Shown: piece after piece, positions 1 through 64,000 of the stretch
How the letters are laid out: each line of letters starts with the position of its first letter
How positions within the stretch are numbered: position 1 is the first letter of the stretch
DNA from: a virus
Taxonomy: Duplodnaviria > Caudoviricetes
IMG/VR virus record: IMGVR_UViG_3300018719_000041
Coordinates: 2,037-66,036 of that record
Length of the DNA: 64,000 bases
Strand: one strand, 5' to 3'
Made by a program: the position numbers and the translations under genes
The notes under the pieces: model-generated
What the model was told of the DNA's origin: nothing
What the model saw: only the letters and a program-made list of their open reading frames with translations
The model's database searches: none

Positions 1-136
1 AGTTGCGGTGCTGAACCGCCAGCGACCAGTGAGGCGGGGGAGGTCAGGCATGGCTGCCCCCTCCATAGGTAGAACTGCGAACCGTAGCGGTATCTAATAG
101 TGTCCCGAGGACTTTCTTCTTGGGGGCGCTCAACCA

Positions 137-1048
137 ATGGCAGAGATCATCGATCTTAGAGAACTTTCTGATGACGGCTTTGTCGTTCACTTCGGGGGAC
201 GGTTCTCTGAGGTTGATGCAACAACCTTCAGCCGTACGTTGCTGGCGCTGGCCGATGCCATTGAGGCTATCAACCAGGAAATTAATCCGGGGTACTCGGT
301 TGAAGTCGTCTTTGAGGCGGCCGGAGCTGGTAGCTTCCGAGCCTGCCTGAAGATACTCAAGAAGCCGCTCGGCAACTTGTTTACGGCGGACACGGTCCGC
401 GACTTGATCATCGGTCTTCTGGGTGCAGCGATCTGGGAGTTCGCAATCAAGCCGGAGAAGCCTCCCACGATCATCATCAATACCGATGCGGTGATTATCG
501 AGCAGGGCGACAAGCAGATCGTGGTTCCCAAAGAGGCTATGGAAGCCAAGAACCGCATCGACAAGAGCCCAGCTGTTAAGAAGAACATTGCTAGGACTAT
601 GGAGGTCCTCAGCGAGGATCAGTCGATCACGTCCTTCGGCTTCACGCGCGCTGTGAAGGACAAAGAGCCTCTGTTCGAAATTCCTCGCCCACTGTTCGCC
701 GTCATCCAAGAGCGCGCAATGCCGCTGGACGAAGACAGGTTGAGGTTCGTCGAGGAGCCTGCCAGTCTCACTGTCGTGAAAGCGATTTTCGAGCGCTCTG
801 CTCGGAAGTGGGAGTTCATCTGGAATGGCTTCAAGATTTCTGCGCCTATTAGAGATAAGCGTTTCTTTGACAGTCTGCTCCGCAAAGAGATCACATTGAA
901 GCACGGCGATACCTTTAACGCCGTAATTCGTATCCAGCAGAAGCAGGATCCGTTCAGCGGGGCTTGGCTCAATGAAAGCTATGAAGTGATAAGAGTCGGG
1001 CTCCCGGTGGAAAGGATTATACGAAGACATCTCGACCTTGGTGACTAA
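137..1048 (+). CDS. Hypothetical moron protein (303 aa), antisense to the early-left operon
   Basis: Clean ORF, more AT-rich than neighbours, central hydrophobic segment (LIIGLLGAAIWEFAI). Confidence 0.75.
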   Translation: MAEIIDLRELSDDGFVVHFGGRFSEVDATTFSRTLLALADAIEAINQEINPGYSVEVVFEAAGAGSFRACLKILKKPLGNLFTADTVRDLIIGLLGAAIWEFAIKPEKPPTIIINTDAVIIEQGDKQIVVPKEAMEAKNRIDKSPAVKKNIARTMEVLSEDQSITSFGFTRAVKDKEPLFEIPRPLFAVIQERAMPLDEDRLRFVEEPASLTVVKAIFERSARKWEFIWNGFKISAPIRDKRFFDSLLRKEITLKHGDTFNAVIRIQQKQDPFSGAWLNESYEVIRVGLPVERIIRRHLDLGD

Positions 1049-1074
1049 CTTGCTCCTTCGTTGCGTGGGGCTGG

Positions 1075-1767
1075 TCATATCGCGTTAGCCTCCGGAATCT
1101 GATCAATGTTGGCGTGCTGGACGGCGAAGGAGATCGCGATCACCCACGGGTTAGCATCCCAGGCATCAGGGCCGTTGATGCTCTCCCATAGGTCTGCGAA
1201 CCAATCGCGGGCGCTTGCCCATTCATTGCCGCCAAGGCGCATTGATGTGGCGTTCTCGAAGATTCTGCCGGTAGCCTTTCCGACGAAACAGCCTTCGGCC
1301 CTGGCATCCTCCTCGCTGATGTCCTGCAGCCGCACGGCCTTCACGTCAGTCACAATCAGCGTTAGGCGGGAAGCCCAGCGCGGCATGTGTATGGAGGGGA
1401 CTCGCTTCTCGTCCTGCGCGTTGTAGTGATCGCCGTATCGTTGGTGGATTGAGGCTGCATGCTCATCCTCGATGGCGATTTTATCGTGATCACAACCTGT
1501 CGCGGCATAGAATATGTGATCCCAGTTTGCGACGACGGCTAGATTTTCCCGCACCCAGAGACGGTCGCCCGGCAGGAATGGACGGCACCCGACATCGCCG
1601 CGCGCCCACATATCAAGGTAGCAATCGCCAGAATGACGGTCCACGATCCACCAGCGCCCGTCACATTCGTAGGGCTGCGGCTTCAGAATCCGCCGCGTCG
1701 GTGTCTTTCGGCCTTCCAGCAGCGCGCAGACCATGGGGGCGGAGAAAATGATAGGACGGTTATTCAT
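1075..1767 (-). CDS. Conserved phage protein (ASCH-like 'morphogenetic' family)
   Basis: RPIIFSAPMV..GRKT.TRR, PSIHMPRWASR, RLQDISEEDA.AEG and W.ANPWV motifs. Confidence 0.75.
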   Translation of the reverse strand: MNNRPIIFSAPMVCALLEGRKTPTRRILKPQPYECDGRWWIVDRHSGDCYLDMWARGDVGCRPFLPGDRLWVRENLAVVANWDHIFYAATGCDHDKIAIEDEHAASIHQRYGDHYNAQDEKRVPSIHMPRWASRLTLIVTDVKAVRLQDISEEDARAEGCFVGKATGRIFENATSMRLGGNEWASARDWFADLWESINGPDAWDANPWVIAISFAVQHANIDQIPEANAI

Positions 1768-1942
1768 TGAAGATGTCCTGTAGCTTGGAGCGGATTGCCA
1801 TCACCCTCTGCCAGAAGTTGGCTGGGAGGCGGCGCTCGTTCTCGATTTCGATGAAGAAGGGCAGCAGCTCGGACGCCAGATCCTTCTGTCCTTTGCGATA
1901 GGTTGCGGTCCTGCGACGTTCACGCCCGCCGGGTGTGCTCAT
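1760..1942 (-). CDS. Hypothetical protein (60 aa)
   Basis: Overlaps both neighbours within the operon. Confidence 0.55.
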   Translation of the reverse strand: MSTPGGRERRRTATYRKGQKDLASELLPFFIEIENERRLPANFWQRVMAIRSKLQDIFNE

Positions 1943-2511
1943 CGGCGCGCCTCTCTCAGTGCTTCGTCCCTGGCCCGGTTGAGGCGGGCCATTCGCTCGT
2001 TTGAACCGCCAGCGTCCGGATGCGCGGTCTTGGCAAGATCGCGGTGCTTTGCCTGGATCTGCTCGGCCGTAGCGGATTCCGGCAGGCCGAGAACGTCAGT
2101 CCAATGTTCGCCCTTCGGCGCCGGCAGCGCACGGAAGCCTTCGAAGGTGGCGCGGACGAGCGCAAGGGTGCCGTGCCGCAGTTCGGTACGGCGAGCCTCG
2201 ATGATGTAATGGATCGCCTGCAGGTTGGCCTCGGGCGTGGCGTACCGGTCAACCGGAATGCAGACCTGCATGCCATCCCATGTGAACCAAACCGCCACGC
2301 CCGGGTCATCAGGTCGGTTGACGCCCAACGTGACGTTCGACGAGAGGACCACGTCTTTGACGGACTTTCCGCTGTCTGCGCCGAAGCGGCGCAAACTGTC
2401 TTGGACGTTCTTCAAGGCTCCGGAAAGCGACGTCTTAAACGCCCCCGAAACTCGCGCATGCTTGTAGCGCGGAAAGGTGGGTGGCCAGGATAGGGGGTAG
2501 GCTGTAGTCAA
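1939..2511 (-). CDS. Phage J-domain protein
   Basis: C-terminal W..VLGL...HPDAGGS..M.RLN.A J-domain; AYPLSWP N-terminus; TTG start with RBS. Confidence 0.8.
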   Translation of the reverse strand: MTTAYPLSWPPTFPRYKHARVSGAFKTSLSGALKNVQDSLRRFGADSGKSVKDVVLSSNVTLGVNRPDDPGVAVWFTWDGMQVCIPVDRYATPEANLQAIHYIIEARRTELRHGTLALVRATFEGFRALPAPKGEHWTDVLGLPESATAEQIQAKHRDLAKTAHPDAGGSNERMARLNRARDEALREARR

Positions 2512-2520
2512 GTGATCCTC

Positions 2521-3351
2521 CTAGAAGCTGAAAGCCATCTGCCCGCGTCGATCGATAGCCACGGCCGGTGCGGGCTGTGGCGGTGCGGGTGAAGGGAGCA
2601 GCTCGGGCATCGGCGCTGGCGCGCCCGGGGCGCGCTTGTCGGACTGCTCGGTTCTCTTGGGGAAAAGGATCGCCGCCGGCGTCGAGGTCACGAGCCATTG
2701 TTCCAGGCTCAAGGTGTTGCCGTGAATCGCGGTCGCAGAGGCATCGGTCAGGGCGCATTGCAGGAAGGCGCCGCACATGGCGGAAAAGTCCACGTCCACC
2801 ATGACCCAGTGCACCTGGCGCGCGGGGTTGAGGCCTTGCTCCCGTAAGACGAGGTTTGAGGCCAGAACCATGCCGCCCACGCCGCATGCCGGCTCCTGGC
2901 AGAGGAGGTAGCCGCGGCCGGTGGATTCGAGGAGTGCCGGCGCATCCGCCAGCATCATCCGAGCCATTGCCTCGCTCAGGGCATGAGGCGTGAAGAACTG
3001 GCCGAGAGAGGAGCTTGCCGAGATCTCAGAAAAGATGGGGCCCAGGAAGTCAATCGGCTCGGCCGCGAGGGCTTCCGTGGCGATTCCGAGCATGACAGCG
3101 AGATCGTCCATCGTCTCTTTCGGTTCTCGGCACCGCTCGACGATCTTCATGTACCCGGCCTCGTTCTGCTCGAAGGCCTCGCCGAAGAGATACCGGCCGC
3201 GGATCGCGCGGAAGGCGGCCTCGAGCCACCGCGACATGACCTCGTGCATACGGAGGCCTTCCCGACGCTCGACATCGCGCAGGCAATCGACAAAGTCCTT
3301 GGCGAAGGGCTGGTGAGCTGACGTGTTGCACTGGACACGGAGGTTGCTCAT
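2521..3351 (-). CDS. N-6 DNA methylase (HsdM-like) family protein lacking the NPPY/F motif
   Basis: GQFFTP and EPACGVGGM motifs; ATG at 3351 overlaps the upstream stop (ATGA). Confidence 0.75.
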   Translation of the reverse strand: MSNLRVQCNTSAHQPFAKDFVDCLRDVERREGLRMHEVMSRWLEAAFRAIRGRYLFGEAFEQNEAGYMKIVERCREPKETMDDLAVMLGIATEALAAEPIDFLGPIFSEISASSSLGQFFTPHALSEAMARMMLADAPALLESTGRGYLLCQEPACGVGGMVLASNLVLREQGLNPARQVHWVMVDVDFSAMCGAFLQCALTDASATAIHGNTLSLEQWLVTSTPAAILFPKRTEQSDKRAPGAPAPMPELLPSPAPPQPAPAVAIDRRGQMAFSF

Positions 3352-4442
3352 TGGACCACCGTCACTTTCTCGGCAGCTCGGGTAATGGCCGTGTAGAGCC
3401 AGCGCGCGCGGTCCTCCCGGAAGGTGCTGCTCTCGTCGAACACCATCACGTCGTCCCACTGGGATCCTTGGGATTTATGGACGGTCAGCGCATAGCCGTA
3501 GGTGAATTCGTCGGTGCGCTTCTTGTCCTCCCAGGTCAGCACATCATCGGTGCCGTCGAAGAACTCATTCCGCACGAACACCCTGGTCGGCTTGTTCTCC
3601 GGATGATCCTCTGAGGTGACATCCATCCGGACGCCGAGGCCTTCAGCCTTCACAACCTTGGCGACTTGCCAAAGTCCGCCGTTGAGCAGCTTCTTGTTCT
3701 TGTTGTTGCGGAGGCAGACCAGCTTATCGCCTGCGACGGGCTTCACGTCATTGCGGCCAAGGAGTTGTCGGATCCTCGCGTTGTAGCGCTGGCGGGTAGC
3801 GTTCCTGCCGACCAGGACCTGATCGGCGCCAAGAACCTGATCGGGGTGCAGATCCCTGCTGGATATGACTTGGCTCTCGCCATAGCTGCCCCGCTCGAGC
3901 GCACCTCCAGTCCGCACTGTCATTGACATGCGGATGATCGGATTGTCCTGGGCCTGCCGGTGAACCTCCGTCAGCATGGCGTCCGGCTGGGCGTTGGTGA
4001 AATAGCCGGCGTCCTTCACGGGCGGCAGCTGCGCCGGATCGCCAAGGACAAGTACCTTCGTCTTGAAGGACAACAGATCACGGGCGAGTTCCTCGCCAAC
4101 CATGGAGCACTCGTCGATGACGACGAGCTTCGCATCGGAGACGGCGCTGAATGGGTTGAGGATGAATCGGGGTTCCCAGCCTTCAGCCTCTTCGTCTGGC
4201 TGATAGATCATGGAATGGATCGTCGAAGCTCCGGCGCAGCCCTTGCGACGAAGAACAAGGGCTGCCTTTCCGGTGAATGCGCCGTACAGAACTTGCCCCC
4301 GCACATCGTCCGCCAGCGTCTTCGCCAGCGTGGTCTTGCCGGTGCCCGCATACCCGAACAGGCGGAACACCTGTTGTCTCGGATCTTTCAGCCAGGTCCG
4401 CACGGCCTTGATGGCGGCTTCTTGCTGTGGGGACCAAGCCAT
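3348..4442 (-). CDS. RecD/Dda-like SF1B DNA helicase
   Basis: GYAGTGKT, IDECSMV, GDPAQLPPV, TVHKSQGS and LYTAITRA motifs. Confidence 0.92.
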   Translation of the reverse strand: MAWSPQQEAAIKAVRTWLKDPRQQVFRLFGYAGTGKTTLAKTLADDVRGQVLYGAFTGKAALVLRRKGCAGASTIHSMIYQPDEEAEGWEPRFILNPFSAVSDAKLVVIDECSMVGEELARDLLSFKTKVLVLGDPAQLPPVKDAGYFTNAQPDAMLTEVHRQAQDNPIIRMSMTVRTGGALERGSYGESQVISSRDLHPDQVLGADQVLVGRNATRQRYNARIRQLLGRNDVKPVAGDKLVCLRNNKNKKLLNGGLWQVAKVVKAEGLGVRMDVTSEDHPENKPTRVFVRNEFFDGTDDVLTWEDKKRTDEFTYGYALTVHKSQGSQWDDVMVFDESSTFREDRARWLYTAITRAAEKVTVVQ

Positions 4443-4447
4443 GGCGG

Positions 4448-6277
4448 TTACTCCGCAACCTCGGCAACGGGCTGGGCGGCTTTCGCCTTCTTGCGGGATG
4501 ACTTGGCGGGCGCGGCCGCCTTGGAGCCCGGGCCGTCGTAGTGGGAAGTCCGGAGTTCAGGCGGGAGCCAGCCAGTCTCGCGGGCGTACTGCGCGGCCGT
4601 CGCCGCGACTTCCGCCTTCGAACCTTTCAGCTTTTGCGGACGCCCCATCTCGGCGACGGCAGCGTCGATCAGCGCGCGGCTGATGCTGGCGAAATAGTCG
4701 TCGGCCTCGAACACGCTGCGCAGAGAGCTGACCATTTCGGCGTCGAGCATGGTGCAGATCATGGCCGCGCTCTCGTCCATGAGCGGTGGGGAGACTGAGC
4801 TCTGTGTCCGAAAGTCGAAGGATTGGCCGACGATGCCGGCGAGCGTGTTGAGCTGCTCGTCGGCACCCATCGCCATGACATCGCGATAGGCGTCCTCGAA
4901 CTCGACGACTTTCCCCATCTTTTGCGTGAGCATGCCGTCGTGTTCGAGCTTCGCCGGGGAGCCGTAACTGTTCGTCATTAGGGCGGCGATCGCGATCTCA
5001 AAGGCCCGATCCGGGTGCGACTTGACCGCATCGGCCGCGGCCTGGGTGAGTTGCTTGGACAGACGGTGAGCCAGCGCGTTGGAGATCGTCGGCTCTTTCT
5101 TTTCCTTTGGTGTATCGGCCTTTTTCTTCTCGGCCTTCGCTGCGCCGGGCTTCTGCATGCCGTACTTGATCTCGAGCCGGCCGGCGCGATCGAGGTTGAG
5201 GATGCAGCCCGCCGTCGCCTTTGTCTTTGCGCTGTAGCGGCGGGCCTCGGCCGCCGCCCTGATCTGGTCGCGCTCGGCCTCTGCAGCTTCGGCGGCTTCC
5301 ATAACCTCCTCATCTTCGCCGTCATCATCATCGGCGCTGATGATCTTCTGTAGCTCTTCCAGGCGGGCGGTTTCCTCGTCCGTGTATTGGATGCGACTGC
5401 CGCCGACCTGATGCCAGTTCCACCTAGCGCCGTAAGGAAGGTCGCTTTCGAGCGCCGCCCAGGACCATCCCTCGGCAACAAGACGCTCGCATTCGCGCTG
5501 CAGCTTTTCGTCCGACGGCTTCTTAGCCAGCGCCGGGTCGGAGATGACGTGGTTGTCGCCGAAGAGGTCCTCGGTGACCTTACCGCCTGCGGCCTCGTAT
5601 GCCTCCCGGCCGATGAACGCGTAGTGCTTCGCCGCGTCGCCCTTCGCGACGCCGAGCTCCTCGCGGATGTGCCAGGATGAAAGCGCGCCCCGCTTGCGGA
5701 GCTTATCGAAAACCTTGTCCTGCTCCTTTACGCTCGGAGCCAACGTGAAGGCCCGGACGCTCTCGACCTCGTCGCGCCCGAATACCCCGTCGCGCCAGGC
5801 CTGCAGGATCTTCGGCGACAGACGTCCGAGCGCGAGGATCCGCTGAACCCGCTTCGGTTCGATTCCGAAGCGCGAAGCGATATCCTGCTCGGACAAGCAC
5901 TCGGCCACCAGGGCAGAGAACGTCTCGTACTGGTCGGCCTCGTGCAGCGGGACGCGGAGGATGTTCGCAGCAAGGGCCGCTTCAAGCGCGTCCGAGCTGC
6001 TGTCGAGGACGTGGACTGGAACCTCGTAGGCATCCGTGATCTCGCCTGCCTCGCGCAGATTGTGAAGGGCTTTGAGGCGGCGGTTGCCTTCCGCCACATA
6101 GAGGAGGCCGTAATCACCTTCAGCAACGGCGAGTGGCTGAATGATGCCGTGAGCGAGGATCGATGCGGCAAGCTGCTCGACGCCTTCATCACGGCCAGTC
6201 TGCCGCGGATTGCTCAGGTCGGGCGGCGCGCCTTCATCATGGCCGTACCGAAGCCGGCGCAATTCGACTGTGCTCAT
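4448..6277 (-). CDS. Large ParB/RepB/Spo0J-family protein
   Basis: NPR..., GIIQPL.V, EGNRRL.AL ParB N-domain, HTH and long C-terminal region ending WLPPELR. Confidence 0.85.
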   Translation of the reverse strand: MSTVELRRLRYGHDEGAPPDLSNPRQTGRDEGVEQLAASILAHGIIQPLAVAEGDYGLLYVAEGNRRLKALHNLREAGEITDAYEVPVHVLDSSSDALEAALAANILRVPLHEADQYETFSALVAECLSEQDIASRFGIEPKRVQRILALGRLSPKILQAWRDGVFGRDEVESVRAFTLAPSVKEQDKVFDKLRKRGALSSWHIREELGVAKGDAAKHYAFIGREAYEAAGGKVTEDLFGDNHVISDPALAKKPSDEKLQRECERLVAEGWSWAALESDLPYGARWNWHQVGGSRIQYTDEETARLEELQKIISADDDDGEDEEVMEAAEAAEAERDQIRAAAEARRYSAKTKATAGCILNLDRAGRLEIKYGMQKPGAAKAEKKKADTPKEKKEPTISNALAHRLSKQLTQAAADAVKSHPDRAFEIAIAALMTNSYGSPAKLEHDGMLTQKMGKVVEFEDAYRDVMAMGADEQLNTLAGIVGQSFDFRTQSSVSPPLMDESAAMICTMLDAEMVSSLRSVFEADDYFASISRALIDAAVAEMGRPQKLKGSKAEVAATAAQYARETGWLPPELRTSHYDGPGSKAAAPAKSSRKKAKAAQPVAEVAE

Positions 6278-6305
6278 AGTTCACTTCCTTCTGAGGATTG
6301 GGGGA

Positions 6306-6336
6306 ACGGCGGGCCGCGGGGGCGGCGGCCCGCCGT
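6306..6336 (-). terminator. GC-rich hairpin between recT and parB-like gene
   Basis: ACGGCGGGCCGC...GCGGCCCGCCGT inverted repeat; no clear U-tract. Confidence 0.35.
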
Positions 6337-6348
6337 ATGGTGCGTGGC

Positions 6349-7719
6349 CTAGCCCTCAGCCGCGTTCTGCTCGCGGTAGAGGTCTTGGCCGCGCTGCCAT
6401 CTCTTGAGCCGTTCAGGGTTGTCTCGGATCTCGGACTTGATGCACTTGCTGCTGCCGCGCTCTGCATCATCCCAGCCGCGTTTGATGTCCGGGTCTTTCA
6501 ATTCGTCAGCAGGAGAGGGTTGCTTCTGAGGCGCGTGCCGCTTCGTCTTGGATGCCTCGACAATTCTGAGGCGATTGTCCTCGTAGATGTTCTCGACCTT
6601 GGTACGCATCTCGCGTGCCATAAGATGCGAGAGTTCGCCATTGACGTAGGGCAGCAGCTCGGCCGAGGCTTGGTCCAGTTCCTTGAATGTCTTGGCCTTC
6701 GCCGCTCCATCTTCAAGCCGCTGGACCATCCCGTCAAAGTCAGGGCTTGAGGACGGTATCGACTTGTCGCCCGGGAACTCATCGTCCGCACCGGAGGCCG
6801 AGTCCGCCGTCCCTTCGTCGGCGCCGGCAGACTCTCCTTCGGACGTGGAAGCCGCCCCGTCAGGCTCGGCTTCTTCAGCCGACGTTTCGTCCGGCTGCAT
6901 CTCATCACCCTTCCTGTCTGTTTCGGAAGCGTGATGCTCGATGACAGGTGCACTGCCGGCGATTTGGTCGAGAGCTTGCGACAGCGTGGGACGACGCAAC
7001 TCTTGGCGGCTCTCCTCGCGATTGCCGTCGAAGTCGTAAAGTTCATCGTCCCTGCGGATCAAGTCGTCCAGATCCGTTGACATCGGCAGGACCTTTGAGT
7101 GACGACGGGCAACGGTCTTGCGCGCCATCTCCTCCCACCATTGCACCCATGGGCCGCGCTGGTTGTCCTTCGCGCGGCTTGCCTGCCGCACCTTCTCGAT
7201 CTCCTGGAAGGACATCACCTCCCGGCTGAGCTCGCCGCTCTTGAACTTGGCGACGGAATAGGCGGCGATGGGCTTGCCGCGCTCGCCGAGAGCCGGCTTG
7301 TGCTTGATAAAGGGTTCGTCACCGAGCTCGAATGCGAACTCGTCGTTCTCATAGACGACATGAGCATTCCAGTCCGTAATCTCACCGCTGTTCCGGACCT
7401 TCTTGCGAAGCCCGGCAATCATGATCATCCACTGAGCGATGGGACCGCGCTGCCGGTCATTGTACTCAACGATTGCGCCCTCGCGACCATCCGGCAGCAA
7501 GCCGTCTTGCGCGGCCTTCATGCAGGCGTTGAAGAAGCTGCGGCGCTCGACCTTGAGCAGGCCCGGATTGTTCTGCACGGCCGTCAATACGACGCGCTTG
7601 AACCGTTCCGGAGGGATGTGGACAGGCAGGGCCTTTGCGAACTCTGGAAGTCGGTCCTCGAGCTGGCGCTCGATTACGACCAGAGGGTGAGGGGCTTTTG
7701 CTTCGGTAGCTTCGCTCAC
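6349..7719 (-). CDS. recT: RecT-family ssDNA annealing recombinase with long acidic C-terminal extension
   Basis: AAQDGLLPDG.E, VYENDEF and W.EMARKTV.RR..K.LP motifs. Confidence 0.88.
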   Translation of the reverse strand: MSEATEAKAPHPLVVIERQLEDRLPEFAKALPVHIPPERFKRVVLTAVQNNPGLLKVERRSFFNACMKAAQDGLLPDGREGAIVEYNDRQRGPIAQWMIMIAGLRKKVRNSGEITDWNAHVVYENDEFAFELGDEPFIKHKPALGERGKPIAAYSVAKFKSGELSREVMSFQEIEKVRQASRAKDNQRGPWVQWWEEMARKTVARRHSKVLPMSTDLDDLIRRDDELYDFDGNREESRQELRRPTLSQALDQIAGSAPVIEHHASETDRKGDEMQPDETSAEEAEPDGAASTSEGESAGADEGTADSASGADDEFPGDKSIPSSSPDFDGMVQRLEDGAAKAKTFKELDQASAELLPYVNGELSHLMAREMRTKVENIYEDNRLRIVEASKTKRHAPQKQPSPADELKDPDIKRGWDDAERGSSKCIKSEIRDNPERLKRWQRGQDLYREQNAAEG

Positions 7720-8645
7720 GCGGCTTCTCCCTTGGTGCGTGTGATACGGATCGGCCTCGTGGTGCGTTCTTTCACCGTGTAGGCTTTTGTGTGTTGGGTT
7801 TTGAGGGTGATCTTCCAGCCTGGCATGCGCCCGACCTGGGCTTCGCCAACCTTGGCACGGACTTCTGCGTCGATCTCATCGCAGCGCTCGCCGTTGGCTT
7901 TGATCTCCGCCTTGAGGCGCTCACGCTCCTCCAAAATAATCGGCAGCATGTTGTCGGCGGACAGGTCGATTTCCCCGCCGTTGTCCTGAACCATCAGACG
8001 AGCAAGCAGGGCGCCGTCGCGACTATAGTCAGGATCCGGGGCCTGCCCGCTTTCGACCAAGTTCCAGAATTCATGAATGGCTGTGCGGATCCGCTCGACG
8101 ATCCCGGGATGAATCGGAACGTCGACGACCTGAAGGTCGAGGCCATGACTGACCACCATGGCCGCCACGCAAGCCCACTTTGCGCCCGTCAGATGCGCCT
8201 CGATAATGGCCTGCACCGCGATCCAAAGCGGTAGCTCCACCTCGCCCGTTTCGCTATCCACCCACTTGCGACGGAAAATTCCGGCCTCGACGGTCTTGAC
8301 CTGCACGATTCCCATGCCTCGCTCAGGGCATGTGGCAAAAGCGTCAGGGGTAGCGCCGAGGTGGTGTACGGGATCGCGGAAATAGGTCTTGTTGGGGATG
8401 ACCTTCCACTCCGGGCGTTCCTCACCAAGCAACGCGAGAGCGACGGGCTCAAGTAATCGTCCACGCCGCATCGCAGGCGTTTCCTCGGCATCCTCCTGGA
8501 TCTGGCCGGTCTTCAGAGCCCAAAGTCCATATGGGGTTTGGTACTCGTGCACCCCGAGCAGCGCACCGGCGACAGAGGCTGTAATGTCCTTCTGACGCAG
8601 CAGGAGCCAGGCGGCGCGATCGGTGAAAGGGTGCTGCTCAACCAT
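7716..8645 (-). CDS. YqaJ-like viral recombinase exonuclease
   Basis: WL..R...ITAS, G..LEP, ATPDA and VQVKT motifs; adjacent to recT; start reassigned to ATG 8645. Confidence 0.88.
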   Translation of the reverse strand: MVEQHPFTDRAAWLLLRQKDITASVAGALLGVHEYQTPYGLWALKTGQIQEDAEETPAMRRGRLLEPVALALLGEERPEWKVIPNKTYFRDPVHHLGATPDAFATCPERGMGIVQVKTVEAGIFRRKWVDSETGEVELPLWIAVQAIIEAHLTGAKWACVAAMVVSHGLDLQVVDVPIHPGIVERIRTAIHEFWNLVESGQAPDPDYSRDGALLARLMVQDNGGEIDLSADNMLPIILEERERLKAEIKANGERCDEIDAEVRAKVGEAQVGRMPGWKITLKTQHTKAYTVKERTTRPIRITRTKGEAA

Positions 8646-8964
8646 CGCAGCCATCCGCTGCTTTGGTGATGGCGGCCCGCATGTCATCTGCAGCGCGGAC
8701 AAGATCCGAATTGCCTGCGGCCCGGCCGCCGCAACGCCGGTCGACCTGGAGAAGCAACTCCTTTGCCGCCACCAGAAGTTCGAGCGATGCCGCCATGATC
8801 CGGGCATCGGCGAAGTCTCGCGAACTCAGGACCTCCCCGTTGCCATCATCGCGATCACATGGCTCGATCTTGGCGATCGGCCCGGCAGGGCTCTCAATCC
8901 AGATGCTGGCCGACTCCTCAGGGTCATAGTTGACCGTCCACGGGCCTGGGCTGTGCAGGGTCAT
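8638..8964 (-). CDS. Hypothetical phage protein
   Basis: HSPGPW N-terminus and A.IMAAS.ELL...AAITKA pattern typical of early phage proteins. Confidence 0.7.
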   Translation of the reverse strand: MTLHSPGPWTVNYDPEESASIWIESPAGPIAKIEPCDRDDGNGEVLSSRDFADARIMAASLELLVAAKELLLQVDRRCGGRAAGNSDLVRAADDMRAAITKAADGCDG

Positions 8965-8965
8965 G

Positions 8966-9199
8966 TTACTGACCCTCCGGCTTGGACCGCTCGACGAGCA
9001 TCGCGTCGGCGACCTTGTAAGCCCACGTCGCGATCACCTCTGGCTTTGGCAAGCGACAGTCCGGATCTGCGTGAGCGCTGAGGTATCCGATGCTCACTTG
9101 ACCTGCAAACCAGTCGCGAAGGCTCATTCCCTTCTCGGCATACTGGTCCTCGGAAAAGGCATACGGGAAAGCGGCGCCGCCAGTCGGAACATTGGCCAT
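8966..9199 (-). CDS. Conserved small phage protein
   Basis: GGAAFP, GMSLRDWFAGQ and AYKVADAML motifs. Confidence 0.75.
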   Translation of the reverse strand: MANVPTGGAAFPYAFSEDQYAEKGMSLRDWFAGQVSIGYLSAHADPDCRLPKPEVIATWAYKVADAMLVERSKPEGQ

Positions 9200-9200
9200 G

Positions 9201-9644
9201 TCAGTGTTTCCTTGTGCGTGAAAGTACGAGCGCGCCGTAAGCAGTGCAGCGCGGCCGCGCGTAGATCCCAGTCTGGTAGAGGCTGATCCCTGAGCAGTTC
9301 TCGCCACCGCGGTTCAGGGCCAGGCGCAGGTAACGCATCGACCACTTCAGGTTCGTAGCCGGGTCATAGAGAGCGCTGCAGGCTCCGGTGAAACCCATGC
9401 CCCGCGCGGTCTGGCACTTGATCTGGCCAAGGCCGATCTCGCCATGCCTGCCTGTGACCATGGGCTGGTATGCGCTCTCGGTCCGTACAACCCCGTGGGC
9501 AAAGTGGACTGGTACGCCTTCGCGCATGGCGATAGCCGTCACAAGCGCATGGACGGCGCTCCTCAACTCGGGATCGGGCGCGGCCGCCTGCTTCGTGGTG
9601 GTGCAGCCCGCCAGCGCTACGGCGAAGATGGGGGCGAACCTCAC
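9201..9644 (-). CDS. Lipoprotein lytic transglycosylase (SLT domain)
   Basis: Lipobox LAGC; catalytic ES, GLGQI and L.DP.TNL..MRYL motifs. Confidence 0.85.
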   Translation of the reverse strand: MRFAPIFAVALAGCTTTKQAAAPDPELRSAVHALVTAIAMREGVPVHFAHGVVRTESAYQPMVTGRHGEIGLGQIKCQTARGMGFTGACSALYDPATNLKWSMRYLRLALNRGGENCSGISLYQTGIYARPRCTAYGALVLSRTRKH

Positions 9645-9784
9645 AGGTCGTCTCCATCGACATGCTCGCCGACGAACGGCACCGGGTTGCGGGGATACTT
9701 CTTGTTCTCGCGATAGATGCCGTATGCGATGCCGCCGACGAGTGCGGTCAGGACGGCGAAGAAGATCCAGTGTTCGATTTGCAT
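9641..9784 (-). CDS. Small single-TM protein (47 aa), below the ORF track cutoff
   Basis: Manual translation MQIEHWIFFAVLTALVGGIAYGIYRENKK...; overlaps both neighbours. Confidence 0.65.
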   Translation of the reverse strand: MQIEHWIFFAVLTALVGGIAYGIYRENKKYPRNPVPFVGEHVDGDDL

Positions 9785-10008
9785 TAGCGTTGTCCCTTGT
9801 TGGAGCCGACGCCGAGCTGCTCGGCCGTCAGGCGGTGTTCGTCATTGGGGTCACGCGCCGGCTTGCTGCCGGTCACGTCAGCCACGAAGGCTGCCCGGGC
9901 TCGCACGGCCGGATCCGGGCTGGTCGCTGCCGCAAGCAGCTTCCGGGCGGTGTCCTGGCGCATGCGGTTCATTTCGAGGGAGAAGGCGAGGGGGGCGGCG
10001 GTCATCAC
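9784..10008 (-). CDS. Hypothetical protein
   Basis: Translationally coupled in the operon. Confidence 0.6.
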   Translation of the reverse strand: MMTAAPLAFSLEMNRMRQDTARKLLAAATSPDPAVRARAAFVADVTGSKPARDPNDEHRLTAEQLGVGSNKGQR

Positions 10009-10229
10009 GCGATCTCGCCATTGGCCGTGGCGCGCAGCTCGCGCGCCCGGTCGGTCGCCGCGTCGAGTCCGGCCACGATCTCATCGGCAAGGAAGTTGGA
10101 TTGCATCAGCTGCCGGATGCAGGCGCGCTCATCGCCAAGGTCGACACCACTGCCCGACAGGATCGCCGCCATGGTTTCGACCGGCGGCGGGGGCAGGGGT
10201 ATGCTGAACTTGTTCTTGGCAAAGGGCAT
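10005..10229 (-). CDS. Hypothetical protein, first gene of the early-left operon
   Basis: GGAGAG RBS upstream; follows the PL-like promoter. Confidence 0.6.
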   Translation of the reverse strand: MPFAKNKFSIPLPPPPVETMAAILSGSGVDLGDERACIRQLMQSNFLADEIVAGLDAATDRARELRATANGEIA

Positions 10230-10256
10230 GTCGTCTCTCCGTGTTGCACAAAGAGA

Positions 10257-10305
10257 TTGCCCATTTGGCAAAAACAGTCAACCAGGAAAAATGCCCAATA
10301 GGCAA
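10257..10305 (-). promoter_or_regulatory. PL-like promoter with repressor operators (OL)
   Basis: Minus-strand -35 TTGACT (10276-10281); operators TTGCCCATTTGGCAA (10257-10271) and ATGCCCAATAGGCAA (10291-10305). Confidence 0.75.
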
Positions 10306-10569
10306 AGTTATTTGCCGACGGGGTCGCGCGCGTGGAGTGCGAACTTCCCTATGGAGGCGCTGTTCAACAGCGTCCTCCATTCCAGAGAGTGTAGTTATAT
10401 AGGTTAGTACCTATACCCCGCGTGTGCGTGCTGGATGAATCCGCGCGCGTGAAAGGTTCCAGGTCCCGGTTGCCGGTTTCCGCAGGAGGGCGGCCTTGAG
10501 GGCCGCCCTGTGGATACCGGGGAGAATGGAGGCTGGGAATCGACTCCTGAAACGATATTCCAGACACTG

Positions 10570-10584
10570 GAACCTATAGGGAAC
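10570..10584 (+). promoter_or_regulatory. Alphaproteobacterial LexA (SOS) box
   Basis: GAAC-CTATAGG-GAAC, exact GAAC-N7-GAAC, 21 nt before ATG 10606. Confidence 0.7.
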
Positions 10585-10605
10585 AAATTCTCGATTGGTA
10601 GGGGC

Positions 10606-10845
10606 ATGCAGGGCAAGCAGAGCTTTGACGGGAGCCTTCCTAAGGTGCTGTCCGTTTCGATCACCTGTGACGATTGCGGTCGCACCAGGCGCATGTTCCG
10701 GGAGGGAATCGTGGTTCTGCAGGGGCGGGGTCTACAGACGATCTCGGATATGTACCGCTCGATGCACTGCAGCTATTGCCGCTCCTTTGGCGGGCTCGGA
10801 GACAACTTCATCATCAAGCCGGTGCTGGTCGGCAGGTGTCACTAG
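10606..10845 (+). CDS. Small Zn-ribbon protein, probably SOS-inducible
   Basis: CDDC...CSYC; RBS AGGGG; converges on the cI 3' end. Confidence 0.7.
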   Translation: MQGKQSFDGSLPKVLSVSITCDDCGRTRRMFREGIVVLQGRGLQTISDMYRSMHCSYCRSFGGLGDNFIIKPVLVGRCH

Positions 10846-11594
10846 CTCAGGCCGGAAAGAACGATCTTGTGAACGGAGATCACCCTATCGGCCGGGAAGC
10901 GCATGAGGTGGTCTTCTCCCTCCGGAGGGGTGAACTGCTCGAGCACCAACTCGCGCCCATTCTTGGAGATGAACTTCTTCACGAAGCCAAGGGGCGGTTC
11001 GCCGGGGTCGTCGTTCTGGATCTGGGCGACGACGAAGTCGCCGCTGCGCACCGGCAGGTGCGGATGCACCCAGGCCGTCTCGCCGGCATAATAGCGGGGC
11101 TCCATGGAGCTGCCATGGATGAACACGGCATAGGCGTCACGGACATTTTCGAGCGCGGGCGGGCAAAGGACATCGGCCAATCGCTGCCCATTCAGGATGA
11201 AACGACCGTCATCGCCACCCACGGCCTGCCCATAGACCGGAAGGCGGCGGCGCGGGAACCTCGCGGGCTCGCCGAACGTGGCGTTCGCCTCAGCTTCCGC
11301 AGCAGAATCTTGTCTGGGGGGTGGCTGCCGAACCAACTCGTCGATCATGGCTTTCTCGTCATCCGAGACCGGCGACTGAACAGAGGCATCAGGGACCAGA
11401 TCGCGAGCCTGAACCTTAAGGGCGGCCGCGACCAAGCTCAGATTTTGGATCGAGACGTTCCTCTTTCCGCCTTCCATGCGGGACAAGTATGAGGGCGAGA
11501 TGCCGGTCAGCTCCGCGAGCTCTTCGAGGGTGACCCCCTTCGCCTTGCGGATCTCTCTGATTTTGTTCGGGAAGACGGTTTCGTTTTTGCCCAT
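10842..11594 (-). CDS. cI: CI-like repressor (XRE HTH + S24 peptidase)
   Basis: HTH TLEELAELTGISPSYLSRME; GSSMEP catalytic Ser; VKK catalytic Lys. Confidence 0.92.
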   Translation of the reverse strand: MGKNETVFPNKIREIRKAKGVTLEELAELTGISPSYLSRMEGGKRNVSIQNLSLVAAALKVQARDLVPDASVQSPVSDDEKAMIDELVRQPPPRQDSAAEAEANATFGEPARFPRRRLPVYGQAVGGDDGRFILNGQRLADVLCPPALENVRDAYAVFIHGSSMEPRYYAGETAWVHPHLPVRSGDFVVAQIQNDDPGEPPLGFVKKFISKNGRELVLEQFTPPEGEDHLMRFPADRVISVHKIVLSGLS

Positions 11595-11678
11595 AAGACA
11601 ATCTTTCCACATTGGAGAGATCGTCTCTACCGCCTAATTGGCAAACAAACCGTTGACAAATATTTGCCAAATGGGCAA
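11587..11678. promoter_or_regulatory. OR/PR control region
   Basis: -35 TTGACA at 11653; operators TTGCCAAATGGGCAA (11664-11678), CCGCCTAATTGGCAA (11630-11644) and TTGCCCATAAGACAA (11587-11601). Confidence 0.75.
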
Positions 11679-11711
11679 GTTGCCGCGATGGTTAACAAAT
11701 CGCGGTGTTCT

Positions 11712-11978
11712 ATGAACTCCCTCGAACGCTACTTCTCAGCCTCTGGCGAGAACATCCGCAAGCTGGCGGACCGCATGAATGTCTCGCCGTCGACTCTTAC
11801 GCGCCCGCTCAAGGGAGAGCGGAACGCCAGCATGGACCTGGCTCTGAAGGTGGAGGAGGCGACAGGCAAGCGGGTCTCCGCCGGGGAATTCCTCGAAATC
11901 TGCCTTGAAGCCAAACGGACATTCTTTGGGCGCCAAGCTGCAGGCTCCGACACCACCGAAGCCGGGGCAAGCGAATGA
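11712..11978 (+). CDS. Cro-like HTH regulator
   Basis: Divergent from cI; LADRMNVSPSTLTR..KGER HTH. Confidence 0.8.
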   Translation: MNSLERYFSASGENIRKLADRMNVSPSTLTRPLKGERNASMDLALKVEEATGKRVSAGEFLEICLEAKRTFFGRQAAGSDTTEAGASE

Positions 11979-12220
11979 GCGCAGCCAGCGACCTCTATGT
12001 GCTGGGCCGCAGGCAGGCGCAGACCCGCCTCGCCGAACTCCGCCGACTGCACGGAGCGGCCTCTGCCGGCATCATCGCCGAGGGATGGCTGCGTGGCATC
12101 CGCGACGAACTTCAAGAATTCCTTGGGGCTGAGGAAGCCTACCAAGTGATCCAGCGGCAGGCCGATAGCGCAGCAGAGCCGCTTCTTCTCTCCAGAGCCA
12201 ACGACATCCTGAAAGGTTGA
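11975..12220 (+). CDS. Hypothetical protein
   Basis: ATGA overlap with the cro-like gene. Confidence 0.6.
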   Translation: MSAASDLYVLGRRQAQTRLAELRRLHGAASAGIIAEGWLRGIRDELQEFLGAEEAYQVIQRQADSAAEPLLLSRANDILKG

Positions 12221-12223
12221 ACC

Positions 12224-12640
12224 ATGCCCAGGGGCAAGAAATCCTCGCAACAGTCCGCATCCGGTACCAACGGCTTCGAGCCTTCCGTTCTGCAAGACAT
12301 CGTCAGCCGCTTGGACGAGCTCGACGCAACGCTTGCCTCGGAGAAGGGCAAGTACATGAAGCGGTGCCGCGAGATCGCCGAAGAGCGCAAGGGCATCATG
12401 ACCGAGGCCAAAGCTCGCGGCATTCCTCTGAAGCCTCTGAAAACAGAACTCAAGATCCGTAAGCTCTCTCACAAGATCGAGGAGATGCGATCCGAGCTCG
12501 AGCCCGATGATATGGATCAAGCCGTTCTCATTCGCGAAGCCCTCGGAGACTATGCGGATCTCCCGCTTGGCGCCGCGGCTGTCGCGGCGAATGAGAGGCG
12601 GCGCGCCGATTCCGAACTCATGGACGACCTGGCTGGGTGA
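12224..12640 (+). CDS. GapR-like (DUF2312-like) DNA-binding protein
   Basis: EIAEERKGIMTEAKARGI..K.LK...KIRK resembles the GapR core. Confidence 0.65.
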   Translation: MPRGKKSSQQSASGTNGFEPSVLQDIVSRLDELDATLASEKGKYMKRCREIAEERKGIMTEAKARGIPLKPLKTELKIRKLSHKIEEMRSELEPDDMDQAVLIREALGDYADLPLGAAAVAANERRRADSELMDDLAG

Positions 12641-13188
12641 CCATGACGACGATCCTCGGGCTCGATGTCGCGAACAGCATGGGCGTTTGTGACTGGACGG
12701 TCGGCCAGAAACCGACCTTCTACACGATCCAGCTCGGTCGCGAAGGCGATGACGCGAGCATCGACGGCGCCTGGACGAAGTCCTGCCGAGCGCTCCGCTG
12801 GATTGCGGAGCGGCTGCGCACGTTTCCACCGGATGAAGTGGTCATCGAGGCTCCGATCCCGGAACGGGCCCTTTCTGGCCAGACCAACGCTCAGTCGACG
12901 ATGGTCAAGATGATGCTGATCGGCACCCTTGGGGCTGCGGTGAAGCTGAAGCACATCCGTGTGACTCCGGCGAACATCCAGCGTGTCAGAAAGCATTTCA
13001 TCGGCCACGGCAATCTCAAAGGTGATGAGGCCAAGCGGCTTGTCCGCAGCGTCTGCCGCGAGATCGGCTGGGATTGCAACAACAACGACGAGTCCGACGC
13101 CGGTGCGCTCGCACACTGGCGCGCCTCCCAACTCGGCCTCCTCGTTCCGGATGTCCGTCCGTTCCATTACCGAAAGCTTGCCGCATGA
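12637..13188 (+). CDS. RuvC-like Holliday junction resolvase
   Basis: ILGLD, VVIEAP, RKHFIG.G and DESDA motifs. Confidence 0.8.
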   Translation: MTMTTILGLDVANSMGVCDWTVGQKPTFYTIQLGREGDDASIDGAWTKSCRALRWIAERLRTFPPDEVVIEAPIPERALSGQTNAQSTMVKMMLIGTLGAAVKLKHIRVTPANIQRVRKHFIGHGNLKGDEAKRLVRSVCREIGWDCNNNDESDAGALAHWRASQLGLLVPDVRPFHYRKLAA

Positions 13189-13550
13189 CGTTGTCCCCGC
13201 GCGAACTCATCGCCTGCCCGGGACCCGAGCTGCTCCAGCATTTCGTCGTCCTGATGGTCGATGCTGATGGAGACATTCGCGGGTTTCAGCAGCGCCTAGT
13301 TGAGCGCGCACGTCAATTGAAGCCATCGGCAGAAGCGCTCAACCGCGCCGATGCCTTTTTCGCCGTGCGACGCATGTTCGAGCACATGCTCGTCATTGGC
13401 GGCCGTGACGCAACCATTCGAGACCTTACCAGCACCGTTCGCGAGGCCCTTGAAGAGGCAGCGAACATGAGGGGCAGCCATGGACAACCAGAAGGCAACA
13501 CAACCTCCGACCCGCCGAGAGATCCTGATGAAGATCGCGGAGCTGGCTGA
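13185..13550 (+). CDS. Hypothetical protein
   Basis: ATGA overlap with the RuvC-like gene. Confidence 0.55.
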   Translation: MTLSPRELIACPGPELLQHFVVLMVDADGDIRGFQQRLVERARQLKPSAEALNRADAFFAVRRMFEHMLVIGGRDATIRDLTSTVREALEEAANMRGSHGQPEGNTTSDPPRDPDEDRGAG

Positions 13551-13881
13551 GGAAGGTTGCGATGCTGCCGAGATCGGCAAAGACATCGTAATCCCTCGCG
13601 CCCGGGTCATTCGCTTGGCGCGAACTGCGGGAATAAAGCTGGCAGGGGCAGGCGGGCGCCGCCGCATCAAGTGCGGGGTCAAGAACCGCTATGTCCGAAC
13701 ACTCGATCGCTTGGCCACGATGGCGCGCATCTCGCGCAGCAGCATGGCTGAACGCCTCCTATCCGCAATCCTTGAGGACGATGGCCGCGCCGCCGTCAAG
13801 CTGCTCGGCAAAGCTGCGCTGCCCAAGCGCCGGTACAAGCCCCGCACAATGAAAACAAACCGGAGGGAGATTGCACAATGA
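13480..13881 (+). CDS. Basic putative DNA-binding protein
   Basis: HTH-like AAEIGKDIVIPRARVIRLA; RBS GAGGGG. Confidence 0.6.
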   Translation: MDNQKATQPPTRREILMKIAELAEEGCDAAEIGKDIVIPRARVIRLARTAGIKLAGAGGRRRIKCGVKNRYVRTLDRLATMARISRSSMAERLLSAILEDDGRAAVKLLGKAALPKRRYKPRTMKTNRREIAQ

Positions 13882-14915
13882 CGCACAGGCTTAAGATCGA
13901 TCAGGTCGCGCCGCGCGATCAGAACATGGCGCTCATCGCCGAACTGGCCGGGATCATGTCGGATCTCGCGAATATGCAGGTTCGCGTCAGCCGGTTGTTC
14001 AAGCATCTCTCGACCACCGGCATTATGGCTTCGGCCCCGACCAACAGCGGGATAGCCGATGAAAACAGGAATCCACAATGCCCCTCTAACCGCGATGGAA
14101 GCGCGGACGGTGAGGCATCCTCGGGCGTAGTTCCGCAAGACGAAGCGCCCCAAGCCGGCACAGGTAGCGAGATGCTTGCGGACCGTGAGGGGCGCATCGC
14201 GAAGGGAGCCGGGGAGGAACATGCCTCGGCTCCCAATGCGCGCCCAACGCAGAAGGATCGCGTTCTTGACGTTTATGCGTCGACGACCCTGAACCAGGTG
14301 GAGATTGCAGGCCAGACGGGGGACAAGCTCTCCTCGGTTCGCGCTCAGATCAGCCTGGGACGCAAGGCCAAGGACGAACGTGTCCTGAAGGGCGATGCGG
14401 CACGAGCTGCGGCACGAGCTGCGTTCCTCGCGACCGACCCTGACGAAACGTTTGCCGCGGCAGTGGCCCTGACTGCGCCGGAGCCACCGCGGACCGTCGC
14501 GCCCAAGTCAAAGCCGGCCGCCGACGATGGGCCTCCCAGGTTCCGCCCGCCGAGTGCATCGCCGGTCAAGGCCATGGCACCCAAGGCCTTTGAGGCGCCG
14601 GCCGTGCAGGTCAAGCCGAGCATCGACATCGATGCCGACGTGATCATGGTGGTGGACGAGGCAAACCTTCAGATCTACGGCCCGTTGGGGGCGCTCAATG
14701 TGTCGCGGCCGCTGGCCTGCTCCCTGACGCGGCTTCAGGACGGCAATCTATACGACAACAAGCTCCTTCAGGCCGTCGGCGAATGGCCTTCCGAGACCTC
14801 GATGAAGGACCACTTCCGCGCCATGCGGAGCAAGCTCGCCAGGATCGGGGTCGACCTGTTCGAGGTCAAGAACTTCGGGTTCAAGGCGCGTCGGCTGGAG
14901 GGCTCCAATGCATGA
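13878..14915 (+). CDS. Hypothetical protein with HTH-like segments
   Basis: Operonic overlaps; C-terminal winged-helix-like MRSKLARIG...NFGF. Confidence 0.65.
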   Translation: MTHRLKIDQVAPRDQNMALIAELAGIMSDLANMQVRVSRLFKHLSTTGIMASAPTNSGIADENRNPQCPSNRDGSADGEASSGVVPQDEAPQAGTGSEMLADREGRIAKGAGEEHASAPNARPTQKDRVLDVYASTTLNQVEIAGQTGDKLSSVRAQISLGRKAKDERVLKGDAARAAARAAFLATDPDETFAAAVALTAPEPPRTVAPKSKPAADDGPPRFRPPSASPVKAMAPKAFEAPAVQVKPSIDIDADVIMVVDEANLQIYGPLGALNVSRPLACSLTRLQDGNLYDNKLLQAVGEWPSETSMKDHFRAMRSKLARIGVDLFEVKNFGFKARRLEGSNA

Positions 14916-15501
14916 GCCCGCGCGAAAGGTCGAAGCCCACCTGTGGGATCGTGATCCTGATGATTTCTACATAGAGCCGGAATGGGTGAACGAACGCCTC
15001 TTCCAGCTCGAGAAGTTCGAGGGCACCATCTGGGATCCTGCCTGCGGAATCGGCCGCGTCGTGCTGGCCGCACGGGCGGCCGGTTATGAAGCTTTCGGCT
15101 CGGATAAGATCCATCGTGCGGACGTCTGCTCCGTGCAGGCGAATTTCCTCGATCTGGTGGAGGTGCTCGGCGACAACATCGTCAGCAATCCGCCCTACAG
15201 CGACGACATCCTGCGGCCGTTCATCGAAAGAGCCCTGCGGCTTGCCCGCGGAAAGGTGGCAATGCTGCTGCCGACGGTATGGGCCAACGGCGCGGAGACA
15301 AGCGAGTGGCTGGAGTCCACGCCGTTGTATCGCGAGTACCGGATCGGACCGCGGCCCTCGATGCCGCCGGGCCGCGTGATCATGGCTGGTCACAAGCCGG
15401 GGGGCGGCAAGAAGGACTTTTCGTATTTCGTTTGGCTCCGCGGCTTTGACGGCAAGCCGACGGTTCACTTCCTGCGGAAGAACGGCAGACCGTCAAGATG
15501 A
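14908..15501 (+). CDS. DNA N6-adenine methyltransferase
   Basis: WDPACGIG (motif I) and SNPPY (motif IV). Confidence 0.85.
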   Translation: MHEPARKVEAHLWDRDPDDFYIEPEWVNERLFQLEKFEGTIWDPACGIGRVVLAARAAGYEAFGSDKIHRADVCSVQANFLDLVEVLGDNIVSNPPYSDDILRPFIERALRLARGKVAMLLPTVWANGAETSEWLESTPLYREYRIGPRPSMPPGRVIMAGHKPGGGKKDFSYFVWLRGFDGKPTVHFLRKNGRPSR

Positions 15502-16688
15502 GCTTCACCCCCAGCAAAGCCTATGAGGAATGGGTGGAGGAGGCGCGCTCGGTACCGGTCCTGAGCGAGCTTGAGCGCCGTGGCGTGAAGATGAGGGGAG
15601 GGACCGAACGTGCCGGCCCTTGCCCGGCCTGCGGGGGTGACGACCGGTTCAGCATCAACACCAGCAAGAACATCTTCAATTGCCGGGGCGCTGGTGGCGG
15701 CGATGTGATTGCCATGGTGGAGCATCTGGACGGCTGCGAGTTCCTGGCCGCTTGCGAGACGCTTACCGGCAGGCCTCCACCTGGGCGCGAGCAAGCAGAA
15801 TCCGAGGAAGAGAAGAAGGCGCGGGAAGAGCGGATCGCAGCCCGCAAAGCGGAGCGCCAGCGCCGCGAGGACGATGACCGGGCGCGCGAGGACGAGGAAC
15901 GGCGCGAGACACTGGCGTCCATTGAACGCATCTGGAACGAGTCCCGGCCCTTCGCGGGGTCACATGCCGCAAAATACCTGGAGGCGAGGGGACTGACACC
16001 CCCTGCGCGGCTGCTCGGAGATCTGCGGTTCGTACCGCAGCTCGGGTATCGAGGATACGCCAACGCTGAATCGGAAGAGACCGTGCCGCTCGGCTCCTAT
16101 CCCGCCATGATCGCGGCGATCCGCGACGTGAACGGCTCCATCATCGCCCTGCATCGCACCTACCTGGATCCATCACAGCCCGCCAAGTTGCAGCCGCCCG
16201 GTGATGTGAAGCGAAACAAATCCAAGAAGGTGATGGGTGAGGCCAAGGGCGGGATGATCCACCTGGGAGAGATCGGGGAGACTCTTGCCATAGGCGAGGG
16301 GATCGAAACCGTCCTGTCCTGGTTCGTGCTCGGGCTGGTGGACTACGAGGTCTCGCTTGCCACCTCGATTTCCCTGGGCAACCTGTCCGGCAGCGCGGCG
16401 GGCTCTCTGCCGCACCCGAGGCTGAAGCGCGAGGACGGCAAGCCTCGCCCGATCCCGAACGGCACCCCTGACCTGGAACGGCCAGGCATCGTCCTGCCGG
16501 CGCAGGTCAAGCGCGTGATCCTGATCGGCGACGGCGACAGCGACCCTGAAACCACGCGCGCCCGGCTGCTGGTGGCCGCGCGGCGATTCAGGCACCAGGG
16601 CCGGGAGGTCCTCGTATCGATGGCGCCTGATGGTTCTGATTTCAATGATGAGTTGATTAAGGAGCTCGGGCTTGAGGTGGCAGCATGA
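15498..16688 (+). CDS. Primase (Zn finger + Toprim)
   Basis: GPCPACGGDDRF, LHRTYL, IGEGIET, GDGD and DFND motifs. Confidence 0.88.
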   Translation: MSFTPSKAYEEWVEEARSVPVLSELERRGVKMRGGTERAGPCPACGGDDRFSINTSKNIFNCRGAGGGDVIAMVEHLDGCEFLAACETLTGRPPPGREQAESEEEKKAREERIAARKAERQRREDDDRAREDEERRETLASIERIWNESRPFAGSHAAKYLEARGLTPPARLLGDLRFVPQLGYRGYANAESEETVPLGSYPAMIAAIRDVNGSIIALHRTYLDPSQPAKLQPPGDVKRNKSKKVMGEAKGGMIHLGEIGETLAIGEGIETVLSWFVLGLVDYEVSLATSISLGNLSGSAAGSLPHPRLKREDGKPRPIPNGTPDLERPGIVLPAQVKRVILIGDGDSDPETTRARLLVAARRFRHQGREVLVSMAPDGSDFNDELIKELGLEVAA

Positions 16689-17164
16689 CACGAGGGCCCA
16701 TCACATTTCAGGAAGAACGCACCCCGTGCGGTGCTCCCGGTCTGCGCCCGGTCTACGTTCGCAGCACCTATCAGACCGGGACCCCAGCAGACTACCTCGC
16801 TGACTGCCTTGTCTCGCGTCCGAAACCCTGGATCCTCATCATCTGGGAACCGCTGTGCACGAAGGCCCCGGCTCCTCCCAAGGCCGCGCCATACTGCTGC
16901 TACATACAGACAGTCATCTTCTACCATTCCCCTTACATCAAACGCCCCTGGAGCCGCTTGTATCGGAATGGCCGGGGCGCGTTGCGCGCGGAATCCCCTG
17001 GCTCTTTTGAGCAATGGGACAAGATCGAGACACGCCTCACAGGCGGCGATGTGGTCGCCTTCGAGGCCGAGGAATTTGAGATCGGCGGCGGCCAAGTGGT
17101 TTGGGCTAAGGGCCGGTGGTGGATGGGCCGGGGAGCGCGCCGGAAACAGGTAGGGGCAGCATGA
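16685..17164 (+). CDS. Hypothetical protein
   Basis: ATGA overlaps on both sides. Confidence 0.55.
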   Translation: MTRGPITFQEERTPCGAPGLRPVYVRSTYQTGTPADYLADCLVSRPKPWILIIWEPLCTKAPAPPKAAPYCCYIQTVIFYHSPYIKRPWSRLYRNGRGALRAESPGSFEQWDKIETRLTGGDVVAFEAEEFEIGGGQVVWAKGRWWMGRGARRKQVGAA

Positions 17165-18504
17165 CCGAGCTCCCTCCCATCAAAACCCTAGAGGAATTCG
17201 AGAAGGAGACGACCCGGCTGATCAACCCGCCGGTCTCGAAACTGGGTCTCGTGCTCTGGTCCAATGTTGAGAAGAATATCGAGGCGCATGAGTACCTGGT
17301 CGAGGACCTGATCACGGCTGGCGAGGTCGCGCTGATCGGCGGCGATTCAGGCGCCGGAAAGACCTTCCTGACGCTCGATATGGCGATGAGCGTTGCACGC
17401 GGAGCGCCGTTCCTCGACAAGTTTCAGGTTAAGCAGGGTGGGGTGCTTTACCAGCCGGGCGAGGGCGCCCGTGGCCTCAGGACCTTGCGCATTCCGGCCT
17501 ATAAGCGGGTGCACGATCTTTGCGACGACGATCCGATCCCATTCGGTGTTCTCTCCTCGAGCGTGAACTTGTACCGGGACGATGCCGACACCGACAGCCT
17601 GATCAACGACATCAACCTTGCCGGGCAGCTTATGGGCTGCCCGGTGCGGCTCCTGGTGATCGATACCGTTTCCAAGGCCACCCCAGGAGCGGACGAGAAC
17701 AGCGGCAAGGATGTCGGGCCCGTGCTCGCGCGCTGCCAACGCATCCGTGACGCAACGGGCGTCACGGTGCTCCTCGTGGCGCATACCAATGCCAGTGGTG
17801 CCAAGATCCGCGGCCATACCTCCTGGCGAGCCGATGTCGATAGCGTCTTGATCTGCGCCCGCCGTACCGACGGCAAGAGCGTCGGCATGGATAAGGACGC
17901 CAACGGCCGCGAGATCCGTGACCTGCAGGTCGCGAAGCTTAAGGATGGTGAGGACGGCAAGAAGTACCCGTTCGTGCTCCGAGGGCATCTTCTGGGCGAG
18001 CGGCCGAACGGCAAGCCCCTGACATCATGCACCGTCGAGACGCCGGACATGGGGATGCTTAGGGATGCCCGTGAGGATGCCAGCCCGGCGGTGAAGCGCC
18101 TGTCCGACAAGCCCTACAACTATCTCAAGGCCATCGAGCAGGCCATTGAGGAGCACGGCGAAGCTCCGCCGCCTGAGGTGAAGCTGCCGTCCAGTGTCAT
18201 GGTCGTGAATCGCAAATACGTGCGGGATGCCTACGCCCTGCTTTACCAGGGGCAGGAGGACGATCCCGTCAAGCGCGATCAGAACATGCGGAAGGCCCGG
18301 GAACGCCTGGGCGAGGTTCTGCTAGCCCGTGGATATATGGGCCAGCACAAGGATTGGATCTGGCTGACCGGGAGGCACAAGCGCAGGGCGAATGTCACGC
18401 GCAATGCCGGAAATGTCACGGCGGACGGTGAAAACGTCACAAGCTCTGGCCGAAGCGTCACACCAAACACGGAAAGTGTCACGGATGATGATCCGGCCTG
18501 GTAA
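17161..18504 (+). CDS. RepA/AAA_25-type replicative helicase
   Basis: GDSGAGKT, LVIDT, GADENS, AH...RGHTS and KLKDG motifs. Confidence 0.88.
   Translation: MTELPPIKTLEEFEKETTRLINPPVSKLGLVLWSNVEKNIEAHEYLVEDLITAGEVALIGGDSGAGKTFLTLDMAMSVARGAPFLDKFQVKQGGVLYQPGEGARGLRTLRIPAYKRVHDLCDDDPIPFGVLSSSVNLYRDDADTDSLINDINLAGQLMGCPVRLLVIDTVSKATPGADENSGKDVGPVLARCQRIRDATGVTVLLVAHTNASGAKIRGHTSWRADVDSVLICARRTDGKSVGMDKDANGREIRDLQVAKLKDGEDGKKYPFVLRGHLLGERPNGKPLTSCTVETPDMGMLRDAREDASPAVKRLSDKPYNYLKAIEQAIEEHGEAPPPEVKLPSSVMVVNRKYVRDAYALLYQGQEDDPVKRDQNMRKARERLGEVLLARGYMGQHKDWIWLTGRHKRRANVTRNAGNVTADGENVTSSGRSVTPNTESVTDDDPAW
18391..18482 (+). repeat. Five ARYGTCAC repeats at exact 21-bp spacing (putative ori iterons)
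   Basis: GTCAC at 18394, 18415, 18436, 18457 and 18478. Confidence 0.7.
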
Positions 18505-18531
18505 GCCCATGGGGGCACCGAGGCAACAAAA

Positions 18532-18556
18532 AGGCCGGGGTGATGCACCCCGGCCT
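18532..18556. terminator. Intrinsic terminator between convergent genes
   Basis: AGGCCGGGGTG-ATG-CACCCCGGCCT hairpin preceded by an A-run (U-tract on the minus strand). Confidence 0.7.
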
Positions 18557-18598
18557 CTCGGCTTGCTCGAGTCCGCCGATTGTCCATGCGAACTCATT

Positions 18599-19000
18599 TC
18601 AAAGCGTGTCAGGCTCAATCCCAAGCGCCTTTGCGATCCGCTCGACAACGTCCCTGGTCGGGTTCTTACGTCCCGTTTCGATATCGCTGAGATAGCCCTG
18701 CGTGATGCCTGCGTCGTCAGCAAGCTCAACCTGGCTGCGTCCGAAGGAACGCCGGACAGCTCGGAGACGCGCCCCAGTTGGAAGGTGCTCTTCGGGCTTA
18801 GGTGGGCGGCCATCAGGTCCGGCGCGCACAAGCCCTTCCTCTCCGGATGCGATGCGCTGGCGGCCTTCAGCAATCAGGCGCTCGGTCATGCGATCCTCGG
18901 CCTCCTCGTCGCCCAGGCGGGCAAGCATGGCGTCATAGTCTCGGCGGGGGAGAACGACGAGTTCCTCGCCGCTATCGGTCTTGATGATCTGCGGGTTCAT
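18599..19000 (-). CDS. HigA-like XRE HTH antitoxin
   Basis: GEELVVLP..DY N-terminus; C-terminal HTH SQVELADDAGITQGYLSDIETG. Confidence 0.85.
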   Translation of the reverse strand: MNPQIIKTDSGEELVVLPRRDYDAMLARLGDEEAEDRMTERLIAEGRQRIASGEEGLVRAGPDGRPPKPEEHLPTGARLRAVRRSFGRSQVELADDAGITQGYLSDIETGRKNPTRDVVERIAKALGIEPDTL

Positions 19001-19012
19001 GATGATCCCCTC

Positions 19013-19258
19013 CTATCGGTAAACCTCTCGGCGGTGCCCCGCCGCAAGGATGGTGATGGTTTCGGCCGTCTCGTCGAAGACGATGCGGTAGTCGCCGATC
19101 CGGATCCGCAGGCCCATGCCCCCCTTCATCTGCTTCACGTCGCCTTCGCCGGTGAGGGCATAGACGCGGAGGGCTTCGAGGATGGCTTCCTGGGCCTGCT
19201 CAGGCAGGTTCCAGAAGGAGCGGGCTGCGGTGGTGGTGTAGATCAGCGTCTTGTTCAT
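19013..19258 (-). CDS. RelE/ParE-family (HigB-like) toxin
   Basis: GDVKQMKG..RIRIGDYRIVF...GHRREVY. Confidence 0.9.
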   Translation of the reverse strand: MNKTLIYTTTAARSFWNLPEQAQEAILEALRVYALTGEGDVKQMKGGMGLRIRIGDYRIVFDETAETITILAAGHRREVYR

Positions 19259-19388
19259 AGCGATAATATCGCTCGACTCAGCGATAAATGCAACCCTGTT
19301 CAGCGATATTTATCCGTTTTCTCGACCGTTAACAGTAATCTTAACTATTTGGTCATAAACAGGTGCTCGGGGATCCAAGGAGGCCTTC

Positions 19389-20150
19389 ATGTCAGACATT
19401 CAACTTTCAACTGAAGGGCACCCGGCCTACGAGGCATCTGGACCTTACGAAGTCCCTCCATTCTGGACGCCCGAGCATGTGGCGCACCGCCTGATCCATG
19501 CCTTCGAGGTGTTGCTCGCGGTCGGGGGAGGGGTAGGGCCGCGATCCTGCGGGGCCACATGGCCCGTAGCGATCCGGGAGTTCGCCGATCTCCTCGAGGA
19601 TGATCGGGACGCGGCGCGTGACTCGTTTGTAGCTGCGCTGAACCGGCCGACCGCCAGCGAGATCGATCAGTCGGATGAGGCGCTTGCCTGGCCTCTTCGA
19701 TACATGGCCGACGAGCCCATGGCGGCCGACGCCGTGCTGCTCTGGTCATTCTGCAAGGCAGGAGGCTTCTCGATCACGGCGGCCCTGCGCGCTAGGACGG
19801 AGCGGGCAAAGCGCATGGCGGCCCGGATGCAGGAAGAGGAGAACCAGCGCATCCAGCGCGAGCGGAAGCTCGCTATCGTGGAGGCCGGAAGGTGGCGAGA
19901 TGAAAAGGCGAAGGAGATGGGCCTTGCATCGATGCCGGAGCCTGAAAGGCATGAACGCTGGCAGGAGCTGACAGAAGGCATGCGGTCCCGCATCGCCGCC
20001 GATCATGAAAGGCTCAAGCCCGTCGTTTTTCTGCCCTGGCAGGCGGTGCCTGAGAAGATTCTGTCCCGAACGTCGCTGGACAGGTACTTGCCGGCAGGGC
20101 TGGCCTTCCTTGCGGAACAGCTGCACGATGCCCGGGTTCCAGTCCGTTGA
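19389..20150 (+). CDS. Putative late-gene regulator (Q-position protein)
   Basis: WT.E.V..RL..AF.VL N-terminus; lies between the replication and late genes. Confidence 0.5.
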   Translation: MSDIQLSTEGHPAYEASGPYEVPPFWTPEHVAHRLIHAFEVLLAVGGGVGPRSCGATWPVAIREFADLLEDDRDAARDSFVAALNRPTASEIDQSDEALAWPLRYMADEPMAADAVLLWSFCKAGGFSITAALRARTERAKRMAARMQEEENQRIQRERKLAIVEAGRWRDEKAKEMGLASMPEPERHERWQELTEGMRSRIAADHERLKPVVFLPWQAVPEKILSRTSLDRYLPAGLAFLAEQLHDARVPVR

Positions 20151-20262
20151 CCGTCCCCGTCGGATCAGGAACCTGTCTTAAGCATAGGATGAAATAAAGG
20201 CACTCGGAGGATAGGCAATGCGCCGTCCTTGAAATATACGAAGTAGCTTACGGCCTTCAGGA

Positions 20263-21318
20263 ATGACGACCATACACGAGCTATTATCCTCTCCGATGCC
20301 TGCCAGAGATACTGACGTGGCTTCAGTTGCCACCTACAAGTACAATGTTCGGGATTACGGGCCTGAGCATCTGGCTCTTTTGGGCCTTAGTTGCCTGAAA
20401 GGGGTTGGCTTCAGGACGCTTCAAGCGATCGCGGACGCGGGGGTTCCCTTTTCCGACGTCCTGTCCACTGACGAGACGGATGACGCTGTTACCATACTGA
20501 AGAGCTTCGGGGCTCGTATCGAAGGAAATATCACAGATTGGCCGTCGGTTAGAGCAAGGGCGACCGAGCGGGCAGAGAAGTACATTGAGGATTTCAAGCA
20601 AAACGGTATCTCCCTTATTTTGCGGGACTCTCCGGACTACCCAGAACAACTGCTCGATTTAGCCTCTGCTCCACATTGGTTGTTTGTTCAGGGTGATCCA
20701 GATGTTCTCCATCGTGCATCGATCGCCGTAGTGGGTACCCGAAAGCCAACCGAGGATGGACTGTTCCTGGGCAAGTATGTGGGAGCATGCCTACGCGAGT
20801 GGGGAGCGCCCACAGTAAGCGGGCTGGCTCTTGGGATTGATCAGCAGGCTCATGAGTTGTCGCTTCGCGCAGGAGTGCCCACGATCGCCTTTTTGGGAAC
20901 TGGAATTTTCTCCGAGTACCCAAAGGGAACAGCAGGACTCCGAGAGAGGATTCTGGCAGCAGGTGGAGCAATCGTTACGGAATACCTTCCCCGAGAGACT
21001 TACTCGGCAGATAATTTCGTTAAACGAAACCGTCTTCAAGCGGCATTGAGCCGAATCCTCATCCCAGTCGAGTGGAACTTTAAGAGCGGCACCGCGCACA
21101 CCGTGCGATTTGCAGCGTCCTTAAAGAGGCCGATAGTTTGTTTACGCATGCCGGATTGGAGCGACGAGCGCCTATCGACTGACATGCTGACCAAGTTTGA
21201 GACTTGCAGTGTATTCACCATTCCCGGTGAAGAGACCGCTTTACGTGACCACATTAAGCGGAAGCTGGCAGTCCCAAGGCCGCACCCTAATCCTCAATTC
21301 TCTCTGTTCGACGAATGA
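20263..21318 (+). CDS. shosA: DprA/Smf-family protein, ShosA-like antitoxin
   Basis: YPEQL, AVVGTR, VSGLALGID..AH, F..RNRLQA and SGTAHT motifs; operonic with HAD-PRTase. Confidence 0.82.
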   Translation: MTTIHELLSSPMPARDTDVASVATYKYNVRDYGPEHLALLGLSCLKGVGFRTLQAIADAGVPFSDVLSTDETDDAVTILKSFGARIEGNITDWPSVRARATERAEKYIEDFKQNGISLILRDSPDYPEQLLDLASAPHWLFVQGDPDVLHRASIAVVGTRKPTEDGLFLGKYVGACLREWGAPTVSGLALGIDQQAHELSLRAGVPTIAFLGTGIFSEYPKGTAGLRERILAAGGAIVTEYLPRETYSADNFVKRNRLQAALSRILIPVEWNFKSGTAHTVRFAASLKRPIVCLRMPDWSDERLSTDMLTKFETCSVFTIPGEETALRDHIKRKLAVPRPHPNPQFSLFDE

Positions 21319-21322
21319 AAAA

Positions 21323-22567
21323 ATGGCTGGTCTGAAAGGCGTAATCTTCTCTCTTCGCGATGTCTTGGCCAAACACGGGCCAATCGACAATGCTCTCTTC
21401 AACGAGACGCTCAAGTTGCTGCGCTATTTGCAGTCCAAAGGTATCACACCTGTCTTTGCGACTAACCATGCTTGGGATCTTACCGTAAACGGCAAGGAAA
21501 TGAGCTTCGAGGGCTACCTTGCGCAGAAGATTGGCCCAGTAAAATTCTACGTCGCACAACGGGGCGACATGGATTGGAAGCCAAAGGCAGGGGCTGTCGG
21601 TCGGATTCTGGCGGACCAAGGATGGGATAAGCGGGAGGTCATATATGTCGGCAACAGCCGAGATGACATGATCACTGCCCGAAACGGCAAAGTGCTTTTC
21701 CTGAATGCACTCTGGCATGGCGAAACAAACCCGTATGGCTTTCAATTCGATTCGCCGAAGGACATAGCGCGATTCATTGATTGTATTTGTCTCGGGCTAG
21801 ATGAGTGGTTCTGGAAGATCGAAGACGGAAACCTTCGCGTCTATGCTCTTGCTCCATTCACGACAATGTCTCCCGCAATGTCAGCTGCCCATGCTTACTC
21901 CGCAGGTGCAAGGGCTACAGCCAAGGACGGCGCCGACGATGCGGGGTTCTGGGGAAGGCTTCTGGCCGCGCGAACTTACTTCTCCGGACTCGTCGACGAG
22001 ATCGATTTTGTTACTGCCTATCCAGGGCACAGTCCGACATCGAAGCAGAGCGTCGTTGCCGATGCGCTCGGTATCCTGGCAGAGTCTTTGCATAAGAAAT
22101 TTCTGCCGGACCTCATCATTCGCCACACAAAGGCACAACAGTCTCACAAGGCACGAGGTGCCGGTGGCTCAGTCGGATTGGTCAATCAGCTCTCAACGAT
22201 TCACCTGAATGAGCATCCGCGAAAGGGTCTCCAGGCTGACCCATATAAGAACAATCCAATGGGAAGAGGCAAAACAGTTCTTGTGGTGGATGATTTCTGT
22301 ACTGAAGGGAACTCATTCGAGGCTGCACGGGCATTCATTGAGGCGACTGGTGCTCGCGCAATAGCCCTGAGTTGGCTTAAAACAATCAGCAAGGACTACA
22401 GGGAGATCGACGGTCGAATTCCGATCGGTAATCCGTATGTTCCACTCAAAATTACTCAAGAGCCTCCAACCAAAGGCCATTGGTACAGCAGTGCTATCGT
22501 TGACCGGTCGGTAATGACTGACTTGGCCGAGGTCTACTCACGTTATTACAACTGGGACTGGCCATAG
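21323..22567 (+). CDS. shosT: HAD-like + phosphoribosyltransferase fusion, ShosT-like toxin
   Basis: HAD-like KP...YVGNS.DD; PRTase VLVVDDFCTEGNS. Confidence 0.82.
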   Translation: MAGLKGVIFSLRDVLAKHGPIDNALFNETLKLLRYLQSKGITPVFATNHAWDLTVNGKEMSFEGYLAQKIGPVKFYVAQRGDMDWKPKAGAVGRILADQGWDKREVIYVGNSRDDMITARNGKVLFLNALWHGETNPYGFQFDSPKDIARFIDCICLGLDEWFWKIEDGNLRVYALAPFTTMSPAMSAAHAYSAGARATAKDGADDAGFWGRLLAARTYFSGLVDEIDFVTAYPGHSPTSKQSVVADALGILAESLHKKFLPDLIIRHTKAQQSHKARGAGGSVGLVNQLSTIHLNEHPRKGLQADPYKNNPMGRGKTVLVVDDFCTEGNSFEAARAFIEATGARAIALSWLKTISKDYREIDGRIPIGNPYVPLKITQEPPTKGHWYSSAIVDRSVMTDLAEVYSRYYNWDWP

Positions 22568-22630
22568 GTCCGCAGAGCAGAAACGCACCAGGCGGCGCGC
22601 TTCGGACTCTTGATCAGTCAGGGGGCGAGA

Positions 22631-23080
22631 GTGACAAACGACATGCTGACCCGCTTCACTGATGCAGCGACAGCGCTGGCGCAGCAAGCTCGGGAGCTCT
22701 CTGAGGCGAATGCTCGTGAAATGGCCTCCATCAAAGAAGAGAATGAACGTTTACAGTCCGAGATCGAGCAAGTCCGAAAGCAACAAGCTGCTGCCGTGCA
22801 GGCCGCAGTCACCAGGATCGGGCGCAACCCGGACATGAGCCGGGCAATGGAGGAGGCTTTCCAGGCCGGGCGCTCGGCAGGATTGGCAGAAGCCGCCGAC
22901 ATGGCTGAAACCTACGTATTTGAATGTATCGATGGTGAGCCTATTAAACTCGGCTTTGACCGTGGCATGGCTATCGTAGTCCAGCATCTGCTCGCGGAGC
23001 ATATGAGGGCTCGAGCTGAGGGGCAGGAAGAACCCGTGCATGTTCCCTTCGATCCACGATCCCCTCGGGGGAGAAGGTGA
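22631..23080 (+). CDS. Hypothetical coiled-coil protein
   Basis: ORF with heptad-rich N-terminal half. Confidence 0.55.
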   Translation: MTNDMLTRFTDAATALAQQARELSEANAREMASIKEENERLQSEIEQVRKQQAAAVQAAVTRIGRNPDMSRAMEEAFQAGRSAGLAEAADMAETYVFECIDGEPIKLGFDRGMAIVVQHLLAEHMRARAEGQEEPVHVPFDPRSPRGRR

Positions 23081-23294
23081 TTAGTTCCATGTTCTGAGGG
23101 AAAAAGCTCCTTCAGATTTTCATCTCGTGCATACTTTCTGGGCGGCCTCGAAGTCTGCCTAAGTTTTTCTGCTGCAATCGGAATGTGTTCTCGTGAAGTC
23201 GGTCTAAACCTATGCACGAGTTGATGAATTTTCCCTCTCAAGGGGTGGTGACACCAGGGCCGTTTTCGGGCATCCAATTTGCCATCGTCGCACG

Positions 23295-23600
23295 ACGTGT
23301 GAACTGACGGGCTCCGGCGCGGGGACAGGCCATCTTCTTCCTTCATGGTCTGGGCGCTGGAGCCCTGTCGGGGAACGTCCATTGATCGGCTCCGTTCCGA
23401 GAGGAACGCTACCGGACGGCATAACCGCTATCCCTTCGATCCAGCAGGCAACGCCTGCAGCGACGACCCATTTTCAGAAAGCCCCTCGCGTAAGCGGGGG
23501 TCAGGTGCTGCGAACACCTGAACCGCGAGCTGTGAACTCGCATGACCGCAGCGGCCAACCACGGCCACCCCGCACCGCGCGCAGCGGCACGGGCAAGCAT
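23295..23600 (+). ncRNA. Candidate structured RNA or leader (hairpin array)
   Basis: Consecutive stem-loops with GAGA, GTAA and twin CTGYGAA loops; no convincing ORF. Confidence 0.4.
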
Positions 23601-23611
23601 CTGCTCCAGTC

Positions 23612-24124
23612 ATGCAAAATCCGTTAACACTGGCCGTCGAGGACTGGCCAATCGATAAGATCCGCCCCTATGAGGGCAACCCTCGTGTCATCCCGCAGAT
23701 CGCAATCGAGAAGGTAGCCGCCTCAATCAGGGAGTTCGGCTGGCGGCAACCGATCGTCGTAGACGAGGATGGCGTGATCCTTGTCGGGCACACCCGGCTC
23801 AGGGCGGCCCGGCAGCTCGGACACTCAACCGTCCCGGTGCACGTGGCGCACGGGCTCACCAAGGACCAAGCTCGCGCTTACCGGCTCGCTGACAACCGGG
23901 TTGGGGAAGAGACCGAATGGGATCTCGAAGCTCTGAAGCTGGAGCTTCAAGATTTGGGGAGCCACCGCGCCGATCTCGTGCTCACGGGCTTCGATGCCGA
24001 ATATCTGACCGAACTGCTCGACCCTCCCGGTCCAGAGGCACCGACGGACTTCAAGGCGTTCGATGAAACCATCGAGACGAACTGCGAGTGCCCAAAGTGC
24101 GGCTACAAATGGAGCCGCACCTGA
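23612..24124 (+). CDS. ParB N-terminal domain protein
   Basis: PYEGNPR, FGWRQPIVVD, GHTRL.AA and RLADNR motifs; C-terminal CPKCG. Confidence 0.88.
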   Translation: MQNPLTLAVEDWPIDKIRPYEGNPRVIPQIAIEKVAASIREFGWRQPIVVDEDGVILVGHTRLRAARQLGHSTVPVHVAHGLTKDQARAYRLADNRVGEETEWDLEALKLELQDLGSHRADLVLTGFDAEYLTELLDPPGPEAPTDFKAFDETIETNCECPKCGYKWSRT

Positions 24125-25284
24125 TGGCGCTCCGGATCAAGAAGTTCGGCTCGAAAGAGCATGTCGAGCATAGCATCGACGCACCCAGCCCAGCCATTTT
24201 GGCTGGAGGTATCAATGGCGTCCGCCACGGCCAATATCAGCTCACCGCAGTGGACCCTCCTGGTGATAGCCTACCGCCCGGGATCTCGATCGAGGAGGGT
24301 AAGCCGCCATACCGTGTCCCGAGCATGGAGGAGATTAGGGCGTTGCTTTGGAACGGCCTCAAGGTCGCCTCCACCTTCGCCGGCTGCGGGGGATCCTCCA
24401 CCGGGTACCGCATGGCCGGTTACCGGGTGGTTTGGGCGAATGAGTTCGTGCCGATCGCGCAGGAGAGCTATCGGGCCAATATGGCACCGTACACTATCCT
24501 CGATGGGCGAGACGTGCGCCAGGTACAGGCCCGAGAGATCCTTGAAGCGACCGGCATGAAGGAAGGCGAGCTCGACATCTTCGATGGCTCACCGCCATGT
24601 CAGGCGTTCTCGAGCGCAGGAGCCCGAGAGCGCGGTTGGGGCAAGGACAAGGTGTACGAGCACGGCGCCAAGCAGCGGAACGAGGAGTTGTTCTTCGACT
24701 ATATCCGCCTGCTGGACGGTCTGAAGCCGCGCGCCTTCGTGGCAGAGAACGTGTCCGGACTCGTGAGGGGAACCGCGAAGGGCTACTTCCTCGATATCCT
24801 CGCGGCCCTCAAACGGTGCGGCTATCGGGTCGAGGCCCGCGAGCTGGACGCTCAATGGCTCGGTGTCCCACAGTCCCGACATCGCATCATATTCATCGGT
24901 GTTCGTGAAGACCTGAACTTGGCGCCGGTCTTTCCAAAGCCGCTCAGGTATCGGTATTCGACTCGTGAGGCCTTGCCCTGGATCGGGCGTGCCGTCCACG
25001 ATACGTCCGGTCAGTTCTCCCTTGGAGAGTTTACCGATAAGCCGAGCCCAGCCATCCTCACAGGGGCATCTCACTATCATGTGCTGGATGGAGCCGGAGA
25101 AGGGCAACGGCGCCGAAGGTTCGAAATTTGCGAGGCTCGCCGTCTGTGCGGCTTTCCCGACGATTTCATCCTGAAGGGGTCGTACTCACAGCAGTGGGAA
25201 AGACTCGGGAATTCCGTGCCTCCCGTGATGATGTCCCGGATCGCGGCAACACTGCGCGACCAGGTGCTGCTCCAGTCCAAATGA
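24124..25284 (+). CDS. DNA (cytosine-5) methyltransferase
   Basis: FAGCGG, SPPCQAFS, ENV, QSRHRI and GNSVPP motifs. Confidence 0.92.
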   Translation: MALRIKKFGSKEHVEHSIDAPSPAILAGGINGVRHGQYQLTAVDPPGDSLPPGISIEEGKPPYRVPSMEEIRALLWNGLKVASTFAGCGGSSTGYRMAGYRVVWANEFVPIAQESYRANMAPYTILDGRDVRQVQAREILEATGMKEGELDIFDGSPPCQAFSSAGARERGWGKDKVYEHGAKQRNEELFFDYIRLLDGLKPRAFVAENVSGLVRGTAKGYFLDILAALKRCGYRVEARELDAQWLGVPQSRHRIIFIGVREDLNLAPVFPKPLRYRYSTREALPWIGRAVHDTSGQFSLGEFTDKPSPAILTGASHYHVLDGAGEGQRRRRFEICEARRLCGFPDDFILKGSYSQQWERLGNSVPPVMMSRIAATLRDQVLLQSK

Positions 25285-25847
25285 CTCACAGTTCGGTGCG
25301 CTCGCACAAGGGGGAGTGAAGGCGGCTGTCGTACCCGCCGGAGCAATCTCGACGAGCCCGTGTGCTGCCTCGGGCGACGGGGCGCGCGCCGACCATCCCT
25401 GCCTCGGCCGAACGGCTGCGTGATGCGCGGCCTGCTGACGTAGCTCCAGGTGGGGAAACCAAGGCTGCTGTGTGCTCCCGGCCGGGATGCGGAGCAACTG
25501 CCTGGCGAGGCAGGAAGTCCGGTGGAAGCCCGGCGCCTCTCAATAAATCTTGCAAGGATAGCGACGAAATCGCGTCGTCCAGCGTGGTGCTGCGTTAAGC
25601 CGACCAAGCGGAGTTGCATGCCTTGAACAGGGCAGCGGATGCTGGCAACTGCCTCAACACCGCACAGGAGGCAGCCAACGTAATCGTGGCAGAGATGAAG
25701 TGGCGGGCGCTTGTTGGAAGCGCCTGACGGTACGGCACGGCGGCCAAGGAGGGTGCGTTCTTCGAGGAGTACGGGATCGCAGCGGCATGAGCTTGCGCTG
25801 CTTCCGGAGGGGCGGCTATCGTGCTGGCAAGAACTTGGGGGGCACTC

Positions 25848-26387
25848 ATGCGTTTTCCACTCGTAATCCTGGCACTCGTCGCCGTCGGCCCAGCATGGGC
25901 GCAGTACTGTGGGAACGAATACGCCACGCAGCCCGCGCGGGCCGAGATGGTTGGCAAAATTGAGAAGATGATCTCCAATTCGCTGGACAGGATCGAGAGC
26001 GTTCCGCCGGACGTAGCCGAGTATATTGAGAAGGAACAGGACGCGGCGGTGGCGCAGGGCAACAGCGCACGAATGAACATGGTTTTGGCCCACAGGTACT
26101 ACCCTGCGCAAGAGGTGCAGAAGCACCTCAAGGTCGTGCGGGAGAACCTTGCGGCGGCGAGGACGGCACGGTCGATCGCAGACCAAGCCGTTTACCTGTC
26201 GGTGGTCCTGTCCAGGTACACGGACTTCACTGAAGCCGTTGAGGACTACATCGACGCCGACAATGCCCGACAGCAGCGCGTGCTCGACCGCAAAGCCGAG
26301 CAGGACATCTACTTCATGCTCCCTTCGACGAAGGCTTTCATTCTGCTCGCGCTCCAGTGCGGCATCCGAGAGATGGAAAAGTCCTAG
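25848..26387 (+). CDS. Hypothetical exported protein
   Basis: Signal peptide MRFPLVILALVAVGPAWA. Confidence 0.7.
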   Translation: MRFPLVILALVAVGPAWAQYCGNEYATQPARAEMVGKIEKMISNSLDRIESVPPDVAEYIEKEQDAAVAQGNSARMNMVLAHRYYPAQEVQKHLKVVRENLAAARTARSIADQAVYLSVVLSRYTDFTEAVEDYIDADNARQQRVLDRKAEQDIYFMLPSTKAFILLALQCGIREMEKS

Positions 26388-26894
26388 CGATCTCCCACCA
26401 GGGCGCCGACAGACAACGGGGCGTCCTTTGATTTTTGTACCCGTCGTGTACCTTCGCTCTACCCTGGAGCGCATGGGGTACATCATCGTCAACGTGAACC
26501 CGTATGGCGTGGCGGCGCGCAAGGGCCTCGGCCTGAAGGTCGATTGGCATCCACTCGTGCTGCCGAAAGGAGAGGGGTAGGCCATGCGGAGGCACGGAAA
26601 AATCCTGTCAATCCACAAAGCCGGCCATAGGAAGGCGAAATTTTCGCAATCTCGTGCATGGTCGGCGGCGATGTGGCCACCCAGGAAATTCCATTGCCGC
26701 GCCGGGGCTTAGCCGCCTCGCCGCACCATCTAAGACCTGTCACAAGATTGAAATCTGGTCGATTGACATCCCGGCTTGACCGGCGTTTCACTCCTTTGGC
26801 CGATCGTCGAGCGAAAGCGAAGACAGGCAATCCCTTCCCACCCGCCATCCGGACCCGAAGCCGCGAGCCCCTTCAGGGGCGCGAGCGGTGCTTC

Positions 26895-27569
26895 ATGGCG
26901 CACCGAGTTCTGGAGATCACGGCAATGCAGCTCGAGATCCTCCCCAAAGACCAGATCCTGGCACGCTACGGCAACGGACTAGCCGCAGTAGGAGCAGGCA
27001 CAGCCGAAAAAATCATGGCTGTATCCCTCAACAAGGCAGGGCGCGATACCCGTCCCGGCATCCACCAAGCCTTGAAGCAACAAACCGGTCTGAAGATCGG
27101 GGCTATTACCCGGGCACTCAAAGAGGTGAAAGCCAGCCCGCGCACCCTGACATGGAAGCTGATCGCCAGAGGTGGGCCTGTGCCACTGAAGTACTTCTCT
27201 CCCAAAGAGGTCAGGGGAGGCATCAAACACACCTCTCCGATGGACCCGAATCCCTACAATGGGGCGTTCGTACGAGTTGGTGGGTGGGTCTCCAACGAAG
27301 GCAAGCGAGGACGCGTGTTTCGTATGGGGGCCCGTAAGAAGACGGGGCGTTTCGGTGGGCACGTCATGATCAACGTCGCAGGCGGTAAGTGGGGCGGTCG
27401 GGTCGAGAAGGTGATGTCCAAGGTCTCGATCCCGAATGCCATGATCGAAGGGAAAAGCAGGGCAGCCTTCGAGACAATGGGACCGCGCGTCGTCGAAGAG
27501 GTCGGTCGCGTCCTGACCGGCGTGATCAATGGCAGCATCAACCTGCCATCCCGCGCCAAGGCACCCTGA
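26895..27569 (+). CDS. Lambda gpZ-like minor tail/completion protein
   Basis: Basic protein; SLNKAG, PLKYF and AF...GGHV patterns; upstream of terminase. Confidence 0.55.
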   Translation: MAHRVLEITAMQLEILPKDQILARYGNGLAAVGAGTAEKIMAVSLNKAGRDTRPGIHQALKQQTGLKIGAITRALKEVKASPRTLTWKLIARGGPVPLKYFSPKEVRGGIKHTSPMDPNPYNGAFVRVGGWVSNEGKRGRVFRMGARKKTGRFGGHVMINVAGGKWGGRVEKVMSKVSIPNAMIEGKSRAAFETMGPRVVEEVGRVLTGVINGSINLPSRAKAP

Positions 27570-27650
27570 TCTTTCCTGCAGCACCCAAGCCTGAAAGGCA
27601 CCAAGGGCAGGCAACTCTTTGACCATGCGTCACCCCCCTCCTGGGGTCTT

Positions 27651-27700
27651 GGGGCCTTCCTGAAGCCTCCCCCTACGCGGGGGCGGCCCCCCCGGTTTTT
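27651..27700 (+). other. Putative lambda-like cos (cosQ-cosN)
   Basis: GGGGCCT at 27651 and GGGCGGC at 27681, upstream of terS. Confidence 0.55.
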
Positions 27701-27809
27701 GAGCATATTTCGAGAATCCCAATCCGGGTTTTGATTTGGTTTTCCTGCAAGCGGGCAAGACCGAAAACGGACGCTTCGTGCGCCTCCGCAAACATGGATC
27801 TGAAGGCCG

Positions 27810-28334
27810 ATGAGCGAGGCGAAGTCCAAGGATAAACCCAAGGGTTCTGCCGCCGGTCTGATCCCCATCGAGCAAGCCTCGAAGCTGCTTATGATCGGCG
27901 CCGAACGTATCCGACAGCACATCAAAGATGGCTTCATTCCGCGGGCTACGCGGGGGAAGGTTTCGCTGGTCGGGGCGGTTCAGGGGAGGCTCCGTTTCCT
28001 TGAGGAGCAACTGCAGAAATCAACCCAGGCCTCCGGCGCCAACAAGGTTCGGGATGCGCGCGAGCGCGAGATCAACCTTCGGATCGCCAAGGAAGAGAAC
28101 CGGCTGATCGAATTCGATGAAGCCCAAGGCGTCCTGGACGAACTGATCGGCGACTTCAAAGCGGCTCTGGCGGGTCTGCCAGCACGGGTCACGAAGGACC
28201 CAGTCCTCCGGGTCACGATCGAGCGGAATTGCGATGACATTCTCCGAAAGCTCGCTGCTGATACCGCCGAAAAGGCCAAGGCTGTTGCGGCGGGCGGCTC
28301 ATCTGCTCCAACCCTCGACGAGGTCGACGCCTGA
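27810..28334 (+). CDS. Terminase small subunit (Nu1-like)
   Basis: N-terminal wHTH and coiled coil; overlaps terL. Confidence 0.8.
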   Translation: MSEAKSKDKPKGSAAGLIPIEQASKLLMIGAERIRQHIKDGFIPRATRGKVSLVGAVQGRLRFLEEQLQKSTQASGANKVRDAREREINLRIAKEENRLIEFDEAQGVLDELIGDFKAALAGLPARVTKDPVLRVTIERNCDDILRKLAADTAEKAKAVAAGGSSAPTLDEVDA

Positions 28335-30285
28335 CGAGTGGGGGGCAGCTAACCGCACCTATCCCCCAAGCGCCGGTATTCCGGGCCCGCGGAACCCGTA
28401 CCTGACGCCATACGCCATCCCGTTTGGGCGTGGCGTCGCGGCACGCCGGCATAGGCGTGTCGTCTTTGTCGTCGGCGCCCAGATGGGGAAGACGGAAACG
28501 TTGCTCGATATCATCGGGCAGCGTCTCGATGAGCGGCCGGCGCCGATCCTCTATGTCGGGCCGAACAAGCAGTTCTTGAACGAGCAGTTCGAGCCGCGCG
28601 TCATGGCGTTGCTCGATGAGGCTCCGCGTCTCGCCGGCAAGGTGGCTCGAGGTAAGCGCATGACGAAGACCCGTAAGGTCATCGCCGGCGTGCCGCTTCG
28701 CCTGGCGCATGCAGGGTCTTCAACTGCGCTGAAGTCCGACCCTGCCGCTCTGGCGGTGACAGATGAGGTCGACGAGCTCGTGGCGAATGTGAAAGGGCAG
28801 GGTGATCCGACCGGCCTGATCGACGCTCGCGGCGATACCTACGATGACTTCGTTCACGCGATGGTCTCGACCTGCACCAAGGGCATTAAAGAGACGGAGA
28901 TCGATCCTGTGAGCGGCCTGAAATTCTGGAAAGTGCAGGCCGCCGAGGACATCGAAAGCACGATCTGGAAGTTCTGGCAGGGCGGCACCCGCTATCATTG
29001 GACCTGGCGCTGTCCTGAGTGTCGCGAATGGTTCATCCCGCGCTTCGAGTGCCTGGAATACACCGGTAAAGGCAATGAACTGAGAACGACCCCTGCTCTG
29101 GCTCGCGCGACGGCTGTTCTCGTCTGCCCCAACAACGGCTGTGTCATCACGGAAGAGCACAAGGAGCAGATGAATGCCGAGGGCGTGTACGTCGCGCCCG
29201 GGCAGAGCATCGATGCCGACGGCCACGTGGTCGGCGGCCCCCCTGAAACCGACACGCTGTCGTTCTGGGCGTCCGGGCTGGCCTCGCCGTTCCAGAGCTT
29301 CGGGGATCGCGCCGCGCGTTACGTCGAGGCGGTCCAATCCGGTGATCCTGAGAAGATCCAGACGGCGGTCACGCAGGGCTTCGGTGAGCTCTGGGCTCCA
29401 ACCAATGGTGATGTGCCGGAATGGAAAGAGGTCGAAGACTGCAAGTTGCCCTACCTGTCGAGCGATGTGCCGGATGGGGTGCTCTTCCTGACAGCCGGCG
29501 TGGACGTGCAGAAGCGCAAGCTGGTCTATGTGGTCCGCGGCTGGGGCGTTCGGCAGGAATCCTGGCGGCTTGACGCCGGGGAGCTGCACGGATCGGGCGA
29601 CACCCGCCTCGATGACATCTGGCTTGACCTCTATGAGCAGATACTCGATCGCGATTATGGCGGGCTGCGCATCATGCGCGCCTTCATCGACTCCGGTTTC
29701 CGGCCGGGCAAGGCTGAGGCTGGCGACGAGAACAAGGTCTATGAGTTCTGCCGCCGGCATTCGCGGCTATGCTACGCGACCAAGGGGTTCGATCATCGGC
29801 TCGAGCCGATATCGGTGAAGCGCATCGACGTGACCCCCGCCGGAAATCGGCCGAAATACGGGCTCGATCTGGTGCGCCTCGATTCTGACGTCCTGAAGTC
29901 TTGGGTTCATTCCCGCGTTCGGTGGCCGAAAGACCACCCCGGTGGCTGGCACCTGCCAATGGATGCGACCGAGGAATATTGCCGCCAGATTGTGAACGAA
30001 GCGCGCATGAAGAAGCCGGGTGGCGGGTTCGTCTGGGTTCCTCGTGGACCGCGCGACTATCTTGACGCCGAAGCTTTGGCTTACGGCGCAGCGAAGATGC
30101 TCGGACTTGAACGCCTGAGCGACAACGCGGTCCGCCGGTCGACGAGCGCGTCGACGCTCAGGCGGCCCGATCCCGAACCCAGCGAAGCGTCCCCGGACGG
30201 GGATCAAGACGCTGCTACACCGCTACAACGCCCCACCGCATCGTCATTCCTGGGTGGGCGAGGATCCAACTGGTTTAGGCGCTGA
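28234..30285 (+). CDS. Terminase large subunit (lambda GpA family); start uncertain
   Basis: AQMGKT, TDEVD, CPEC, AGVDVQ, IDSG and DYLDAE motifs. Confidence 0.92.
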   Translation: MTFSESSLLIPPKRPRLLRRAAHLLQPSTRSTPDEWGAANRTYPPSAGIPGPRNPYLTPYAIPFGRGVAARRHRRVVFVVGAQMGKTETLLDIIGQRLDERPAPILYVGPNKQFLNEQFEPRVMALLDEAPRLAGKVARGKRMTKTRKVIAGVPLRLAHAGSSTALKSDPAALAVTDEVDELVANVKGQGDPTGLIDARGDTYDDFVHAMVSTCTKGIKETEIDPVSGLKFWKVQAAEDIESTIWKFWQGGTRYHWTWRCPECREWFIPRFECLEYTGKGNELRTTPALARATAVLVCPNNGCVITEEHKEQMNAEGVYVAPGQSIDADGHVVGGPPETDTLSFWASGLASPFQSFGDRAARYVEAVQSGDPEKIQTAVTQGFGELWAPTNGDVPEWKEVEDCKLPYLSSDVPDGVLFLTAGVDVQKRKLVYVVRGWGVRQESWRLDAGELHGSGDTRLDDIWLDLYEQILDRDYGGLRIMRAFIDSGFRPGKAEAGDENKVYEFCRRHSRLCYATKGFDHRLEPISVKRIDVTPAGNRPKYGLDLVRLDSDVLKSWVHSRVRWPKDHPGGWHLPMDATEEYCRQIVNEARMKKPGGGFVWVPRGPRDYLDAEALAYGAAKMLGLERLSDNAVRRSTSASTLRRPDPEPSEASPDGDQDAATPLQRPTASSFLGGRGSNWFRR

Positions 30286-30287
30286 GC

Positions 30288-30494
30288 ATGGCAGATCCCG
30301 TTCTCACCCCTGCAGACGTGACGGTGCTGAAGAAGGCCATCGCCTCAGGGGCTCTCAAGGTTCGTTACGCCGATGGTCGCGAGGTCACCTATCGCTCGCT
30401 CAAGGAGATGCTCGAGATCCTCGATAGGGTGGAAGACGAAATCGCTCCTAGCTCGAAGTCACGCGTATCATTCGCCAAGTTCGTAAGGGATTGA
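30288..30494 (+). CDS. gpW-like head-tail joining protein
   Basis: AIASGAL.V.Y.DG..VTYRSL.EM. Confidence 0.85.
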   Translation: MADPVLTPADVTVLKKAIASGALKVRYADGREVTYRSLKEMLEILDRVEDEIAPSSKSRVSFAKFVRD

Positions 30495-30497
30495 ACC

Positions 30498-31982
30498 GTG
30501 TCCAGAGTCCTCAAGGCCCTTGCGTGGATTTCACCCCAGGCCGCGCTCAGTCGTGCGCGCGCCCTGGCGATGATCGAGGCGTCGACCCGCTACGCAGGGG
30601 CAACCACCGGACGGCGCGGGGCTTCGTTCCGAGGCGGGGCAGGTAGCGCCAATGCGGCCATCGGCGGCAAGCTGTCGATCCTGCGGGAGCGATCCCACGA
30701 AATGGTTCGCGACCATTGGGCGTTCTCGCGCATCCTCGACGTGACGGTTGGTCACGCCGTCGGGGCAGGAATCTCCATCCTTCCCGACAATGGCAACGAC
30801 CGAGTCGATAGGATCGCGAAGGTAGCCTTCGAGGAATGGGCGGCATCGGCCGACATCAGCGGGGAGAACGACCTGAATGGCCTTCTGGCACTTGCTGTGC
30901 GCGGCATGCTGGAGGGCGGAAATACCCTGACCCGGATGGTCCCGCGGAAGATGGACGGTAAGCGTAAGGTCCCCTTGGCGCTGCAGCTCCTTGAGGGTGA
31001 GCACATCGACCATACCAAGGATGGTAAGATCAACGGCAAACAGACGCGCCTGGGCGTGGTATTGGGCGACCATGACGAGCGCCTGGGCTATTGGGTCTTC
31101 CCCCAGCATCCAGGCGAGAACACGGCCGGCATCGGGCAAACGGACGCGGTCTTCCTTGACCGCGCCGAGACGATCCACCTTTACCGCCAGCTTCGACCTG
31201 GCCAGATCCTCGGCGTTCCGGTCTTTGCCCCGATCCTGCTGCCGGCACGCGATCTCGATGATCTGATGGAAGCCGTCATCATCAAGGCGAAGATCGAAGC
31301 CTGCTTCTCAGCTTTTGTGACGAAGCAGGGCGATGGCGGGCCGCTCGCGTCCCTGACATCCGACAAGGGCGATCGCGCGATCACCGAGATCGCGCCCGGG
31401 GTGATCAACCATCTGCGCGAAGGCGAGAGCATCACCTTCGCACAGCCGACCGGTACTAGTCACTTCGAGTCGATCAACCTTGCCGGCCTCTATGCCATGG
31501 CGGCGGGGGCCGGGGTCACGTACGACCAGATGACCGGCGACCTGCGGCAGGCGAACTATTCCAGCCTCCGGGCCGGGAAAATAGAGTTCCGACGCCAGAT
31601 CGAGCAGCTGCAATGGCTGACCATCGTGCCGAAGCAGCTCAATCCAATCACGCGCCGCTTCACCGAGACGGCCATCCTGGCAGGCGCTTTGAAAGAACGT
31701 AAGGACGGCTACCGCTGGAAGTACGTTATGCCAGCGAATGAGCCGATCGATCCGAAAAAGGATCTTGAGGCCGACATCCTGGCGGTCCGTGCCGGCCGCA
31801 TGAGCCCGCAGGAATTCATTGCGGGCTGGGGCCGCGACTGGCGCGAGGTGATCGATGACTTTGCGTCGTTCCTCGCCGAGATCGACAAGAAGGGCCTCGT
31901 CTTCGATTTCGATCCCCGCAAGCTCAACAAGTCCGGTTCGGAGCACCCCGAACCCCCGGCTGCCAGCGGCTCTCAAGAGTAA
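30498..31982 (+). CDS. Portal protein, lambda family
   Basis: RPGQ..GVP, MTGDLRQANYSSLR and IDP.KD motifs. Confidence 0.92.
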   Translation: MSRVLKALAWISPQAALSRARALAMIEASTRYAGATTGRRGASFRGGAGSANAAIGGKLSILRERSHEMVRDHWAFSRILDVTVGHAVGAGISILPDNGNDRVDRIAKVAFEEWAASADISGENDLNGLLALAVRGMLEGGNTLTRMVPRKMDGKRKVPLALQLLEGEHIDHTKDGKINGKQTRLGVVLGDHDERLGYWVFPQHPGENTAGIGQTDAVFLDRAETIHLYRQLRPGQILGVPVFAPILLPARDLDDLMEAVIIKAKIEACFSAFVTKQGDGGPLASLTSDKGDRAITEIAPGVINHLREGESITFAQPTGTSHFESINLAGLYAMAAGAGVTYDQMTGDLRQANYSSLRAGKIEFRRQIEQLQWLTIVPKQLNPITRRFTETAILAGALKERKDGYRWKYVMPANEPIDPKKDLEADILAVRAGRMSPQEFIAGWGRDWREVIDDFASFLAEIDKKGLVFDFDPRKLNKSGSEHPEPPAASGSQE

Positions 31983-31994
31983 GGAAAACCGTAA

Positions 31995-32651
31995 ATGTCA
32001 CAGACGACGAACGGGGCGGCTCCCGCCGCTCCGATGGACAACACGCGCCTGGCTCCGGAAGGCTGGACCCCTGGACAGGTCGAAACCCGTTATGTCGAGG
32101 TCAAGAGCCTGATCCCGCGCTCCTACAATTCCAAGGAGGGCACCATCGAGGCGGTCCTCGCCACCGGCTACAGGGTCCGTCGCTGGTTCGGCTGGGAAGA
32201 ACTCGCGATCCGTGACGACGCCATCAACCTGCAGCGCGTCGCTCTCGGGAAAGTCAGGCTGCTCGACCACCACAACCAGTTCGAGCGCAATGCCGTCCTG
32301 GGCGTCGTCATCGATGCCCGTGTCGAGAACGGGGCCTTGATCGGCACCATCAAGTTCGCTGACAGCGACGTCGGCCGAGAGGCCGAGCGGCAGGTGTCCA
32401 GCGGCGAGCTGACCGGCATCTCCGTCGGCTATCGCATCACCAGGCTCGTCCTCGCCGAGAGCAGCGAAGACGATGATGTCTATCGAGCCGAGGCCTGGGA
32501 GCTTCTGGAGGTCTCGCTCGTCTCCGTTCCTGCCGATCCGCACGCTGGCGTGCGGTCGCTGGTATCCCCTCGGCCCAAGCTGAGGGGATTCATCGAGACG
32601 CTTCGCACGCGGATGCGGATGCGCGCTCGCCAAGCGGGGATCGGCACCTAA
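31995..32651 (+). CDS. HK97-family prohead protease
   Basis: LLDHH, GISVGY and EVSLVSVPAD motifs. Confidence 0.88.
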   Translation: MSQTTNGAAPAAPMDNTRLAPEGWTPGQVETRYVEVKSLIPRSYNSKEGTIEAVLATGYRVRRWFGWEELAIRDDAINLQRVALGKVRLLDHHNQFERNAVLGVVIDARVENGALIGTIKFADSDVGREAERQVSSGELTGISVGYRITRLVLAESSEDDDVYRAEAWELLEVSLVSVPADPHAGVRSLVSPRPKLRGFIETLRTRMRMRARQAGIGT

Positions 32652-32735
32652 GCCCCCCGATTCCACCAACGCCGCCTGTGCTCCGCCGGGGCCGCAGGGT
32701 GAAGGCGAGTTGCCCCGGATTCTTGGAGACAAAGC

Positions 32736-34442
32736 ATGACCCGAAATAAGGTCAAAATCTTCAACATCGCGGCTATTGCGCTGGCCGCCTGCGCTGCGGT
32801 TCTCATGTTCTCGCCTGAGGCATTCGCGGCGACAGCTCCGATCAAAGTGCAGGCCGGCGACTTTGGGGCCCTCAAAGACCTCGTTGCGACGGCCAGCATC
32901 AGTCTGGCGGCTCTTCGCTCACAACACGCCGACCTCGTGTCGCGAGCTGCCGCTAAGATCGCAGAGCTCAAGGACGACACCCCACCTGAGCAGGCCCGGA
33001 AGATCGAGGACGAACATAAGGAACTCCTGCGACAGATCGAGGCGATTAAGGACGACATCGCCAAGGCCGAGGCCGATGAACGCCGCTTGGCTCTTGAAGT
33101 GGGCACCGCGCCCGCTCCGCAGGTGGACGACGCCGCCGTACGCAGCGCGGTCGGTACCGCTGTCGCTGACGCCCTTGCCACCGAGCGCCAGCGTACCGCT
33201 GAGATCACCAGCATCGGCCGTCGCGCCGGCATGGACGCCGGGGTCATCGAAAAGGCAATCCGGGACAACACCTCGGTGGCCGAGTTCCGCCAGCTTGCCT
33301 TCGACAAGCTCACCTCTGACGCCGACAAGGTCCGTGTCTCGGCGACCCATACTCGAGTCGAAATGGGCGGGCAGGACGCTGATGAGACCCGCCGCAATGC
33401 GGCGATCAACGCTCTGTTGCATCGCGCCGACCCTGGCTCCGTGAAGCTGGAGGATGCTGCTCGGGAGTTCCGTGGGCTGAGCCTCTCCGAGATGGCGAAG
33501 GACTTCCTCGAGGCGCGCGGTGTCAAAACTCGCGGACTGACGAAGTCGCAGGTCGCCGAGCGCGCGTTCCATTCGACGTCAGATTTCCCGTATATCCTGG
33601 AGAACGTGGCGAACAGATCGCTTCGTGCGGCCTATGAGGCGTACCCGCGCACTTTTCAGCCGTTCTGCCGCCAGATCACGGCTTCCGACTTCAAGGCGAT
33701 GAACCGCGTCCAGATGGGCGAGGCTCCGCAGCTCCTCAAGGTGAACGAAAACGGCGAGTTCAAGCGCGGCACGATCACCGAGGGCAAGCAGTCGATCAAG
33801 ATCGAGACGTATGGCCGCGTGGTGGGGATCACCCGCCAGGTGATCGTCAACGACGATCTTGGGGCATTCACCCGAATCCCGGCCATGTTCGGCACCTCGA
33901 TTGCGACCCTGGAGAGCGACATCGTCTGGGCGTTGATCATTAACAACGTCGTTATGGCGGATGGCACGGCCCTGTTCCATGCCAACCACAAGAACCTCGC
34001 CACAGGTGTCGCATTCAGCATCGACGGCATCAGCAAGACGCGTCTGCTCCTGTCGAAGCAGGTCGGCCTCGACGGCAAGACCAAGATTAATGTTCGCCCC
34101 CGGTTCCTGCTCCTCCCGTCCGAGTTGGAGACCGCCGCCGAACAGCTTCTCGCCACGCCGTTCATGGCTGAGCAATCCGACAAGACGGTGCCTGCGTCCA
34201 TGCGCTCACTGACCCCGATTGTCGAGCCGCGCCTGTCGGATGCCTCCGACAAAGCTTACTACCTCGCTGCCGATCCGAGTACGGTCGACACCCTCGAATA
34301 TGCCTACCTCGAAGGGAATGAGGGCGCCTACATCGAGACCCGCCAGGGCTTCGACGTGGACGGCATGGAGGTGAAGTGCCGCCTCGACTTCGGCGCTGCC
34401 GCCATCGACTGGAAGGGCCTCGCCAAGAACCCGGGCGCATAA
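32736..34442 (+). CDS. Major capsid protein (gpT-like) with N-terminal scaffold
   Basis: HSTSDFP, E.GEFK, TYGR...ITRQ..VNDDLG, LFHANHKN and RLDFGA motifs. Confidence 0.9.
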   Translation: MTRNKVKIFNIAAIALAACAAVLMFSPEAFAATAPIKVQAGDFGALKDLVATASISLAALRSQHADLVSRAAAKIAELKDDTPPEQARKIEDEHKELLRQIEAIKDDIAKAEADERRLALEVGTAPAPQVDDAAVRSAVGTAVADALATERQRTAEITSIGRRAGMDAGVIEKAIRDNTSVAEFRQLAFDKLTSDADKVRVSATHTRVEMGGQDADETRRNAAINALLHRADPGSVKLEDAAREFRGLSLSEMAKDFLEARGVKTRGLTKSQVAERAFHSTSDFPYILENVANRSLRAAYEAYPRTFQPFCRQITASDFKAMNRVQMGEAPQLLKVNENGEFKRGTITEGKQSIKIETYGRVVGITRQVIVNDDLGAFTRIPAMFGTSIATLESDIVWALIINNVVMADGTALFHANHKNLATGVAFSIDGISKTRLLLSKQVGLDGKTKINVRPRFLLLPSELETAAEQLLATPFMAEQSDKTVPASMRSLTPIVEPRLSDASDKAYYLAADPSTVDTLEYAYLEGNEGAYIETRQGFDVDGMEVKCRLDFGAAAIDWKGLAKNPGA

Positions 34443-34469
34443 GATCGCGCGTCACGATCGAACTGACCT

Positions 34470-34502
34470 GACGAACGGGCGGCCATCAAGCCGCCCTTCG
34501 TC
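34470..34502 (+). terminator. Hairpin after the capsid gene
   Basis: GACGAACGGGCGGC...GCCGCCCTTCGTC. Confidence 0.5.
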
Positions 34503-34542
34503 ATATTGACCCGCTCTTCTTCCAGATTCGAGGAGAAACTTC

Positions 34543-34872
34543 GTGAAGAACTACATTCAGCCCGGCAAAGTCGTGACGGTGCCGGCCCCCTATGATGTCA
34601 CGTCCGGTGACGGTGCCCTCGTCGGTGCCCTGTTTGGCATCGCCTCAACTAATGCGGCTTCAGGCGATGACGTCGAGATCGAGACCTGCGGCGTCTTCGA
34701 GATCAAGAAGACCTCGGCACAGGCCTGGACCGTCGGCGCGAAGGTCTATTGGGACAACACCAACAAGGTCGCCACCACCACGGCCTCCGGCAATACCCTG
34801 ATCGGTGCGGCTGTGCAGGCTGCCGCCAATCCGTCCGAGACGGGCGTCGTCCGCCTGAACGGCACAGTCTAA
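34543..34872 (+). CDS. DUF2190 capsid cement/decoration protein
   Basis: KNYIQPG start; G.KVYWD; VRLNG end. Confidence 0.85.
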   Translation: MKNYIQPGKVVTVPAPYDVTSGDGALVGALFGIASTNAASGDDVEIETCGVFEIKKTSAQAWTVGAKVYWDNTNKVATTTASGNTLIGAAVQAAANPSETGVVRLNGTV

Positions 34873-34881
34873 GGAGCTTCC

Positions 34882-35295
34882 ATGGCCTCGCCTTTTGAAG
34901 CCGCAATGGCGGCGGCCGACACCGCCATCACCGCGATCATGGGCGAGGCCATCCAGATCCACCCCATGGTCCAAAGCCAATACAAGGGGGCAATCCCGGA
35001 TCCGGATCGCCCCGTTGTGTCGGTTCAAGCGGTCTTCACTCTCACGCCAGAGAGTGACCGCCTCAAGGGCATGAAAACAGGCGCCGAGATTGAGGGTTTC
35101 GCTGCCCTCCAGGTTGCTGATGCCGAGCTGTGGATCTGCGCCGAAGTTGTCAAATCCCTTCCGTATAGGCCGAGGGCTGATGACCGCATCGTCCTGGCTG
35201 AGAAGCCGGGGACGTCATCCTATTCCATCGTCCGTCCCAAGCCGTCCGACCTAGGCGATCTCAAATTCGCGCTGGTCGTCGAGAATGCCCCATGA
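34882..35295 (+). CDS. Head-tail joining protein
   Basis: Position and size; PDPDRP motif. Confidence 0.6.
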   Translation: MASPFEAAMAAADTAITAIMGEAIQIHPMVQSQYKGAIPDPDRPVVSVQAVFTLTPESDRLKGMKTGAEIEGFAALQVADAELWICAEVVKSLPYRPRADDRIVLAEKPGTSSYSIVRPKPSDLGDLKFALVVENAP

Positions 35296-36110
35296 GCCTC
35301 GTCAGTTTCGCGATCCGCACCTGCCTTCAACGCGCTCTCAAGGGAAAGACCTACGCAGAGGATCGAGTATTCGATTCTCAGATCACTCCCATCGACGAGA
35401 ACATCGAAGCCGGGCAACAGCCCCTGATCGTGATTTCGACTGATGACGATCTCGGAGAAATCTTACATTGGGGCGTCCTCCGAACCAATCGCGGACTCGA
35501 AGTCGTAATCGAAGCCGTCCTGGCGACCTTCGTACAAACGACTGTCGAGAACGACCAAGAACAGATCGAAATCGTTATCCCGCACACCGATGCAGGCATG
35601 GAGGCGTCGCTCGCGTTCATGGTGCGTCAGATCTATCGCGGCATGATGGATTCTCTCGACCCTTGGGCGGAACTGCTCAAAGAGTTCATGGGTGATATTA
35701 CAAAGGTTGTCGCGCGGCGCGGGGCGAGCGCTGAAAAGGGTGTGCGCTTCGCTGCGCGACAAGTCGTTGTGACATGTGATCCGCTTTATGAGCCCGATTT
35801 CGGCGACGACATTCCTCCGGAGAGCCCATGGGGACGCCTTCTGACCCTCATGGAGGCAGACCCCGAACTCGACGACTTGGCGAAGGTGCTTCGCGTCGAG
35901 ATCACCAACGGGAACGATCTTCCGTCTTGGCGCCGCTTCCAGGCGTCTCGCGGTTGGACTACCGCGGAAGTGTGGAACGCAGGCTTCGCCCCGGTCGACG
36001 AGACCGAAACCGGCGAGGCCCCTGGAATGGTCAGGGCCGAACTCGAAAACGACGAGCGCCTCACCACAATCGAGCAAGACAGCACGAGCCCTGTTCCGCC
36101 CGGGGACTGA
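35292..36110 (+). CDS. Neck/tail-terminator-like protein
   Basis: T.AEDRVFDS..PLIVI.TDDD; position before the baseplate genes. Confidence 0.55.
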   Translation: MSLVSFAIRTCLQRALKGKTYAEDRVFDSQITPIDENIEAGQQPLIVISTDDDLGEILHWGVLRTNRGLEVVIEAVLATFVQTTVENDQEQIEIVIPHTDAGMEASLAFMVRQIYRGMMDSLDPWAELLKEFMGDITKVVARRGASAEKGVRFAARQVVVTCDPLYEPDFGDDIPPESPWGRLLTLMEADPELDDLAKVLRVEITNGNDLPSWRRFQASRGWTTAEVWNAGFAPVDETETGEAPGMVRAELENDERLTTIEQDSTSPVPPGD

Positions 36111-36114
36111 TCCC

Positions 36115-36579
36115 ATGCCTGATCTGACCGACATCTTGCTCGAGCTGCAGGGGCAGATCGTCGAGCTGCAGCGCCGACATGAGAATAGTGACCGACCCGG
36201 TGTGGTCCATGCCGTCGACGTCGCCAAGAAAAAGGTGAGGCTTCAGATCGGCGGAACCGACAACGAACCTTTCCTGACCCCATGGGTGCCATACGCCCAG
36301 GTGGCCGGTGAGCTGAAGATCCATTCTCCCCCGAGCGTCGGGCAGCAGATGATGTTCCGCTGCCCGGACGGGGATTTCCGACAGGGCTACGCCATTCCCT
36401 ATACGTGGTCCAACCAGAATCCGTCCCCATCGGATCGGGCTGACGAGCATGTCACCGCATTTGGTCAGTCGAAACAGACGATCCGGGAGGGGCAGCTTCG
36501 CCACGAAGTCGGAAGCTCCCAGGTGAGGGTGTCCGAGGAGAGGGTCAGGGCCGTCGCACCGATGATCGATTTGAATTAG
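36115..36579 (+). CDS. Baseplate spike (gpV-like)
   Basis: TPWVPY...PPSVGQQM....GD OB-fold motif. Confidence 0.82.
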   Translation: MPDLTDILLELQGQIVELQRRHENSDRPGVVHAVDVAKKKVRLQIGGTDNEPFLTPWVPYAQVAGELKIHSPPSVGQQMMFRCPDGDFRQGYAIPYTWSNQNPSPSDRADEHVTAFGQSKQTIREGQLRHEVGSSQVRVSEERVRAVAPMIDLN

Positions 36580-36588
36580 GAGCCTGCC

Positions 36589-37482
36589 ATGGCCGGTATC
36601 TCGCGCGATGTCTGCATTGCGCTGATCCTTCGCTATATCGGCGGGACCCCTTTGCGCGGTGCGGTCAATGTCCGCGCCAACAAACTCCTGGTGGCCCGCA
36701 AGGTCGGCTTCGGCGATCTCGGTGGATTGACCGATACGGTGCTTGCCGATGGGCTTGGATCGGTCTTCAGGAGCCCCCTGGCAGGCATGAAGAGCGCTTT
36801 GCAGGGCGCGATCTCAGGTGCTGTTGCGCAGCTGAAGGAGCATTTCAGGCAGACCGATGACGATGGAGGCGGCGAAGGCTCGTCCATCATGGAAGCCGAA
36901 CCCGACCCTGACGACGATGGAGCCACATATCCGCCGGAGATCGTGGCGCTGATCGAGGCGCTCGAAGGGGAGAGCGTTGGCCTTTCGGGGGCTGTCAGGC
37001 AGGTGGATCATGCCGCGAACCTCCTCTCCGGCGTCCAGCTTCCAGGCGATTTCGAGTTCGGCCTGGCCGATCTCCTCAGCCTTGCGCTCGACGGGTCGGA
37101 GACGCTCTTCGAGAGGGCATCGCGACCGCTGGAGCAGTTGCCCCGGCTCACCAAGGCCCACACCTTCGTCGCCACCCTGGCCCAGCAGGTGATCACAGGT
37201 GAGATCACGCCTGAGCGGGCAACCGCGATCATCCAGGATCACGCTTCCACCTTGCGCGCGGTGGTGTCGGCCAGCAATGCCGCTCTTGCGGCGATGCGAA
37301 ACGGCGCTGAGGCCGTCGCCCTCGTTCAGGAGGCGGCGGCCGCCCTCATGGATTCCGCGATGCTGAATGCAGAGACGTCGCGAGCCAAAGTCCTCGTGGA
37401 AACCATCGTCCGGCCGGAGCCGCTCGAAACCATGAGGCAGGTCGTCCACGACTGGACGCACCCGACCGCCGAAGACGACTGA
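36589..37482 (+). CDS. Hypothetical virion protein
   Basis: Strong RBS; in the baseplate operon; helical with an acidic insert. Confidence 0.65.
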   Translation: MAGISRDVCIALILRYIGGTPLRGAVNVRANKLLVARKVGFGDLGGLTDTVLADGLGSVFRSPLAGMKSALQGAISGAVAQLKEHFRQTDDDGGGEGSSIMEAEPDPDDDGATYPPEIVALIEALEGESVGLSGAVRQVDHAANLLSGVQLPGDFEFGLADLLSLALDGSETLFERASRPLEQLPRLTKAHTFVATLAQQVITGEITPERATAIIQDHASTLRAVVSASNAALAAMRNGAEAVALVQEAAAALMDSAMLNAETSRAKVLVETIVRPEPLETMRQVVHDWTHPTAEDD

Positions 37483-37487
37483 AAGGA

Positions 37488-37847
37488 ATGATCATGCTGC
37501 GTTACCGCTATGTCGTGACCGGGGAGGGCGCGGCGCGAGGATACCTGTTCGACCGCACGGTGGCTGAAGGTCAGGAGCTTTGGCTGACCGAGGGCGAGGC
37601 CACGACGCCGCTCGAGCAAGGCCTCATCGAGAATGGTAGCGAGCCCTTACCGGCTCCAGAGACCGTTACGGTGCAAGGTGCAGACATCCAGGCAGATCGC
37701 ATTGTGTTCTCCAAGCCTCAGAACATGGGCAAGAGTGATATTGGGCTGTTGCCCACGATAGGGAACGCCGTACGCCACCCGCTTGATCATGACGGAGATG
37801 GTCGGAAAGGCGGGTCCCTGAAGGGCAGCCATCGCCGGAGGTCCTGA
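37488..37847 (+). CDS. Hypothetical virion protein
   Basis: RBS GAAAGG; C-terminal PLDHDGDGRKGGS. Confidence 0.6.
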   Translation: MIMLRYRYVVTGEGAARGYLFDRTVAEGQELWLTEGEATTPLEQGLIENGSEPLPAPETVTVQGADIQADRIVFSKPQNMGKSDIGLLPTIGNAVRHPLDHDGDGRKGGSLKGSHRRRS

Positions 37848-37849
37848 CG

Positions 37850-38227
37850 ATGTCTGCCGGGATGAACCGCAAGACCGGCTATCGGCTTTCAGGCTGGGAT
37901 CACGTCCTGCAATCCCTGACCGACATCCTCACTACGATGGTCGGAACGCGCGTCATGAGACGCACCTACGGTAGCATGGTCCCTGCACTGCTTGGCCGCC
38001 CGATCAACCGGACGACCGTGCTGCGGTTCGCCACCGCCATCGTGGTCGCCATCGAGCTGTGGGAACCCCGGTTCCGCGTCAAGCGGATCACATTCAGGCG
38101 CTCTCAGAACAGCCCGGAACAGACCCGCCTCGGCTCCTTGTCGATGGTGATGGTCGGCGAGTACCGCCCGCGCGGCCATCTCGGCGATCCGACGCCGGAA
38201 GCCCAGGACCGCACCCTCACGATCTAG
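37850..38227 (+). CDS. Baseplate wedge gpW/gp25
   Basis: GMNR.TG, QSL.DILTT..GTRVMRR.YGS and WEPR motifs. Confidence 0.9.
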   Translation: MSAGMNRKTGYRLSGWDHVLQSLTDILTTMVGTRVMRRTYGSMVPALLGRPINRTTVLRFATAIVVAIELWEPRFRVKRITFRRSQNSPEQTRLGSLSMVMVGEYRPRGHLGDPTPEAQDRTLTI

Positions 38228-38268
38228 GCCGCGCCGTCCCGTTCGGCCGGGTCCAGCAAGGTTCCCCG

Positions 38269-39162
38269 ATGTCCGACAGCACCCTTTACGACCTCAGCGC
38301 CTTCCCGCCGCCACGGGCGATCGAGGAGCTAGACTTCGAAGCCATCGTGACGGCGATGAAGGCCAATGCCGTCGCCCGGTGCGATGAGGTCGGCATCGAT
38401 ATTCGCGGCATCATCTCCCTCGAAAGCGAGCCGATGCTCAAGCTGATCGAGGTGTTTGCCTATCGCGAGACGCTGATCCGCGCCCGCATCAACGATGCCT
38501 TCCGGGCGAACCTGCTCGCCTATGCCGGAGGGGGCGATCTCGATCATCTGGCCGTCTTCTATGATGTGACACGCCTGCCCGGCGAGACCGATGCGGCGCT
38601 TCGTCGGCGCACCATCCTTGCCATCCAAGGTCGGTCAACCGGCGGCACTGTCCCGCGATACCGCTCCGTGGCGCTGGGTGCCAGCCCCCGCGTGGCGGAT
38701 GCCGTCGTCTATCGTGACGGCACCAGCCCTGTCGTACACGTGGCCGTCTACTCGACCGATGCCGATCGTGTGGCGGACGCGGCCCTACTTTCGGAAGTTG
38801 AGACGGCCCTGAACGCGCCTGGCGTCCGCATGGTCAACGACACCATCGAAGTCCGATCCGCGATCTTCGAGGTCGTTAACATCGAATACGACGTCTGGCT
38901 GCTGCCCGAGACGCCGGACACGATGATCACCCCGCCGGCTCCCAACAGGGATTCGCCCCTCGCGGCGCAGCTGCGCCAGGCCTGGGACGCTGAGACGGGG
39001 CTCGGCTTCGATCTCAATCATGCCTGGATCACGGCGCGTCTCATGCGACCCGGCATTCAGCGCGTCGCGCCGGTTCTTCCTGCAACCGACAAGGTCGCGC
39101 CGCCTGAACGGGCGATCTCGCTCGGCACGATCACGCTGAACAACAAGGGCAGGGCCTACTGA
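38269..39162 (+). CDS. Baseplate J-like protein
   Basis: IEELDFE, ESEP..KL.E..AYRE, DLDHL and ETD..LR.R motifs. Confidence 0.9.
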   Translation: MSDSTLYDLSAFPPPRAIEELDFEAIVTAMKANAVARCDEVGIDIRGIISLESEPMLKLIEVFAYRETLIRARINDAFRANLLAYAGGGDLDHLAVFYDVTRLPGETDAALRRRTILAIQGRSTGGTVPRYRSVALGASPRVADAVVYRDGTSPVVHVAVYSTDADRVADAALLSEVETALNAPGVRMVNDTIEVRSAIFEVVNIEYDVWLLPETPDTMITPPAPNRDSPLAAQLRQAWDAETGLGFDLNHAWITARLMRPGIQRVAPVLPATDKVAPPERAISLGTITLNNKGRAY

Positions 39163-40280
39163 TGGCGCTCGAAGACCTCCTCCCGCGAGAATCTGAAAGG
39201 CTGGAGCGAGGACTATCGCTGGGCAGCGACAGCTACACGACGGTCGGTCCGAACGTCACGGCGATGCGTGGGCTCAAGATCACCAACCCGCCGCCTTCGC
39301 TGCTGCCCTATCTGGTTTATGAATACGGGCTGGGCGAACTGACGCCCTATGTCCGCAATCTCTACGAGCTCATCGACGAAGGCATCGATTGGCAGCGCGT
39401 GCGCGGGACGCCCGCCGCGATTGCGATCGCACTCGACTGGCTGGGCTACGCGGCCGTCATCGAGGAGTTTTCGACAGGGAGACGCCACTGGAACTTCTTC
39501 CAGCTCGGGCTCGACCGCGAACGGGACAGGGAAGGGGACCTGCCCGCCATAGAAGGCGTGGCGACCCTTTCGGTGCCGCTGCGCTCGGTCTTCTGGCGTG
39601 GCTTTCATGGCTACGACATCAGGGCCCTTGAATACGGCAGCGGCCGGTGGGGCTCGAAGCTCTGGGGGGCCTATTCGGGCGTCCGCCTCCCCTTGGGTTC
39701 GGCCAAGTGGTCGTTCGGGCGCCGGTACGACATCGATCACGTCATGACCGAGGCCGAGCTGACGGCACTCGGGGTCTGGCTCGAGCCGATGGGAGAGAGG
39801 CTGACCTGGGGGGCATTCCCGTGGCCGATCGTCCCGTGGGCGGACGCGTCCGTCATCGGACGCTCGGTCGTGATGGTCGAGGCGCTCCTCGGATTGCTTG
39901 GCGGAAAACCTGCCTGGGCGGTTTTCCGCGATGCTGGCGGCGATGTCATCGGATACCGGCGCGCACGGGTTCGACGCACCGTCGCCCTTGCGTCATCAGG
40001 CATCTATCGGGTCGGGGGTACCTCCCTGGTTCTCAAGCCTGAGACGGCCACGATGATCTATGTCGAAGCCATGACCGGATTCGGGGATGGCTTCGGTTCT
40101 GAGGCGGAGAGCGTCGGATTCATTCTCGGGTCCGAGGTTGCGCCGTCCTATCCGCCCGGCGCGCTCTGGCTGCCGCCAGACGGGTTGGTCGATTCCGGCC
40201 CCATCGTGGCCGAGACCCCCATCACTATCGAGTTTGGACGAACGGTGCGCGAGCGCGTCTGCGCTCTGCTGCGGTTCTAG
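39162..40280 (+). CDS. P2 gpI-like tail protein
   Basis: LLP, LPYL.YEYG and RGTP.AI..AL.WLG motifs. Confidence 0.8.
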   Translation: MALEDLLPRESERLERGLSLGSDSYTTVGPNVTAMRGLKITNPPPSLLPYLVYEYGLGELTPYVRNLYELIDEGIDWQRVRGTPAAIAIALDWLGYAAVIEEFSTGRRHWNFFQLGLDRERDREGDLPAIEGVATLSVPLRSVFWRGFHGYDIRALEYGSGRWGSKLWGAYSGVRLPLGSAKWSFGRRYDIDHVMTEAELTALGVWLEPMGERLTWGAFPWPIVPWADASVIGRSVVMVEALLGLLGGKPAWAVFRDAGGDVIGYRRARVRRTVALASSGIYRVGGTSLVLKPETATMIYVEAMTGFGDGFGSEAESVGFILGSEVAPSYPPGALWLPPDGLVDSGPIVAETPITIEFGRTVRERVCALLRF

Positions 40281-40288
40281 GAGATCAT

Positions 40289-43200
40289 ATGGCTCACGAG
40301 CACCCCTCCGGCCTTCCGGCTGCCTACGATCGTTCTGCGGAGAACCCTGAGTGGTCCGAAGTCGTCTTCCGCGAGGACAACATCGCTCAAGGGGCCGAGA
40401 TCAACGAGGTCCAGTCCATCGTCAAGAGGCGCAACCGGCGCGTCGGCAATCTCATTGCCAAGGATGGCGACCGTATCAGCGGCGCCGACATCGTGGTCGA
40501 TGTCGACGCGGGCACGGTGAATGTCGCCGCCGGCAGGATATACGTCGCGGGGGACGTTCGCGAGATCGCGGCCGCATCCTTCACCGACGTCCCGATGACC
40601 GGCGAAGTCACCGTCGGCGTTCGCCTCGTCTCGACCGTCATCACCGAAGCCGAGGACCCTTCGCTCTTGGGCGTCCACCCGGGCTCCGAGTCCGAGGGCG
40701 AGCCTGGAGCTGCCCGCGTGACGGAGCAGATCGTCTGGGCCCTGCCGGATGATGGTGGTGACGGTGCATTCTTCGCCGTCTATCTCATCAAGGATGGTGC
40801 GGCTCTCGACCAGATGCCTCCGCCTGCCTTGTCGGGCGTCATTTCCCAGATCGCACTCTACGACCGTGACGCCAACGGCAATTACATCGTGGATGGCTGT
40901 GAGGTCGTCGCACTGGGCAAGACAGGCTCCAGCCAGGTTTTCAGCATTGGTGCGGGCACGGCGAACATCCAGGGCTTCAAACGCATCCGTGAGGCCAGCA
41001 TACGCCACGCCGAGCCGGAAACGCCGGATCTCGATGCCATTGCGGCGGAACCGCACACGTTCACCGGCCCGACGGGTGGCTCAAGCGTCGTCACGGTCTC
41101 GCGGCCGCCGGTTGCAGCCGTCTCGTCGGCCATCGTCGTGAAACGCATCACCGAAGTCGTGACGAGGGGACCGATCCCCGGCGGCAGCGACGATCTGCAG
41201 TTCTCGTCCGTCGTGGAGATCGAGAGCGTCGTCCAAGGCATGACCACCTTCCCGCCGTCGTCCTATGCGCTGGCGGGCGATGCGGTGTCCTGGGCTCCGG
41301 CCGGATCGGAGCCGGCGGCGAGCTCAACCTATTCGGTGACCTATCTCTACAATGCAGCCGTGGTGCCCGACGCCGTCACCGATACGACCGTGACGGTTTC
41401 CGGCGGCGTCAATGGCAGGCCCGTTCTCCTGTCCTACACGTCGAAGCTGCCGCGCATCGATCTTCTGTGCATGGATATCATGGGCAGGCCTGTCTACGTG
41501 AAAGGCATCAGCGCCCGAAATGGCGCGTTGGCCCCGATCCCGCCATCCAACCTGCTCAAACTCGCCGAGGTCAGGAATACCTGGCTGGGCACCCCGGAGG
41601 TGAACAGCAATGGGACGCGCAACTACACCTACGACGAGCAGCGCCGCCTCTTCAACCGTCTGATCACGATGCTCGATCAGTTCGATCGGTCCGAAGCCGA
41701 GCGTGACATTCTTGCGCGCGAGCCGGTCAGCAAGAGTGGTATTTTCACCGACACCTTCGTCGACGATTTCTACCGCGACCAGGGCGAGCCGCAGACTGCG
41801 GCCGTCAACCAGGGTGTCCTGCAGCTCGCGGTCGACGACGTGCTCATGCAGCTTGTGGGCACGTCGGTTCTGACCTTGAACTACACGGAGGAGGTGGTTG
41901 TCAGCCAGGACAAGCGCACCTCGTCCATGAAGATCAATCCTTACGACAACTTCACGGTGATGCCGGCGGGGCTCACCTTGTCTCCGGCGGTCGACTTCTG
42001 GACCGAAGAGCAGACGGAATGGACCTCGCCGGTCACCCGGCAGTTCACGGCCGCCCCCGGTCAGCCGCCGGGGCGGTCCGTCCTGAACGAGGTGACGCAG
42101 ATCCGCCGCGTCAATGCGGTCAACCTGCGTCAGATCCAGGTCTCGCTGCTGATCGAGGGGTTCGGCGTCGGCGAGGAACTGGAGACGCTCACCTTCGACG
42201 GAGTGAACATCAAGCCGCCTGGAACGCAGGTTGCGGATGGCGACGGAGAAATTTCACTCACCTTCACCGTTCCGGCGAATGTGCCCGTCGGACGACGCCG
42301 TGTACTGGCAGAGGGAGCCGCGGGCAGCTTTGCCGAGGCGATCTATGTCGGTGAGGGCACCATCGACATCACGACCATGCGCCGCGTCACCCTGGTGGCC
42401 CGCGCAGCACCGTCCGCCAAGCCGCCTACAGTCGTCACGAACGTCATCCAGAACGTGACGGTCATCAACCAGATGACGAACCCGGTGGTCGAACGGAGCT
42501 CGCGCCTGGCAGGTGATAGCAATAGCGCAGCCGATCCAGGCCCAGACCCCCTCGCCCAGACGTTCACGCTGCCGGAACCTCGGCACATTGTCGGCGTGAA
42601 CTTCCGGTTCACCGCCATCGGTGACCGGTCCAAGGGCGTTCGCGTGCAACTCGCCCGGGTCCAGAACGGCTATCCCTCGAACGAGGTGCTGGCCGAGGCC
42701 TTCATCAACATGCAGACCCAGAACGTCGGCGATCTCGTCCAGGCGCGGTTCAGGGCCCCCGTGTTCTGCCCATCGGACCGGGAATTCTGCTTCGTGATCC
42801 TGACGGCCGACGACACCCATAAGGTCGCAATCTCGCAGCTGGGCGATGTCGATGTCGTGACGCAGACTAGGGTATCCTCCCAGCCCTATACGGTTGGCGT
42901 ACTGTTCTCGTCCTCGAACCGGGTGACCTGGACACCTCACCAGGACGCGGATCTTCACTTCGAGGTGGTCGCCGCGAAATTCGCGCCGGCCACTCGCGTG
43001 GTGAATCTCTGGACGGGCGCCTTCGACACCATCAGCGATATCCTGGTGCGCGGGGCGGTGGAAATCCCCACGGACGCGGCGCGGTTCCGGTATGAACTCG
43101 TCCGCGCGACGGGGCAGGTCATCCCGCTCGCTCCGGGGCAGACTTGGGAATTCGCCGAGTATGTGAGCGAGGAAGTCACCCTCCGGGCGGTTCTCGAAGG

Positions 43201-43555
43201 ATCCGACACGATCTCGCCTGTCCTTTATCCCGGCACGCTTCTCATCGGCGGACGGATCCGCACGAGTGGGGATTACGTGACACGTCTGTTCCCAATGGGC
43301 AGCGCAGTGAAGGTCGCGGCCTTGTTCGCGGCCTTCCAGCCGGCGGGATCAACCATCACGGTCGAGTGCGATGCCGGCGACGATGACTGGACAGCCCTCT
43401 CGGCGGTCGGCTCCGATTTCCTCGGAGGAGGCTGGTCCGAGCCGAAATACGAGAAGGCTTCCTTCACCGCCGCTCAGGGGCGCATCCGGATCACCATGAC
43501 CGGCGGCCCGGGCTCCCGCATCTCCGTCGCAAGGCTTCGCGCCTATTCAGTGTAA
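40289..43555 (+). CDS. Large baseplate/tail protein (DUF4815-like)
   Basis: Q.AEINE.Q, YDRDANGNYIVDG, INPY and DPLAQTF motifs. Confidence 0.78.
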   Translation: MAHEHPSGLPAAYDRSAENPEWSEVVFREDNIAQGAEINEVQSIVKRRNRRVGNLIAKDGDRISGADIVVDVDAGTVNVAAGRIYVAGDVREIAAASFTDVPMTGEVTVGVRLVSTVITEAEDPSLLGVHPGSESEGEPGAARVTEQIVWALPDDGGDGAFFAVYLIKDGAALDQMPPPALSGVISQIALYDRDANGNYIVDGCEVVALGKTGSSQVFSIGAGTANIQGFKRIREASIRHAEPETPDLDAIAAEPHTFTGPTGGSSVVTVSRPPVAAVSSAIVVKRITEVVTRGPIPGGSDDLQFSSVVEIESVVQGMTTFPPSSYALAGDAVSWAPAGSEPAASSTYSVTYLYNAAVVPDAVTDTTVTVSGGVNGRPVLLSYTSKLPRIDLLCMDIMGRPVYVKGISARNGALAPIPPSNLLKLAEVRNTWLGTPEVNSNGTRNYTYDEQRRLFNRLITMLDQFDRSEAERDILAREPVSKSGIFTDTFVDDFYRDQGEPQTAAVNQGVLQLAVDDVLMQLVGTSVLTLNYTEEVVVSQDKRTSSMKINPYDNFTVMPAGLTLSPAVDFWTEEQTEWTSPVTRQFTAAPGQPPGRSVLNEVTQIRRVNAVNLRQIQVSLLIEGFGVGEELETLTFDGVNIKPPGTQVADGDGEISLTFTVPANVPVGRRRVLAEGAAGSFAEAIYVGEGTIDITTMRRVTLVARAAPSAKPPTVVTNVIQNVTVINQMTNPVVERSSRLAGDSNSAADPGPDPLAQTFTLPEPRHIVGVNFRFTAIGDRSKGVRVQLARVQNGYPSNEVLAEAFINMQTQNVGDLVQARFRAPVFCPSDREFCFVILTADDTHKVAISQLGDVDVVTQTRVSSQPYTVGVLFSSSNRVTWTPHQDADLHFEVVAAKFAPATRVVNLWTGAFDTISDILVRGAVEIPTDAARFRYELVRATGQVIPLAPGQTWEFAEYVSEEVTLRAVLEGSDTISPVLYPGTLLIGGRIRTSGDYVTRLFPMGSAVKVAALFAAFQPAGSTITVECDAGDDDWTALSAVGSDFLGGGWSEPKYEKASFTAAQGRIRITMTGGPGSRISVARLRAYSV

Positions 43556-43565
43556 GGACACGTCA

Positions 43566-45008
43566 ATGGCGGTCATCGACAACAGGACGAGCAATCGCGA
43601 TTATGCTCTTCCTCATCCTGACAATGACTTGAGCGACGATGTGCTTCGCCTCATAGCGGCCTTGGAGGGGATCGACACTGATGTGTTCGAGATCTTCACG
43701 TCTCTGACCGGCAAATCGAATCTGGGTCATGGGCACCCGATAGAGCAGATCGTCGGGTTGACCGCGGCTCTGAACTCTAAATCCGGGATCAATCACACCC
43801 ATCTCTTCGACGATCTTGTCGGGGTGAGCGTGGCGACCGCCGCGAGCGGACAGTTTCTCAAGTTCGTAGGATCGACATGGCAGCCCGCGACCATTGCGAT
43901 GGGCGATGTCGCGGGCCTGTCCGCCGCGCTTGGCGGGAAAGCCGACCTTCAAGGGACCTCGGTTCTCATTCCGGCAGGTACGACGGCACAGCGGCCGTCA
44001 ACGCCATCGGGGATCAGCCTTCGTTGGAACACCACCCTGACGCTGTTCGAATACTGGACCGGCTCAGCGTGGACACCCCTTGCCGTCGCTGACGTTCTGT
44101 CCAGGTCGCAGAACTTGGCGGACATCCTTGACAGTGAGGTGGCCATCGCAAATCTCGGGGCGGCCAAAGCAGATCTGTCGAACACCATCGGTCCGCGCGG
44201 GAGGCATGCCCACGCATTCACCGGAGATCTCAATACACTCCTGGAAAACGGGACCTGGCTCGTCAGCAACACCAGCACCAACCGCCCGCCGGGCACGTCC
44301 ACAGCCTTGCTGGTCCGGGTCGAGTACGGGACCATCGCCTCGAACTCCGCGACGCAATACGCCCGCGAGTATTCGGCGGACAGCTCGTCCGACAGCAAAC
44401 TCTGGAAGCGCGAGCGGAACAGCGGCACATGGGGCTCCTGGTACCGTGTCCGCGAGAACGAGGCCGACCTGGATACTCGCTATGGCCGCTTCTTCGAGAA
44501 GCTCGCCTCATACACGATCAACAACAATACCGATGTCCAGATCACGTCGGTCTTCGATAGCTCTTACGCCAGGTTCCTCATTCTTCTCAATGACATCGAT
44601 TTCAACGGTGAAACGGGATATATCGGCGTCCAGGTAGGGTTTGGATCACCTGTCACGTATCTGACATCCGGGTATTCATATCTCAACGATGTCGTCGGAG
44701 GTTCGGTCGAGGGCAGTACGGCCGGCGCACCCTCAATGCCATTGATCGGCACAGCTACGAACTTCATGGCGCACGGGGACATCTCGGGAGAGATCTGGTG
44801 TGAGCGCGTGAAAGCACCGAACTCGGGGGCAATGACGTTGAGCTGGAGCATGGCTTATGGGCGCTCGACATCGGGAGGTCCTGCTCAAGGGCGCGTATCC
44901 GGCATGGGAAGACTACCCATGGGCGCGAACATCTTCAGCGGATTGAAGCTATTGAGCAGCTTGCCGACGATCTTTCGGGGCGAGGTTTGCGTCTATGGAG
45001 TGAAATGA
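43566..45008 (+). CDS. Tail fiber protein (pyocin-knob-like segment)
   Basis: DDVLRL..AL..ID, H.H repeats, GTTAQRP and DLNTL...G.W...WGSW motifs. Confidence 0.8.
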   Translation: MAVIDNRTSNRDYALPHPDNDLSDDVLRLIAALEGIDTDVFEIFTSLTGKSNLGHGHPIEQIVGLTAALNSKSGINHTHLFDDLVGVSVATAASGQFLKFVGSTWQPATIAMGDVAGLSAALGGKADLQGTSVLIPAGTTAQRPSTPSGISLRWNTTLTLFEYWTGSAWTPLAVADVLSRSQNLADILDSEVAIANLGAAKADLSNTIGPRGRHAHAFTGDLNTLLENGTWLVSNTSTNRPPGTSTALLVRVEYGTIASNSATQYAREYSADSSSDSKLWKRERNSGTWGSWYRVRENEADLDTRYGRFFEKLASYTINNNTDVQITSVFDSSYARFLILLNDIDFNGETGYIGVQVGFGSPVTYLTSGYSYLNDVVGGSVEGSTAGAPSMPLIGTATNFMAHGDISGEIWCERVKAPNSGAMTLSWSMAYGRSTSGGPAQGRVSGMGRLPMGANIFSGLKLLSSLPTIFRGEVCVYGVK

Positions 45009-45403
45009 TGCCGTACTTCCGCTTGGTCGATGGGGTGGAGGTCGAGGTCTCCGAAGGTGAGGCTTTGGCTCAGGCAAATGCACTCATTGCCATGGCCAGT
45101 TTACCGTCACTATCCGCACGGCAGTTCTTCCATGGACTCTGGAAATATGGCCTCATCAGTTATGAAGAGGTCAGATCGGCCGTCAAGAATGGCGACATTC
45201 CCGCGGCAATGATGGTTCTGATCCAGAGCCCGGAATTCGCAGCGCAACTCCCCGATACCCTGACGGTCGAAGATGTCATCGTTCTCGTCGAGGGTGCGCA
45301 GACCTATGAGTTCACCCATCCTGTGACCGTTGCCATCGGTGGGCTCTATTGGGAGGATCCTGAACAGTTCCGGGCATTCTGGAACTTCTGCGCGACACTT
45401 TGA
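45005..45403 (+). CDS. Tail fiber assembly-like protein
   Basis: LSARQF...HP...FW...ATL; follows the fiber gene. Confidence 0.65.
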   Translation: MMPYFRLVDGVEVEVSEGEALAQANALIAMASLPSLSARQFFHGLWKYGLISYEEVRSAVKNGDIPAAMMVLIQSPEFAAQLPDTLTVEDVIVLVEGAQTYEFTHPVTVAIGGLYWEDPEQFRAFWNFCATL

Positions 45404-45450
45404 TATCGACCCGCGTCGCTCACCGCGATCCGCCCCCATCCTCCCCAACA

Positions 45451-45478
45451 AGCCGCCGCTCAGGGCGGCTTTTCTTTT
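45451..45478 (+). terminator. Intrinsic terminator
   Basis: AGCCGCC-GCTCAG-GGCGGCT followed by TTTCTTT. Confidence 0.65.
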
Positions 45479-45493
45479 GCAAGGAGCACAGAG

Positions 45494-47362
45494 ATGACCG
45501 AGCCGACCTTCGGCATGACTTTCCTGAGAGACGGCACGGAAGTAATGCCGACGCCGCCCAGCGACATGAGCATCATCGGTATGGTGTTGCCGTCCGACGA
45601 TGCCGACTCGTCCGCGTTCCCCCTGAACGTGGCGGTCGACTTCAACTCGACGGACCTGAACTATCTGAGCAAGATCGGCACGGGCCCCGCCTATCGGGAA
45701 CTGCTGAAGCTCAACTCCCAGCTCGCTCCCCTGCAGGTCGGAGCGCGGGTGATCTTCGTCCGCGTGGCCGAAGGCTCGACCATCGACGAGACCATCGCCA
45801 ACATCGTCGGCAATCCCTCGGCGGGCGCCGGCTGGTACGCCATGCTCCAGGCAGGGCAGCGCCTCGGTGCGATCCCGCGGCTTCTCGCGTCGCCTGGCTT
45901 CACCGGCCACTTCACCCGCACGGCTGGCGCGACCACCGTCACCAGCGCCGCCAAGAGCGGAGGCAATACGGGCAATGGCACACTCACCCTCGCGAGCGCG
46001 CCAGCCTACGGCGCTGATGTCAGGGCCGGTATCTATCAGGTCCGCTGCAAGGGCGGCACTTTCTCGGCCGCGGCTGCTGCGGCTGCAGGCAATTCCGGCA
46101 ACGGGGCGATCTCAGGCGTCGGTGCCGGAGTCGGCGCGACGGCGGGCGTCTACAAGGTCACCTGCCTTGCAACGGCGACCAACGGTGGATCCTTCGTGGT
46201 CGAAAACCCGCCTGGGACCGCCGTCGGCATCGCTACGGTCGGGACGCCCTATGCTGGACCGGTGACGTTCACCATTGCGGACGGCAGCGGCGACTTCGAG
46301 GTTGGGGACACGTTCGAGATCACGGTCGCGCCCGCCGTGCCCGCCAATGGTGGCGTGTTCTCTGTGGTTGCACCGGACGGCACGGCTCTCGGCGACGCCA
46401 CGGTCGGGACGCCTTACGACAGCAATCACATCAAGTTCTCGATCGCGGACGGCTCGACCGATTTCGCGGTCGGCGACGGCTTCGACGTGACCGTCAGCGT
46501 GACCGGCGGGGTTGCGACAGCCAACCCGGTTTGCGCGATCTTGCCGTCCATCTGCAACGCGCTCCTCGCGAAGGCTTTCGTGGGCGGTCCCCGCACCACG
46601 AAGCGGGACGCCATCGACTGGCGCGAGACGATGAACAGCGAGACGCTGATCCCAGTCGATGCGCCCGTGATCGTGGCTGGCACCGATGGCTCGGGCAATC
46701 CGATCCAGATCGAGGAAGACGGCGTGATGCTGGCCATCGGTCAGCAGATCGCCGCCGACTTCGAGAACGGAGGCATTCCTATGCAGGCTCCGGCCAACCG
46801 GCCGGTGCAGGGGATCCTCGGCCTCGGCCGATACGATTCCTTCTCGCTGACGGATGGCGCCACGGACGGACAGATCCTGCTCGCCAACCAGGTCGGCATC
46901 ATCCAGCGCGGCGAGTTGGGCGTGGAAACCGCGGTCTCCGATTCCGGCTTCGTGGTGATCTGCACCGACACCGCATCGGACGATCCGAACTGGCGCATGA
47001 TCAATGTCTGCCGCCTGCGCGACTACGAGCATCTGATGCTGCTCCGGGCAACCCGTCGACGGCTCGGCCGGACGAATATCACCAGGCACGGGGTCCAGGC
47101 TGTCCTCAACGATCATATCGCGCTTCTGTCGGACCTCGAGCAGAAAGGCGCCATCCTTCCTGGCTGGAAGGTCGGCTTCGAGCAGGACAAGAACAATCCT
47201 GAGAACCTGCGCCTGGGCCGGATCCGCACGTTCTACGCCGCGGAGGAGCCACCGACCCTCAAGCATGTCTCGATCGACAGCCGTCGGAACCGCGAGTCCC
47301 TGAACATCCTGATCGAGGATCTCGTCGCACAGACCAATCAGCTGTTCGGCGTAGCTACCTGA
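45494..47362 (+). CDS. Tail sheath protein with inserted repeat domains
   Basis: PRLLASPGFT, PANRPV.GI, W....V.R.RD and NLRLGRI motifs. Confidence 0.88.
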   Translation: MTEPTFGMTFLRDGTEVMPTPPSDMSIIGMVLPSDDADSSAFPLNVAVDFNSTDLNYLSKIGTGPAYRELLKLNSQLAPLQVGARVIFVRVAEGSTIDETIANIVGNPSAGAGWYAMLQAGQRLGAIPRLLASPGFTGHFTRTAGATTVTSAAKSGGNTGNGTLTLASAPAYGADVRAGIYQVRCKGGTFSAAAAAAAGNSGNGAISGVGAGVGATAGVYKVTCLATATNGGSFVVENPPGTAVGIATVGTPYAGPVTFTIADGSGDFEVGDTFEITVAPAVPANGGVFSVVAPDGTALGDATVGTPYDSNHIKFSIADGSTDFAVGDGFDVTVSVTGGVATANPVCAILPSICNALLAKAFVGGPRTTKRDAIDWRETMNSETLIPVDAPVIVAGTDGSGNPIQIEEDGVMLAIGQQIAADFENGGIPMQAPANRPVQGILGLGRYDSFSLTDGATDGQILLANQVGIIQRGELGVETAVSDSGFVVICTDTASDDPNWRMINVCRLRDYEHLMLLRATRRRLGRTNITRHGVQAVLNDHIALLSDLEQKGAILPGWKVGFEQDKNNPENLRLGRIRTFYAAEEPPTLKHVSIDSRRNRESLNILIEDLVAQTNQLFGVAT

Positions 47363-47446
47363 TCCGGCCTGCGACAATCCCGCTCCAGTGCATGACGCTG
47401 GAGCGGGCCTCGCCCTTACCGTTATCAATTCTGGAGTGATCCGACT

Positions 47447-47977
47447 ATGCCTCTACTCATCCAAGAGGGCGCGAACCTGTACGTTGGCGACGACACGCCA
47501 AACGCCAACAAGCGCAATAATCTCGCCTCGATCAAACTACCGATGCTGGAGGAGATCACGGCCGACCATCATGCCGGCGGCGCCATCGGCGCCATCAAGG
47601 TCGGCGGCCTCGGCCTCTCGGCCCTTGAAGCGACCTTCAAACAGGTCGGCTGGGATCCGCAAACCCTGAGCCAGTTCGGTCTCGGGCAGCGCGGCCGCCA
47701 GCCTTATACCTGCTACGGCCTCATCCGCGACAAGAGCATCAGCAACCGCGCGATCGAGGTCAAGGCGATCATGTGGGCTCGCCTCACGAAGATCGAGCCT
47801 GACGAATTCCAGCGAGGGGACGCTCTCCTTGGGCACGATCACACGCTCAGCGAGATCCTGCGCTATGCCGTGTGGTTCGATGGCGAGGAGAAATATTACT
47901 ATGATTGGGAGGCCGGCACGTGGCGCGTGGACGGCATCGACCAGAACGCGGATGAACGAGACATCCTGCGATACTGA
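47447..47977 (+). CDS. Tail tube protein (P2 FII-like)
   Basis: IKLP.L..IT..H..GG and VDGIDQ motifs; follows the sheath gene. Confidence 0.85.
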   Translation: MPLLIQEGANLYVGDDTPNANKRNNLASIKLPMLEEITADHHAGGAIGAIKVGGLGLSALEATFKQVGWDPQTLSQFGLGQRGRQPYTCYGLIRDKSISNRAIEVKAIMWARLTKIEPDEFQRGDALLGHDHTLSEILRYAVWFDGEEKYYYDWEAGTWRVDGIDQNADERDILRY

Positions 47978-47998
47978 ACTCAGCGGGGCCGCCGAGCG

Positions 47999-48340
47999 TC
48001 AGGCCTCGGCGGATTCCGTCGTTTCGAGGGGGCGACCTTGAAGCGCTTGGAGTTCGGATATGACCTGATCGCGGTGCTGATGAATATGCGGATCCTCGAG
48101 TTCCAGGTTCAGAAGTATCCAGCCCATCACCACAATGTTGAGGAAAATGCCGACACAGGCCTTGGCCGCAAGTTGGGTCCACACCGCGCCGAGATATGCC
48201 GCCTCGGCGATGTTGTAGGAACTGCGTGTTGCTCCTCTCACATCAGAAAGGTCGATGCCAAGAATGATGGCACCAACGACGTTCGCGACCAGGAGTAATA
48301 TGACGAGGATAGCGCCGAAAGTGTTGACCCTTACTGCCAT
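47999..48340 (-). CDS. Antisense moron, two-TM membrane protein
   Basis: Two hydrophobic helices; GGAGAG RBS; inserted in the tail operon. Confidence 0.7.
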   Translation of the reverse strand: MAVRVNTFGAILVILLLVANVVGAIILGIDLSDVRGATRSSYNIAEAAYLGAVWTQLAAKACVGIFLNIVVMGWILLNLELEDPHIHQHRDQVISELQALQGRPLETTESAEA

Positions 48341-48452
48341 TTGACTCTCCGTCCTGAAATCACGTCACTGAACGTGATAACCTATCATGAGTCAATCCCC
48401 AGCTGGTTCGGCAGTCGTAAACCTAAAATCCTTCGAGAAAAGGATCACCAAC

Positions 48453-48860
48453 ATGCTTGATGATGACCCCACGCCCATGTCCGCAGCATCGCCGCCGGTG
48501 GTACGCTTCGAATCCCAGGAAGGACGCGCCCGCGAGCAGACCGTTCCCCTTGAATGGCCATTCTTCTACGGCGAGCGTCGTGTCGATGCCATCGTTGTTC
48601 GTCGGATGACCACTGCCCAAGTCGAAGCCTATGTCGAGACTCTCAAGGAGGCTGAGGAGAAGATCTCGCCGCCGATGCTGTTCTTTCCTGACGGCGTGCC
48701 CGTGCCGAGCGAGGTCCTCGACGCGATGGACAGTGATGACGAAACGACATTGTGCGAGGCTATTACCCGTTTTTTGCCCCGCCGCTTGCGACCGGTCAGC
48801 GCGCCAACCCCACCCTCTGGCGTGGATACGGCCTCTCAGTCGCAAGCCACCTCAATCTGA
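48453..48860 (+). CDS. Tail assembly chaperone (gpE-like)
   Basis: VPLEWP, VRRMT, LD.MD.DD and FLP motifs; RBS AAAGGA. Confidence 0.82.
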   Translation: MLDDDPTPMSAASPPVVRFESQEGRAREQTVPLEWPFFYGERRVDAIVVRRMTTAQVEAYVETLKEAEEKISPPMLFFPDGVPVPSEVLDAMDSDDETTLCEAITRFLPRRLRPVSAPTPPSGVDTASQSQATSI

Positions 48861-48994
48861 AACCCCACGACATCCGAGCCATGGACTGGCTCGATCTCCT
48901 CGCCTGGTACGAGGAGGCAGTCGTGCTTGGCCTAGTGGAGCCTGTCGATGGCGGCAACCAAAACCTCTCAGCTCGTCGTCCGCTTACGCGATGA
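48770..48994 (+). CDS. -1 frameshift extension of the chaperone (gpE+E'-like)
   Basis: Slippery T-TTT-TTG at 48770-48776; -1 frame encodes IRAMDWLDLLAWYEEA. Confidence 0.72.
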   Translation, partial: FFAPPLATGQRANPTLWRGYGLSVASHLNLKPHDIRAMDWLDLLAWYEEAVVLGLVEPVDGGNQNLSARRPLTR

Positions 48995-50918
48995 GGTGAC
49001 CGCCCCGGCCGGTCGGGCGTCTCGCTCTCTCAGGAATCTCAAGAACGAAGCCCGAGACAGCGCCAGCATCGGTAGCAGCATAGCCGGGATCAGTCGTGCC
49101 GCCCTTGCGCTCGGCGGGACCACCCTTGGTGTCTATGGCTTGAGCCGGGCCATAAGTGACACCGTCAAAAAGACCGCGGACCTAGAACGGCGCATGACAC
49201 GGATCCGCCTCACGGCCGATGCGTCTGCAAGCGCCATGGCAGCCGCCACGACGAAAATGCAGGATCTTGCCGTCGAAGTAGCTCTTCCTTTCGATAAGAT
49301 TGCCAGCGGCATGGAGGCGCTTGTCGCTCAGGGACGGACGCTGCCGGAGGCGCTCGCCTTTCTTCCTGCCGTGGCCCGTACTGCGCAGGCGGCCGGTGCC
49401 GAGGTCGACGATATTGCACGTTCGGCGGGCTCCCTCGGCGATCAGTTCAAGATAGCCGCCGGCGAAATGCAGCTCGCCTTCGACATGATGGCCGCCGGCG
49501 GCAAGGCAGGGCAGTTCGAACTCAAGGACATGTCTCAATATTTCCCTAGCCTCGCCGCTCAGGCAGCCGCACTCGGATTCAAAGGGACGGACGGTCTGGC
49601 CACTCTTGTCTCTGCGCTCCAGATGGTGCGCAAGAACACCGGCACGGCAGGCGAAGCGGCAACCTCGCTCTCGGACGTCTTCGGCAAGATGGAGAGCAAA
49701 GACACCATCAAGGCATTCAAGAAGAACTTCGGCATCGATCTTGCAAAGTCGTTTGCGAAAGCCCGCAAGGAGGGCCGCAATCTGTTCGAGGTCCTCGAGG
49801 CCGCGATCGTCAAGATCGCAGAGAAGGACCTCTCAAACGTCAACAAGGTTTTCACCGACAAGGAGGCTCGCCGCGGCGCCCTGGCGATCGCTCAGTACGC
49901 GCAGGAGCGACGGAAGCTCGATCAGCAGATCCGCACCGAGTCGAGCGGGACGGTCATGAACGACCTGGCGGCCGTCACGAAAGACGCTCAGGCCGAACTC
50001 GATCGGCTGAGCGAGAGCTGGGACGCTTTTCAAAAGAGGCTCGGCAAAAAGATCGAACCGGCGGTTGTCGGCGTTCTTCGTAGCATCCGCGAGCAGCTCG
50101 ATGGCACCAGCCAGCCCCGAGCCATCGATCTGCCGGTGGTCCGCCCAGGCATCAACCCGGCATCGAAGCCGGACCGGGAGCGCATCGACCGTCCAGCCCC
50201 TGGCAGCGGCGGCTCCCGGTCCCGCGAAAAGAGCGAGTTTGTTCACGATCCGGAGGTCTAATCCACCCGCCAGTTCATGAACACCTTTGCGAAGGGCATG
50301 CGGGCACAGCGGGAGCGGCAGGCAGGGACGTCGGTCAGCTCGACGGAGCAGTATGTCACTCAGGTCAGTGTGCCGAACCTGATTGCCGAAATCCGCGCCC
50401 GGGCGAAAGCCGCGGGCGGGGTGACGGAAGGGCAGTCGATCCGGGAGCAGATGGCGGCCGAGGCCGAGCTGGAGCGGCTCGCACAGCGCCACATCGCAGC
50501 CAGGCGGGCCGAGGCGGATCGAACCGGCCCGGGGCCGTCGCCGGCTGACGAGATGGAGTTTCGGACAAGGGTGCCGGAACTGCACCGGATCGTCATGCAG
50601 CAGGACGCTGCCCGCAACGGTCAGGCGTCACCGGACGAGACTGCCATCGCCAGCCATGTCCAGGAGACGTTCAGGCAGGTGGAGGGCAGCATTGCAAACA
50701 CGCAGCAGGCGCTCCAATCGCTTGAAAAAACCGTCACGCCCAACGTGGATCTTGCATCACTTCGTGAGACCGACTCGCTGCTGGATTCCATCCTGAAGAA
50801 ACTCGGCCAGATCGGTCCCGCCATCCAGAGCGCCGGAAGCGGGATCTCCTCGCGGTCGTTCGGGCGTCATTTCGAATCCCGTCAGAGCGGGTCGTTCTCC
50901 GACTTCGAGCATCGGTAA
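48948..50918 (+). pseudogene. Tape measure gene interrupted by one in-frame TAA (50259-50261)
   Basis: ORFs 48948-50261 and 50277-50918 share a frame; GKAGQFELKDM..YFP tape-measure core. Confidence 0.65.
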
Positions 50919-50929
50919 GGATTGAGCGC

Positions 50930-51358
50930 ATGCTGTATCAGGTTGGGGCGCTGACGTTTCGCGTCACGGCGCCCAACATCCACGAGGTCGAGAAGGAGGC
51001 AGCGGCCGACTTCGCCGAGAAGGACGTCATGGGGACGCTGCGCCCCCTGGAGGCGATGGGGGAGGGGCCGAGCACCTTCACTCTTCGCGGGCGCCTTTAC
51101 CCTCGCCGGTGGGGAGGGCTCTCGAGTCTCGATCTTCTGGAGCAGATGCGCCTTGCTCAGGATTCGCACATTGTCATCCGCGGTGACGGCGTGAACCTGG
51201 GTTGGTGGGTCATCGACCGTTATCGCGAGAAGCACAATCAGATCGGGCGGACAGGTATCGGCAGCACCATCGATTACGAGGTGGTGCTGAAAAAATCCCC
51301 CAAGCCTCCGACCGCCCTGGGCTACGTCGTCACGCTGATGAGGTTGATCGGGTTATGA
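50930..51358 (+). CDS. Tail protein (P2 gpU-like)
   Basis: MLYQVG...F, LE.MGEG...TL.G and GDG.NLGW.VI motifs. Confidence 0.85.
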   Translation: MLYQVGALTFRVTAPNIHEVEKEAAADFAEKDVMGTLRPLEAMGEGPSTFTLRGRLYPRRWGGLSSLDLLEQMRLAQDSHIVIRGDGVNLGWWVIDRYREKHNQIGRTGIGSTIDYEVVLKKSPKPPTALGYVVTLMRLIGL

Positions 51359-51582
51359 CCATCGAGACGCTCCCTCCCGTGGACACCGAGTTCACGACGC
51401 TCGATCTGCTGCTCTACCGCCGTTTCAGGCGTGAGATCCTGGGCTTTGTCGAGAAGACGCTCGATCTCAATCCTGGCCTCGCCGATCTTGGTCCATTCTT
51501 GCCGATGGGAACTGAGGTGAAGATCGAAGTTCCAGTGCCCGTGAAGGCTCGCCCCGTCCGCATCCTTCGCCTGGTCAATTGA
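51355..51582 (+). CDS. Tail protein X
   Basis: VE.TL.LNPGLA.LGP.LP.GT. Confidence 0.85.
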   Translation: MTIETLPPVDTEFTTLDLLLYRRFRREILGFVEKTLDLNPGLADLGPFLPMGTEVKIEVPVPVKARPVRILRLVN

Positions 51583-51594
51583 GGTGGGTAAGCC

Positions 51595-52653
51595 ATGACA
51601 TCACATGTCATCATCAATATCAGCGAGCAGGTCTTCGAAGCGGTCACGGGATCGGGCGACGAGTCCGACAGTCTCGGCTCTCAGGTCATGTCCGTGAAGA
51701 TCACCGACGCATCGGGCAAGACGGCAGATACCTGCGAGATCGAGCTGAACGACATGGACGATCAGATCGTCATGCCGCGCAAGAACGCGCCGATCGAGGT
51801 CATCCTGTACCGGGACGACAAGCCGGGCGCGATCACCTTTAGCGGTTGGATCGGCGTCCCCAGCTCTCGCGGTGCACGCGGCAGCGGACAGGTCATCCTG
51901 ATCGAGGCCAAGGCCGCTGACATGCGCAGCGGCTTGAAGATCCGAAAAGAAAAGCATCTCGACGATTCCACGTTCGAGCAGGCTGCACAGGCGTTCGCCC
52001 CGGATGGCGTCACGGTCAAGATCGCGGGCGAACTCGGCCAGATCCGCCGCGATTACTGGTACCTGGGCCGAGAGAACTTCATGCACTGGGCGCAGCGCAC
52101 AGCGGCCGAGCTGGGCGCCACGTTCAAGATCATGGGGACCACGGCCGTCTTCGTGCCCATGAACTCAGGTCAATCCGTCTCCGGGAAGCCGCTGCAGACC
52201 ATCGAGGCGACGAAGGGCGTCAACATCATCAGCTGGGATATGTCGCCCGAGAACGAGCGCAACGACCGCGACGAATTCGAGGTCACTTGGTATGACCCCG
52301 CAGACGCCAAGTGGAAGACGCAGGACGGCACAGTCAAAGTGATCGGGCGCGGCAACACCGGCACTTATGGCTACTCCGCAGCAGACCAGGACACAGCCGG
52401 GCATATCTCGAAGTCCCTCAAGAAAAAGAAGGAGCGGGAGAGAGGCGGTGGCGAGGTTACCATCGACGGCGAGCCTGCCGCTCAAGCCGAAGCCTTGTGC
52501 GTGGTTACGATCCGCCCCGGCATCTCCGGCACCTACCTGATCGACAAGGCCGAGCACAGATGGACCCGCAAGCAGGGGTTTCTCACCAAGCTCGATTTGA
52601 AAATGCCAAAGGACGCGGCTGGAACGGACGATCGCGATTCCTCTGACGACTGA
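51595..52653 (+). CDS. Late control D / baseplate hub protein
   Basis: ITD..G..ADTCEIEL.D, GATFKI and G.Y.I....H motifs. Confidence 0.85.
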   Translation: MTSHVIINISEQVFEAVTGSGDESDSLGSQVMSVKITDASGKTADTCEIELNDMDDQIVMPRKNAPIEVILYRDDKPGAITFSGWIGVPSSRGARGSGQVILIEAKAADMRSGLKIRKEKHLDDSTFEQAAQAFAPDGVTVKIAGELGQIRRDYWYLGRENFMHWAQRTAAELGATFKIMGTTAVFVPMNSGQSVSGKPLQTIEATKGVNIISWDMSPENERNDRDEFEVTWYDPADAKWKTQDGTVKVIGRGNTGTYGYSAADQDTAGHISKSLKKKKERERGGGEVTIDGEPAAQAEALCVVTIRPGISGTYLIDKAEHRWTRKQGFLTKLDLKMPKDAAGTDDRDSSDD

Positions 52654-52676
52654 ATCCCTCACAATTGGAGACGATC

Positions 52677-53009
52677 ATGACTGCACAGGCACGGATCGAG
52701 TGGGTCGAGCTTGGGGCTGGCAAGCTTCAGGACGGCCTAGGGCACAACATCATCAAGGCCTTTCATGGAGCCTTGACGATCGGAGTCGACACCACGGCCA
52801 CCGCAGTCGGTGACCGGCCAGTAGCGCCGGTCACCGGTTTCGCCCTCGTTCGTCACGCGGGAGGCTCCGACAACCCGATCGTCGTGAACGCCTGGGGGGA
52901 CGATCCCGTCGCAACGGCAGCGAACGGCAAGGCGGTCTATCCCGGCGAAGAAATCCCGATCCATGTCGCGAAGGGCCAGAAGCTCTCGCTCATCGAGATC
53001 GCGCCATGA
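52677..53009 (+). CDS. Hypothetical virion-associated protein
   Basis: RBS GGAG; DPVAT...G.KLS.I pattern. Confidence 0.6.
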   Translation: MTAQARIEWVELGAGKLQDGLGHNIIKAFHGALTIGVDTTATAVGDRPVAPVTGFALVRHAGGSDNPIVVNAWGDDPVATAANGKAVYPGEEIPIHVAKGQKLSLIEIAP

Positions 53010-53146
53010 TCTCCTACACCTTCGGCTACGGCTACGGCTTCCGATCGAGCCGGGGGCAGGGGCGACTCACGATCACCTTCGGCGCCATCATCACTAATGG
53101 CGGCGATCCCATCGCCACAGCGCGCGGCGACATCCTCACCCTCTAG
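53006..53146 (+). CDS. Small protein (46 aa), below the ORF track cutoff
   Basis: Manual translation MISYTFGYGYGFRSSRG...; ATGA overlap; stops 8 nt before the esterase ATG. Confidence 0.5.
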   Translation: MISYTFGYGYGFRSSRGQGRLTITFGAIITNGGDPIATARGDILTL

Positions 53147-53154
53147 GTCATTCC

Positions 53155-54993
53155 ATGACGAAAATCTCTCTGACGCCGGAGAAGGTTCTCTTCTCCGAAC
53201 GGGACCGCTTGCCTGCCTACGACGCCGCCCTCGACCGCTGGGGGCATACGCAGCCCGGCTACGACATCGCTGTCATCGCCGGACAGTCCAACGCGGTCGG
53301 GTTCTCGGGCAATGCCTCGGTGGATTCCAAGATCGACTGGAAGCACAACCGCATCTGGCAGTGGTCTCCGACCGGAGCCGGTGAGCCCGACTATGCGCTC
53401 AAGCGCCTGGAGATCGAGGAGCCGCTTCGTTTCCAGCGGTTCGAGAACATTCCCGACATTGATCAGACGAAATGGGGTCCGAGCTGCGGCACCTGGTTCG
53501 GGCGCGAGAGCGTGCCGTTCTTAGGCCCAAACCGCGACATCGTGCTCATCCCGGCTGCCGTCGGCGGGTCGAACATCAACGATTGGAACCCGGTCAACGG
53601 GCCGTTCTTCCTGCTGGCGCGGGATGCGCTCCTCGCAGCTCTCGCTGCGCTTCCGAACGCGCGGTTGCGCTGGATCATCCGCGTGCAGGGCGAGGCGGAC
53701 GTGGCGCAGGGCATGGACCCGGCGGAATACGAGACCAAGCTCGACGCGGAGATCGATGGCTGGCGCGCGATCCCGACCGCCGAGACCGCCACGATCATCC
53801 TCGGCAGCATGCCGCCGAGCTGGGGCAATATCCGCGTGCCCGGCAGTCAGGGCCATGCCATCGACCAGATCCATCGCAACACGCCACTGCGCAAGCCGCG
53901 CTGCATCTACGTGCCGGGGCAGGATACCGTTGTGGTCGGTGACGGGATTCACTACGATGCCGCCGCGCAGCGGGAGAACGGCCGCCGCATGGCGATCAAG
54001 GCCCGCAGCGATTGCGTCCTGACGAATGGCGCAGTTCTCGGCGTTCCGTCCGATCTGCGCGTATCGGGAGCGACCGTCACTTGGAAGGGACCGCTGTCCG
54101 ACGCTTCACACTATGCCGTCGAGCGGAGGCCTGCGGGCTCGATGGGGGCCTGGACGCGCATCACATATAGCCCGAAACTGTTCTCCGCGCCCGGCGCCGA
54201 CGTGTCCTACACCTTCGACGATCTCAGCGGCGACACCGAGGTCCGGGTCGCGAGCATGTATCACGACAAGATTTCTGACTTCACCGACCTGGTCGTCGTA
54301 TCCTTCGTCGCGGTGCCGCAGCATACCTTCCTGCTCGACATCGCCAATGCGAGCGTGGGTGGTGACGGAAAGATCGCCAGCGTGCCGAACCTCGGCACTG
54401 ACGCGATGCCTTGGACGGCTCCGTCCGGCAAAGGACCGGAGCAGGTTGTTGTCGGCGCTCGGGCGAGCCTCGTGACGGAGCCGGCGGACGCATATCTGAC
54501 CTATGGGAACGCGCCGAGCGGCGCGTCCTATACGTGGGAGATCGTGGTCAACCACGACGACTTCGAGGCCCAAGGCGTCTACCTGATCGACGGCGGTAAC
54601 GGTGTGCCGTTCTCGATCTGGCGCGGCGGCCATCTCAGCCGCAAGGTTTATGTAGGGCAGGCGGGGGTCGGCGATCTCATCGTGGTCGGGCAGATGCAGG
54701 CCGGTGCAGATTACGTTCTGCACTCAACCTACGACCTCGCGACACAGACGCTCTCCCTTTACATCAACGGCGACCTGGTCGGGCAGGCGACGGGGGTGTC
54801 CGCCATGCCGTCGTCCGGGATCGTGCTCAACGCCCTCGCCAATGGAACCGGCGGCAACAACGGCCGGTATCACTCGGTCGGAGGCTGGATCGGCACGGCG
54901 CTGACGCCGGAACAGGTCAATTATCGCAAGACCCTCCTCGTCAATGCCCTCGATCTGACGCTCGGGGAACTCGGGCCCGAAGCTCTCGGCTGA
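53155..54993 (+). CDS. SASA/SGNH carbohydrate O-acetylesterase + FN3-like + LamG-like domains
   Basis: AGQSN, QGEAD and DGIHY motifs; C-terminal TYD.....LYING. Confidence 0.85.
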   Translation: MTKISLTPEKVLFSERDRLPAYDAALDRWGHTQPGYDIAVIAGQSNAVGFSGNASVDSKIDWKHNRIWQWSPTGAGEPDYALKRLEIEEPLRFQRFENIPDIDQTKWGPSCGTWFGRESVPFLGPNRDIVLIPAAVGGSNINDWNPVNGPFFLLARDALLAALAALPNARLRWIIRVQGEADVAQGMDPAEYETKLDAEIDGWRAIPTAETATIILGSMPPSWGNIRVPGSQGHAIDQIHRNTPLRKPRCIYVPGQDTVVVGDGIHYDAAAQRENGRRMAIKARSDCVLTNGAVLGVPSDLRVSGATVTWKGPLSDASHYAVERRPAGSMGAWTRITYSPKLFSAPGADVSYTFDDLSGDTEVRVASMYHDKISDFTDLVVVSFVAVPQHTFLLDIANASVGGDGKIASVPNLGTDAMPWTAPSGKGPEQVVVGARASLVTEPADAYLTYGNAPSGASYTWEIVVNHDDFEAQGVYLIDGGNGVPFSIWRGGHLSRKVYVGQAGVGDLIVVGQMQAGADYVLHSTYDLATQTLSLYINGDLVGQATGVSAMPSSGIVLNALANGTGGNNGRYHSVGGWIGTALTPEQVNYRKTLLVNALDLTLGELGPEALG

Positions 54994-55010
54994 CCGGCCG
55001 GGATCATAGC

Positions 55011-55036
55011 GCCGCCTTCGGGCGGCTTCTTCTTTT
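55011..55036 (+). terminator. Intrinsic terminator
   Basis: GCCGCC-TTCG-GGCGGC followed by TTCTTCTTTT. Confidence 0.7.
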
Positions 55037-55056
55037 CCACCATCAAGGGCATTTCC

Positions 55057-55761
55057 ATGCAAAGCGTGCGTGACGTTCAGATCGCGCTGCGCCGGCTCGG
55101 CTATGACCCTGGACCCGCCGACGGCATCCAGGGCCGCCGCACCATCGCGGCCATCAAGGCATTCCAGAGGGACCAGAAACTCCATGTCGACGGTGTGGTG
55201 GGCGCCGTCACCCTGGCGCGGCTCTTTCCCGGCGGGTCGACCAGGCCGGAGCCCGCAATCTTCGTGCCATGGTACGCGGAGGCCTCGCGGCTCATGGGGA
55301 CGCGGGAGATCGAAGGGCCGAAGCATTCCTCCGTCATCATGGGGTGGGCGGAACGGCTGGGGCTCTGGTATCCGTCGGACGAAACCGCGTGGTGCGGCCT
55401 CTTCGTGGCCCACTGCATCGGCGCCACGCTGCCGAACGAACCCCTGCCGGCAAACCCGCTCGGCGCCCGCAACTGGACCAAGTTCGGCCGGGCCCTGCAG
55501 GAGCCCGCCAGTGGCGCGGTGGCGGTGTTCTGGCGTGGATCCAAGACCGGATGGCAGGGGCATGTGGGCTTCGTGGCGGCGGTTCATAAGGACGACCGGA
55601 GCCTGCTGATCCGCGGCGGCAACCAGGGCAACAGCGTCTCCGACGCCTGGCTTTCCACGGACCGCCTTCTTTCTCTCCGCTGGCCGTCGACGGCGGCGCT
55701 ACCACTCTCCCGCGTCCCTGTCTCAATCGTGGGCGGAGAACTGTCCACCGACGAGGCCTGA
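55057..55761 (+). CDS. Endolysin: PG-binding + NlpC/P60 (TIGR02594-like)
   Basis: Q..L..LGY.PG.ADG..G; DETAWCG.FV, GHVGF and GGNQ motifs. Confidence 0.88.
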   Translation: MQSVRDVQIALRRLGYDPGPADGIQGRRTIAAIKAFQRDQKLHVDGVVGAVTLARLFPGGSTRPEPAIFVPWYAEASRLMGTREIEGPKHSSVIMGWAERLGLWYPSDETAWCGLFVAHCIGATLPNEPLPANPLGARNWTKFGRALQEPASGAVAVFWRGSKTGWQGHVGFVAAVHKDDRSLLIRGGNQGNSVSDAWLSTDRLLSLRWPSTAALPLSRVPVSIVGGELSTDEA

Positions 55762-55815
55762 GATCCCGCGCCCGGCCGGACCCGCCGGGCAACCTCCCAA
55801 CGAACGGAAAATCCT

Positions 55816-56331
55816 ATGAAACCATCCCACCATCTGTTTGCGGGCGCTGCGGCTCTGGCTGTGGCACTCGTGGCCTTCACTCTAGCAGCATGCCTCTCCC
55901 CGCCGGCTCAGGCCGCCACGGTCACCATCCCCTATGGCGATCAGATCGCGGAAGGCGCGCACATCGCGAGCGCGGTCATCACGCCGCTGTTGCTTCTTCT
56001 CCTGTCGAAGCTGACAGGACCTGTCGGGCTTTTCCTGCGCACCTTTCTAGGCGAGAGATTGATCCGCAACGCGGTCGATTATGCGGTTAACGCCGTCGAG
56101 GGGGCCTCCAAAGGCAAGACGCTCTCGGTCAATGTCGGTTCCGAGGTGCTTGCGCAGGCGGTTCAATATGCGCTCGACCAAGGGGCGCCGTGGCTCGTGT
56201 CGAAACTCGGTGGACCGGAAGGCATCAGGCTCAAGATCTTCAGGGCTCTGGACCTCGAGGAGGATGCCAGCGTCAAGCTGCTCAAAGCGCCTCCCGTGAA
56301 TGCCTTGGCGACCATCCGTAAGGCCAGCTGA
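55816..56331 (+). CDS. Membrane protein of the lysis cassette (holin-like)
   Basis: Multiple hydrophobic segments; follows the endolysin. Confidence 0.6.
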   Translation: MKPSHHLFAGAAALAVALVAFTLAACLSPPAQAATVTIPYGDQIAEGAHIASAVITPLLLLLLSKLTGPVGLFLRTFLGERLIRNAVDYAVNAVEGASKGKTLSVNVGSEVLAQAVQYALDQGAPWLVSKLGGPEGIRLKIFRALDLEEDASVKLLKAPPVNALATIRKAS

Positions 56332-56386
56332 TCACACCTGCGCCCCTTTGGGCGCAGGTACGTCATGAAAACAATGGGGGCAGGCA

Positions 56387-56752
56387 GTGGCTGAGCCAGT
56401 ATCTACGAGCGTCCAAACCGCTCTTCTCGTGAGCGCCGCAACGGGCGGCGCCGTCTCTGCGCTACGACGAAAGGGCCCGTGGTGGGTTCGGTTCTCCGCG
56501 GGCTTCAGTGGCGCGGCCGCGTGCTACTTTCTGACACCGATCGCCGCGCCCATCGCCGAGCTCGCGATAGAGAAGGCAATCGTCACGCTTCTCGGAACCC
56601 CCTTGGATCTCGACACAGCCGGCGTGTGGGGAGCCGTTGGTTTCCTCATCGGCTCGACCGGTCTTGAGCTGATGGAGATCCTTGTCGACGTGCTGCGGGG
56701 CGAACGACGCCTTTCCGATCTCTTGGGCGGCCGAACAAAGCCGGCCGCCTGA
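56387..56752 (+). CDS. Putative holin
   Basis: Small multi-TM protein (GGAVS, FLTP, GFLIG..G). Confidence 0.65.
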   Translation: MAEPVSTSVQTALLVSAATGGAVSALRRKGPWWVRFSAGFSGAAACYFLTPIAAPIAELAIEKAIVTLLGTPLDLDTAGVWGAVGFLIGSTGLELMEILVDVLRGERRLSDLLGGRTKPAA

Positions 56753-56812
56753 ACCAGCTCCATCCGACGCATCGGATGGGGAAGCCCTTTCTGGGCGTTT
56801 CCTCTCTGAACT

Positions 56813-56855
56813 GCCCCCGCTTGGCTCAGGCCAGGCGGGGGCTTTTTTTGTTTTT
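56813..56855 (+). terminator. Strong terminator ending the late operon
   Basis: GCCCCCGC...GCGGGGGC followed by TTTTTTTGTTTTT. Confidence 0.85.
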
Positions 56856-57180
56856 AGAGAAAATTTTTTGCTGCGAGAAGTTGATCGTCCATCAGCTTTC
56901 TACTTGTGAGCGGTGAATTTGAGGAAAGGTAGCACATCAGAAAGACCATCTACTTAGAACTGACTTTCCTCCTAGCGCTGTCGCAGTTTTCTGTATCTAG
57001 CCACCATGGTAACTTTCTGAATAGAAATAACGTACCGGTCAGGGCGGATCCTCAACTCACCCGTAGAGCCTGCAAGCACAATGAATACTGCAGGTTCAGG
57101 GTACGTGAGAGCCCTCTCTGGACTGGGCAATCGGCTCGTTGATTTATCGTTTTAATCTGTTTCCATCAGCGGATCATGCC

Positions 57181-57921
57181 ATGGTTTGCAGTGCACATAT
57201 TGACGTGAATGCTGTGTTGGAGCCCATCGAGGTGCTCAACCATTTAAACGATCCGGAAGACATCTTCAGCCATCTCGAAAAACATCTGGCCCGTTATGGG
57301 TTTACTTCATTTCTTGTTTCAAGATTGCCTTCGCAGCATCAGCGCCTGGAGCCTTACATCCTGCTCAACGGCTGGTCCCTGGACTGGTATTATCAGTACA
57401 CGAAGGTGAACCACTACGAGAGCGACCCGGTCGCGCGGCACTGCTTTACGACACCCAATCCGTTCACCTGGGATGAGCTGCCGTCCGATCTTCTGGAGAG
57501 TAGGGAGGCCCAGCTCGTGATGGACGAGGCTGTCGAGTTCGGTCTCGGCCAAGGCTTCACGGTTCCTATCCATGGATTCTTCAATTCCTTGGCTTTGGTG
57601 ACGATGGCCGGGCCTTGGATCGAAATGTCGCCGTGCGAGCGGCATCTGGTTCACCTGATGTCGATCTTTGCCCACAGCGCTGCGGAGCGGACCGTACGGA
57701 AGATTGATCTTCCCAAAACCATAGGGCTGTTGTCTGAGCGCGAGCGGGACATCCTGAGATGGCTTACAGAAGGATTGACGCTCATCGAGGCCAAGGAGCG
57801 CCTGGGCATCACCGAGAACACCGTGAACGAATACATGCGCCGGATCCGACGCAAGCTCGGGGCCAGGACGGCTGTTCAGGCTGTGGTCGAGGCTCTCCTT
57901 CGTCGTGAGATCCAACTATGA
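57181..57921 (+). CDS. LuxR-family autoinducer-binding regulator (LuxR1)
   Basis: W...Y........DP...FTW...G pocket; LSERERDILRW..EG HTH; start uncertain (57139 or 57181). Confidence 0.9.
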   Translation: MVCSAHIDVNAVLEPIEVLNHLNDPEDIFSHLEKHLARYGFTSFLVSRLPSQHQRLEPYILLNGWSLDWYYQYTKVNHYESDPVARHCFTTPNPFTWDELPSDLLESREAQLVMDEAVEFGLGQGFTVPIHGFFNSLALVTMAGPWIEMSPCERHLVHLMSIFAHSAAERTVRKIDLPKTIGLLSERERDILRWLTEGLTLIEAKERLGITENTVNEYMRRIRRKLGARTAVQAVVEALLRREIQL

Positions 57922-58196
57922 GCGAATTTAAGAAGCGCCTCGGAGCGGACACCATACCCCTGGCCCGCCATCCTGCCTTACCCGAAACCCATCTCGTGCC
58001 GACGGAACGGGAAGCAGCCCGGCTGTTGTCGCGCATCATTGAGGGACTAACGGTCCACGCTCACCACAGGGGTCGGATCGTTTTCACCTTCGACGCGGAT
58101 GTCGAGTTCCATGATCGTCTCTGCGTATGGGGGGCTGACACCGAGGATCTGGAGGACGATGCGCCACTTGAAGATGATGAATGTGAGGTCGACTAG
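57918..58196 (+). CDS. Small acidic-tailed protein coupled to LuxR1
   Basis: ATGA overlap; C-terminus DTEDLEDDAPLEDDECEVD. Confidence 0.6.
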   Translation: MSEFKKRLGADTIPLARHPALPETHLVPTEREAARLLSRIIEGLTVHAHHRGRIVFTFDADVEFHDRLCVWGADTEDLEDDAPLEDDECEVD

Positions 58197-58242
58197 CTTC
58201 AGGCGACGTTCCACATCGCGCCTATCCTGTTGGTGGCGATCC

Positions 58243-58551
58243 CTAATGCCTTTGGAACTGATTGAGAGCGTCTGTCCCTGGCGCACGAGCATATAGCTCT
58301 TTGATGTTGATCATCATTCGAATGTTGCGGCCACCGCACTCCGAGCAGCGGAGCCGGAGGGCCATGTCGGGCACGGGCAGATCAAGAGGCCAGCCTGCCA
58401 GAGGAACTTCGGCTTCATGATAGCAACGTATTGCCTCGCAGTAGGCCAAGACGGTCCGGTATCCCTCCGCGATGCTCATCCCCACGGTGACAGGCGGGAT
58501 TTCGTTGCGGTTCTCGTCATAGGCACGGCGGGGATTGCGGCGGGATCTCAT
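58243..58551 (-). CDS. Small Zn-ribbon protein
   Basis: CEAIRC.H...RLRCSECG. Confidence 0.7.
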   Translation of the reverse strand: MRSRRNPRRAYDENRNEIPPVTVGMSIAEGYRTVLAYCEAIRCYHEAEVPLAGWPLDLPVPDMALRLRCSECGGRNIRMMINIKELYARAPGTDALNQFQRH

Positions 58552-58727
58552 CTGGAAGACCGTGGCGGCACGGGAAGCCTTCTTAAGGTATGGCCCAGCA
58601 CAGCCTTTTGGAGCGCCATCCGGTGGACACCGTAGTCCGTGGCCAGCTTCTCGAACTCCTTCTCGCCTGACGCATACCGGAGGCGGTCCTCCAATACCTG
58701 ATCGACCGCCAACATTTCGCGCTTCAT
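58548..58727 (-). CDS. Small HTH-like protein
   Basis: LATDYGVHRMALQKAV; ATGA overlap with the next gene. Confidence 0.55.
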   Translation of the reverse strand: MKREMLAVDQVLEDRLRYASGEKEFEKLATDYGVHRMALQKAVLGHTLRRLPVPPRSSR

Positions 58728-58746
58728 GCCTTTGGTGACTCGATGC

Positions 58747-58761
58747 GAACGAAGAAGGAAC
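58747..58761 (-). promoter_or_regulatory. LexA (SOS) box
   Basis: GAAC-GAAGAAG-GAAC, about 20 nt upstream of ATG 58727. Confidence 0.7.
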
Positions 58762-58958
58762 ATGAAGGAGGATAGGAGAGGTGTCGAGAACCTAAAACCC
58801 CAATGACATCACGCAGTGAAGAATGGGGATAAGTTGGAAATGTGCGGCACCGAGCGAACGCGTCTGGTTCTGCCGCAGCCGAAAATGAGCAGGTCTCAAA
58901 CTGGCCGGATTGACCCAGTTAGTATCTTGTAACAGTCTCCGCCTTAAAGGGGGCGGGC

Positions 58959-59690
58959 ATGTCGCGCAAAGCCTTTGAAAGAACGCTGGAGTTCATTCGC
59001 GCGCTCGACGAGGCCAAGAGCCCGGCCGAGATCTGTGAAAGGCTTCTGGCTTCAATCAGGCAGTTCGGGGCGGAGTATGTTCTCGCGGGCACCATTCCGG
59101 GCCCAGGTACGAGCCGGCAGCAGCAGATGTCGAGTGTCGTCCTCGATCATTGGCCGAAGGAGTGGAGCCAGCGCTACTTTTCCCACGGTTACATCTTTCG
59201 GGATCCGGCGATCAAAGCGGTCAGGATGAGTCCGTCCTCGTTCCTGTGGAGTGAGCTGGAGCCTGTCTGTCGAGGCGACACCCAGGCGCGGCGCATCATG
59301 GACGAGGCCAGGGATTTCCGGCTCAAGCAGGGGGTCACGATCCCTTTGACGATGCTCGACGGCGACGTGGCGGGCTTTTCGATTGCCGGGGAGCGCCTTG
59401 ATCTGTCTCCGGAGGACCGCGGCGTTCTCACCCTCCTGGCCACTTACGCCCTCGGCCGCTCGATTTTCCTTCGAGAGGCAGGCGATCGGACAGAGATCAA
59501 GCTGACGCCTCGGGAAAAAGAGACGCTCCAGTGGGCGGCGGAAGGCAAGACCGAGTCTGAGATCGGTGAACGGATGGGCATCTCGGAGCATGGGGTCGAC
59601 AAGCATATGCGCTCTGCTCGCGAGAAGCTCGGGACGAGAACCCGAACTCACGCTGTCGCGGAAGCATTGCGCCTGCACCTCATCAAATGA
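58959..59690 (+). CDS. luxR: LuxR-family AHL receptor (LuxR2, cognate of the synthase)
   Basis: W...Y........DP...FLW...G pocket; LTPREKETLQWAAEGK HTH. Confidence 0.92.
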   Translation: MSRKAFERTLEFIRALDEAKSPAEICERLLASIRQFGAEYVLAGTIPGPGTSRQQQMSSVVLDHWPKEWSQRYFSHGYIFRDPAIKAVRMSPSSFLWSELEPVCRGDTQARRIMDEARDFRLKQGVTIPLTMLDGDVAGFSIAGERLDLSPEDRGVLTLLATYALGRSIFLREAGDRTEIKLTPREKETLQWAAEGKTESEIGERMGISEHGVDKHMRSAREKLGTRTRTHAVAEALRLHLIK

Positions 59691-59692
59691 AG

Positions 59693-59710
59693 AGTACGGG
59701 ATCGCGTACT
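59693..59710 (+). promoter_or_regulatory. lux-box-like 18-bp palindrome upstream of luxI
   Basis: AGTACGGGA|TCGCGTACT, 8/9 symmetric, 54 nt before the ATG. Confidence 0.65.
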
Positions 59711-59764
59711 TATGCCCCTTTGAGAGGCTGGCCAAATGTCAGCATCCAACCAGTGAGGGGCACC

Positions 59765-60397
59765 ATGATCCATATCGTTACGCCAGAAAATGAATACCTG
59801 TTCCGCAATGAGATGGAACAGGCCTACCGGCTGCGGCACCGCGTTTTCGTCGAGGAGAAGAAGTGGAGGGATCTCGCGAAGCCGGACGGGCGGGAGATCG
59901 ATCAGTTCGACAATGAATATGCCGTCCACATGCTCTACATCGAGGAAGGCAGGGTGCTGGGCTATCAGCGCATGTTGCCGTCCACGCGTCCGCATCTCTT
60001 GTCGGATGTACTGCCTCAGCTTTGTGAGGATGAGCGCCCGATCGGCGCTCACATTTGGGAGTGGACCCGGTATTGCGTCGAGCCGGCGCATCGCGAGCGC
60101 GGACGCACGCTAAGCCCGGTGGCGAATGCTCTTCTCTCCGGTATCGTCGAGTGGGGTCTCGAGAACGGGGTCAATTCGATCATCATTCAAATGAACCCGT
60201 TGTGGTTGCTGCGCCTGGTGCAGCTTCACTTCCGCACGATGCCTCTCGGGCTGCCCCAGAGGATCGGAGATGAAGACGTCGTCGCAGTCACGGCTTCCTT
60301 CGATCGTCGGACACTCACACGGCTTCAGGAGATGCGCGGCGACACGCGGCGTGTTCTTGCGGAGCCGTGGAGGGCGATCCAGCGCTTGGCCGGATAG
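59765..60397 (+). CDS. luxI: LuxI-family acyl-homoserine lactone synthase (BjaI/RpaI-like)
   Basis: RLRH.VFV...W, EIDQFD, RMLP, IWEWTRY and PLGLP motifs. Confidence 0.92.
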   Translation: MIHIVTPENEYLFRNEMEQAYRLRHRVFVEEKKWRDLAKPDGREIDQFDNEYAVHMLYIEEGRVLGYQRMLPSTRPHLLSDVLPQLCEDERPIGAHIWEWTRYCVEPAHRERGRTLSPVANALLSGIVEWGLENGVNSIIIQMNPLWLLRLVQLHFRTMPLGLPQRIGDEDVVAVTASFDRRTLTRLQEMRGDTRRVLAEPWRAIQRLAG

Positions 60398-60399
60398 CC

Positions 60400-60627
60400 A
60401 TGGACAGGAAAAAGGCGGAGATTGCCCTGGACGAGGAGCTGATGATCCTGCAGTTCTGGGCACATGGAGTAGACATTCTCCATAGGTTTAGTCAGGAGCA
60501 GCTCCAGGCAGTACCAGGCCTGAAGGAGGCGATCGATGCGGTCTCCAAGTTGCCGGATGAGATCGGCTGGGGTGATGAACCGCAGCACCTGCCAAGGCGC
60601 GGCAAGGATCGAACGGGCAAAGCCTAA
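60400..60627 (+). CDS. Small protein directly after luxI, CinS-like antirepressor candidate
   Basis: ATG 2 nt after the luxI stop; IL..FS......PGL.EAI..V resembles recalled Rhizobium CinS. Confidence 0.6.
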   Translation: MDRKKAEIALDEELMILQFWAHGVDILHRFSQEQLQAVPGLKEAIDAVSKLPDEIGWGDEPQHLPRRGKDRTGKA

Positions 60628-60636
60628 CAGTTTCCC

Positions 60637-61020
60637 TTAAGTCTTCGCTATGGCATTAGCGAGGTCCAGAAGAGCCCGGCGCACGGCCGGGCTCTCGATT
60701 CGGGTGAATGCTTTGGCGAGGTCTGTCCCGTCACGGCTGCTCAGAAAAGCCTGAATGGCGGTTGCCTCTTCGGTTGAGGTAGTGAGCCCTGACTGTCCCT
60801 CGAAGAAGGAAGATACCGGCACATCCAAGGCGTTGGCGATCTCTTGCAAGCGCCCTGACCCGATACGGTTCGTGCCCTTCTCGTATTTCTGAACCTGCTG
60901 GAAGGAAACCCCGAGCATCTCTCCAAGTCGCTCCTGACTGAGGCCAGCAAGCGTTCGAAGAAGACGAATACGAGCTCCGATATGTCTATCGACCGCGTTC
61001 GGGGATTTCTGAGACATCAT
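60637..61020 (-). CDS. PraR/PhrR-like XRE transcriptional regulator
   Basis: PN.VD.HIG.RIR, SQERLG..LGVSFQQVQKYEKGTNRI, VPVS.FFE and FLSS.DG..L..AF..I motifs. Confidence 0.88.
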   Translation of the reverse strand: MMSQKSPNAVDRHIGARIRLLRTLAGLSQERLGEMLGVSFQQVQKYEKGTNRIGSGRLQEIANALDVPVSSFFEGQSGLTTSTEEATAIQAFLSSRDGTDLAKAFTRIESPAVRRALLDLANAIAKT

Positions 61021-61104
61021 TCGCTCTCCTGCAGGGCTACGTACAACCTAAAGGAGAGGAAGTCTACGAGATGATACTGAGTATCGTTAAAGACGGTGGT
61101 TGAG

Positions 61105-61119
61105 GTTCAGTATCGGTTC
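61105..61119. promoter_or_regulatory. Possible LexA box in the xre/nuclease divergent region
   Basis: GTTC-AGTATCG-GTTC. Confidence 0.45.
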
Positions 61120-61430
61120 GTAATGTTCCGGTGTGGCTTGCTGGCCAACGCCAATTGCGGTCGCCACTTCAATGCCTATGAATATGGGTAGGAGAAGGAG
61201 GTGCATTTGGGCAGGCGTCTGGACAATCCTTTAAGGCCTCGTTGGCGGCGTAATCCCCAGAGGATCATCAACTCATCTGATCTCCGAAAATATGGGCTGC
61301 GGCAGAAAGAATGTGCCAACCGCAAGCACCTCTTTCCAATGCAGGATATGGTGTTGAGGCGCTCGCTTAGGCTGCTTTGGGATGGGCCTTGGTTAGTTTT
61401 ATCCCGTCTAAGCCGGATCAGGAAACGCTC

Positions 61431-62330
61431 ATGAGAGCCATTCTTCGCATCTCGGCCTTTGCCCTGGCGAGCTGTCTGCTGGTGCCGCAGGCAGGGGCGC
61501 AGAGCTGTCCTCAGCACTTCTTCAACGGAGCGCCTCCAAGCCTCCTCAACCCGAGGCTCGAGCCTAAGACCCGGCAGATCTGCTATTCCGAGTTCTCTTT
61601 GCTGCATTCAGGGCTCACACGCACCCCGCTCTGGGTTGCGGAGCATCTCACACCTGGCCGGGCAGCCGGCGCCCGTGACCTGAACCGGGTTAACAACTTC
61701 CACCCTGACCCGAACCTGCCGGCCAGCGAGCGGGCCGAACTCTCCGACTATGCCCGCAGCGGCTATGACCGCGGCCACATGGCGCCGGCTGGGGATATGG
61801 CCACGCCGCAGGGAATGGCCGAGTCGTTCTCCCTGGCCAACATGGTACCCCAGGACAGGGACAACAATCGCTATCTCTGGGAGAGCATCGAACGGGCCGT
61901 GCGGCGCTATTCCGAGCGGCACGAGGTCTATGTGGTGACCGGTCCCATCTTCCAGGGAGAGAGCCTCCAGAGCCTCAGAGGGCGGGTTCTGGTGCCCACG
62001 CATCTGGCCAAAGCAGTCTATGATCCGCAGCGCAATGCCGGGGCGGCCTACCTGGTGCCGAACCAGCCCGGGGATGATTATAAGGTCGTCTCTCTCGCCG
62101 ACCTGCAGCAGCTCTCGGGCATTGATGTCTTTCCGCAATTGCCAGCATCGGTGAAGCAGACCGCCATGGAGCTGCCGGTACCGCAGTTGCGCCGATCACG
62201 GCGCAATGCCCGCCCGGCCCCGAGACCGCCTGCGGCTGAACAGCAGTCGGCGCCAAGCCCAGGAACTCGAAACGATGATTTCGTCGGGGGAATCCTCGAC
62301 GCTATTAATGAATTCGGACGCGCCCGATGA
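61431..62330 (+). CDS. Secreted DNA/RNA non-specific endonuclease (NucA-type)
   Basis: Signal peptide; YDRGHMAP, NMVPQ...NR..W..IE and VVTGP motifs. Confidence 0.92.
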   Translation: MRAILRISAFALASCLLVPQAGAQSCPQHFFNGAPPSLLNPRLEPKTRQICYSEFSLLHSGLTRTPLWVAEHLTPGRAAGARDLNRVNNFHPDPNLPASERAELSDYARSGYDRGHMAPAGDMATPQGMAESFSLANMVPQDRDNNRYLWESIERAVRRYSERHEVYVVTGPIFQGESLQSLRGRVLVPTHLAKAVYDPQRNAGAAYLVPNQPGDDYKVVSLADLQQLSGIDVFPQLPASVKQTAMELPVPQLRRSRRNARPAPRPPAAEQQSAPSPGTRNDDFVGGILDAINEFGRAR

Positions 62331-62581
62331 CGAAGTTTCAGCCATTTTCAGACGACACTGCATCGCTCAGCATCAATGACCTGACTGTTGAGAACGGCAC
62401 GGACAAAGTCGCGATCTACGGCTCGTTGGATCTGACGAGGGACAAGGAGGGGCTCAAGAAGGCCCGTGCCTTGAAGGGGCTGGTGGATTCCGTCGTGAAG
62501 GCTTTGGCGCAGGATAAGGACCTGCCGGACAAGGCTCCGCAGGATGAGCCCACGCAGCAAGTGAAGAATCCATTTGCATAG
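62327..62581 (+). CDS. Small cytoplasmic protein coupled to the nuclease
   Basis: ATGA overlap; LTVEN..D.V.IYGSLDLTRDK.GL. Confidence 0.7.
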   Translation: MTKFQPFSDDTASLSINDLTVENGTDKVAIYGSLDLTRDKEGLKKARALKGLVDSVVKALAQDKDLPDKAPQDEPTQQVKNPFA

Positions 62582-62652
62582 GCAAGTTTTCCAATCGAAC
62601 ATGCCTCTGGAGCCCAGGCGCAAAGAAGGCCTGGGCCATAGGGGGCAGGATC

Positions 62653-62916
62653 ATGCGTAAGATTGCGGTATTCGTACTCGCGGCTATGGCCGCCGGCGCG
62701 ATTGGTCTATCGGCAGAGGCAAGCAGCCAGCAGGCCAAGGAATGGCTGATGGCCAGGGGCGGGAGCTGCAAGTCGGTCAGCACCTGTGAAGAGGCCGTCG
62801 AGCTTTGGTGCGGAGGCTACAGCAGGGCGGACGGTGATGGCGATGGCATTCCGTGTGAGAACGTCTGCCGGTCGAAGTCTCAGGTTGATGCAATCAAGCA
62901 AAGGGTTGGCTGCTGA
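62653..62916 (+). CDS. Excalibur Ca-binding domain exported protein
   Basis: Signal peptide; C....TC.EA...DGDGDGIPCE. Confidence 0.85.
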   Translation: MRKIAVFVLAAMAAGAIGLSAEASSQQAKEWLMARGGSCKSVSTCEEAVELWCGGYSRADGDGDGIPCENVCRSKSQVDAIKQRVGC

Positions 62917-62930
62917 TCCTTGGCAGCTTT

Positions 62931-63113
62931 CTACTTCAGCCAGAGTGCGAGGGCTGCCCCGGTCGCGGCCACTCCCAGGATAAGCAGGGCTCGCAGGCGC
63001 GTCCTGTGGGTAGCTACGGTGAACGCCGCTTCGGTATCGATTTCCAATTGGGTCAACCTTTCCGCGCTCTGCGGGCACTCGCACTCTACCTTCATCTCCT
63101 CGGCGATCTTCAA
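62931..63113 (-). CDS. Possible small membrane protein or remnant
   Basis: C-terminal hydrophobic stretch; start uncertain. Confidence 0.3.
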   Translation of the reverse strand: MKIAEEMKVECECPQSAERLTQLEIDTEAAFTVATHRTRLRALLILGVAATGAALALWLK

Positions 63114-63164
63114 GTCTCGGATGCTGATCCGTTAAAGTCTACTTAAGAGCAGATCTGCTTCGGC

Positions 63165-63674
63165 TTAGAGCACATTGTACTTGGGGCGCTGGAACTGCTT
63201 GTTATGTTGCAGATACTGCGCAAAGGCTTCATGCTCCAAGTACTTGATGATCCCATTAGCACGTTCGTATTCAGGGTCGGTGTGCTCCCCATTTTCGTCA
63301 GTGTCGTAGATATCGGACGGTCCGAAAGGCATGGCGCTTACATAAAGATAATTTCGCCTTGGCTTCCGGCTCTCAAGGTTCCCAGAAAATCTACTGGTAT
63401 CATGATCGAAAATGCCATGATCGCCCCATAAACGGCGTTCTTCTGGATCTCGTCTGAGATGCCGGTCATGACTTCTCCACCGCTGCCTCAACCCTCCTTT
63501 GCTAATGCTCATGCCAATATACCGGACCTTCTCCCAGGACATATTTGGGTTCGGTTCCGCATATCCAGAGAGGGCCATTCGGTAGACGCCGCCCTTTTCG
63601 CTGCCTGAAATCTGCGCTCGCTCGTGCCAGATGAACCAGGGGGAGAAAATGAGGTCGGGAATCTTGATGCTCAT
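63165..63674 (-). CDS. GIY-YIG-like nuclease family protein
   Basis: GVY...YIG.S...LRQRW..H, late E and P.YN; AT-richer than flanks. Confidence 0.65.
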   Translation of the reverse strand: MSIKIPDLIFSPWFIWHERAQISGSEKGGVYRMALSGYAEPNPNMSWEKVRYIGMSISKGGLRQRWRSHDRHLRRDPEERRLWGDHGIFDHDTSRFSGNLESRKPRRNYLYVSAMPFGPSDIYDTDENGEHTDPEYERANGIIKYLEHEAFAQYLQHNKQFQRPKYNVL

Positions 63675-63739
63675 CGGTGGTCCTTCTAGCGATACAAGGG
63701 ATCATGGTGGATCCCGTCGAGAAGCTTGACCATTCAACT

Positions 63740-64000
63740 TTAGGCGCCACGTGCCGCTAGCAGGCGCCCCGTCGTGGCCTTGATCTCCTCCGCCGCCTTC
63801 AGCCCTCGAATGCCGATCACGCCGCGGTCGATAGTCTTCCCATCCGCATCCTTCCTACCGTTGAAGAAGGTATCCCGCTGCTCCTTACTCATCTTTAAGA
63901 CGGCTCGGGCCTCGCATTCATGTTGCCATTCCTCAGACCAGGTGTTGACGGGCTGGCCGGTGAGCTCGGAAATTGCGGTCGTCTCGCGGGAGTAGGTCAT
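63740..64000 (-). CDS. Conserved hypothetical protein of phage-associated type
   Basis: V.TWSEEW.HECEAR.VL ... RG..AA pattern. Confidence 0.65.
   Translation of the reverse strand: MTYSRETTAISELTGQPVNTWSEEWQHECEARAVLKMSKEQRDTFFNGRKDADGKTIDRGVIGIRGLKAAEEIKATTGRLLAARGA

Follow-up and report, generated by a model that had tools for sequence, protein, structure and literature searches.

Prophages of Phaeobacter and Roseobacter carry hth/xre-luxR-luxI modules that decide between lysis and lysogeny, some of them requiring the XRE protein, and the accessible part of that report places such prophage modules in the Roseobacter clade only (Bunsick et al., bioRxiv 10.64898/2026.07.02.736140). Other phages, for example VP882, bear a solo receptor of the LuxR/VqmA type for a bacterial autoinducer, as the available sections describe (PMC6456758; 10.64898/2026.07.02.736140). 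CinS of Rhizobium leguminosarum and MmaP of Methylobacterium fujisawaense are, in the accessible portions of two accounts, small proteins encoded after a synthase gene, co-expressed with it and targeting PraR (PMC10790750; PMC4149787). LuxI/LuxR circuits in prophages are already known from Roseobacter; the one described here, from a 64,000-nucleotide stretch of viral DNA that we call the window, differs in architecture and role. In the reading that we prefer, at a probability of about 65%, the accessory arm of a prophage holds an inserted, complete copy of the Microvirga luxR2-luxI-orf75-xre locus, which serves as lysogenic-conversion cargo and not as a lysis-lysogeny switch.

The window belongs to a 66,036-bp IMG/VR record of the class provirus (completeness estimate 100), whose first base marks the stop codon of the integrase gene and whose last base, position 64000 of the window, marks the start codon of a DUF7696 gene. 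With its order of integrase, RecT/exonuclease, cI-like S24 repressor, primase/helicase, gpA-type terminase, lambda-type portal, tail genes and lysis genes, it is a temperate prophage, lambda-like and to all appearance complete, whose host is a Microvirga-like bacterium from soil. The S24 protein is likely the SOS-cleavable switch of the same prophage. Homologues of the lysis cassette occur in the related phage L075 (65% and 69% identity), in which other genes follow the lysis cassette and no DUF7696 gene lies within 4 kb of it. Between the lysis terminator and the phage genes near att, the right arm of the window forms an accessory region of the moron type, and G+C falls to 0.56-0.60 past 56 kb.

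Table 1. Features of the prophage window discussed in the text
Feature	Coordinates	Strand	Evidence or remark
cI-like repressor	10842-11612	-	Pfam HTH_3 + Peptidase_S24
Phage lysis cassette	55057-56752	+	Pfam; PHROGs
Endolysin	55057-55761	+	PG_binding_1 + CHAP (Pfam); endolysin families (PHROGs)
171-aa membrane protein	55816-56331	+	lysis cassette member
Holin-like protein	56387-56752	+	PHROGs phrog_2359 holin, 5.7e-05
Intrinsic terminator closing late/lysis operon	56813-56852	+	13-bp stem (56813-56842), 11 GC pairs, then T-run TTTTTTTGTT
LuxR1, extra AHL-receptor-type regulator	57181-57921	+	Autoind_bind 1.7e-29, GerE 1e-13 (Pfam)
ORF92	57918-58196	+	overlaps LuxR1 stop; acidic C-terminus
ORF71 + ORF102, phage terminal-module genes	58548-58763 + 58243-58551	-	GTTC-N7-GTTC box at 58747-58761
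LuxR2, receptor of conserved cassette	58959-59690	+	Autoind_bind 1.9e-27, GerE 3.3e-14 (Pfam)
Lux-box-like palindrome AGTACGGGATCGCGTACT	59693-59710		55 bp upstream of luxI ATG
LuxI, acyl-homoserine-lactone synthase family	59765-60397	+	PF00765 Autoind_synth 1.1e-22
ORF75, small helical protein, translationally coupled to luxI	60400-60627	+	ATG two bases past luxI stop
XRE-family regulator	60637-61020	-	HTH_3 3.6e-14 (Pfam); convergent with luxI-orf75
Accessory nuclease module	61377-63135	+	Pfam
Endonuclease_NS	61377-62330	+	Pfam; nuclease module
ORF84	62327-62581	+	nuclease module
Excalibur-domain protein	62653-62916	+	Pfam; nuclease module
ORF71b	62920-63135	+	nuclease module
ORF169	63165-63674	-	ORF list
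DUF7696 phage gene, last gene of provirus record	63740-64000	-	PF24751 6.5e-21; phrog_11642 2.9e-09

The initial annotation had listed two LuxR genes, luxI with a coupled 75-aa ORF, and an XRE gene in convergent orientation behind the lysis terminator, and all are present and intact close to where it had placed them. Its observation that both receptors retain their AHL-pocket residues was likewise borne out by alignments to the solved TraR, LasR and RhlR chains, with columns matched by eye: W, Y, D, P, W and G in the ligand domain and E, L and G in the HTH stand at canonical positions in both proteins. For LuxR2, nine of nine residues line up with TraR 1H0M, at positions that we take to be W57, Y61, D70, P71, W85, G113, E178, L182 and G188 in TraR numbering. 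Against the cassette LuxR of nine Microvirga-type loci, LuxR2 has identities of 54-81%. The LuxR1 ORF opens at 57139 (TTG), with a probable ATG start at 57181; its closest relative in a large protein set is 57% identical, and identities in five Microvirga genomes reach at most 38%. The genes thereby form a sequence-intact circuit, and the proposal of a self-contained module that would make and sense a signal holds at this level. Pfam, PHROGs and NCBIfam yielded no family for ORF92 or ORF169.

The luxI start (ATG 59765; stop 60395-60397) is kept in 10 of 10 aligned loci. The best solved relatives of LuxI are BjaI (5w8a, 1.7e-35), 6wns (2.1e-35) and RpaI (6wn0, 9.8e-35), compared with 8.9e-20 for TofI, 1.4e-14 for LasI and 8.9e-07 for EsaI. 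Judged by sequence, LuxI belongs to the BjaI/RpaI-like group and not to a CinI-like one. Because its nearest structures are those of what we take to be the acyl-CoA-using BjaI/MesI/RpaI group, an unusual acyl group is possible. The LuxI tree has no supported clade around the window's protein, and the nearest rows by path are Microvirga. The 18-bp palindrome previously noticed before luxI was confirmed, and its core (GTACG-N6-CGTAC, 59694-59709) lies upstream of luxI in all ten Microvirga-type loci, nine in register and one (L011) shifted by an insertion. Within the 64-kb window there is no second luxI-type box, even at one mismatch.

ORF75 is kept after luxI in eight loci and belongs to a family with 71 representatives at E<=0.001, every one small and unnamed; its model comprises four helices (mean pLDDT 79). 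The label cinS-like fits its position, as a small ORF coupled to luxI, but extends no further. Only 9 bp separate the stop codons of ORF75 and XRE, and cassette-linked XRE homologues in L004, L009, L011, L015 and L016 are 37-54% identical. The XRE is also 42-44% identical to a metK-linked XRE present in five of five Microvirga genomes examined, and metK synteny is the criterion for naming PraR in the available text of PMC10790750. By these identities the cassette XRE is a paralogue of the PraR family, so that the term PraR-like is apt as a statement of paralogy.

In other Microvirga species, luxR2-luxI-orf75-xre is an ordinary chromosomal quorum-sensing locus, and the notion of a phage-specific circuit has to be given up. 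Across nine Microvirga-type loci (L003-L011) the gene order is identical and LuxI is 76-89% identical, and the flanks are cellular genes that vary between species and include no protein of this phage. The locus of M. pakistanensis NCCP-1258 (L003) resembles that of the window in its four genes, their order and the box upstream of luxI, with identities of 89% for LuxI, 77% for LuxR and 72% for ORF75. Whereas the Microvirga loci have cellular flanks, the cassette in the window has phage flanks and is joined by the extra LuxR1.

The ORF71 family is present in 28 of 76 Microvirga genomes, and the phage isolates phiRSP, Mano, Mica and Persinger encode homologues of DUF7696. G028 has a prophage remnant of 16.5 kb between tRNA-Gln and a 46-nt repeat of that tRNA; starting with the tRNA, it reads DUF7696, then, 26 bp away, the ORF71 homologue, and after these the holin, endolysin (at 61% identity to that of the window), tail and integrase genes. 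G057 and G059 have the same end (tRNA-Pro, DUF7696, ORF71 homologue), followed by tail-like ORFs and, in G057 only, an endolysin-like ORF, as read by eye from the translations; by coordinates, the pair is also no more than 1.5 kb apart in G006 (two loci), G043 and G014. Since ORF71 and DUF7696 directly adjoin at the tRNA-proximal end of related prophages in G028, G057 and G059, three other Microvirga genomes, there should be phage backbone on both sides of the cassette; in the window, 4,977 bp that include the cassette come between the two genes. In related elements, the distance from DUF7696 to the att or tRNA copy is 1.2-1.5 kb. G001 carries an integrase 84-88% identical to the window's beside tRNA-Phe, an exact 23-nt copy of the tRNA-Phe 3' end 7.6 kb off and, inside this att-bounded element and 1.2 kb from the tRNA copy, a DUF7696 homologue (84% identical). 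The integration target may accordingly be tRNA-Phe, integrase similarity being the sole basis for this assignment. The orientation of DUF7696 fits the right end of a leftward-extending element, as in G001 and G028. When the window was searched for the ends of tRNA-Phe, tRNA-Gln and tRNA-Pro, no copy exceeded 12 nt, so there is no internal att core, and the ORF list and Pfam revealed no integrase or transposase in the stretch from 56.8 to 63.7 kb. With 64000 as the last position of the record, attR is off-record. An early caveat held that the module might be adjacent host or island DNA, but the ORF71/DUF7696 bracket and the missing internal att core place it very probably inside the prophage, most likely as cargo.

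An unlikely alternative is that the prophage stops shortly behind the lysis terminator or ORF71. The stretch at 57-64 kb (or 58.96-63.7 kb) would then belong to the host chromosome or to an old island and would have entered the provirus call via a stray DUF7696 gene beyond it. The nine chromosomal cassettes, the lower G+C past 56 kb and a record ending before any attR would all suit such a boundary error. DUF7696 is, in addition, multicopy and found in degraded contexts such as G005, where a 19-nt att-like copy lies on the 3' side of a DUF7696 homologue with metabolic genes beyond, so the gene is not always within an intact element. In L081, luxI-orf75 (77% and 56% identical) lies past tRNA-Gln and an integrase and hence outside a related phage, and in G028 the att copy has one LuxR gene and pieces of luxI immediately outside it. 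These two cases are a warning on provirus boundaries, which do overshoot; they also suggest a plausible capture route for the cassette. What speaks against a misplaced boundary is that the window holds no att-core copy and 56.8-63.7 kb no second integrase, together with the orientation of DUF7696 and its adjacency to ORF71 in other elements. A position inside the prophage is also favoured by a second, unrelated provirus, L061 (sister contig L060), in which luxI (at 65% identity), luxR and a member of the ORF75 family (hmmsearch 7.6e-10) lie between endolysin/tail-fibre genes and the integrase.

It is still less probable that the genes are a Phaeobacter-like decision circuit, in which a phage-made signal, LuxR1 and/or LuxR2 and XRE would hold lysogeny or time induction. 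The available part of 10.64898/2026.07.02.736140 provides a precedent in prophage xre-luxR-luxI modules, one phage here bears two receptors and an XRE, and SOS-type boxes are close by. The window contains six LexA-type boxes (GTTC-N7-GTTC) against 1.86 expected, a count reached in 5 of 100 shuffles. The initial annotation had seen LexA-box genes interleaved with the module, and two boxes do lie in the region: the first, at 58747-58761, recurs where ORF71 homologues begin in four of four loci examined, but that at 61105-61119 is absent from homologous contexts (0/3 nuclease-upstream and 0/4 xre-upstream stretches). The decision circuit is opposed by an architecture of luxR-luxI-orf75 with convergent xre and without a divergent hth partner, by a position at the late end, away from the immunity region, and by the plain chromosomal nature of the cassette in other species. 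Moreover, the phage retains its own cI-like S24 repressor and the only luxI-type box is the one before luxI; the 64-kb window thus gives no sign of a link between cassette and phage switch, and the idea that the module tunes induction was not upheld. Least probable is that 57-64 kb is what remains of an older element at the same tRNA, or an island lying within the prophage, in which case the cassette would be mobile yet not packaged with this phage: the 7.6-kb G001 island with its near-identical integrase and DUF7696, the array-like G005 at tRNA-Phe and the nuclease module, found elsewhere among ORFs judged transposase-like by eye (G057 and G059, two copies, 81-83% nucleotide identity), would agree with it, but the window lacks an internal att copy, the stretch lacks a second integrase or transposase, chance would have had to separate ORF71 from DUF7696, and 66 kb is in our judgement plausible for this kind of phage.

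If the cassette is inserted prophage cargo, the same region would have acquired with it the second, divergent receptor LuxR1 and the nuclease module. LuxI would produce an acyl-homoserine lactone, and LuxR2 with this signal would bind the GTACG-N6-CGTAC box and turn on luxI-orf75 in a positive loop, as the conservation of the box suggests. ORF75 may be the output branch, acting on a PraR-family XRE, most simply its convergent neighbour; gene position and paralogy only point to this step, CinS and MmaP acting on PraR. LuxR1 could sense the same signal or another. The module would give the lysogen a communication channel or alter an existing one, and the phage would carry it to new hosts. Given that the cassette is chromosomal in related species, the phage is a probable vehicle by which an entire channel of bacterial communication, a host-type set of signal-making and signal-sensing genes, passes from one host to another.

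Compared with known systems, the window shares with the Roseobacter prophage modules a prophage-borne AHL synthase, LuxR and XRE, and we count as a further likeness that those modules act as exchangeable cassettes, as set out in the accessible text (10.64898/2026.07.02.736140). The same text describes them as xre-luxR-luxI with divergent hth, replacing cI/Cro and working as a lysis-lysogeny switch (10.64898/2026.07.02.736140), whereas the window has luxR-luxI-orf75 with convergent xre as late-end cargo, keeps a cI-like S24 repressor and, in a soil bacterium of the Hyphomicrobiales, bears a copy of the locus that its host genus has on the chromosome. With CinR/CinI/CinS and MmaR/MmaI/MmaP it has in common a small ORF directly after the synthase gene and a PraR-type XRE, the likeness of ORF75 to CinS and MmaP being one of gene position only. 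In the CinS/MmaP systems praR is unlinked and beside metK, according to the available portion of PMC10790750, whereas the window has a PraR paralogue within the cassette and, unlike both systems, a LuxI nearest to BjaI/RpaI-type synthases. Phages with solo receptors, as far as the accessible account goes (PMC6456758), listen only, whereas the window's phage adds a synthase and a putative output branch.

The source record (66,036 bp, of which the window covers bases 2037-66036) is classed as a provirus in IMG/VR with a completeness estimate of 100, and judged by its predicted genes it is a lambda-like temperate phage (see table). Since the record opens at the integrase stop codon and closes at the start codon of its last gene, DUF7696, both of its ends are gene edges set by the provirus caller and not att sites; attL is off the record too, because the record begins at the integrase stop. 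A search of the window and of the record's first 4 kb for tRNA genes found none. Between the replication and packaging genes lies a second stretch of low G+C content (19000-23000; 0.54-0.58 vs 0.60-0.66 elsewhere), which holds few confident ORFs.

Features of the prophage and of its right end (window coordinates unless marked as record)
Feature	Position	Strand	Remarks
Tyrosine integrase	record 1-1170	-	389 aa
GTTC-N7-GTTC box	10570-10584	-	in or beside ORF 10510-10845
cI-like protein	10842-11612		HTH_3 + Peptidase_S24
RecT; YqaJ-type exonuclease	window		
Primase; AAA_25 helicase	window		replication genes
gpA-type large terminase; lambda-type portal	window		packaging genes
Minor tail protein; SASA/lectin-type fibre-like protein	window		tail genes
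Endolysin; holin-like protein	window		lysis genes; endolysin with PG_binding_1 + CHAP domains
Strong intrinsic terminator	56813-56842		closes lysis genes
LuxR1	57181-57921		Autoind_bind + GerE two-domain build (Pfam)
ORF71-ORF102	58243-58763	-	phage gene pair
LexA-type box	58747-58761		start of ORF71
LuxR2	58959-59690		Autoind_bind + GerE two-domain build (Pfam)
18-bp palindrome	59693-59710		overlaps only the space after the luxR2 stop
LuxI	59765-60397		PF00765 match above curated cut-off
ORF75	60400-60627		same direction as luxI; ATG two bases past luxI stop
XRE	60637-61020		convergent with ORF75
LexA-type box	61105-61119		
Nuclease module	61377-63135	+	Endonuclease_NS, 84-aa ORF, Excalibur-domain protein
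DUF7696	63740-64000	-	last gene

All genes and elements that the initial annotation had listed for a quorum-sensing (QS) circuit right of the lysis genes were found in the window. LuxI scores 80.9 bits against PF00765 (cut-off 24; 81.5 bits in the genome search) and, when aligned to BjaI (5w8a/5w8c) with columns matched by eye, has the N-terminal R..F..W and E/D.D..D motifs as well as the later R and E..R, which we take to be the conserved residues of the family. Alignment to solved TraR, LasR and RhlR chains, again with columns matched by eye, bore out the proposal that the AHL pockets are intact: both LuxR1 and LuxR2 carry all nine residues, six in the pocket and three in the HTH, of the list that we assume to be canonical. 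Among solved enzymes, LuxI is nearest to BjaI 5w8a, 6wns and RpaI 6wn0 (E about 1e-35); TofI (E 8.9e-20), LasI (1.4e-14) and EsaI (8.9e-07) are far more distant. The entries 5w8a, 6wns and 6wn0 (BjaI/RpaI/MesI) presumably form the acyl-CoA-using subgroup, the others compared being of the ACP type, and by these matches LuxI appears closer to the acyl-CoA-type enzymes; its predicted product is therefore possibly an AHL with a branched or aromatic acyl group. A CinI-type synthase was considered and rejected, the nearest solved relatives being BjaI/RpaI-like. The palindrome noticed upstream of luxI is present, and its core, GTACG-N6-CGTAC, precedes luxI in 10 of 10 aligned loci. Because this core is kept while the remainder of the spacer varies, there is good comparative evidence that it is a candidate LuxR binding site, and a conserved box in this position suggests LuxR2-dependent positive feedback on luxI-orf75. 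The best matches of LuxR1 reach 38% identity in five Microvirga genomes and 57% in a large protein collection.

We traced the origin of the cassette, luxR2-luxI-orf75-xre, by scanning for LuxI relatives with one genome per species, which yielded 57 loci. The nearest nine, at 76-89% identity, belong to Microvirga species or soil MAGs; luxR and luxI occur together in all nine, an ORF75 homologue in seven and a convergent xre in four. Nucleotide similarity begins at the luxR2 ATG and ends at the ATG of xre. The flanks of these nine loci vary among species and encode a hydrolase, an HlyD-type protein, serralysin/RTX-like proteases, an ABC ATPase, KaiC, and EamA and AI-2E transporters; none of the proteins of the window phage is found there. 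On these comparisons the cassette is the normal chromosomal QS locus of the genus, LuxR1 not included. In a LuxI tree of 33 rows plus the window, drawn from 59 loci after exclusion of short or partial matches and duplicates (loci L016, L027, L029, L030, L032, L036, L038 and L040-L059), the Microvirga part is a polytomy. A plasmid origin was rejected, since plasmid and chromid matches reach just 62-71% identity; plasmid pMc1192 of M. ciceri has a lux pair with neither ORF75 nor xre annotated alongside, in a gene table that may be incomplete. A genus-wide DNA search of 76 Microvirga genomes with 56.7-64 kb gave no match above 83% identity, and the lysis region was matched in a single one of these genomes. 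Among metagenome contigs, a set that may lack records close to the window, an exact 47-mer had no match, and a protein scan with a 171-aa lysis-region protein gave no confirmed locus among 598 pattern matches.

The position of ORF75 right after luxI is kept in eight loci, so that the description of a 'cinS-like' ORF holds for its size, its place directly 3' of the synthase gene and its orientation. ORF75 has no match in Pfam, PHROGs or NCBIfam; its family comprises 71 small unnamed proteins, 35 of them at E<=1e-10. No ORF75-family match lay outside Microvirga-type loci and the provirus contigs L060/L061, and a word-indexed protein search returned only two proteins. The model of ORF75 has four helices (mean pLDDT 79), and a Foldseek search against the PDB gave no match at E<=0.001. 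The convergent regulator had been called PraR-like. As PraR/PhrR-type we counted any protein of roughly 130-145 aa that has an XRE HTH and is a relative of the regulator linked to metK, and the window XRE is of this kind: over residues 3-125 it is 42-44% identical to the metK-linked XRE in all five Microvirga genomes examined, in each of which that gene lies about 0.85 kb upstream of metK. Synteny with metK is the basis on which PraR was named in PMC10790750. Given its identity to this metK-linked XRE, whose synteny defines PraR, the cassette XRE is by sequence a PraR paralogue; it is not the orthologue, because its gene sits between orf75 and a nuclease gene and not beside metK and a tRNA methyltransferase gene. 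In two published systems, a small-protein gene right after the synthase gene encodes a product that binds the XRE regulator PraR: CinS in Rhizobium, and MmaP in Methylobacterium, which belongs to the same family as Microvirga (PMC10790750). By analogy, it is reasonable that ORF75 may act on the cassette XRE, or on PraR itself. A complex prediction for XRE and ORF75, run without control pairs, scored 0.30 against a mark of 0.32 and speaks neither for nor against an interaction. A link to MmaI/MmaP was rejected: the Methylobacterium loci, from species that PMC10790750 does not name, have LuxI proteins 58-59% identical to that of the window and another conserved ORF after luxI, of about 100 aa in nine loci. 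Most loci of this LuxI group (L012-L034) have some small ORF directly after luxI, of differing families, and it may hold generally that a fast-evolving slot for small proteins follows the synthase gene.

Because attL and attR are both off the record, we compared related elements to place the cassette inside or outside the prophage. DUF7696 is recognised by Pfam (6.5e-21), is a member of a PHROG family and has homologues in four isolated phages. In M. pakistanensis (genome G001), an integrase 84-88% identical to that of the window directly follows tRNA-Phe(GAA), the last 23 nt of the tRNA-Phe region are repeated exactly 7.6 kb away, and a DUF7696 homologue lies inside the repeats, 1.2 kb from the 23-nt repeat, its orientation towards the integrase matching that in the window. 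In a second genome (G028), a 16.5-kb prophage remnant between tRNA-Gln and a 46-nt copy of it contains, in order from the tRNA, DUF7696 (82% identical), an ORF71 homologue (50% identical, E 2e-20) 26 bp away, holin, endolysin (61% identical to that of the window), tail genes and integrase. Two further genomes (G057, G059) have DUF7696 and then an ORF71 homologue beside tRNA-Pro, followed by ORFs judged by eye from translations to be tail-like and, in G057 only, endolysin-like; by coordinates, homologues of the two genes lie <=1.5 kb apart in G006 (two loci), G043 and G014. In the window, ORF71 and DUF7696 keep this order and orientation at a distance of 4,977 bp; between them are luxR2-luxI-orf75, xre, the nuclease module and ORF169, with no integrase. 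The ends of tRNA-Phe, tRNA-Gln and tRNA-Pro have no copy of more than 12 nt anywhere in the window. The simplest reading of this arrangement is that cargo was inserted into a terminal phage module and that attR would lie shortly beyond 64000. Our preferred view, at a probability of roughly 0.65, is of a cassette inside the att-bounded prophage that serves as conversion cargo. Of the proposed 'phage-associated' module, the phage-borne part probably stands, given the ORF71/DUF7696 bracket and the lack of an att-core copy inside it, whereas a phage-specific cassette does not, as it is chromosomal in relatives. Another IMG/VR provirus (L061, 63.7 kb; L060 is its sister contig) carries a luxI 65% identical to that of the window, an ORF75-family gene and a luxR between endolysin/tail-fibre genes and the integrase.

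Several features of these elements are worth recording in their own right. DUF7696 is multicopy in the genus, with up to four listed places per genome (G057), and in the cases examined (G001, G028, G057, G059) it sits at the end of prophages or remnants away from the integrase, 1.2-1.5 kb from a tRNA or att copy, so that it could be usable as a prophage-end marker in this group. The M. pakistanensis island at tRNA-Phe (L069, 12346-20028) also contains a phosphotransferase-like ORF and two large ORFs on a 15-nt periodic repeat (pentapeptide-repeat-like). The nuclease module is 81-83% identical in nucleotide sequence to loci of G057 and G059 (L063, L064, L065); G059 has two copies, the surroundings in both genomes contain transposase- and Tn7-like ORFs (judged by eye), and the module appears to be a separate mobile accessory unit.

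The main rival explanation, that the cassette is a boundary artefact, has precedents among these very elements. In IMGVR_UViG_3300048852_000120 (L081, 1-2709), whose early genes resemble those of the window phage, the 3' part of a luxI (77%) and an ORF75 homologue (56%) lie outside the phage, past tRNA-Gln and the integrase, and are host DNA taken in by an overshooting provirus boundary. Immediately beyond the att copy on the integrase side of the tRNA-Gln remnant in G028 (L068, 11640-13289) are a LuxR gene and luxI fragments of a different type, with 31-46% identity to those of the window, and in M. vignae (G005) a 19-nt att-like copy on the other side of the DUF7696 homologue is followed by metabolic genes. 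QS genes at the edges of provirus calls can thus be host DNA. With the cassette bracketed by ORF71 and DUF7696 and no att-core copy within, we regard an artefact as unlikely here. Among public runs a single one was listed as matching the window, a biocrust metagenome that is probably its source, and no RNA run was. One 69,302-bp contig of that run, not independent of the window, spans 50000-63953 without any difference or joint, breaks off in the repeated DUF7696 gene and is silent on attR. These cases show QS loci to be frequent neighbours of the tRNA sites that such phages use, which calls for care over boundaries and equally points to a plausible route of capture, through faulty excision or through illegitimate recombination.

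The proposal that the module tunes induction found no sign in its favour. The luxI-type box occurs once in the 64 kb even when one mismatch is allowed, the phage has its own cI-like S24 repressor, and elsewhere the cassette is a plain chromosomal locus; on present evidence, such tuning is not likely. The LexA-box genes said to be interleaved with the circuit hold up in part. The box at the ORF71 start is kept at this place in homologues, in four of four loci examined, fused to the annotated ATG ('ATGTTC...GTTC'; besides the window, L067 17019-17249, L080 12704-12874 and L079 8277-8423), whereas the box right of xre is absent from seven homologous upstream stretches; the single conserved SOS-type box belongs to ORF71-ORF102 and not to the QS genes. 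The ORF71 family occurs in 28 of the 76 Microvirga genomes, often in multiple copies, and by coordinates ORF102 lies directly behind ORF71 in at least seven loci; ORF71-ORF102 is probably an SOS-controlled phage-end operon. The 3' end of the cI-like gene has a further GTTC-N7-GTTC box some 260 bp away.

A more far-reaching scenario, which in all its parts together we consider improbable, would have a soil temperate phage capture a whole host QS 'dialect' from host loci beside tRNA att sites (as in L081 and G028) by faulty excision and spread it among Microvirga strains. The set would comprise synthase, receptor, small output protein, that protein's PraR-type target and a second, foreign receptor. 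The signal of lysogens would mark them and PraR-controlled surface or motility behaviour would be rewired, while the two receptors could weigh own against non-lysogen signal and feed the terminal phage genes that carry SOS boxes. Quite apart from this scenario, packaging of the cassette with the phage would mean that a virus moves an entire cell-to-cell signalling channel, and not a receptor alone, between strains of a biocrust or rhizosphere genus. The system lends itself to asking whether lysogeny alters the social behaviour of soil bacteria and whether cargo circuits are raw material for evolving phage decision switches.

Phage-borne solo QS receptors are established. The only LuxI/LuxR circuits of prophages so far described are switches of marine Roseobacter, in a July 2026 preprint (10.64898/2026.07.02.736140). 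There, hth | xre-luxR-luxI modules in each of two Phaeobacter prophages produce signals of their own and, instead of cI/Cro, decide between lysis and lysogeny. Such systems were present in 53 of 93 Roseobacter prophages, and the authors' screen did not find these prophage modules outside that clade. Titles and abstract openings of the literature on Microvirga QS and prophage-encoded synthases contained nothing describing a like case. If our reading is true, the case would reveal a second way for phages to acquire such circuits, by taking up the host's own locus as cargo, and would do so in a second bacterial order. The Roseobacter switch is an xre-luxR-luxI operon with a divergent hth, whereas the window has luxR2-luxI-orf75 with a convergent xre, and ORF71/ORF102 lie upstream of luxR2. 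The Roseobacter switch replaces cI/Cro, whereas the window phage retains its cI-like repressor. The cassette further differs in its cargo position at the late end, in being a copy of the host genus's locus, and in coming from Hyphomicrobiales in a biocrust metagenome. Set against the preprint, the present case departs in five respects: the gene order, the position, the coexisting cI-type repressor, the origin, and the taxon and habitat.

Follow-up and report, generated by a model that had tools for sequence, protein, structure and literature searches.

Does the luxI gene in this stretch of viral DNA encode a synthase that takes its acyl group from acyl-CoA, and would it thereby make an unusual signal? 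The stretch analysed (the window) comprises 64,000 nucleotides of an IMG/VR virus record. KEGG K18096 is the usual label by which the acyl-CoA-dependent LuxI class (BjaI, RpaI, BraI and MesI) is told apart; BjaI is the isovaleryl-HSL synthase of Bradyrhizobium japonicum (PDB 5w8a/c/e/g), RpaI (PDB 6wn0) and BraI are aryl-CoA synthases, and MesI comes from Mesorhizobium. The original prediction tied the gene to this class through its resemblance to BjaI and proposed a possibly private signal.

An intact luxI gene

luxI occupies 59765..60397 on the + strand and encodes a LuxI-family acyl-homoserine-lactone (AHL) synthase of 210 aa (P0002). The surrounding in-frame ORF spans 59687..60397 (+ strand), with the luxI stop at 60397. 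Comparison of 10 orthologous loci places the start at ATG 59765: this codon and the next ones are kept in 10/10 loci, and the stretch 5' of it is not coding-like. The protein beginning MIH was correctly foreseen, but the start proposed at 59693 falls in the luxR–luxI spacer, on a conserved palindrome.

Family identity is supported by Pfam, conserved residues and the predicted fold. The protein reaches 81.4 bits with Pfam Autoind_synth (PF00765; cut-off 24), so the family match does not arise by chance and the initial call as an AHL synthase is confirmed. Across 76 sequences, R24, D46, D49 and R69 are family-invariant, and W34, E44, E99 and R102, each at least 90% conserved, are also present. 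The AF2 model (pLDDT 94.8) shows a confident GNAT-type fold, from which Foldseek recovers all solved LuxI folds. Every motif quoted beforehand was located, namely PDGREIDQFD (40–49), IWEWTRYCV (97–105), MNPLWLLRL (143–151) and PLGLP (160–164). LuxI is a real, intact member of its family, and production of an AHL from SAM and an acyl thioester is predicted from that membership. LuxI proteins of Microvirga spp. are 79–89% identical to the prophage protein, and a homologue search found a LuxI match in 144/401 genomes of the host order, which were left out of the tree. Among phages, just 6 of the 50,697 records of the INPHARED collection contain any LuxI-like match to it.

A conserved luxR–luxI cassette

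Directly 5' of luxI lies luxR (58959..59690, + strand; 243 aa, P0003), the cognate AHL receptor and transcription factor (Autoind_bind 96.1 bits, GerE 52.7 bits). It always holds this position in relatives and is 54–81% identical in Microvirga-type loci. The spacer contains a lux-box-like palindrome, GTACG-N6-CGTAC (59694..59709), 55 bp 5' of the luxI ATG. Its ten specified bases are invariant in 10/10 orthologous luxR–luxI spacers, while the flanking spacer bases vary. The palindrome occurs once in the 64-kb window, even with up to 1–2 mismatches allowed; since shuffled sequences often give a single match too (41–47/100), the evidence for this operator is its conservation, not its rarity. The same search (1–2 mismatches) found no further LuxR boxes elsewhere in the prophage within the window, and with a box before luxI alone, nothing in the sequence ties LuxR directly to phage genes. 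A promoter consensus scan of 56.7–61.2 kb returned 0 sites.

Immediately 3' of luxI, a small ORF (60400..60627, + strand) encodes 75 aa from ATG 60400, with an alternative GTG at 60367 that overlaps luxI. It matches no Pfam or NCBIfam family and is a candidate CinS/MmaP-like partner protein. The IMG/VR locus L060 (pairwise E 3e-8) and 8 Microvirga-type loci all have the ORF immediately behind luxI, with L17, W20, A21, L41, G56 and W57 invariant, and the luxR–luxI–small ORF order is syntenic in Microvirga loci. Facing this gene pair from the opposite strand is an XRE/HTH_3 regulator (60637..61020, minus strand; 127 aa; HTH_3 53 bits), homologues of which (37–54% identical) sit in the same place in five other loci (L004, L009, L011, L015 and L016). 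A predicted complex between the small protein and the XRE regulator reached an ipSAE of 0.35 against 0.01 for the best control, which amounts to weak support for contact: the ipSAE mark was reached by 116/157 solved complexes and 2/215 mismatched pairs, with passing scores of 0.60 or less in just 18/157 solved complexes and in both passing mismatches. At least 83% of contacts were shared between model runs, with partner pLDDT of at least 67.

luxR, the box, luxI, the small ORF and the convergent XRE gene thus make up one cassette, conserved in gene order and box. In 8 other Microvirga-type loci, the cassette has no homologues of this phage's genes nearby, indicating that it is not phage-specific.

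Position of the cassette in a prophage's right arm

Pfam searches on 66 ORFs delineated the body of a temperate myovirus prophage (1..56752) with a complete complement of phage genes, among them RecT/YqaJ, primase, helicase, Dcm methylase, TerL, portal, protease, capsid, baseplate, fibre, tube, tape-measure and gpU genes, and a CI-like repressor (10842-11612, minus strand; HTH_3 + Peptidase_S24 in Pfam). An integrase occupies record bases 1–1170, just left of the window. IMG/VR classes the 66-kb element as 'provirus', with a CheckV completeness of 100. The lysis genes (55057..56752, + strand) comprise an endolysin (55057–55761; PG_binding_1 + CHAP, PHROG endolysin) with 61–65% homologues in the related proviruses L065 and L091, an ORF (55816–56331) and a holin-like ORF (56387–56752; PHROG holin). 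This late operon ends at an Rfam mmgR/suhB-type match (56777..56856, + strand; RF00519, 48.7 bits, gathering score 41), within which lies a strong intrinsic terminator (56813–56842) of a 13-bp GC stem and a T-run. GC drops from 0.66 to 0.57–0.59 past 56 kb.

A second LuxR-type receptor (57181..57921, + strand; P0004; alternative TTG 57139; Autoind_bind 102.9, GerE 51.2 bits) follows without a synthase of its own. It is separate from the cassette, 5' of it, and shares ~31% identity with the luxR genes of relatives; in other Microvirga, luxI has no orthologue of it as a neighbour. Of the small ORFs 5' of luxR, two are on the minus strand and neither has an HTH; the left flank of the cassette is formed by a small phage ORF (58548..58763, minus strand). 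Beyond the XRE gene lies co-inserted cargo (61377..62916, + strand): a secreted non-specific endonuclease (61377–62330; Endonuclease_NS 164 bits), an overlapping 84-aa ORF (62327–62581) and an Excalibur-domain protein (62653–62916; 24.7 bits), a trio syntenic at 72–79% in another Microvirga genome (L079). The att-proximal end gene encodes a DUF7696 protein (63740..64000, minus strand; PF24751, 74.6 bits). The record ends at its start codon, so attR is not seen.

Related elements locate these flanking genes at phage ends. In the Microvirga prophage L091, a 52% homologue of 58548–58763 directly adjoins a DUF7696 gene at the att-proximal end, between endolysin and a tRNA gene. In L076 and L091, DUF7696 homologues of 84% identity are separated by 1.2–1.5 kb from either attR or a tRNA gene, and in a repeat-bounded tRNA-Phe island of M. 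pakistanensis, the DUF7696 gene has an integrase of the same family as its companion and lies 1.2 kb from attR. The virus record L061 carries a 65% identical LuxI between its integrase end and lysozyme; the right end of provirus L065 carries other cargo and gives no boundary information. Neither a tRNA gene nor the tRNA-Phe att core used by an 84%-identical integrase occurs in the window, and the metagenome contigs scanned for a parent contig gave no match. The luxRI cassette is inside the right arm of the prophage.

LuxI resembles acyl-CoA-dependent enzymes in sequence and fold

In phmmer searches of the PDB, LuxI matched the CoA-dependent synthases BjaI (1.7e-35, 125.9 bits), MesI (6wns; 2.1e-35, 125.6 bits) and RpaI (9.8e-35, 123.4 bits) far better than the ACP-dependent TofI (8.9e-20, 74.5 bits), LasI (1.4e-14, 57.5 bits) and EsaI (8.9e-7, 32 bits). 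The fold gave the same split: Foldseek aligned the LuxI model to the CoA enzymes at TM 0.87–0.89 (BjaI 0.88, rmsd 1.3 Å; RpaI 0.89; MesI 0.87/0.93) and to solved ACP enzymes at 0.61–0.76 (0.69, 0.76, 0.61). BjaI is the best match in both sequence and fold, yet only 34% identical. The two share the MIH start, PDGRE(I/V)D, IWEW(T/S)RY, PLGLP, a Met at the 'IME/QMN' position and a Tyr after the conserved Arg; the BjaI strings that the original prediction named (IWEWSRYFV, METWWLPRF) proved in an HMMER alignment to be those of chains 5w8a/5w8c. The prophage enzyme differs by a five-residue insertion, SPVAN (117–121), and by Leu in place of the first platform Trp.

Two residue-level features bear on the acyl donor. 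According to section 6 of PMC4234381, CoA-type LuxI proteins have no conservation of surface-exposed basic residues in the ACP-docking helix, at logo position 9. In the register of our own alignment, in which SolI has Ala at this position, LuxI has the non-basic Q153, as BjaI also lacks a basic residue, whereas TraI has Lys and a B. elkanii plasmid enzyme Arg; R150 of LuxI corresponds to the buried position 6 of the helix. The second feature is the Trp–Trp 'indole platform' said in PMC8188788 to underlie CoA preference (BjaI W142/W143, RpaI W146/W147, the latter enzyme holding p-coumarate by Q124). LuxI lacks two adjacent Trp: L146–W147 aligns with BjaI W142–W143 (chain residues 144–145), so that the second Trp is kept alone, just as initially noted. 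Some members of LuxI's own clade have no Trp at the platform positions. The first Trp is also missing from the MesI chain and a MesI-like row (both F-W), which shows that CoA enzymes do not all have the pair; MesI, CoA-dependent by the title of PDB 6wns, resembles LuxI in this respect (F-W versus L-W).

No CoA ligase or crotonase gene was found beside luxI by Pfam on 66 ORFs. Assignment as a TraI-type synthase was rejected, as LuxI scores 77.4 and 76.5 bits with the TraI equivalogs NCBIfam NF052393 and NF010408, below their cut-offs of 250 and 292, and TraI falls outside LuxI's clade in both trees.

A sister clade of the CoA-type enzymes in the careful tree

Reference rows were labeled by PDB phmmer as BjaI-like (P0233, 313 bits), RpaI-like (P0198, 214 bits) and nearest to MesI (P0171, 197 bits). 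The quick tree nested LuxI with CoA-type rows in an 88-row clade (SH-aLRT 89), and the clade of LuxI and CoA-type rows excluded TraI and SolI (SH-aLRT 98). The careful tree likewise split LuxI and the CoA-type rows, the RpaI lineage included, from TraI, SolI and the Acinetobacter 'lasI' (100/97); its Pseudomonas phage Y5 row was disregarded because of a wrong reading frame and a branch length of 6.0. Here LuxI falls in a 37-row clade (100/99) that is sister to a 17-row clade (81/86), the two joined at 90/82. The BjaI-like, RpaI-like and MesI-like rows all reside in the 17-row clade, with LuxI outside it. The expected separation from ACP-type synthases is therefore borne out for TraI and SolI, but in the careful tree LuxI stands beside, not within, the proven CoA clade, which leaves the phylogenetic bracket incomplete.

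The 37-row clade includes a LuxI adjoining rhiABC and a luxR-type gene (L085/L089), in an 8-row sub-clade (100/98); like the prophage LuxI, it resides on a mobile element, in that case a plasmid. RhiI, of the RhiI/RhiR pair of Rhizobium leguminosarum, is reported to produce C6–C8-HSL (PMC5977203). The RhiI-like protein is ~35% identical to the prophage LuxI and belongs to another sub-clade, and the CB782 gene owes its RhiI name to synteny. Beyond it, no characterised member of LuxI's clade was identified. The clade is large, spanning Microvirga, Methylocella/Methylocapsa, Methylobacterium and a Mesorhizobium plasmid. MplI, a 'cluster 2' enzyme using long-chain acyl-CoA, could not be placed by the Thr in the column after the conserved Arg, as this residue occurs in 6/134 rows scattered over three clades. 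When plasmids were searched with the Methylobacterium homologue, none of the matches listed (25 of 113) was from M. radiotolerans.

Taken together, phmmer, Foldseek, both trees and Q153 place LuxI nearer to the CoA enzymes than to the ACP ones, in keeping with the original proposal. Acyl-CoA use by the prophage LuxI is thus likely but unproven, because its clade is, in the careful tree, sister to the CoA clade, not nested in it, and holds a RhiI-like synthase, and one platform Trp is left.

The signal may be an ordinary one

The pocket residues, with M143 at the TraI Thr site, Y103 at the BjaI Tyr site and W147 alone kept, tentatively suggest a chain without a 3-oxo group, short to medium or compact. 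An aryl-HSL product was rejected: there is no ligase gene nearby, an aryl-CoA ligase included, no RpaI-type features were seen, and nothing points to an aryl substrate. MesI prefers hexanoyl-CoA and yields plain C6-HSL, as described in a preprint (10.64898/2026.05.13.724834), so CoA use in itself does not imply a signal that is unusual and invisible. The 'private signal invisible to biosensors' offered at the outset is a guess.

Comparison with known systems and alternative explanations

Complete phage LuxI/LuxR pairs are reported, in the literature covered, in a 2026 preprint alone, as a lysis–lysogeny switch of Roseobacter prophages. These Phaeobacter/Roseobacter elements carry hth<->xre-luxR-luxI modules (Bunsick et al. 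2026; preprint 10.64898/2026.07.02.736140), confined to the Roseobacter clade in the screen of its section 14. They share with the present element a complete LuxR/LuxI pair in an alphaproteobacterial temperate phage together with XRE-type regulators. The divergent hth and xre-luxR-luxI operon are absent here, as the XRE gene follows the small ORF and points back towards it; the Roseobacter module replaces a CI/Cro-type switch, whereas the CI/S24 repressor is retained here; and the present cassette sits in a cargo region past the lysis genes, in the host order Hyphomicrobiales. For the small protein, precedent comes from MmaI–MmaP/PraR of Methylobacterium, in which the protein encoded after luxI binds an XRE factor (PMC10790750, sections 8-9), and from CinI–CinS/PraR of Rhizobium, with a small protein and a proposed XRE-family target (PMC4149787). 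The small ORF resembles CinS and MmaP in lying directly after luxI, co-directional and conserved with it; the likeness noted is one of position, and here the XRE gene is adjacent and the protein has 75 aa versus 59 in MmaP.

We favor, at a probability of about 0.6, a functional LuxR/LuxI cassette that forms part of the cargo of a temperate myovirus, itself a prophage in a Microvirga-like alphaproteobacterium, with LuxI most likely using acyl-CoA. LuxR would bind the signal and the GTACG-N6-CGTAC box and drive luxI, closing a positive feedback loop, and would also drive the translationally adjacent small protein. The probable target of this protein is the convergent XRE regulator, in the way that PraR is the target of CinS and MmaP. 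LuxI, from the alphaproteobacterial lineage of the only proven CoA synthases (BjaI, RpaI and MesI), would take its acyl group from acyl-CoA. The benefit to the phage may lie in lysogenic conversion or in lysogen-to-lysogen signaling. LuxI could instead be an ordinary acyl-ACP-dependent enzyme whose product is a common AHL, straight-chain or 3-hydroxy, and which resembles CoA enzymes only through shared alphaproteobacterial ancestry. This is unlikely, if the weightiest of the alternatives: it accommodates the sister position, the RhiI-like row in the same clade, the lost first Trp and the ACP-using family ancestor inferred by Christensen et al. (PMC4234381, section 5), and the luxI–small ORF–XRE layout fits CinI/CinS and MmaI/MmaP, whose 3-OH products (PMC5977203; PMC10790750) may be read as typical of fatty-acid synthesis intermediates. 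It sits poorly with the lead of the solved CoA enzymes over all solved ACP ones, by about 50 bits or more and 0.1–0.25 in TM, and with the non-basic position 9; CoA-dependent MesI likewise lacks the first Trp, and its C6-HSL from hexanoyl-CoA implies that a plain chain is no sign of ACP use.

Cargo status could be questioned from two sides. Were the cassette host chromosome or a neighbouring island, the provirus border would overshoot a true phage end at ~56.85 kb, where the terminator of the late operon and the sRNA-like element sit. GC falls past 56 kb, gene content is what provirus borders are predicted from, attR is not seen, and other Microvirga genomes that lack this phage have the cassette too. 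That is the least probable reading, however, as the window has no tRNA gene or att-core copy, and the genes on either side of the cassette (58548–58763 and DUF7696) are direct neighbours in a related prophage, where they lie between endolysin and tRNA gene, with DUF7696 accompanied by an integrase of the same family in the tRNA-Phe island and the arrangement repeated in L061. It is also improbable, albeit slightly less so, that the cassette is a phage decision circuit in which the signal reports lysogen density and sways the choice between lysogeny and lysis, with the extra LuxR listening to the host or other phages. The Phaeobacter precedent (preprint 10.64898/2026.07.02.736140, sections 5 and 14), two LuxR-type receptors for one synthase, and an XRE regulator and small protein in predicted, weakly supported contact point that way; the different layout, a CI-like HTH+S24 repressor of the phage's own 47 kb away, the position past the lysis genes, a LuxR box before luxI alone and the same cassette outside phages in related genomes point away from it. 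A bolder version, which we hold just as improbable, has the Microvirga phage spreading a channel of its own, comprising an acyl-CoA-type synthase, a non-standard acyl-HSL, a receptor, a small anti-regulator and an eavesdropping second LuxR, by which lysogens count each other and tune lysogeny, superinfection or host behaviour. If true, the Hyphomicrobiales would have their own equivalent of the Roseobacter phage switches, with another LuxI lineage and other wiring.

Implications

Prophage LuxI/LuxR pairs are a known kind; new here are the Hyphomicrobiales prophage, its different layout and the BjaI-related lineage of its synthase. Microvirga, the probable host genus, is a plant-associated member of the Hyphomicrobiales from soil and rhizosphere. 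A cargo cassette of this type would show that phages also move quorum-sensing channels between soil bacteria, and that lysogeny is able to give the host a new signal. Given the size of LuxI's clade, one assay on it would label many genes.

Results

The open frame carrying luxI extends from 59687 to 60397 on the + strand. The originally proposed start at 59693 falls in the luxR–luxI spacer; the MIH start is the ATG at 59765, which, with the next codons, is conserved in an alignment of ten orthologous spacers in which the preceding sequence is variable. The 210-residue product, P0002, contains every motif quoted in the original prediction and scores 81.4 bits against Pfam Autoind_synth (cut-off 24). 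The BjaI strings cited there can be read in chains 5w8a/5w8c as aligned by HMMER, where L146–W147 lies opposite the BjaI Trp pair, one Trp being kept. The earlier observation therefore holds with its start corrected, and the gene is a genuine luxI within a conserved autoinduction cassette.

The cassette opens with luxR (58959–59690; Autoind_bind 96 bits, GerE 53 bits), which ends 74 bp before luxI. The spacer contains a palindrome, AGTACGGGATCGCGTACT (59693–59710), whose core GTACG-N6-CGTAC is invariant in 10/10 orthologous loci amid variable neighbouring bases. It is the sole such site in the window, and since one chance site is common in shuffles, the argument for the box rests on conservation. 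Directly 3' of luxI lies a small ORF of 75 residues (60400–60627), for which no known family was found; its conservation extends to eight Microvirga-type loci and one IMG/VR contig, with L17, W20, A21, L41, G56 and W57 invariant. Convergent with it is an XRE regulator of 127 residues (60637–61020), with homologues at the equivalent place in several relatives. This layout is reminiscent of CinI–CinS/PraR and MmaI–MmaP/PraR, in which a small protein co-transcribed with the synthase is reported to bind an XRE-family factor (PMC10790750). Complex prediction for the small protein and XRE, using alignments built in this analysis, gave an ipSAE of 0.35 (best control 0.01; verdict, 'weak support'), in a range, 0.60 or under, occupied by only 18 of 157 solved complexes plus both mismatched pairs that pass; the mark itself is reached by 116 of the 157 and by 2 of 215 mismatched pairs. 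The runs share at least 83% of contacts, with partner pLDDT of at least 67.

We then compared P0002 with synthases of known acyl-donor type. Across all PDB chains, seven distinct sequences matched at E up to 0.01, including the CoA-dependent BjaI (1.7e-35), MesI (6wns; 2.1e-35) and RpaI (9.8e-35), all named as such in their entry titles, and the ACP-dependent TofI (8.9e-20), LasI (1.4e-14) and EsaI (8.9e-7). Foldseek with an AlphaFold2 model (76 input sequences; pLDDT 94.8) ranked BjaI top (TM 0.88, rmsd 1.3 Å), with RpaI at 0.89 and MesI at 0.87, followed by TofI (TM 0.69), LasI (0.76) and EsaI (0.61). Assignment to the TraI type was rejected, the NCBIfam TraI equivalogs scoring 77 bits where the cut-offs are 250 or higher. 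Homologues of P0002 are found in Microvirga species (79–89% identity), in Methylocella, Methylocapsa, Salinarimonas, Ciceribacter and some Bradyrhizobium MAGs (63–74%), and in eight Methylobacterium species (58–59%). On Mesorhizobium ciceri plasmid pMc1192 (L084, 5189–12573), a 71% identical LuxI and its luxR adjoin a trb conjugative-transfer operon, so the clade travels on plasmids too. A Methylocella MAG (L013) carries two LuxI genes of this clade less than 2 kb apart (1602–2174 and 3439–4044; products 69% and 65% identical to P0002), with an XRE gene after them.

Trees were drawn from the 150 best cluster representatives of 2078 proteins at E up to 0.001; rows of 185–300 residues were kept, fragments and fusions left out, and named loci and plasmid genes added, giving 134 rows. 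BjaI-like and RpaI-like reference rows were labelled via PDB phmmer, and MesI was represented by the M. japonicum pMLb gene, near identical to 6wns in alignment. In a quick tree, TraI and a B. elkanii plasmid enzyme fall outside a 131-row clade (SH-aLRT 98), and the window's 61-row clade (97) is nested in an 88-row clade (89) that includes the MesI-like, BjaI-like and RpaI-like rows. A careful tree of 74 hand-picked rows, in which a mistranslated Pseudomonas phage Y5 row was disregarded, leaves TraI-type and SolI/Acinetobacter-'lasI' rows outside a 70-row clade (100/97). Within the latter, a 60-row clade (90/82) forms an unresolved three-way split of six rows, 17 rows (81/86) with the three CoA-type references, and 37 rows (100/99) with the window, placing the window clade closest to the proven CoA enzymes but not demonstrably among them. 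The 37 rows include a LuxI from an R. leguminosarum plasmid, where its gene adjoins rhiABC and one of the luxR type; the reported RhiI product is C6- to C8-HSL (PMC5977203).

Prophage context

The source record, an IMG/VR 'provirus' of 66,036 bases of which the window covers 2037–66036, begins with a tyrosine integrase (record bases 1–1170). Pfam and PHROG identified genes for RecT/YqaJ recombination, a CI-like HTH+S24 repressor, primase, helicase, a Dcm methylase, terminase, portal, protease, capsid, cement protein, contractile tail, baseplate, fibres and tape measure, together with an endolysin (55057–55761) and a holin-like ORF ending at 56752. Other accessory genes of the early region encode a ParE-like toxin with an HTH partner (18599–19258, −), a C-5 cytosine methylase (24088–25284, +) and, in a stretch of low GC (0.54; 20263–22567, +), a DprA-like protein and then one with a phosphoribosyltransferase domain. 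Between tail genes and endolysin (53155–54993, +) lies a 612-aa carbohydrate esterase of the SASA type, which also has a laminin-G/concanavalin-like domain; it could be a tail-associated deacetylase that targets polysaccharide on the host surface.

Directly after the holin-like gene, a + strand Rfam mmgR/suhB match (alpha-proteobacterial sRNA; 56777–56856, 48.7 bits) encloses a strong terminator closing the late operon (56813–56842); it is either a phage-borne copy of this host sRNA family or a terminator mimicking the model, and no such match was found in four related loci. Beyond the terminator, a second LuxR and small ORFs precede the cassette, after which come a secreted nuclease, its two small companion genes and DUF7696, at whose start codon the record ends. 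The second LuxR-type receptor (57181–57921, +) has no synthase of its own and an intact autoinducer-binding domain; as no orthologue adjoins luxI in other Microvirga, it may sense signals from the host or from foreign sources. In the nuclease unit (61377–62916, +), an 84-aa ORF that may encode an inhibitor or immunity protein overlaps the Endonuclease_NS gene, and a gene for an Excalibur Ca-binding protein comes next. All three are found in synteny, at 72–79%, in another Microvirga genome (L079, 3156–4603) and so make up a second portable unit of cargo alongside the cassette.

Other Microvirga genomes share only luxR–luxI–small ORF(–XRE) (DNA match, window 58958–60585), within different flanks that lack homologues of the window phage's genes, so the cassette is a mobile unit not tied to phages. 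Three results place the window's copy within the prophage, and attR itself would lie beyond the record end. In M. pakistanensis, an integrase 84% identical to the prophage's adjoins tRNA-Phe, and the 3' end of this tRNA recurs as a 23-base repeat 7.6 kb off, with a DUF7696 gene 1.2 kb inside the repeat; neither this core nor any tRNA fragment is present in the window. A related lysis region, found in one of 76 Microvirga species genomes, runs from endolysin through a homologue of ORF 58548–58763 directly to DUF7696, with tRNA-Gln 1.5 kb on; in the window, 5 kb holding the cassette and nuclease genes separates this ORF from DUF7696. In virus record L061 (63.7 kb), the stretch from the integrase end to the lysozyme holds a 65% LuxI, a convergent luxR and a homologue of the small ORF. 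The M. pakistanensis locus (L076, 3746–11428; G001:C706) is itself a 7.6-kb tRNA-Phe island with 23-base direct repeats at both ends, containing the 84% integrase, a long pentapeptide-like gene of 15-nt tandem repeats and DUF7696; these integrase and DUF7696 'ends' are common to the small island and the 66-kb phage.

Discussion

The original prediction held that P0002 looks acyl-CoA-dependent, which would imply an unusual signal. According to Christensen et al., one clade contains all known CoA users, and in it no basic residue exposed on the ACP-docking helix is conserved, notably at logo position 9 (PMC4234381). In our alignment, P0002 has the conserved buried Arg (R150) and, at position 9, Q153; Lys occupies this position in TraI and Arg in the B. 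elkanii plasmid enzyme. An 'indole platform' of two Trp (BjaI W142/W143, RpaI W146/W147) is said to underlie CoA preference in a study of the Aeromonas synthase AhyI (PMC8188788); this site is L146–W147 in P0002 and F–W in MesI. The same study describes the 3-oxo group as bound by EsaI T140 and LasI T142 and, citing Dong et al. 2020, MplI T105Y as raising C4-HSL and lowering C12-HSL. P0002, like BjaI, has M143 at the TraI Thr position and, after the conserved Arg, Y103, the putative equivalent of MplI T105. On this basis we lean towards an acyl-CoA substrate whose acyl group would be not 3-oxo and short to medium or compact.

Acyl-CoA use thus stands at a probability of about 0.6: P0002 is likest the CoA-dependent synthases and lies apart from the TraI and SolI rows, while the careful tree puts it in an uncharacterised sister clade, beside the CoA clade. 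The unusual product is doubtful. CoA use alone does not imply an exotic signal, since MesI, which prefers hexanoyl-CoA, makes mainly C6-HSL; the same preprint divides CoA enzymes among four clusters, whose products are aliphatic and aromatic (10.64898/2026.05.13.724834). The Greenberg group sorted CoA types by KEGG K18096 and cautioned that results from E. coli expression may be misleading (PMC10470506). One paper notes AHL synthases of Microvirga as yet to be tested (PMC6780248), and another considers them a possible source of the myxobacterial AgpI type (PMC12919014); AgpI yielded C8- and C9-AHL in E. coli (PMC7862692), and consortium Microvirga LuxIs are reported as 44–46% identical to it. 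Within the limited literature searched, no paper characterising the product of the window luxI clade was found.

Phage LuxR-type receptors are already known (PMC6456758, PMC10432266), and a 2026 preprint describes complete prophage LuxI/LuxR systems, the four-gene hth<->xre-luxR-luxI modules of Phaeobacter, which replace CI/Cro and drive lysogeny (10.64898/2026.07.02.736140). As reported there, prophage modules turned up only in the Roseobacter clade when Alphaproteobacteria carrying at least two luxI genes were screened, and Hyphomicrobiales matches were discounted as tra and rhi genes of plasmids. The window cassette differs from these modules in layout, position (cargo region), LuxI lineage and host order, and it coexists with a CI-type repressor. 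In INPHARED, 6 of 50,697 phage records have a LuxI-like match to P0002, all below 34% identity. More notable than the acyl donor, then, is that a temperate phage from outside the Roseobacter group carries the cassette, which is wired unlike the published phage modules.
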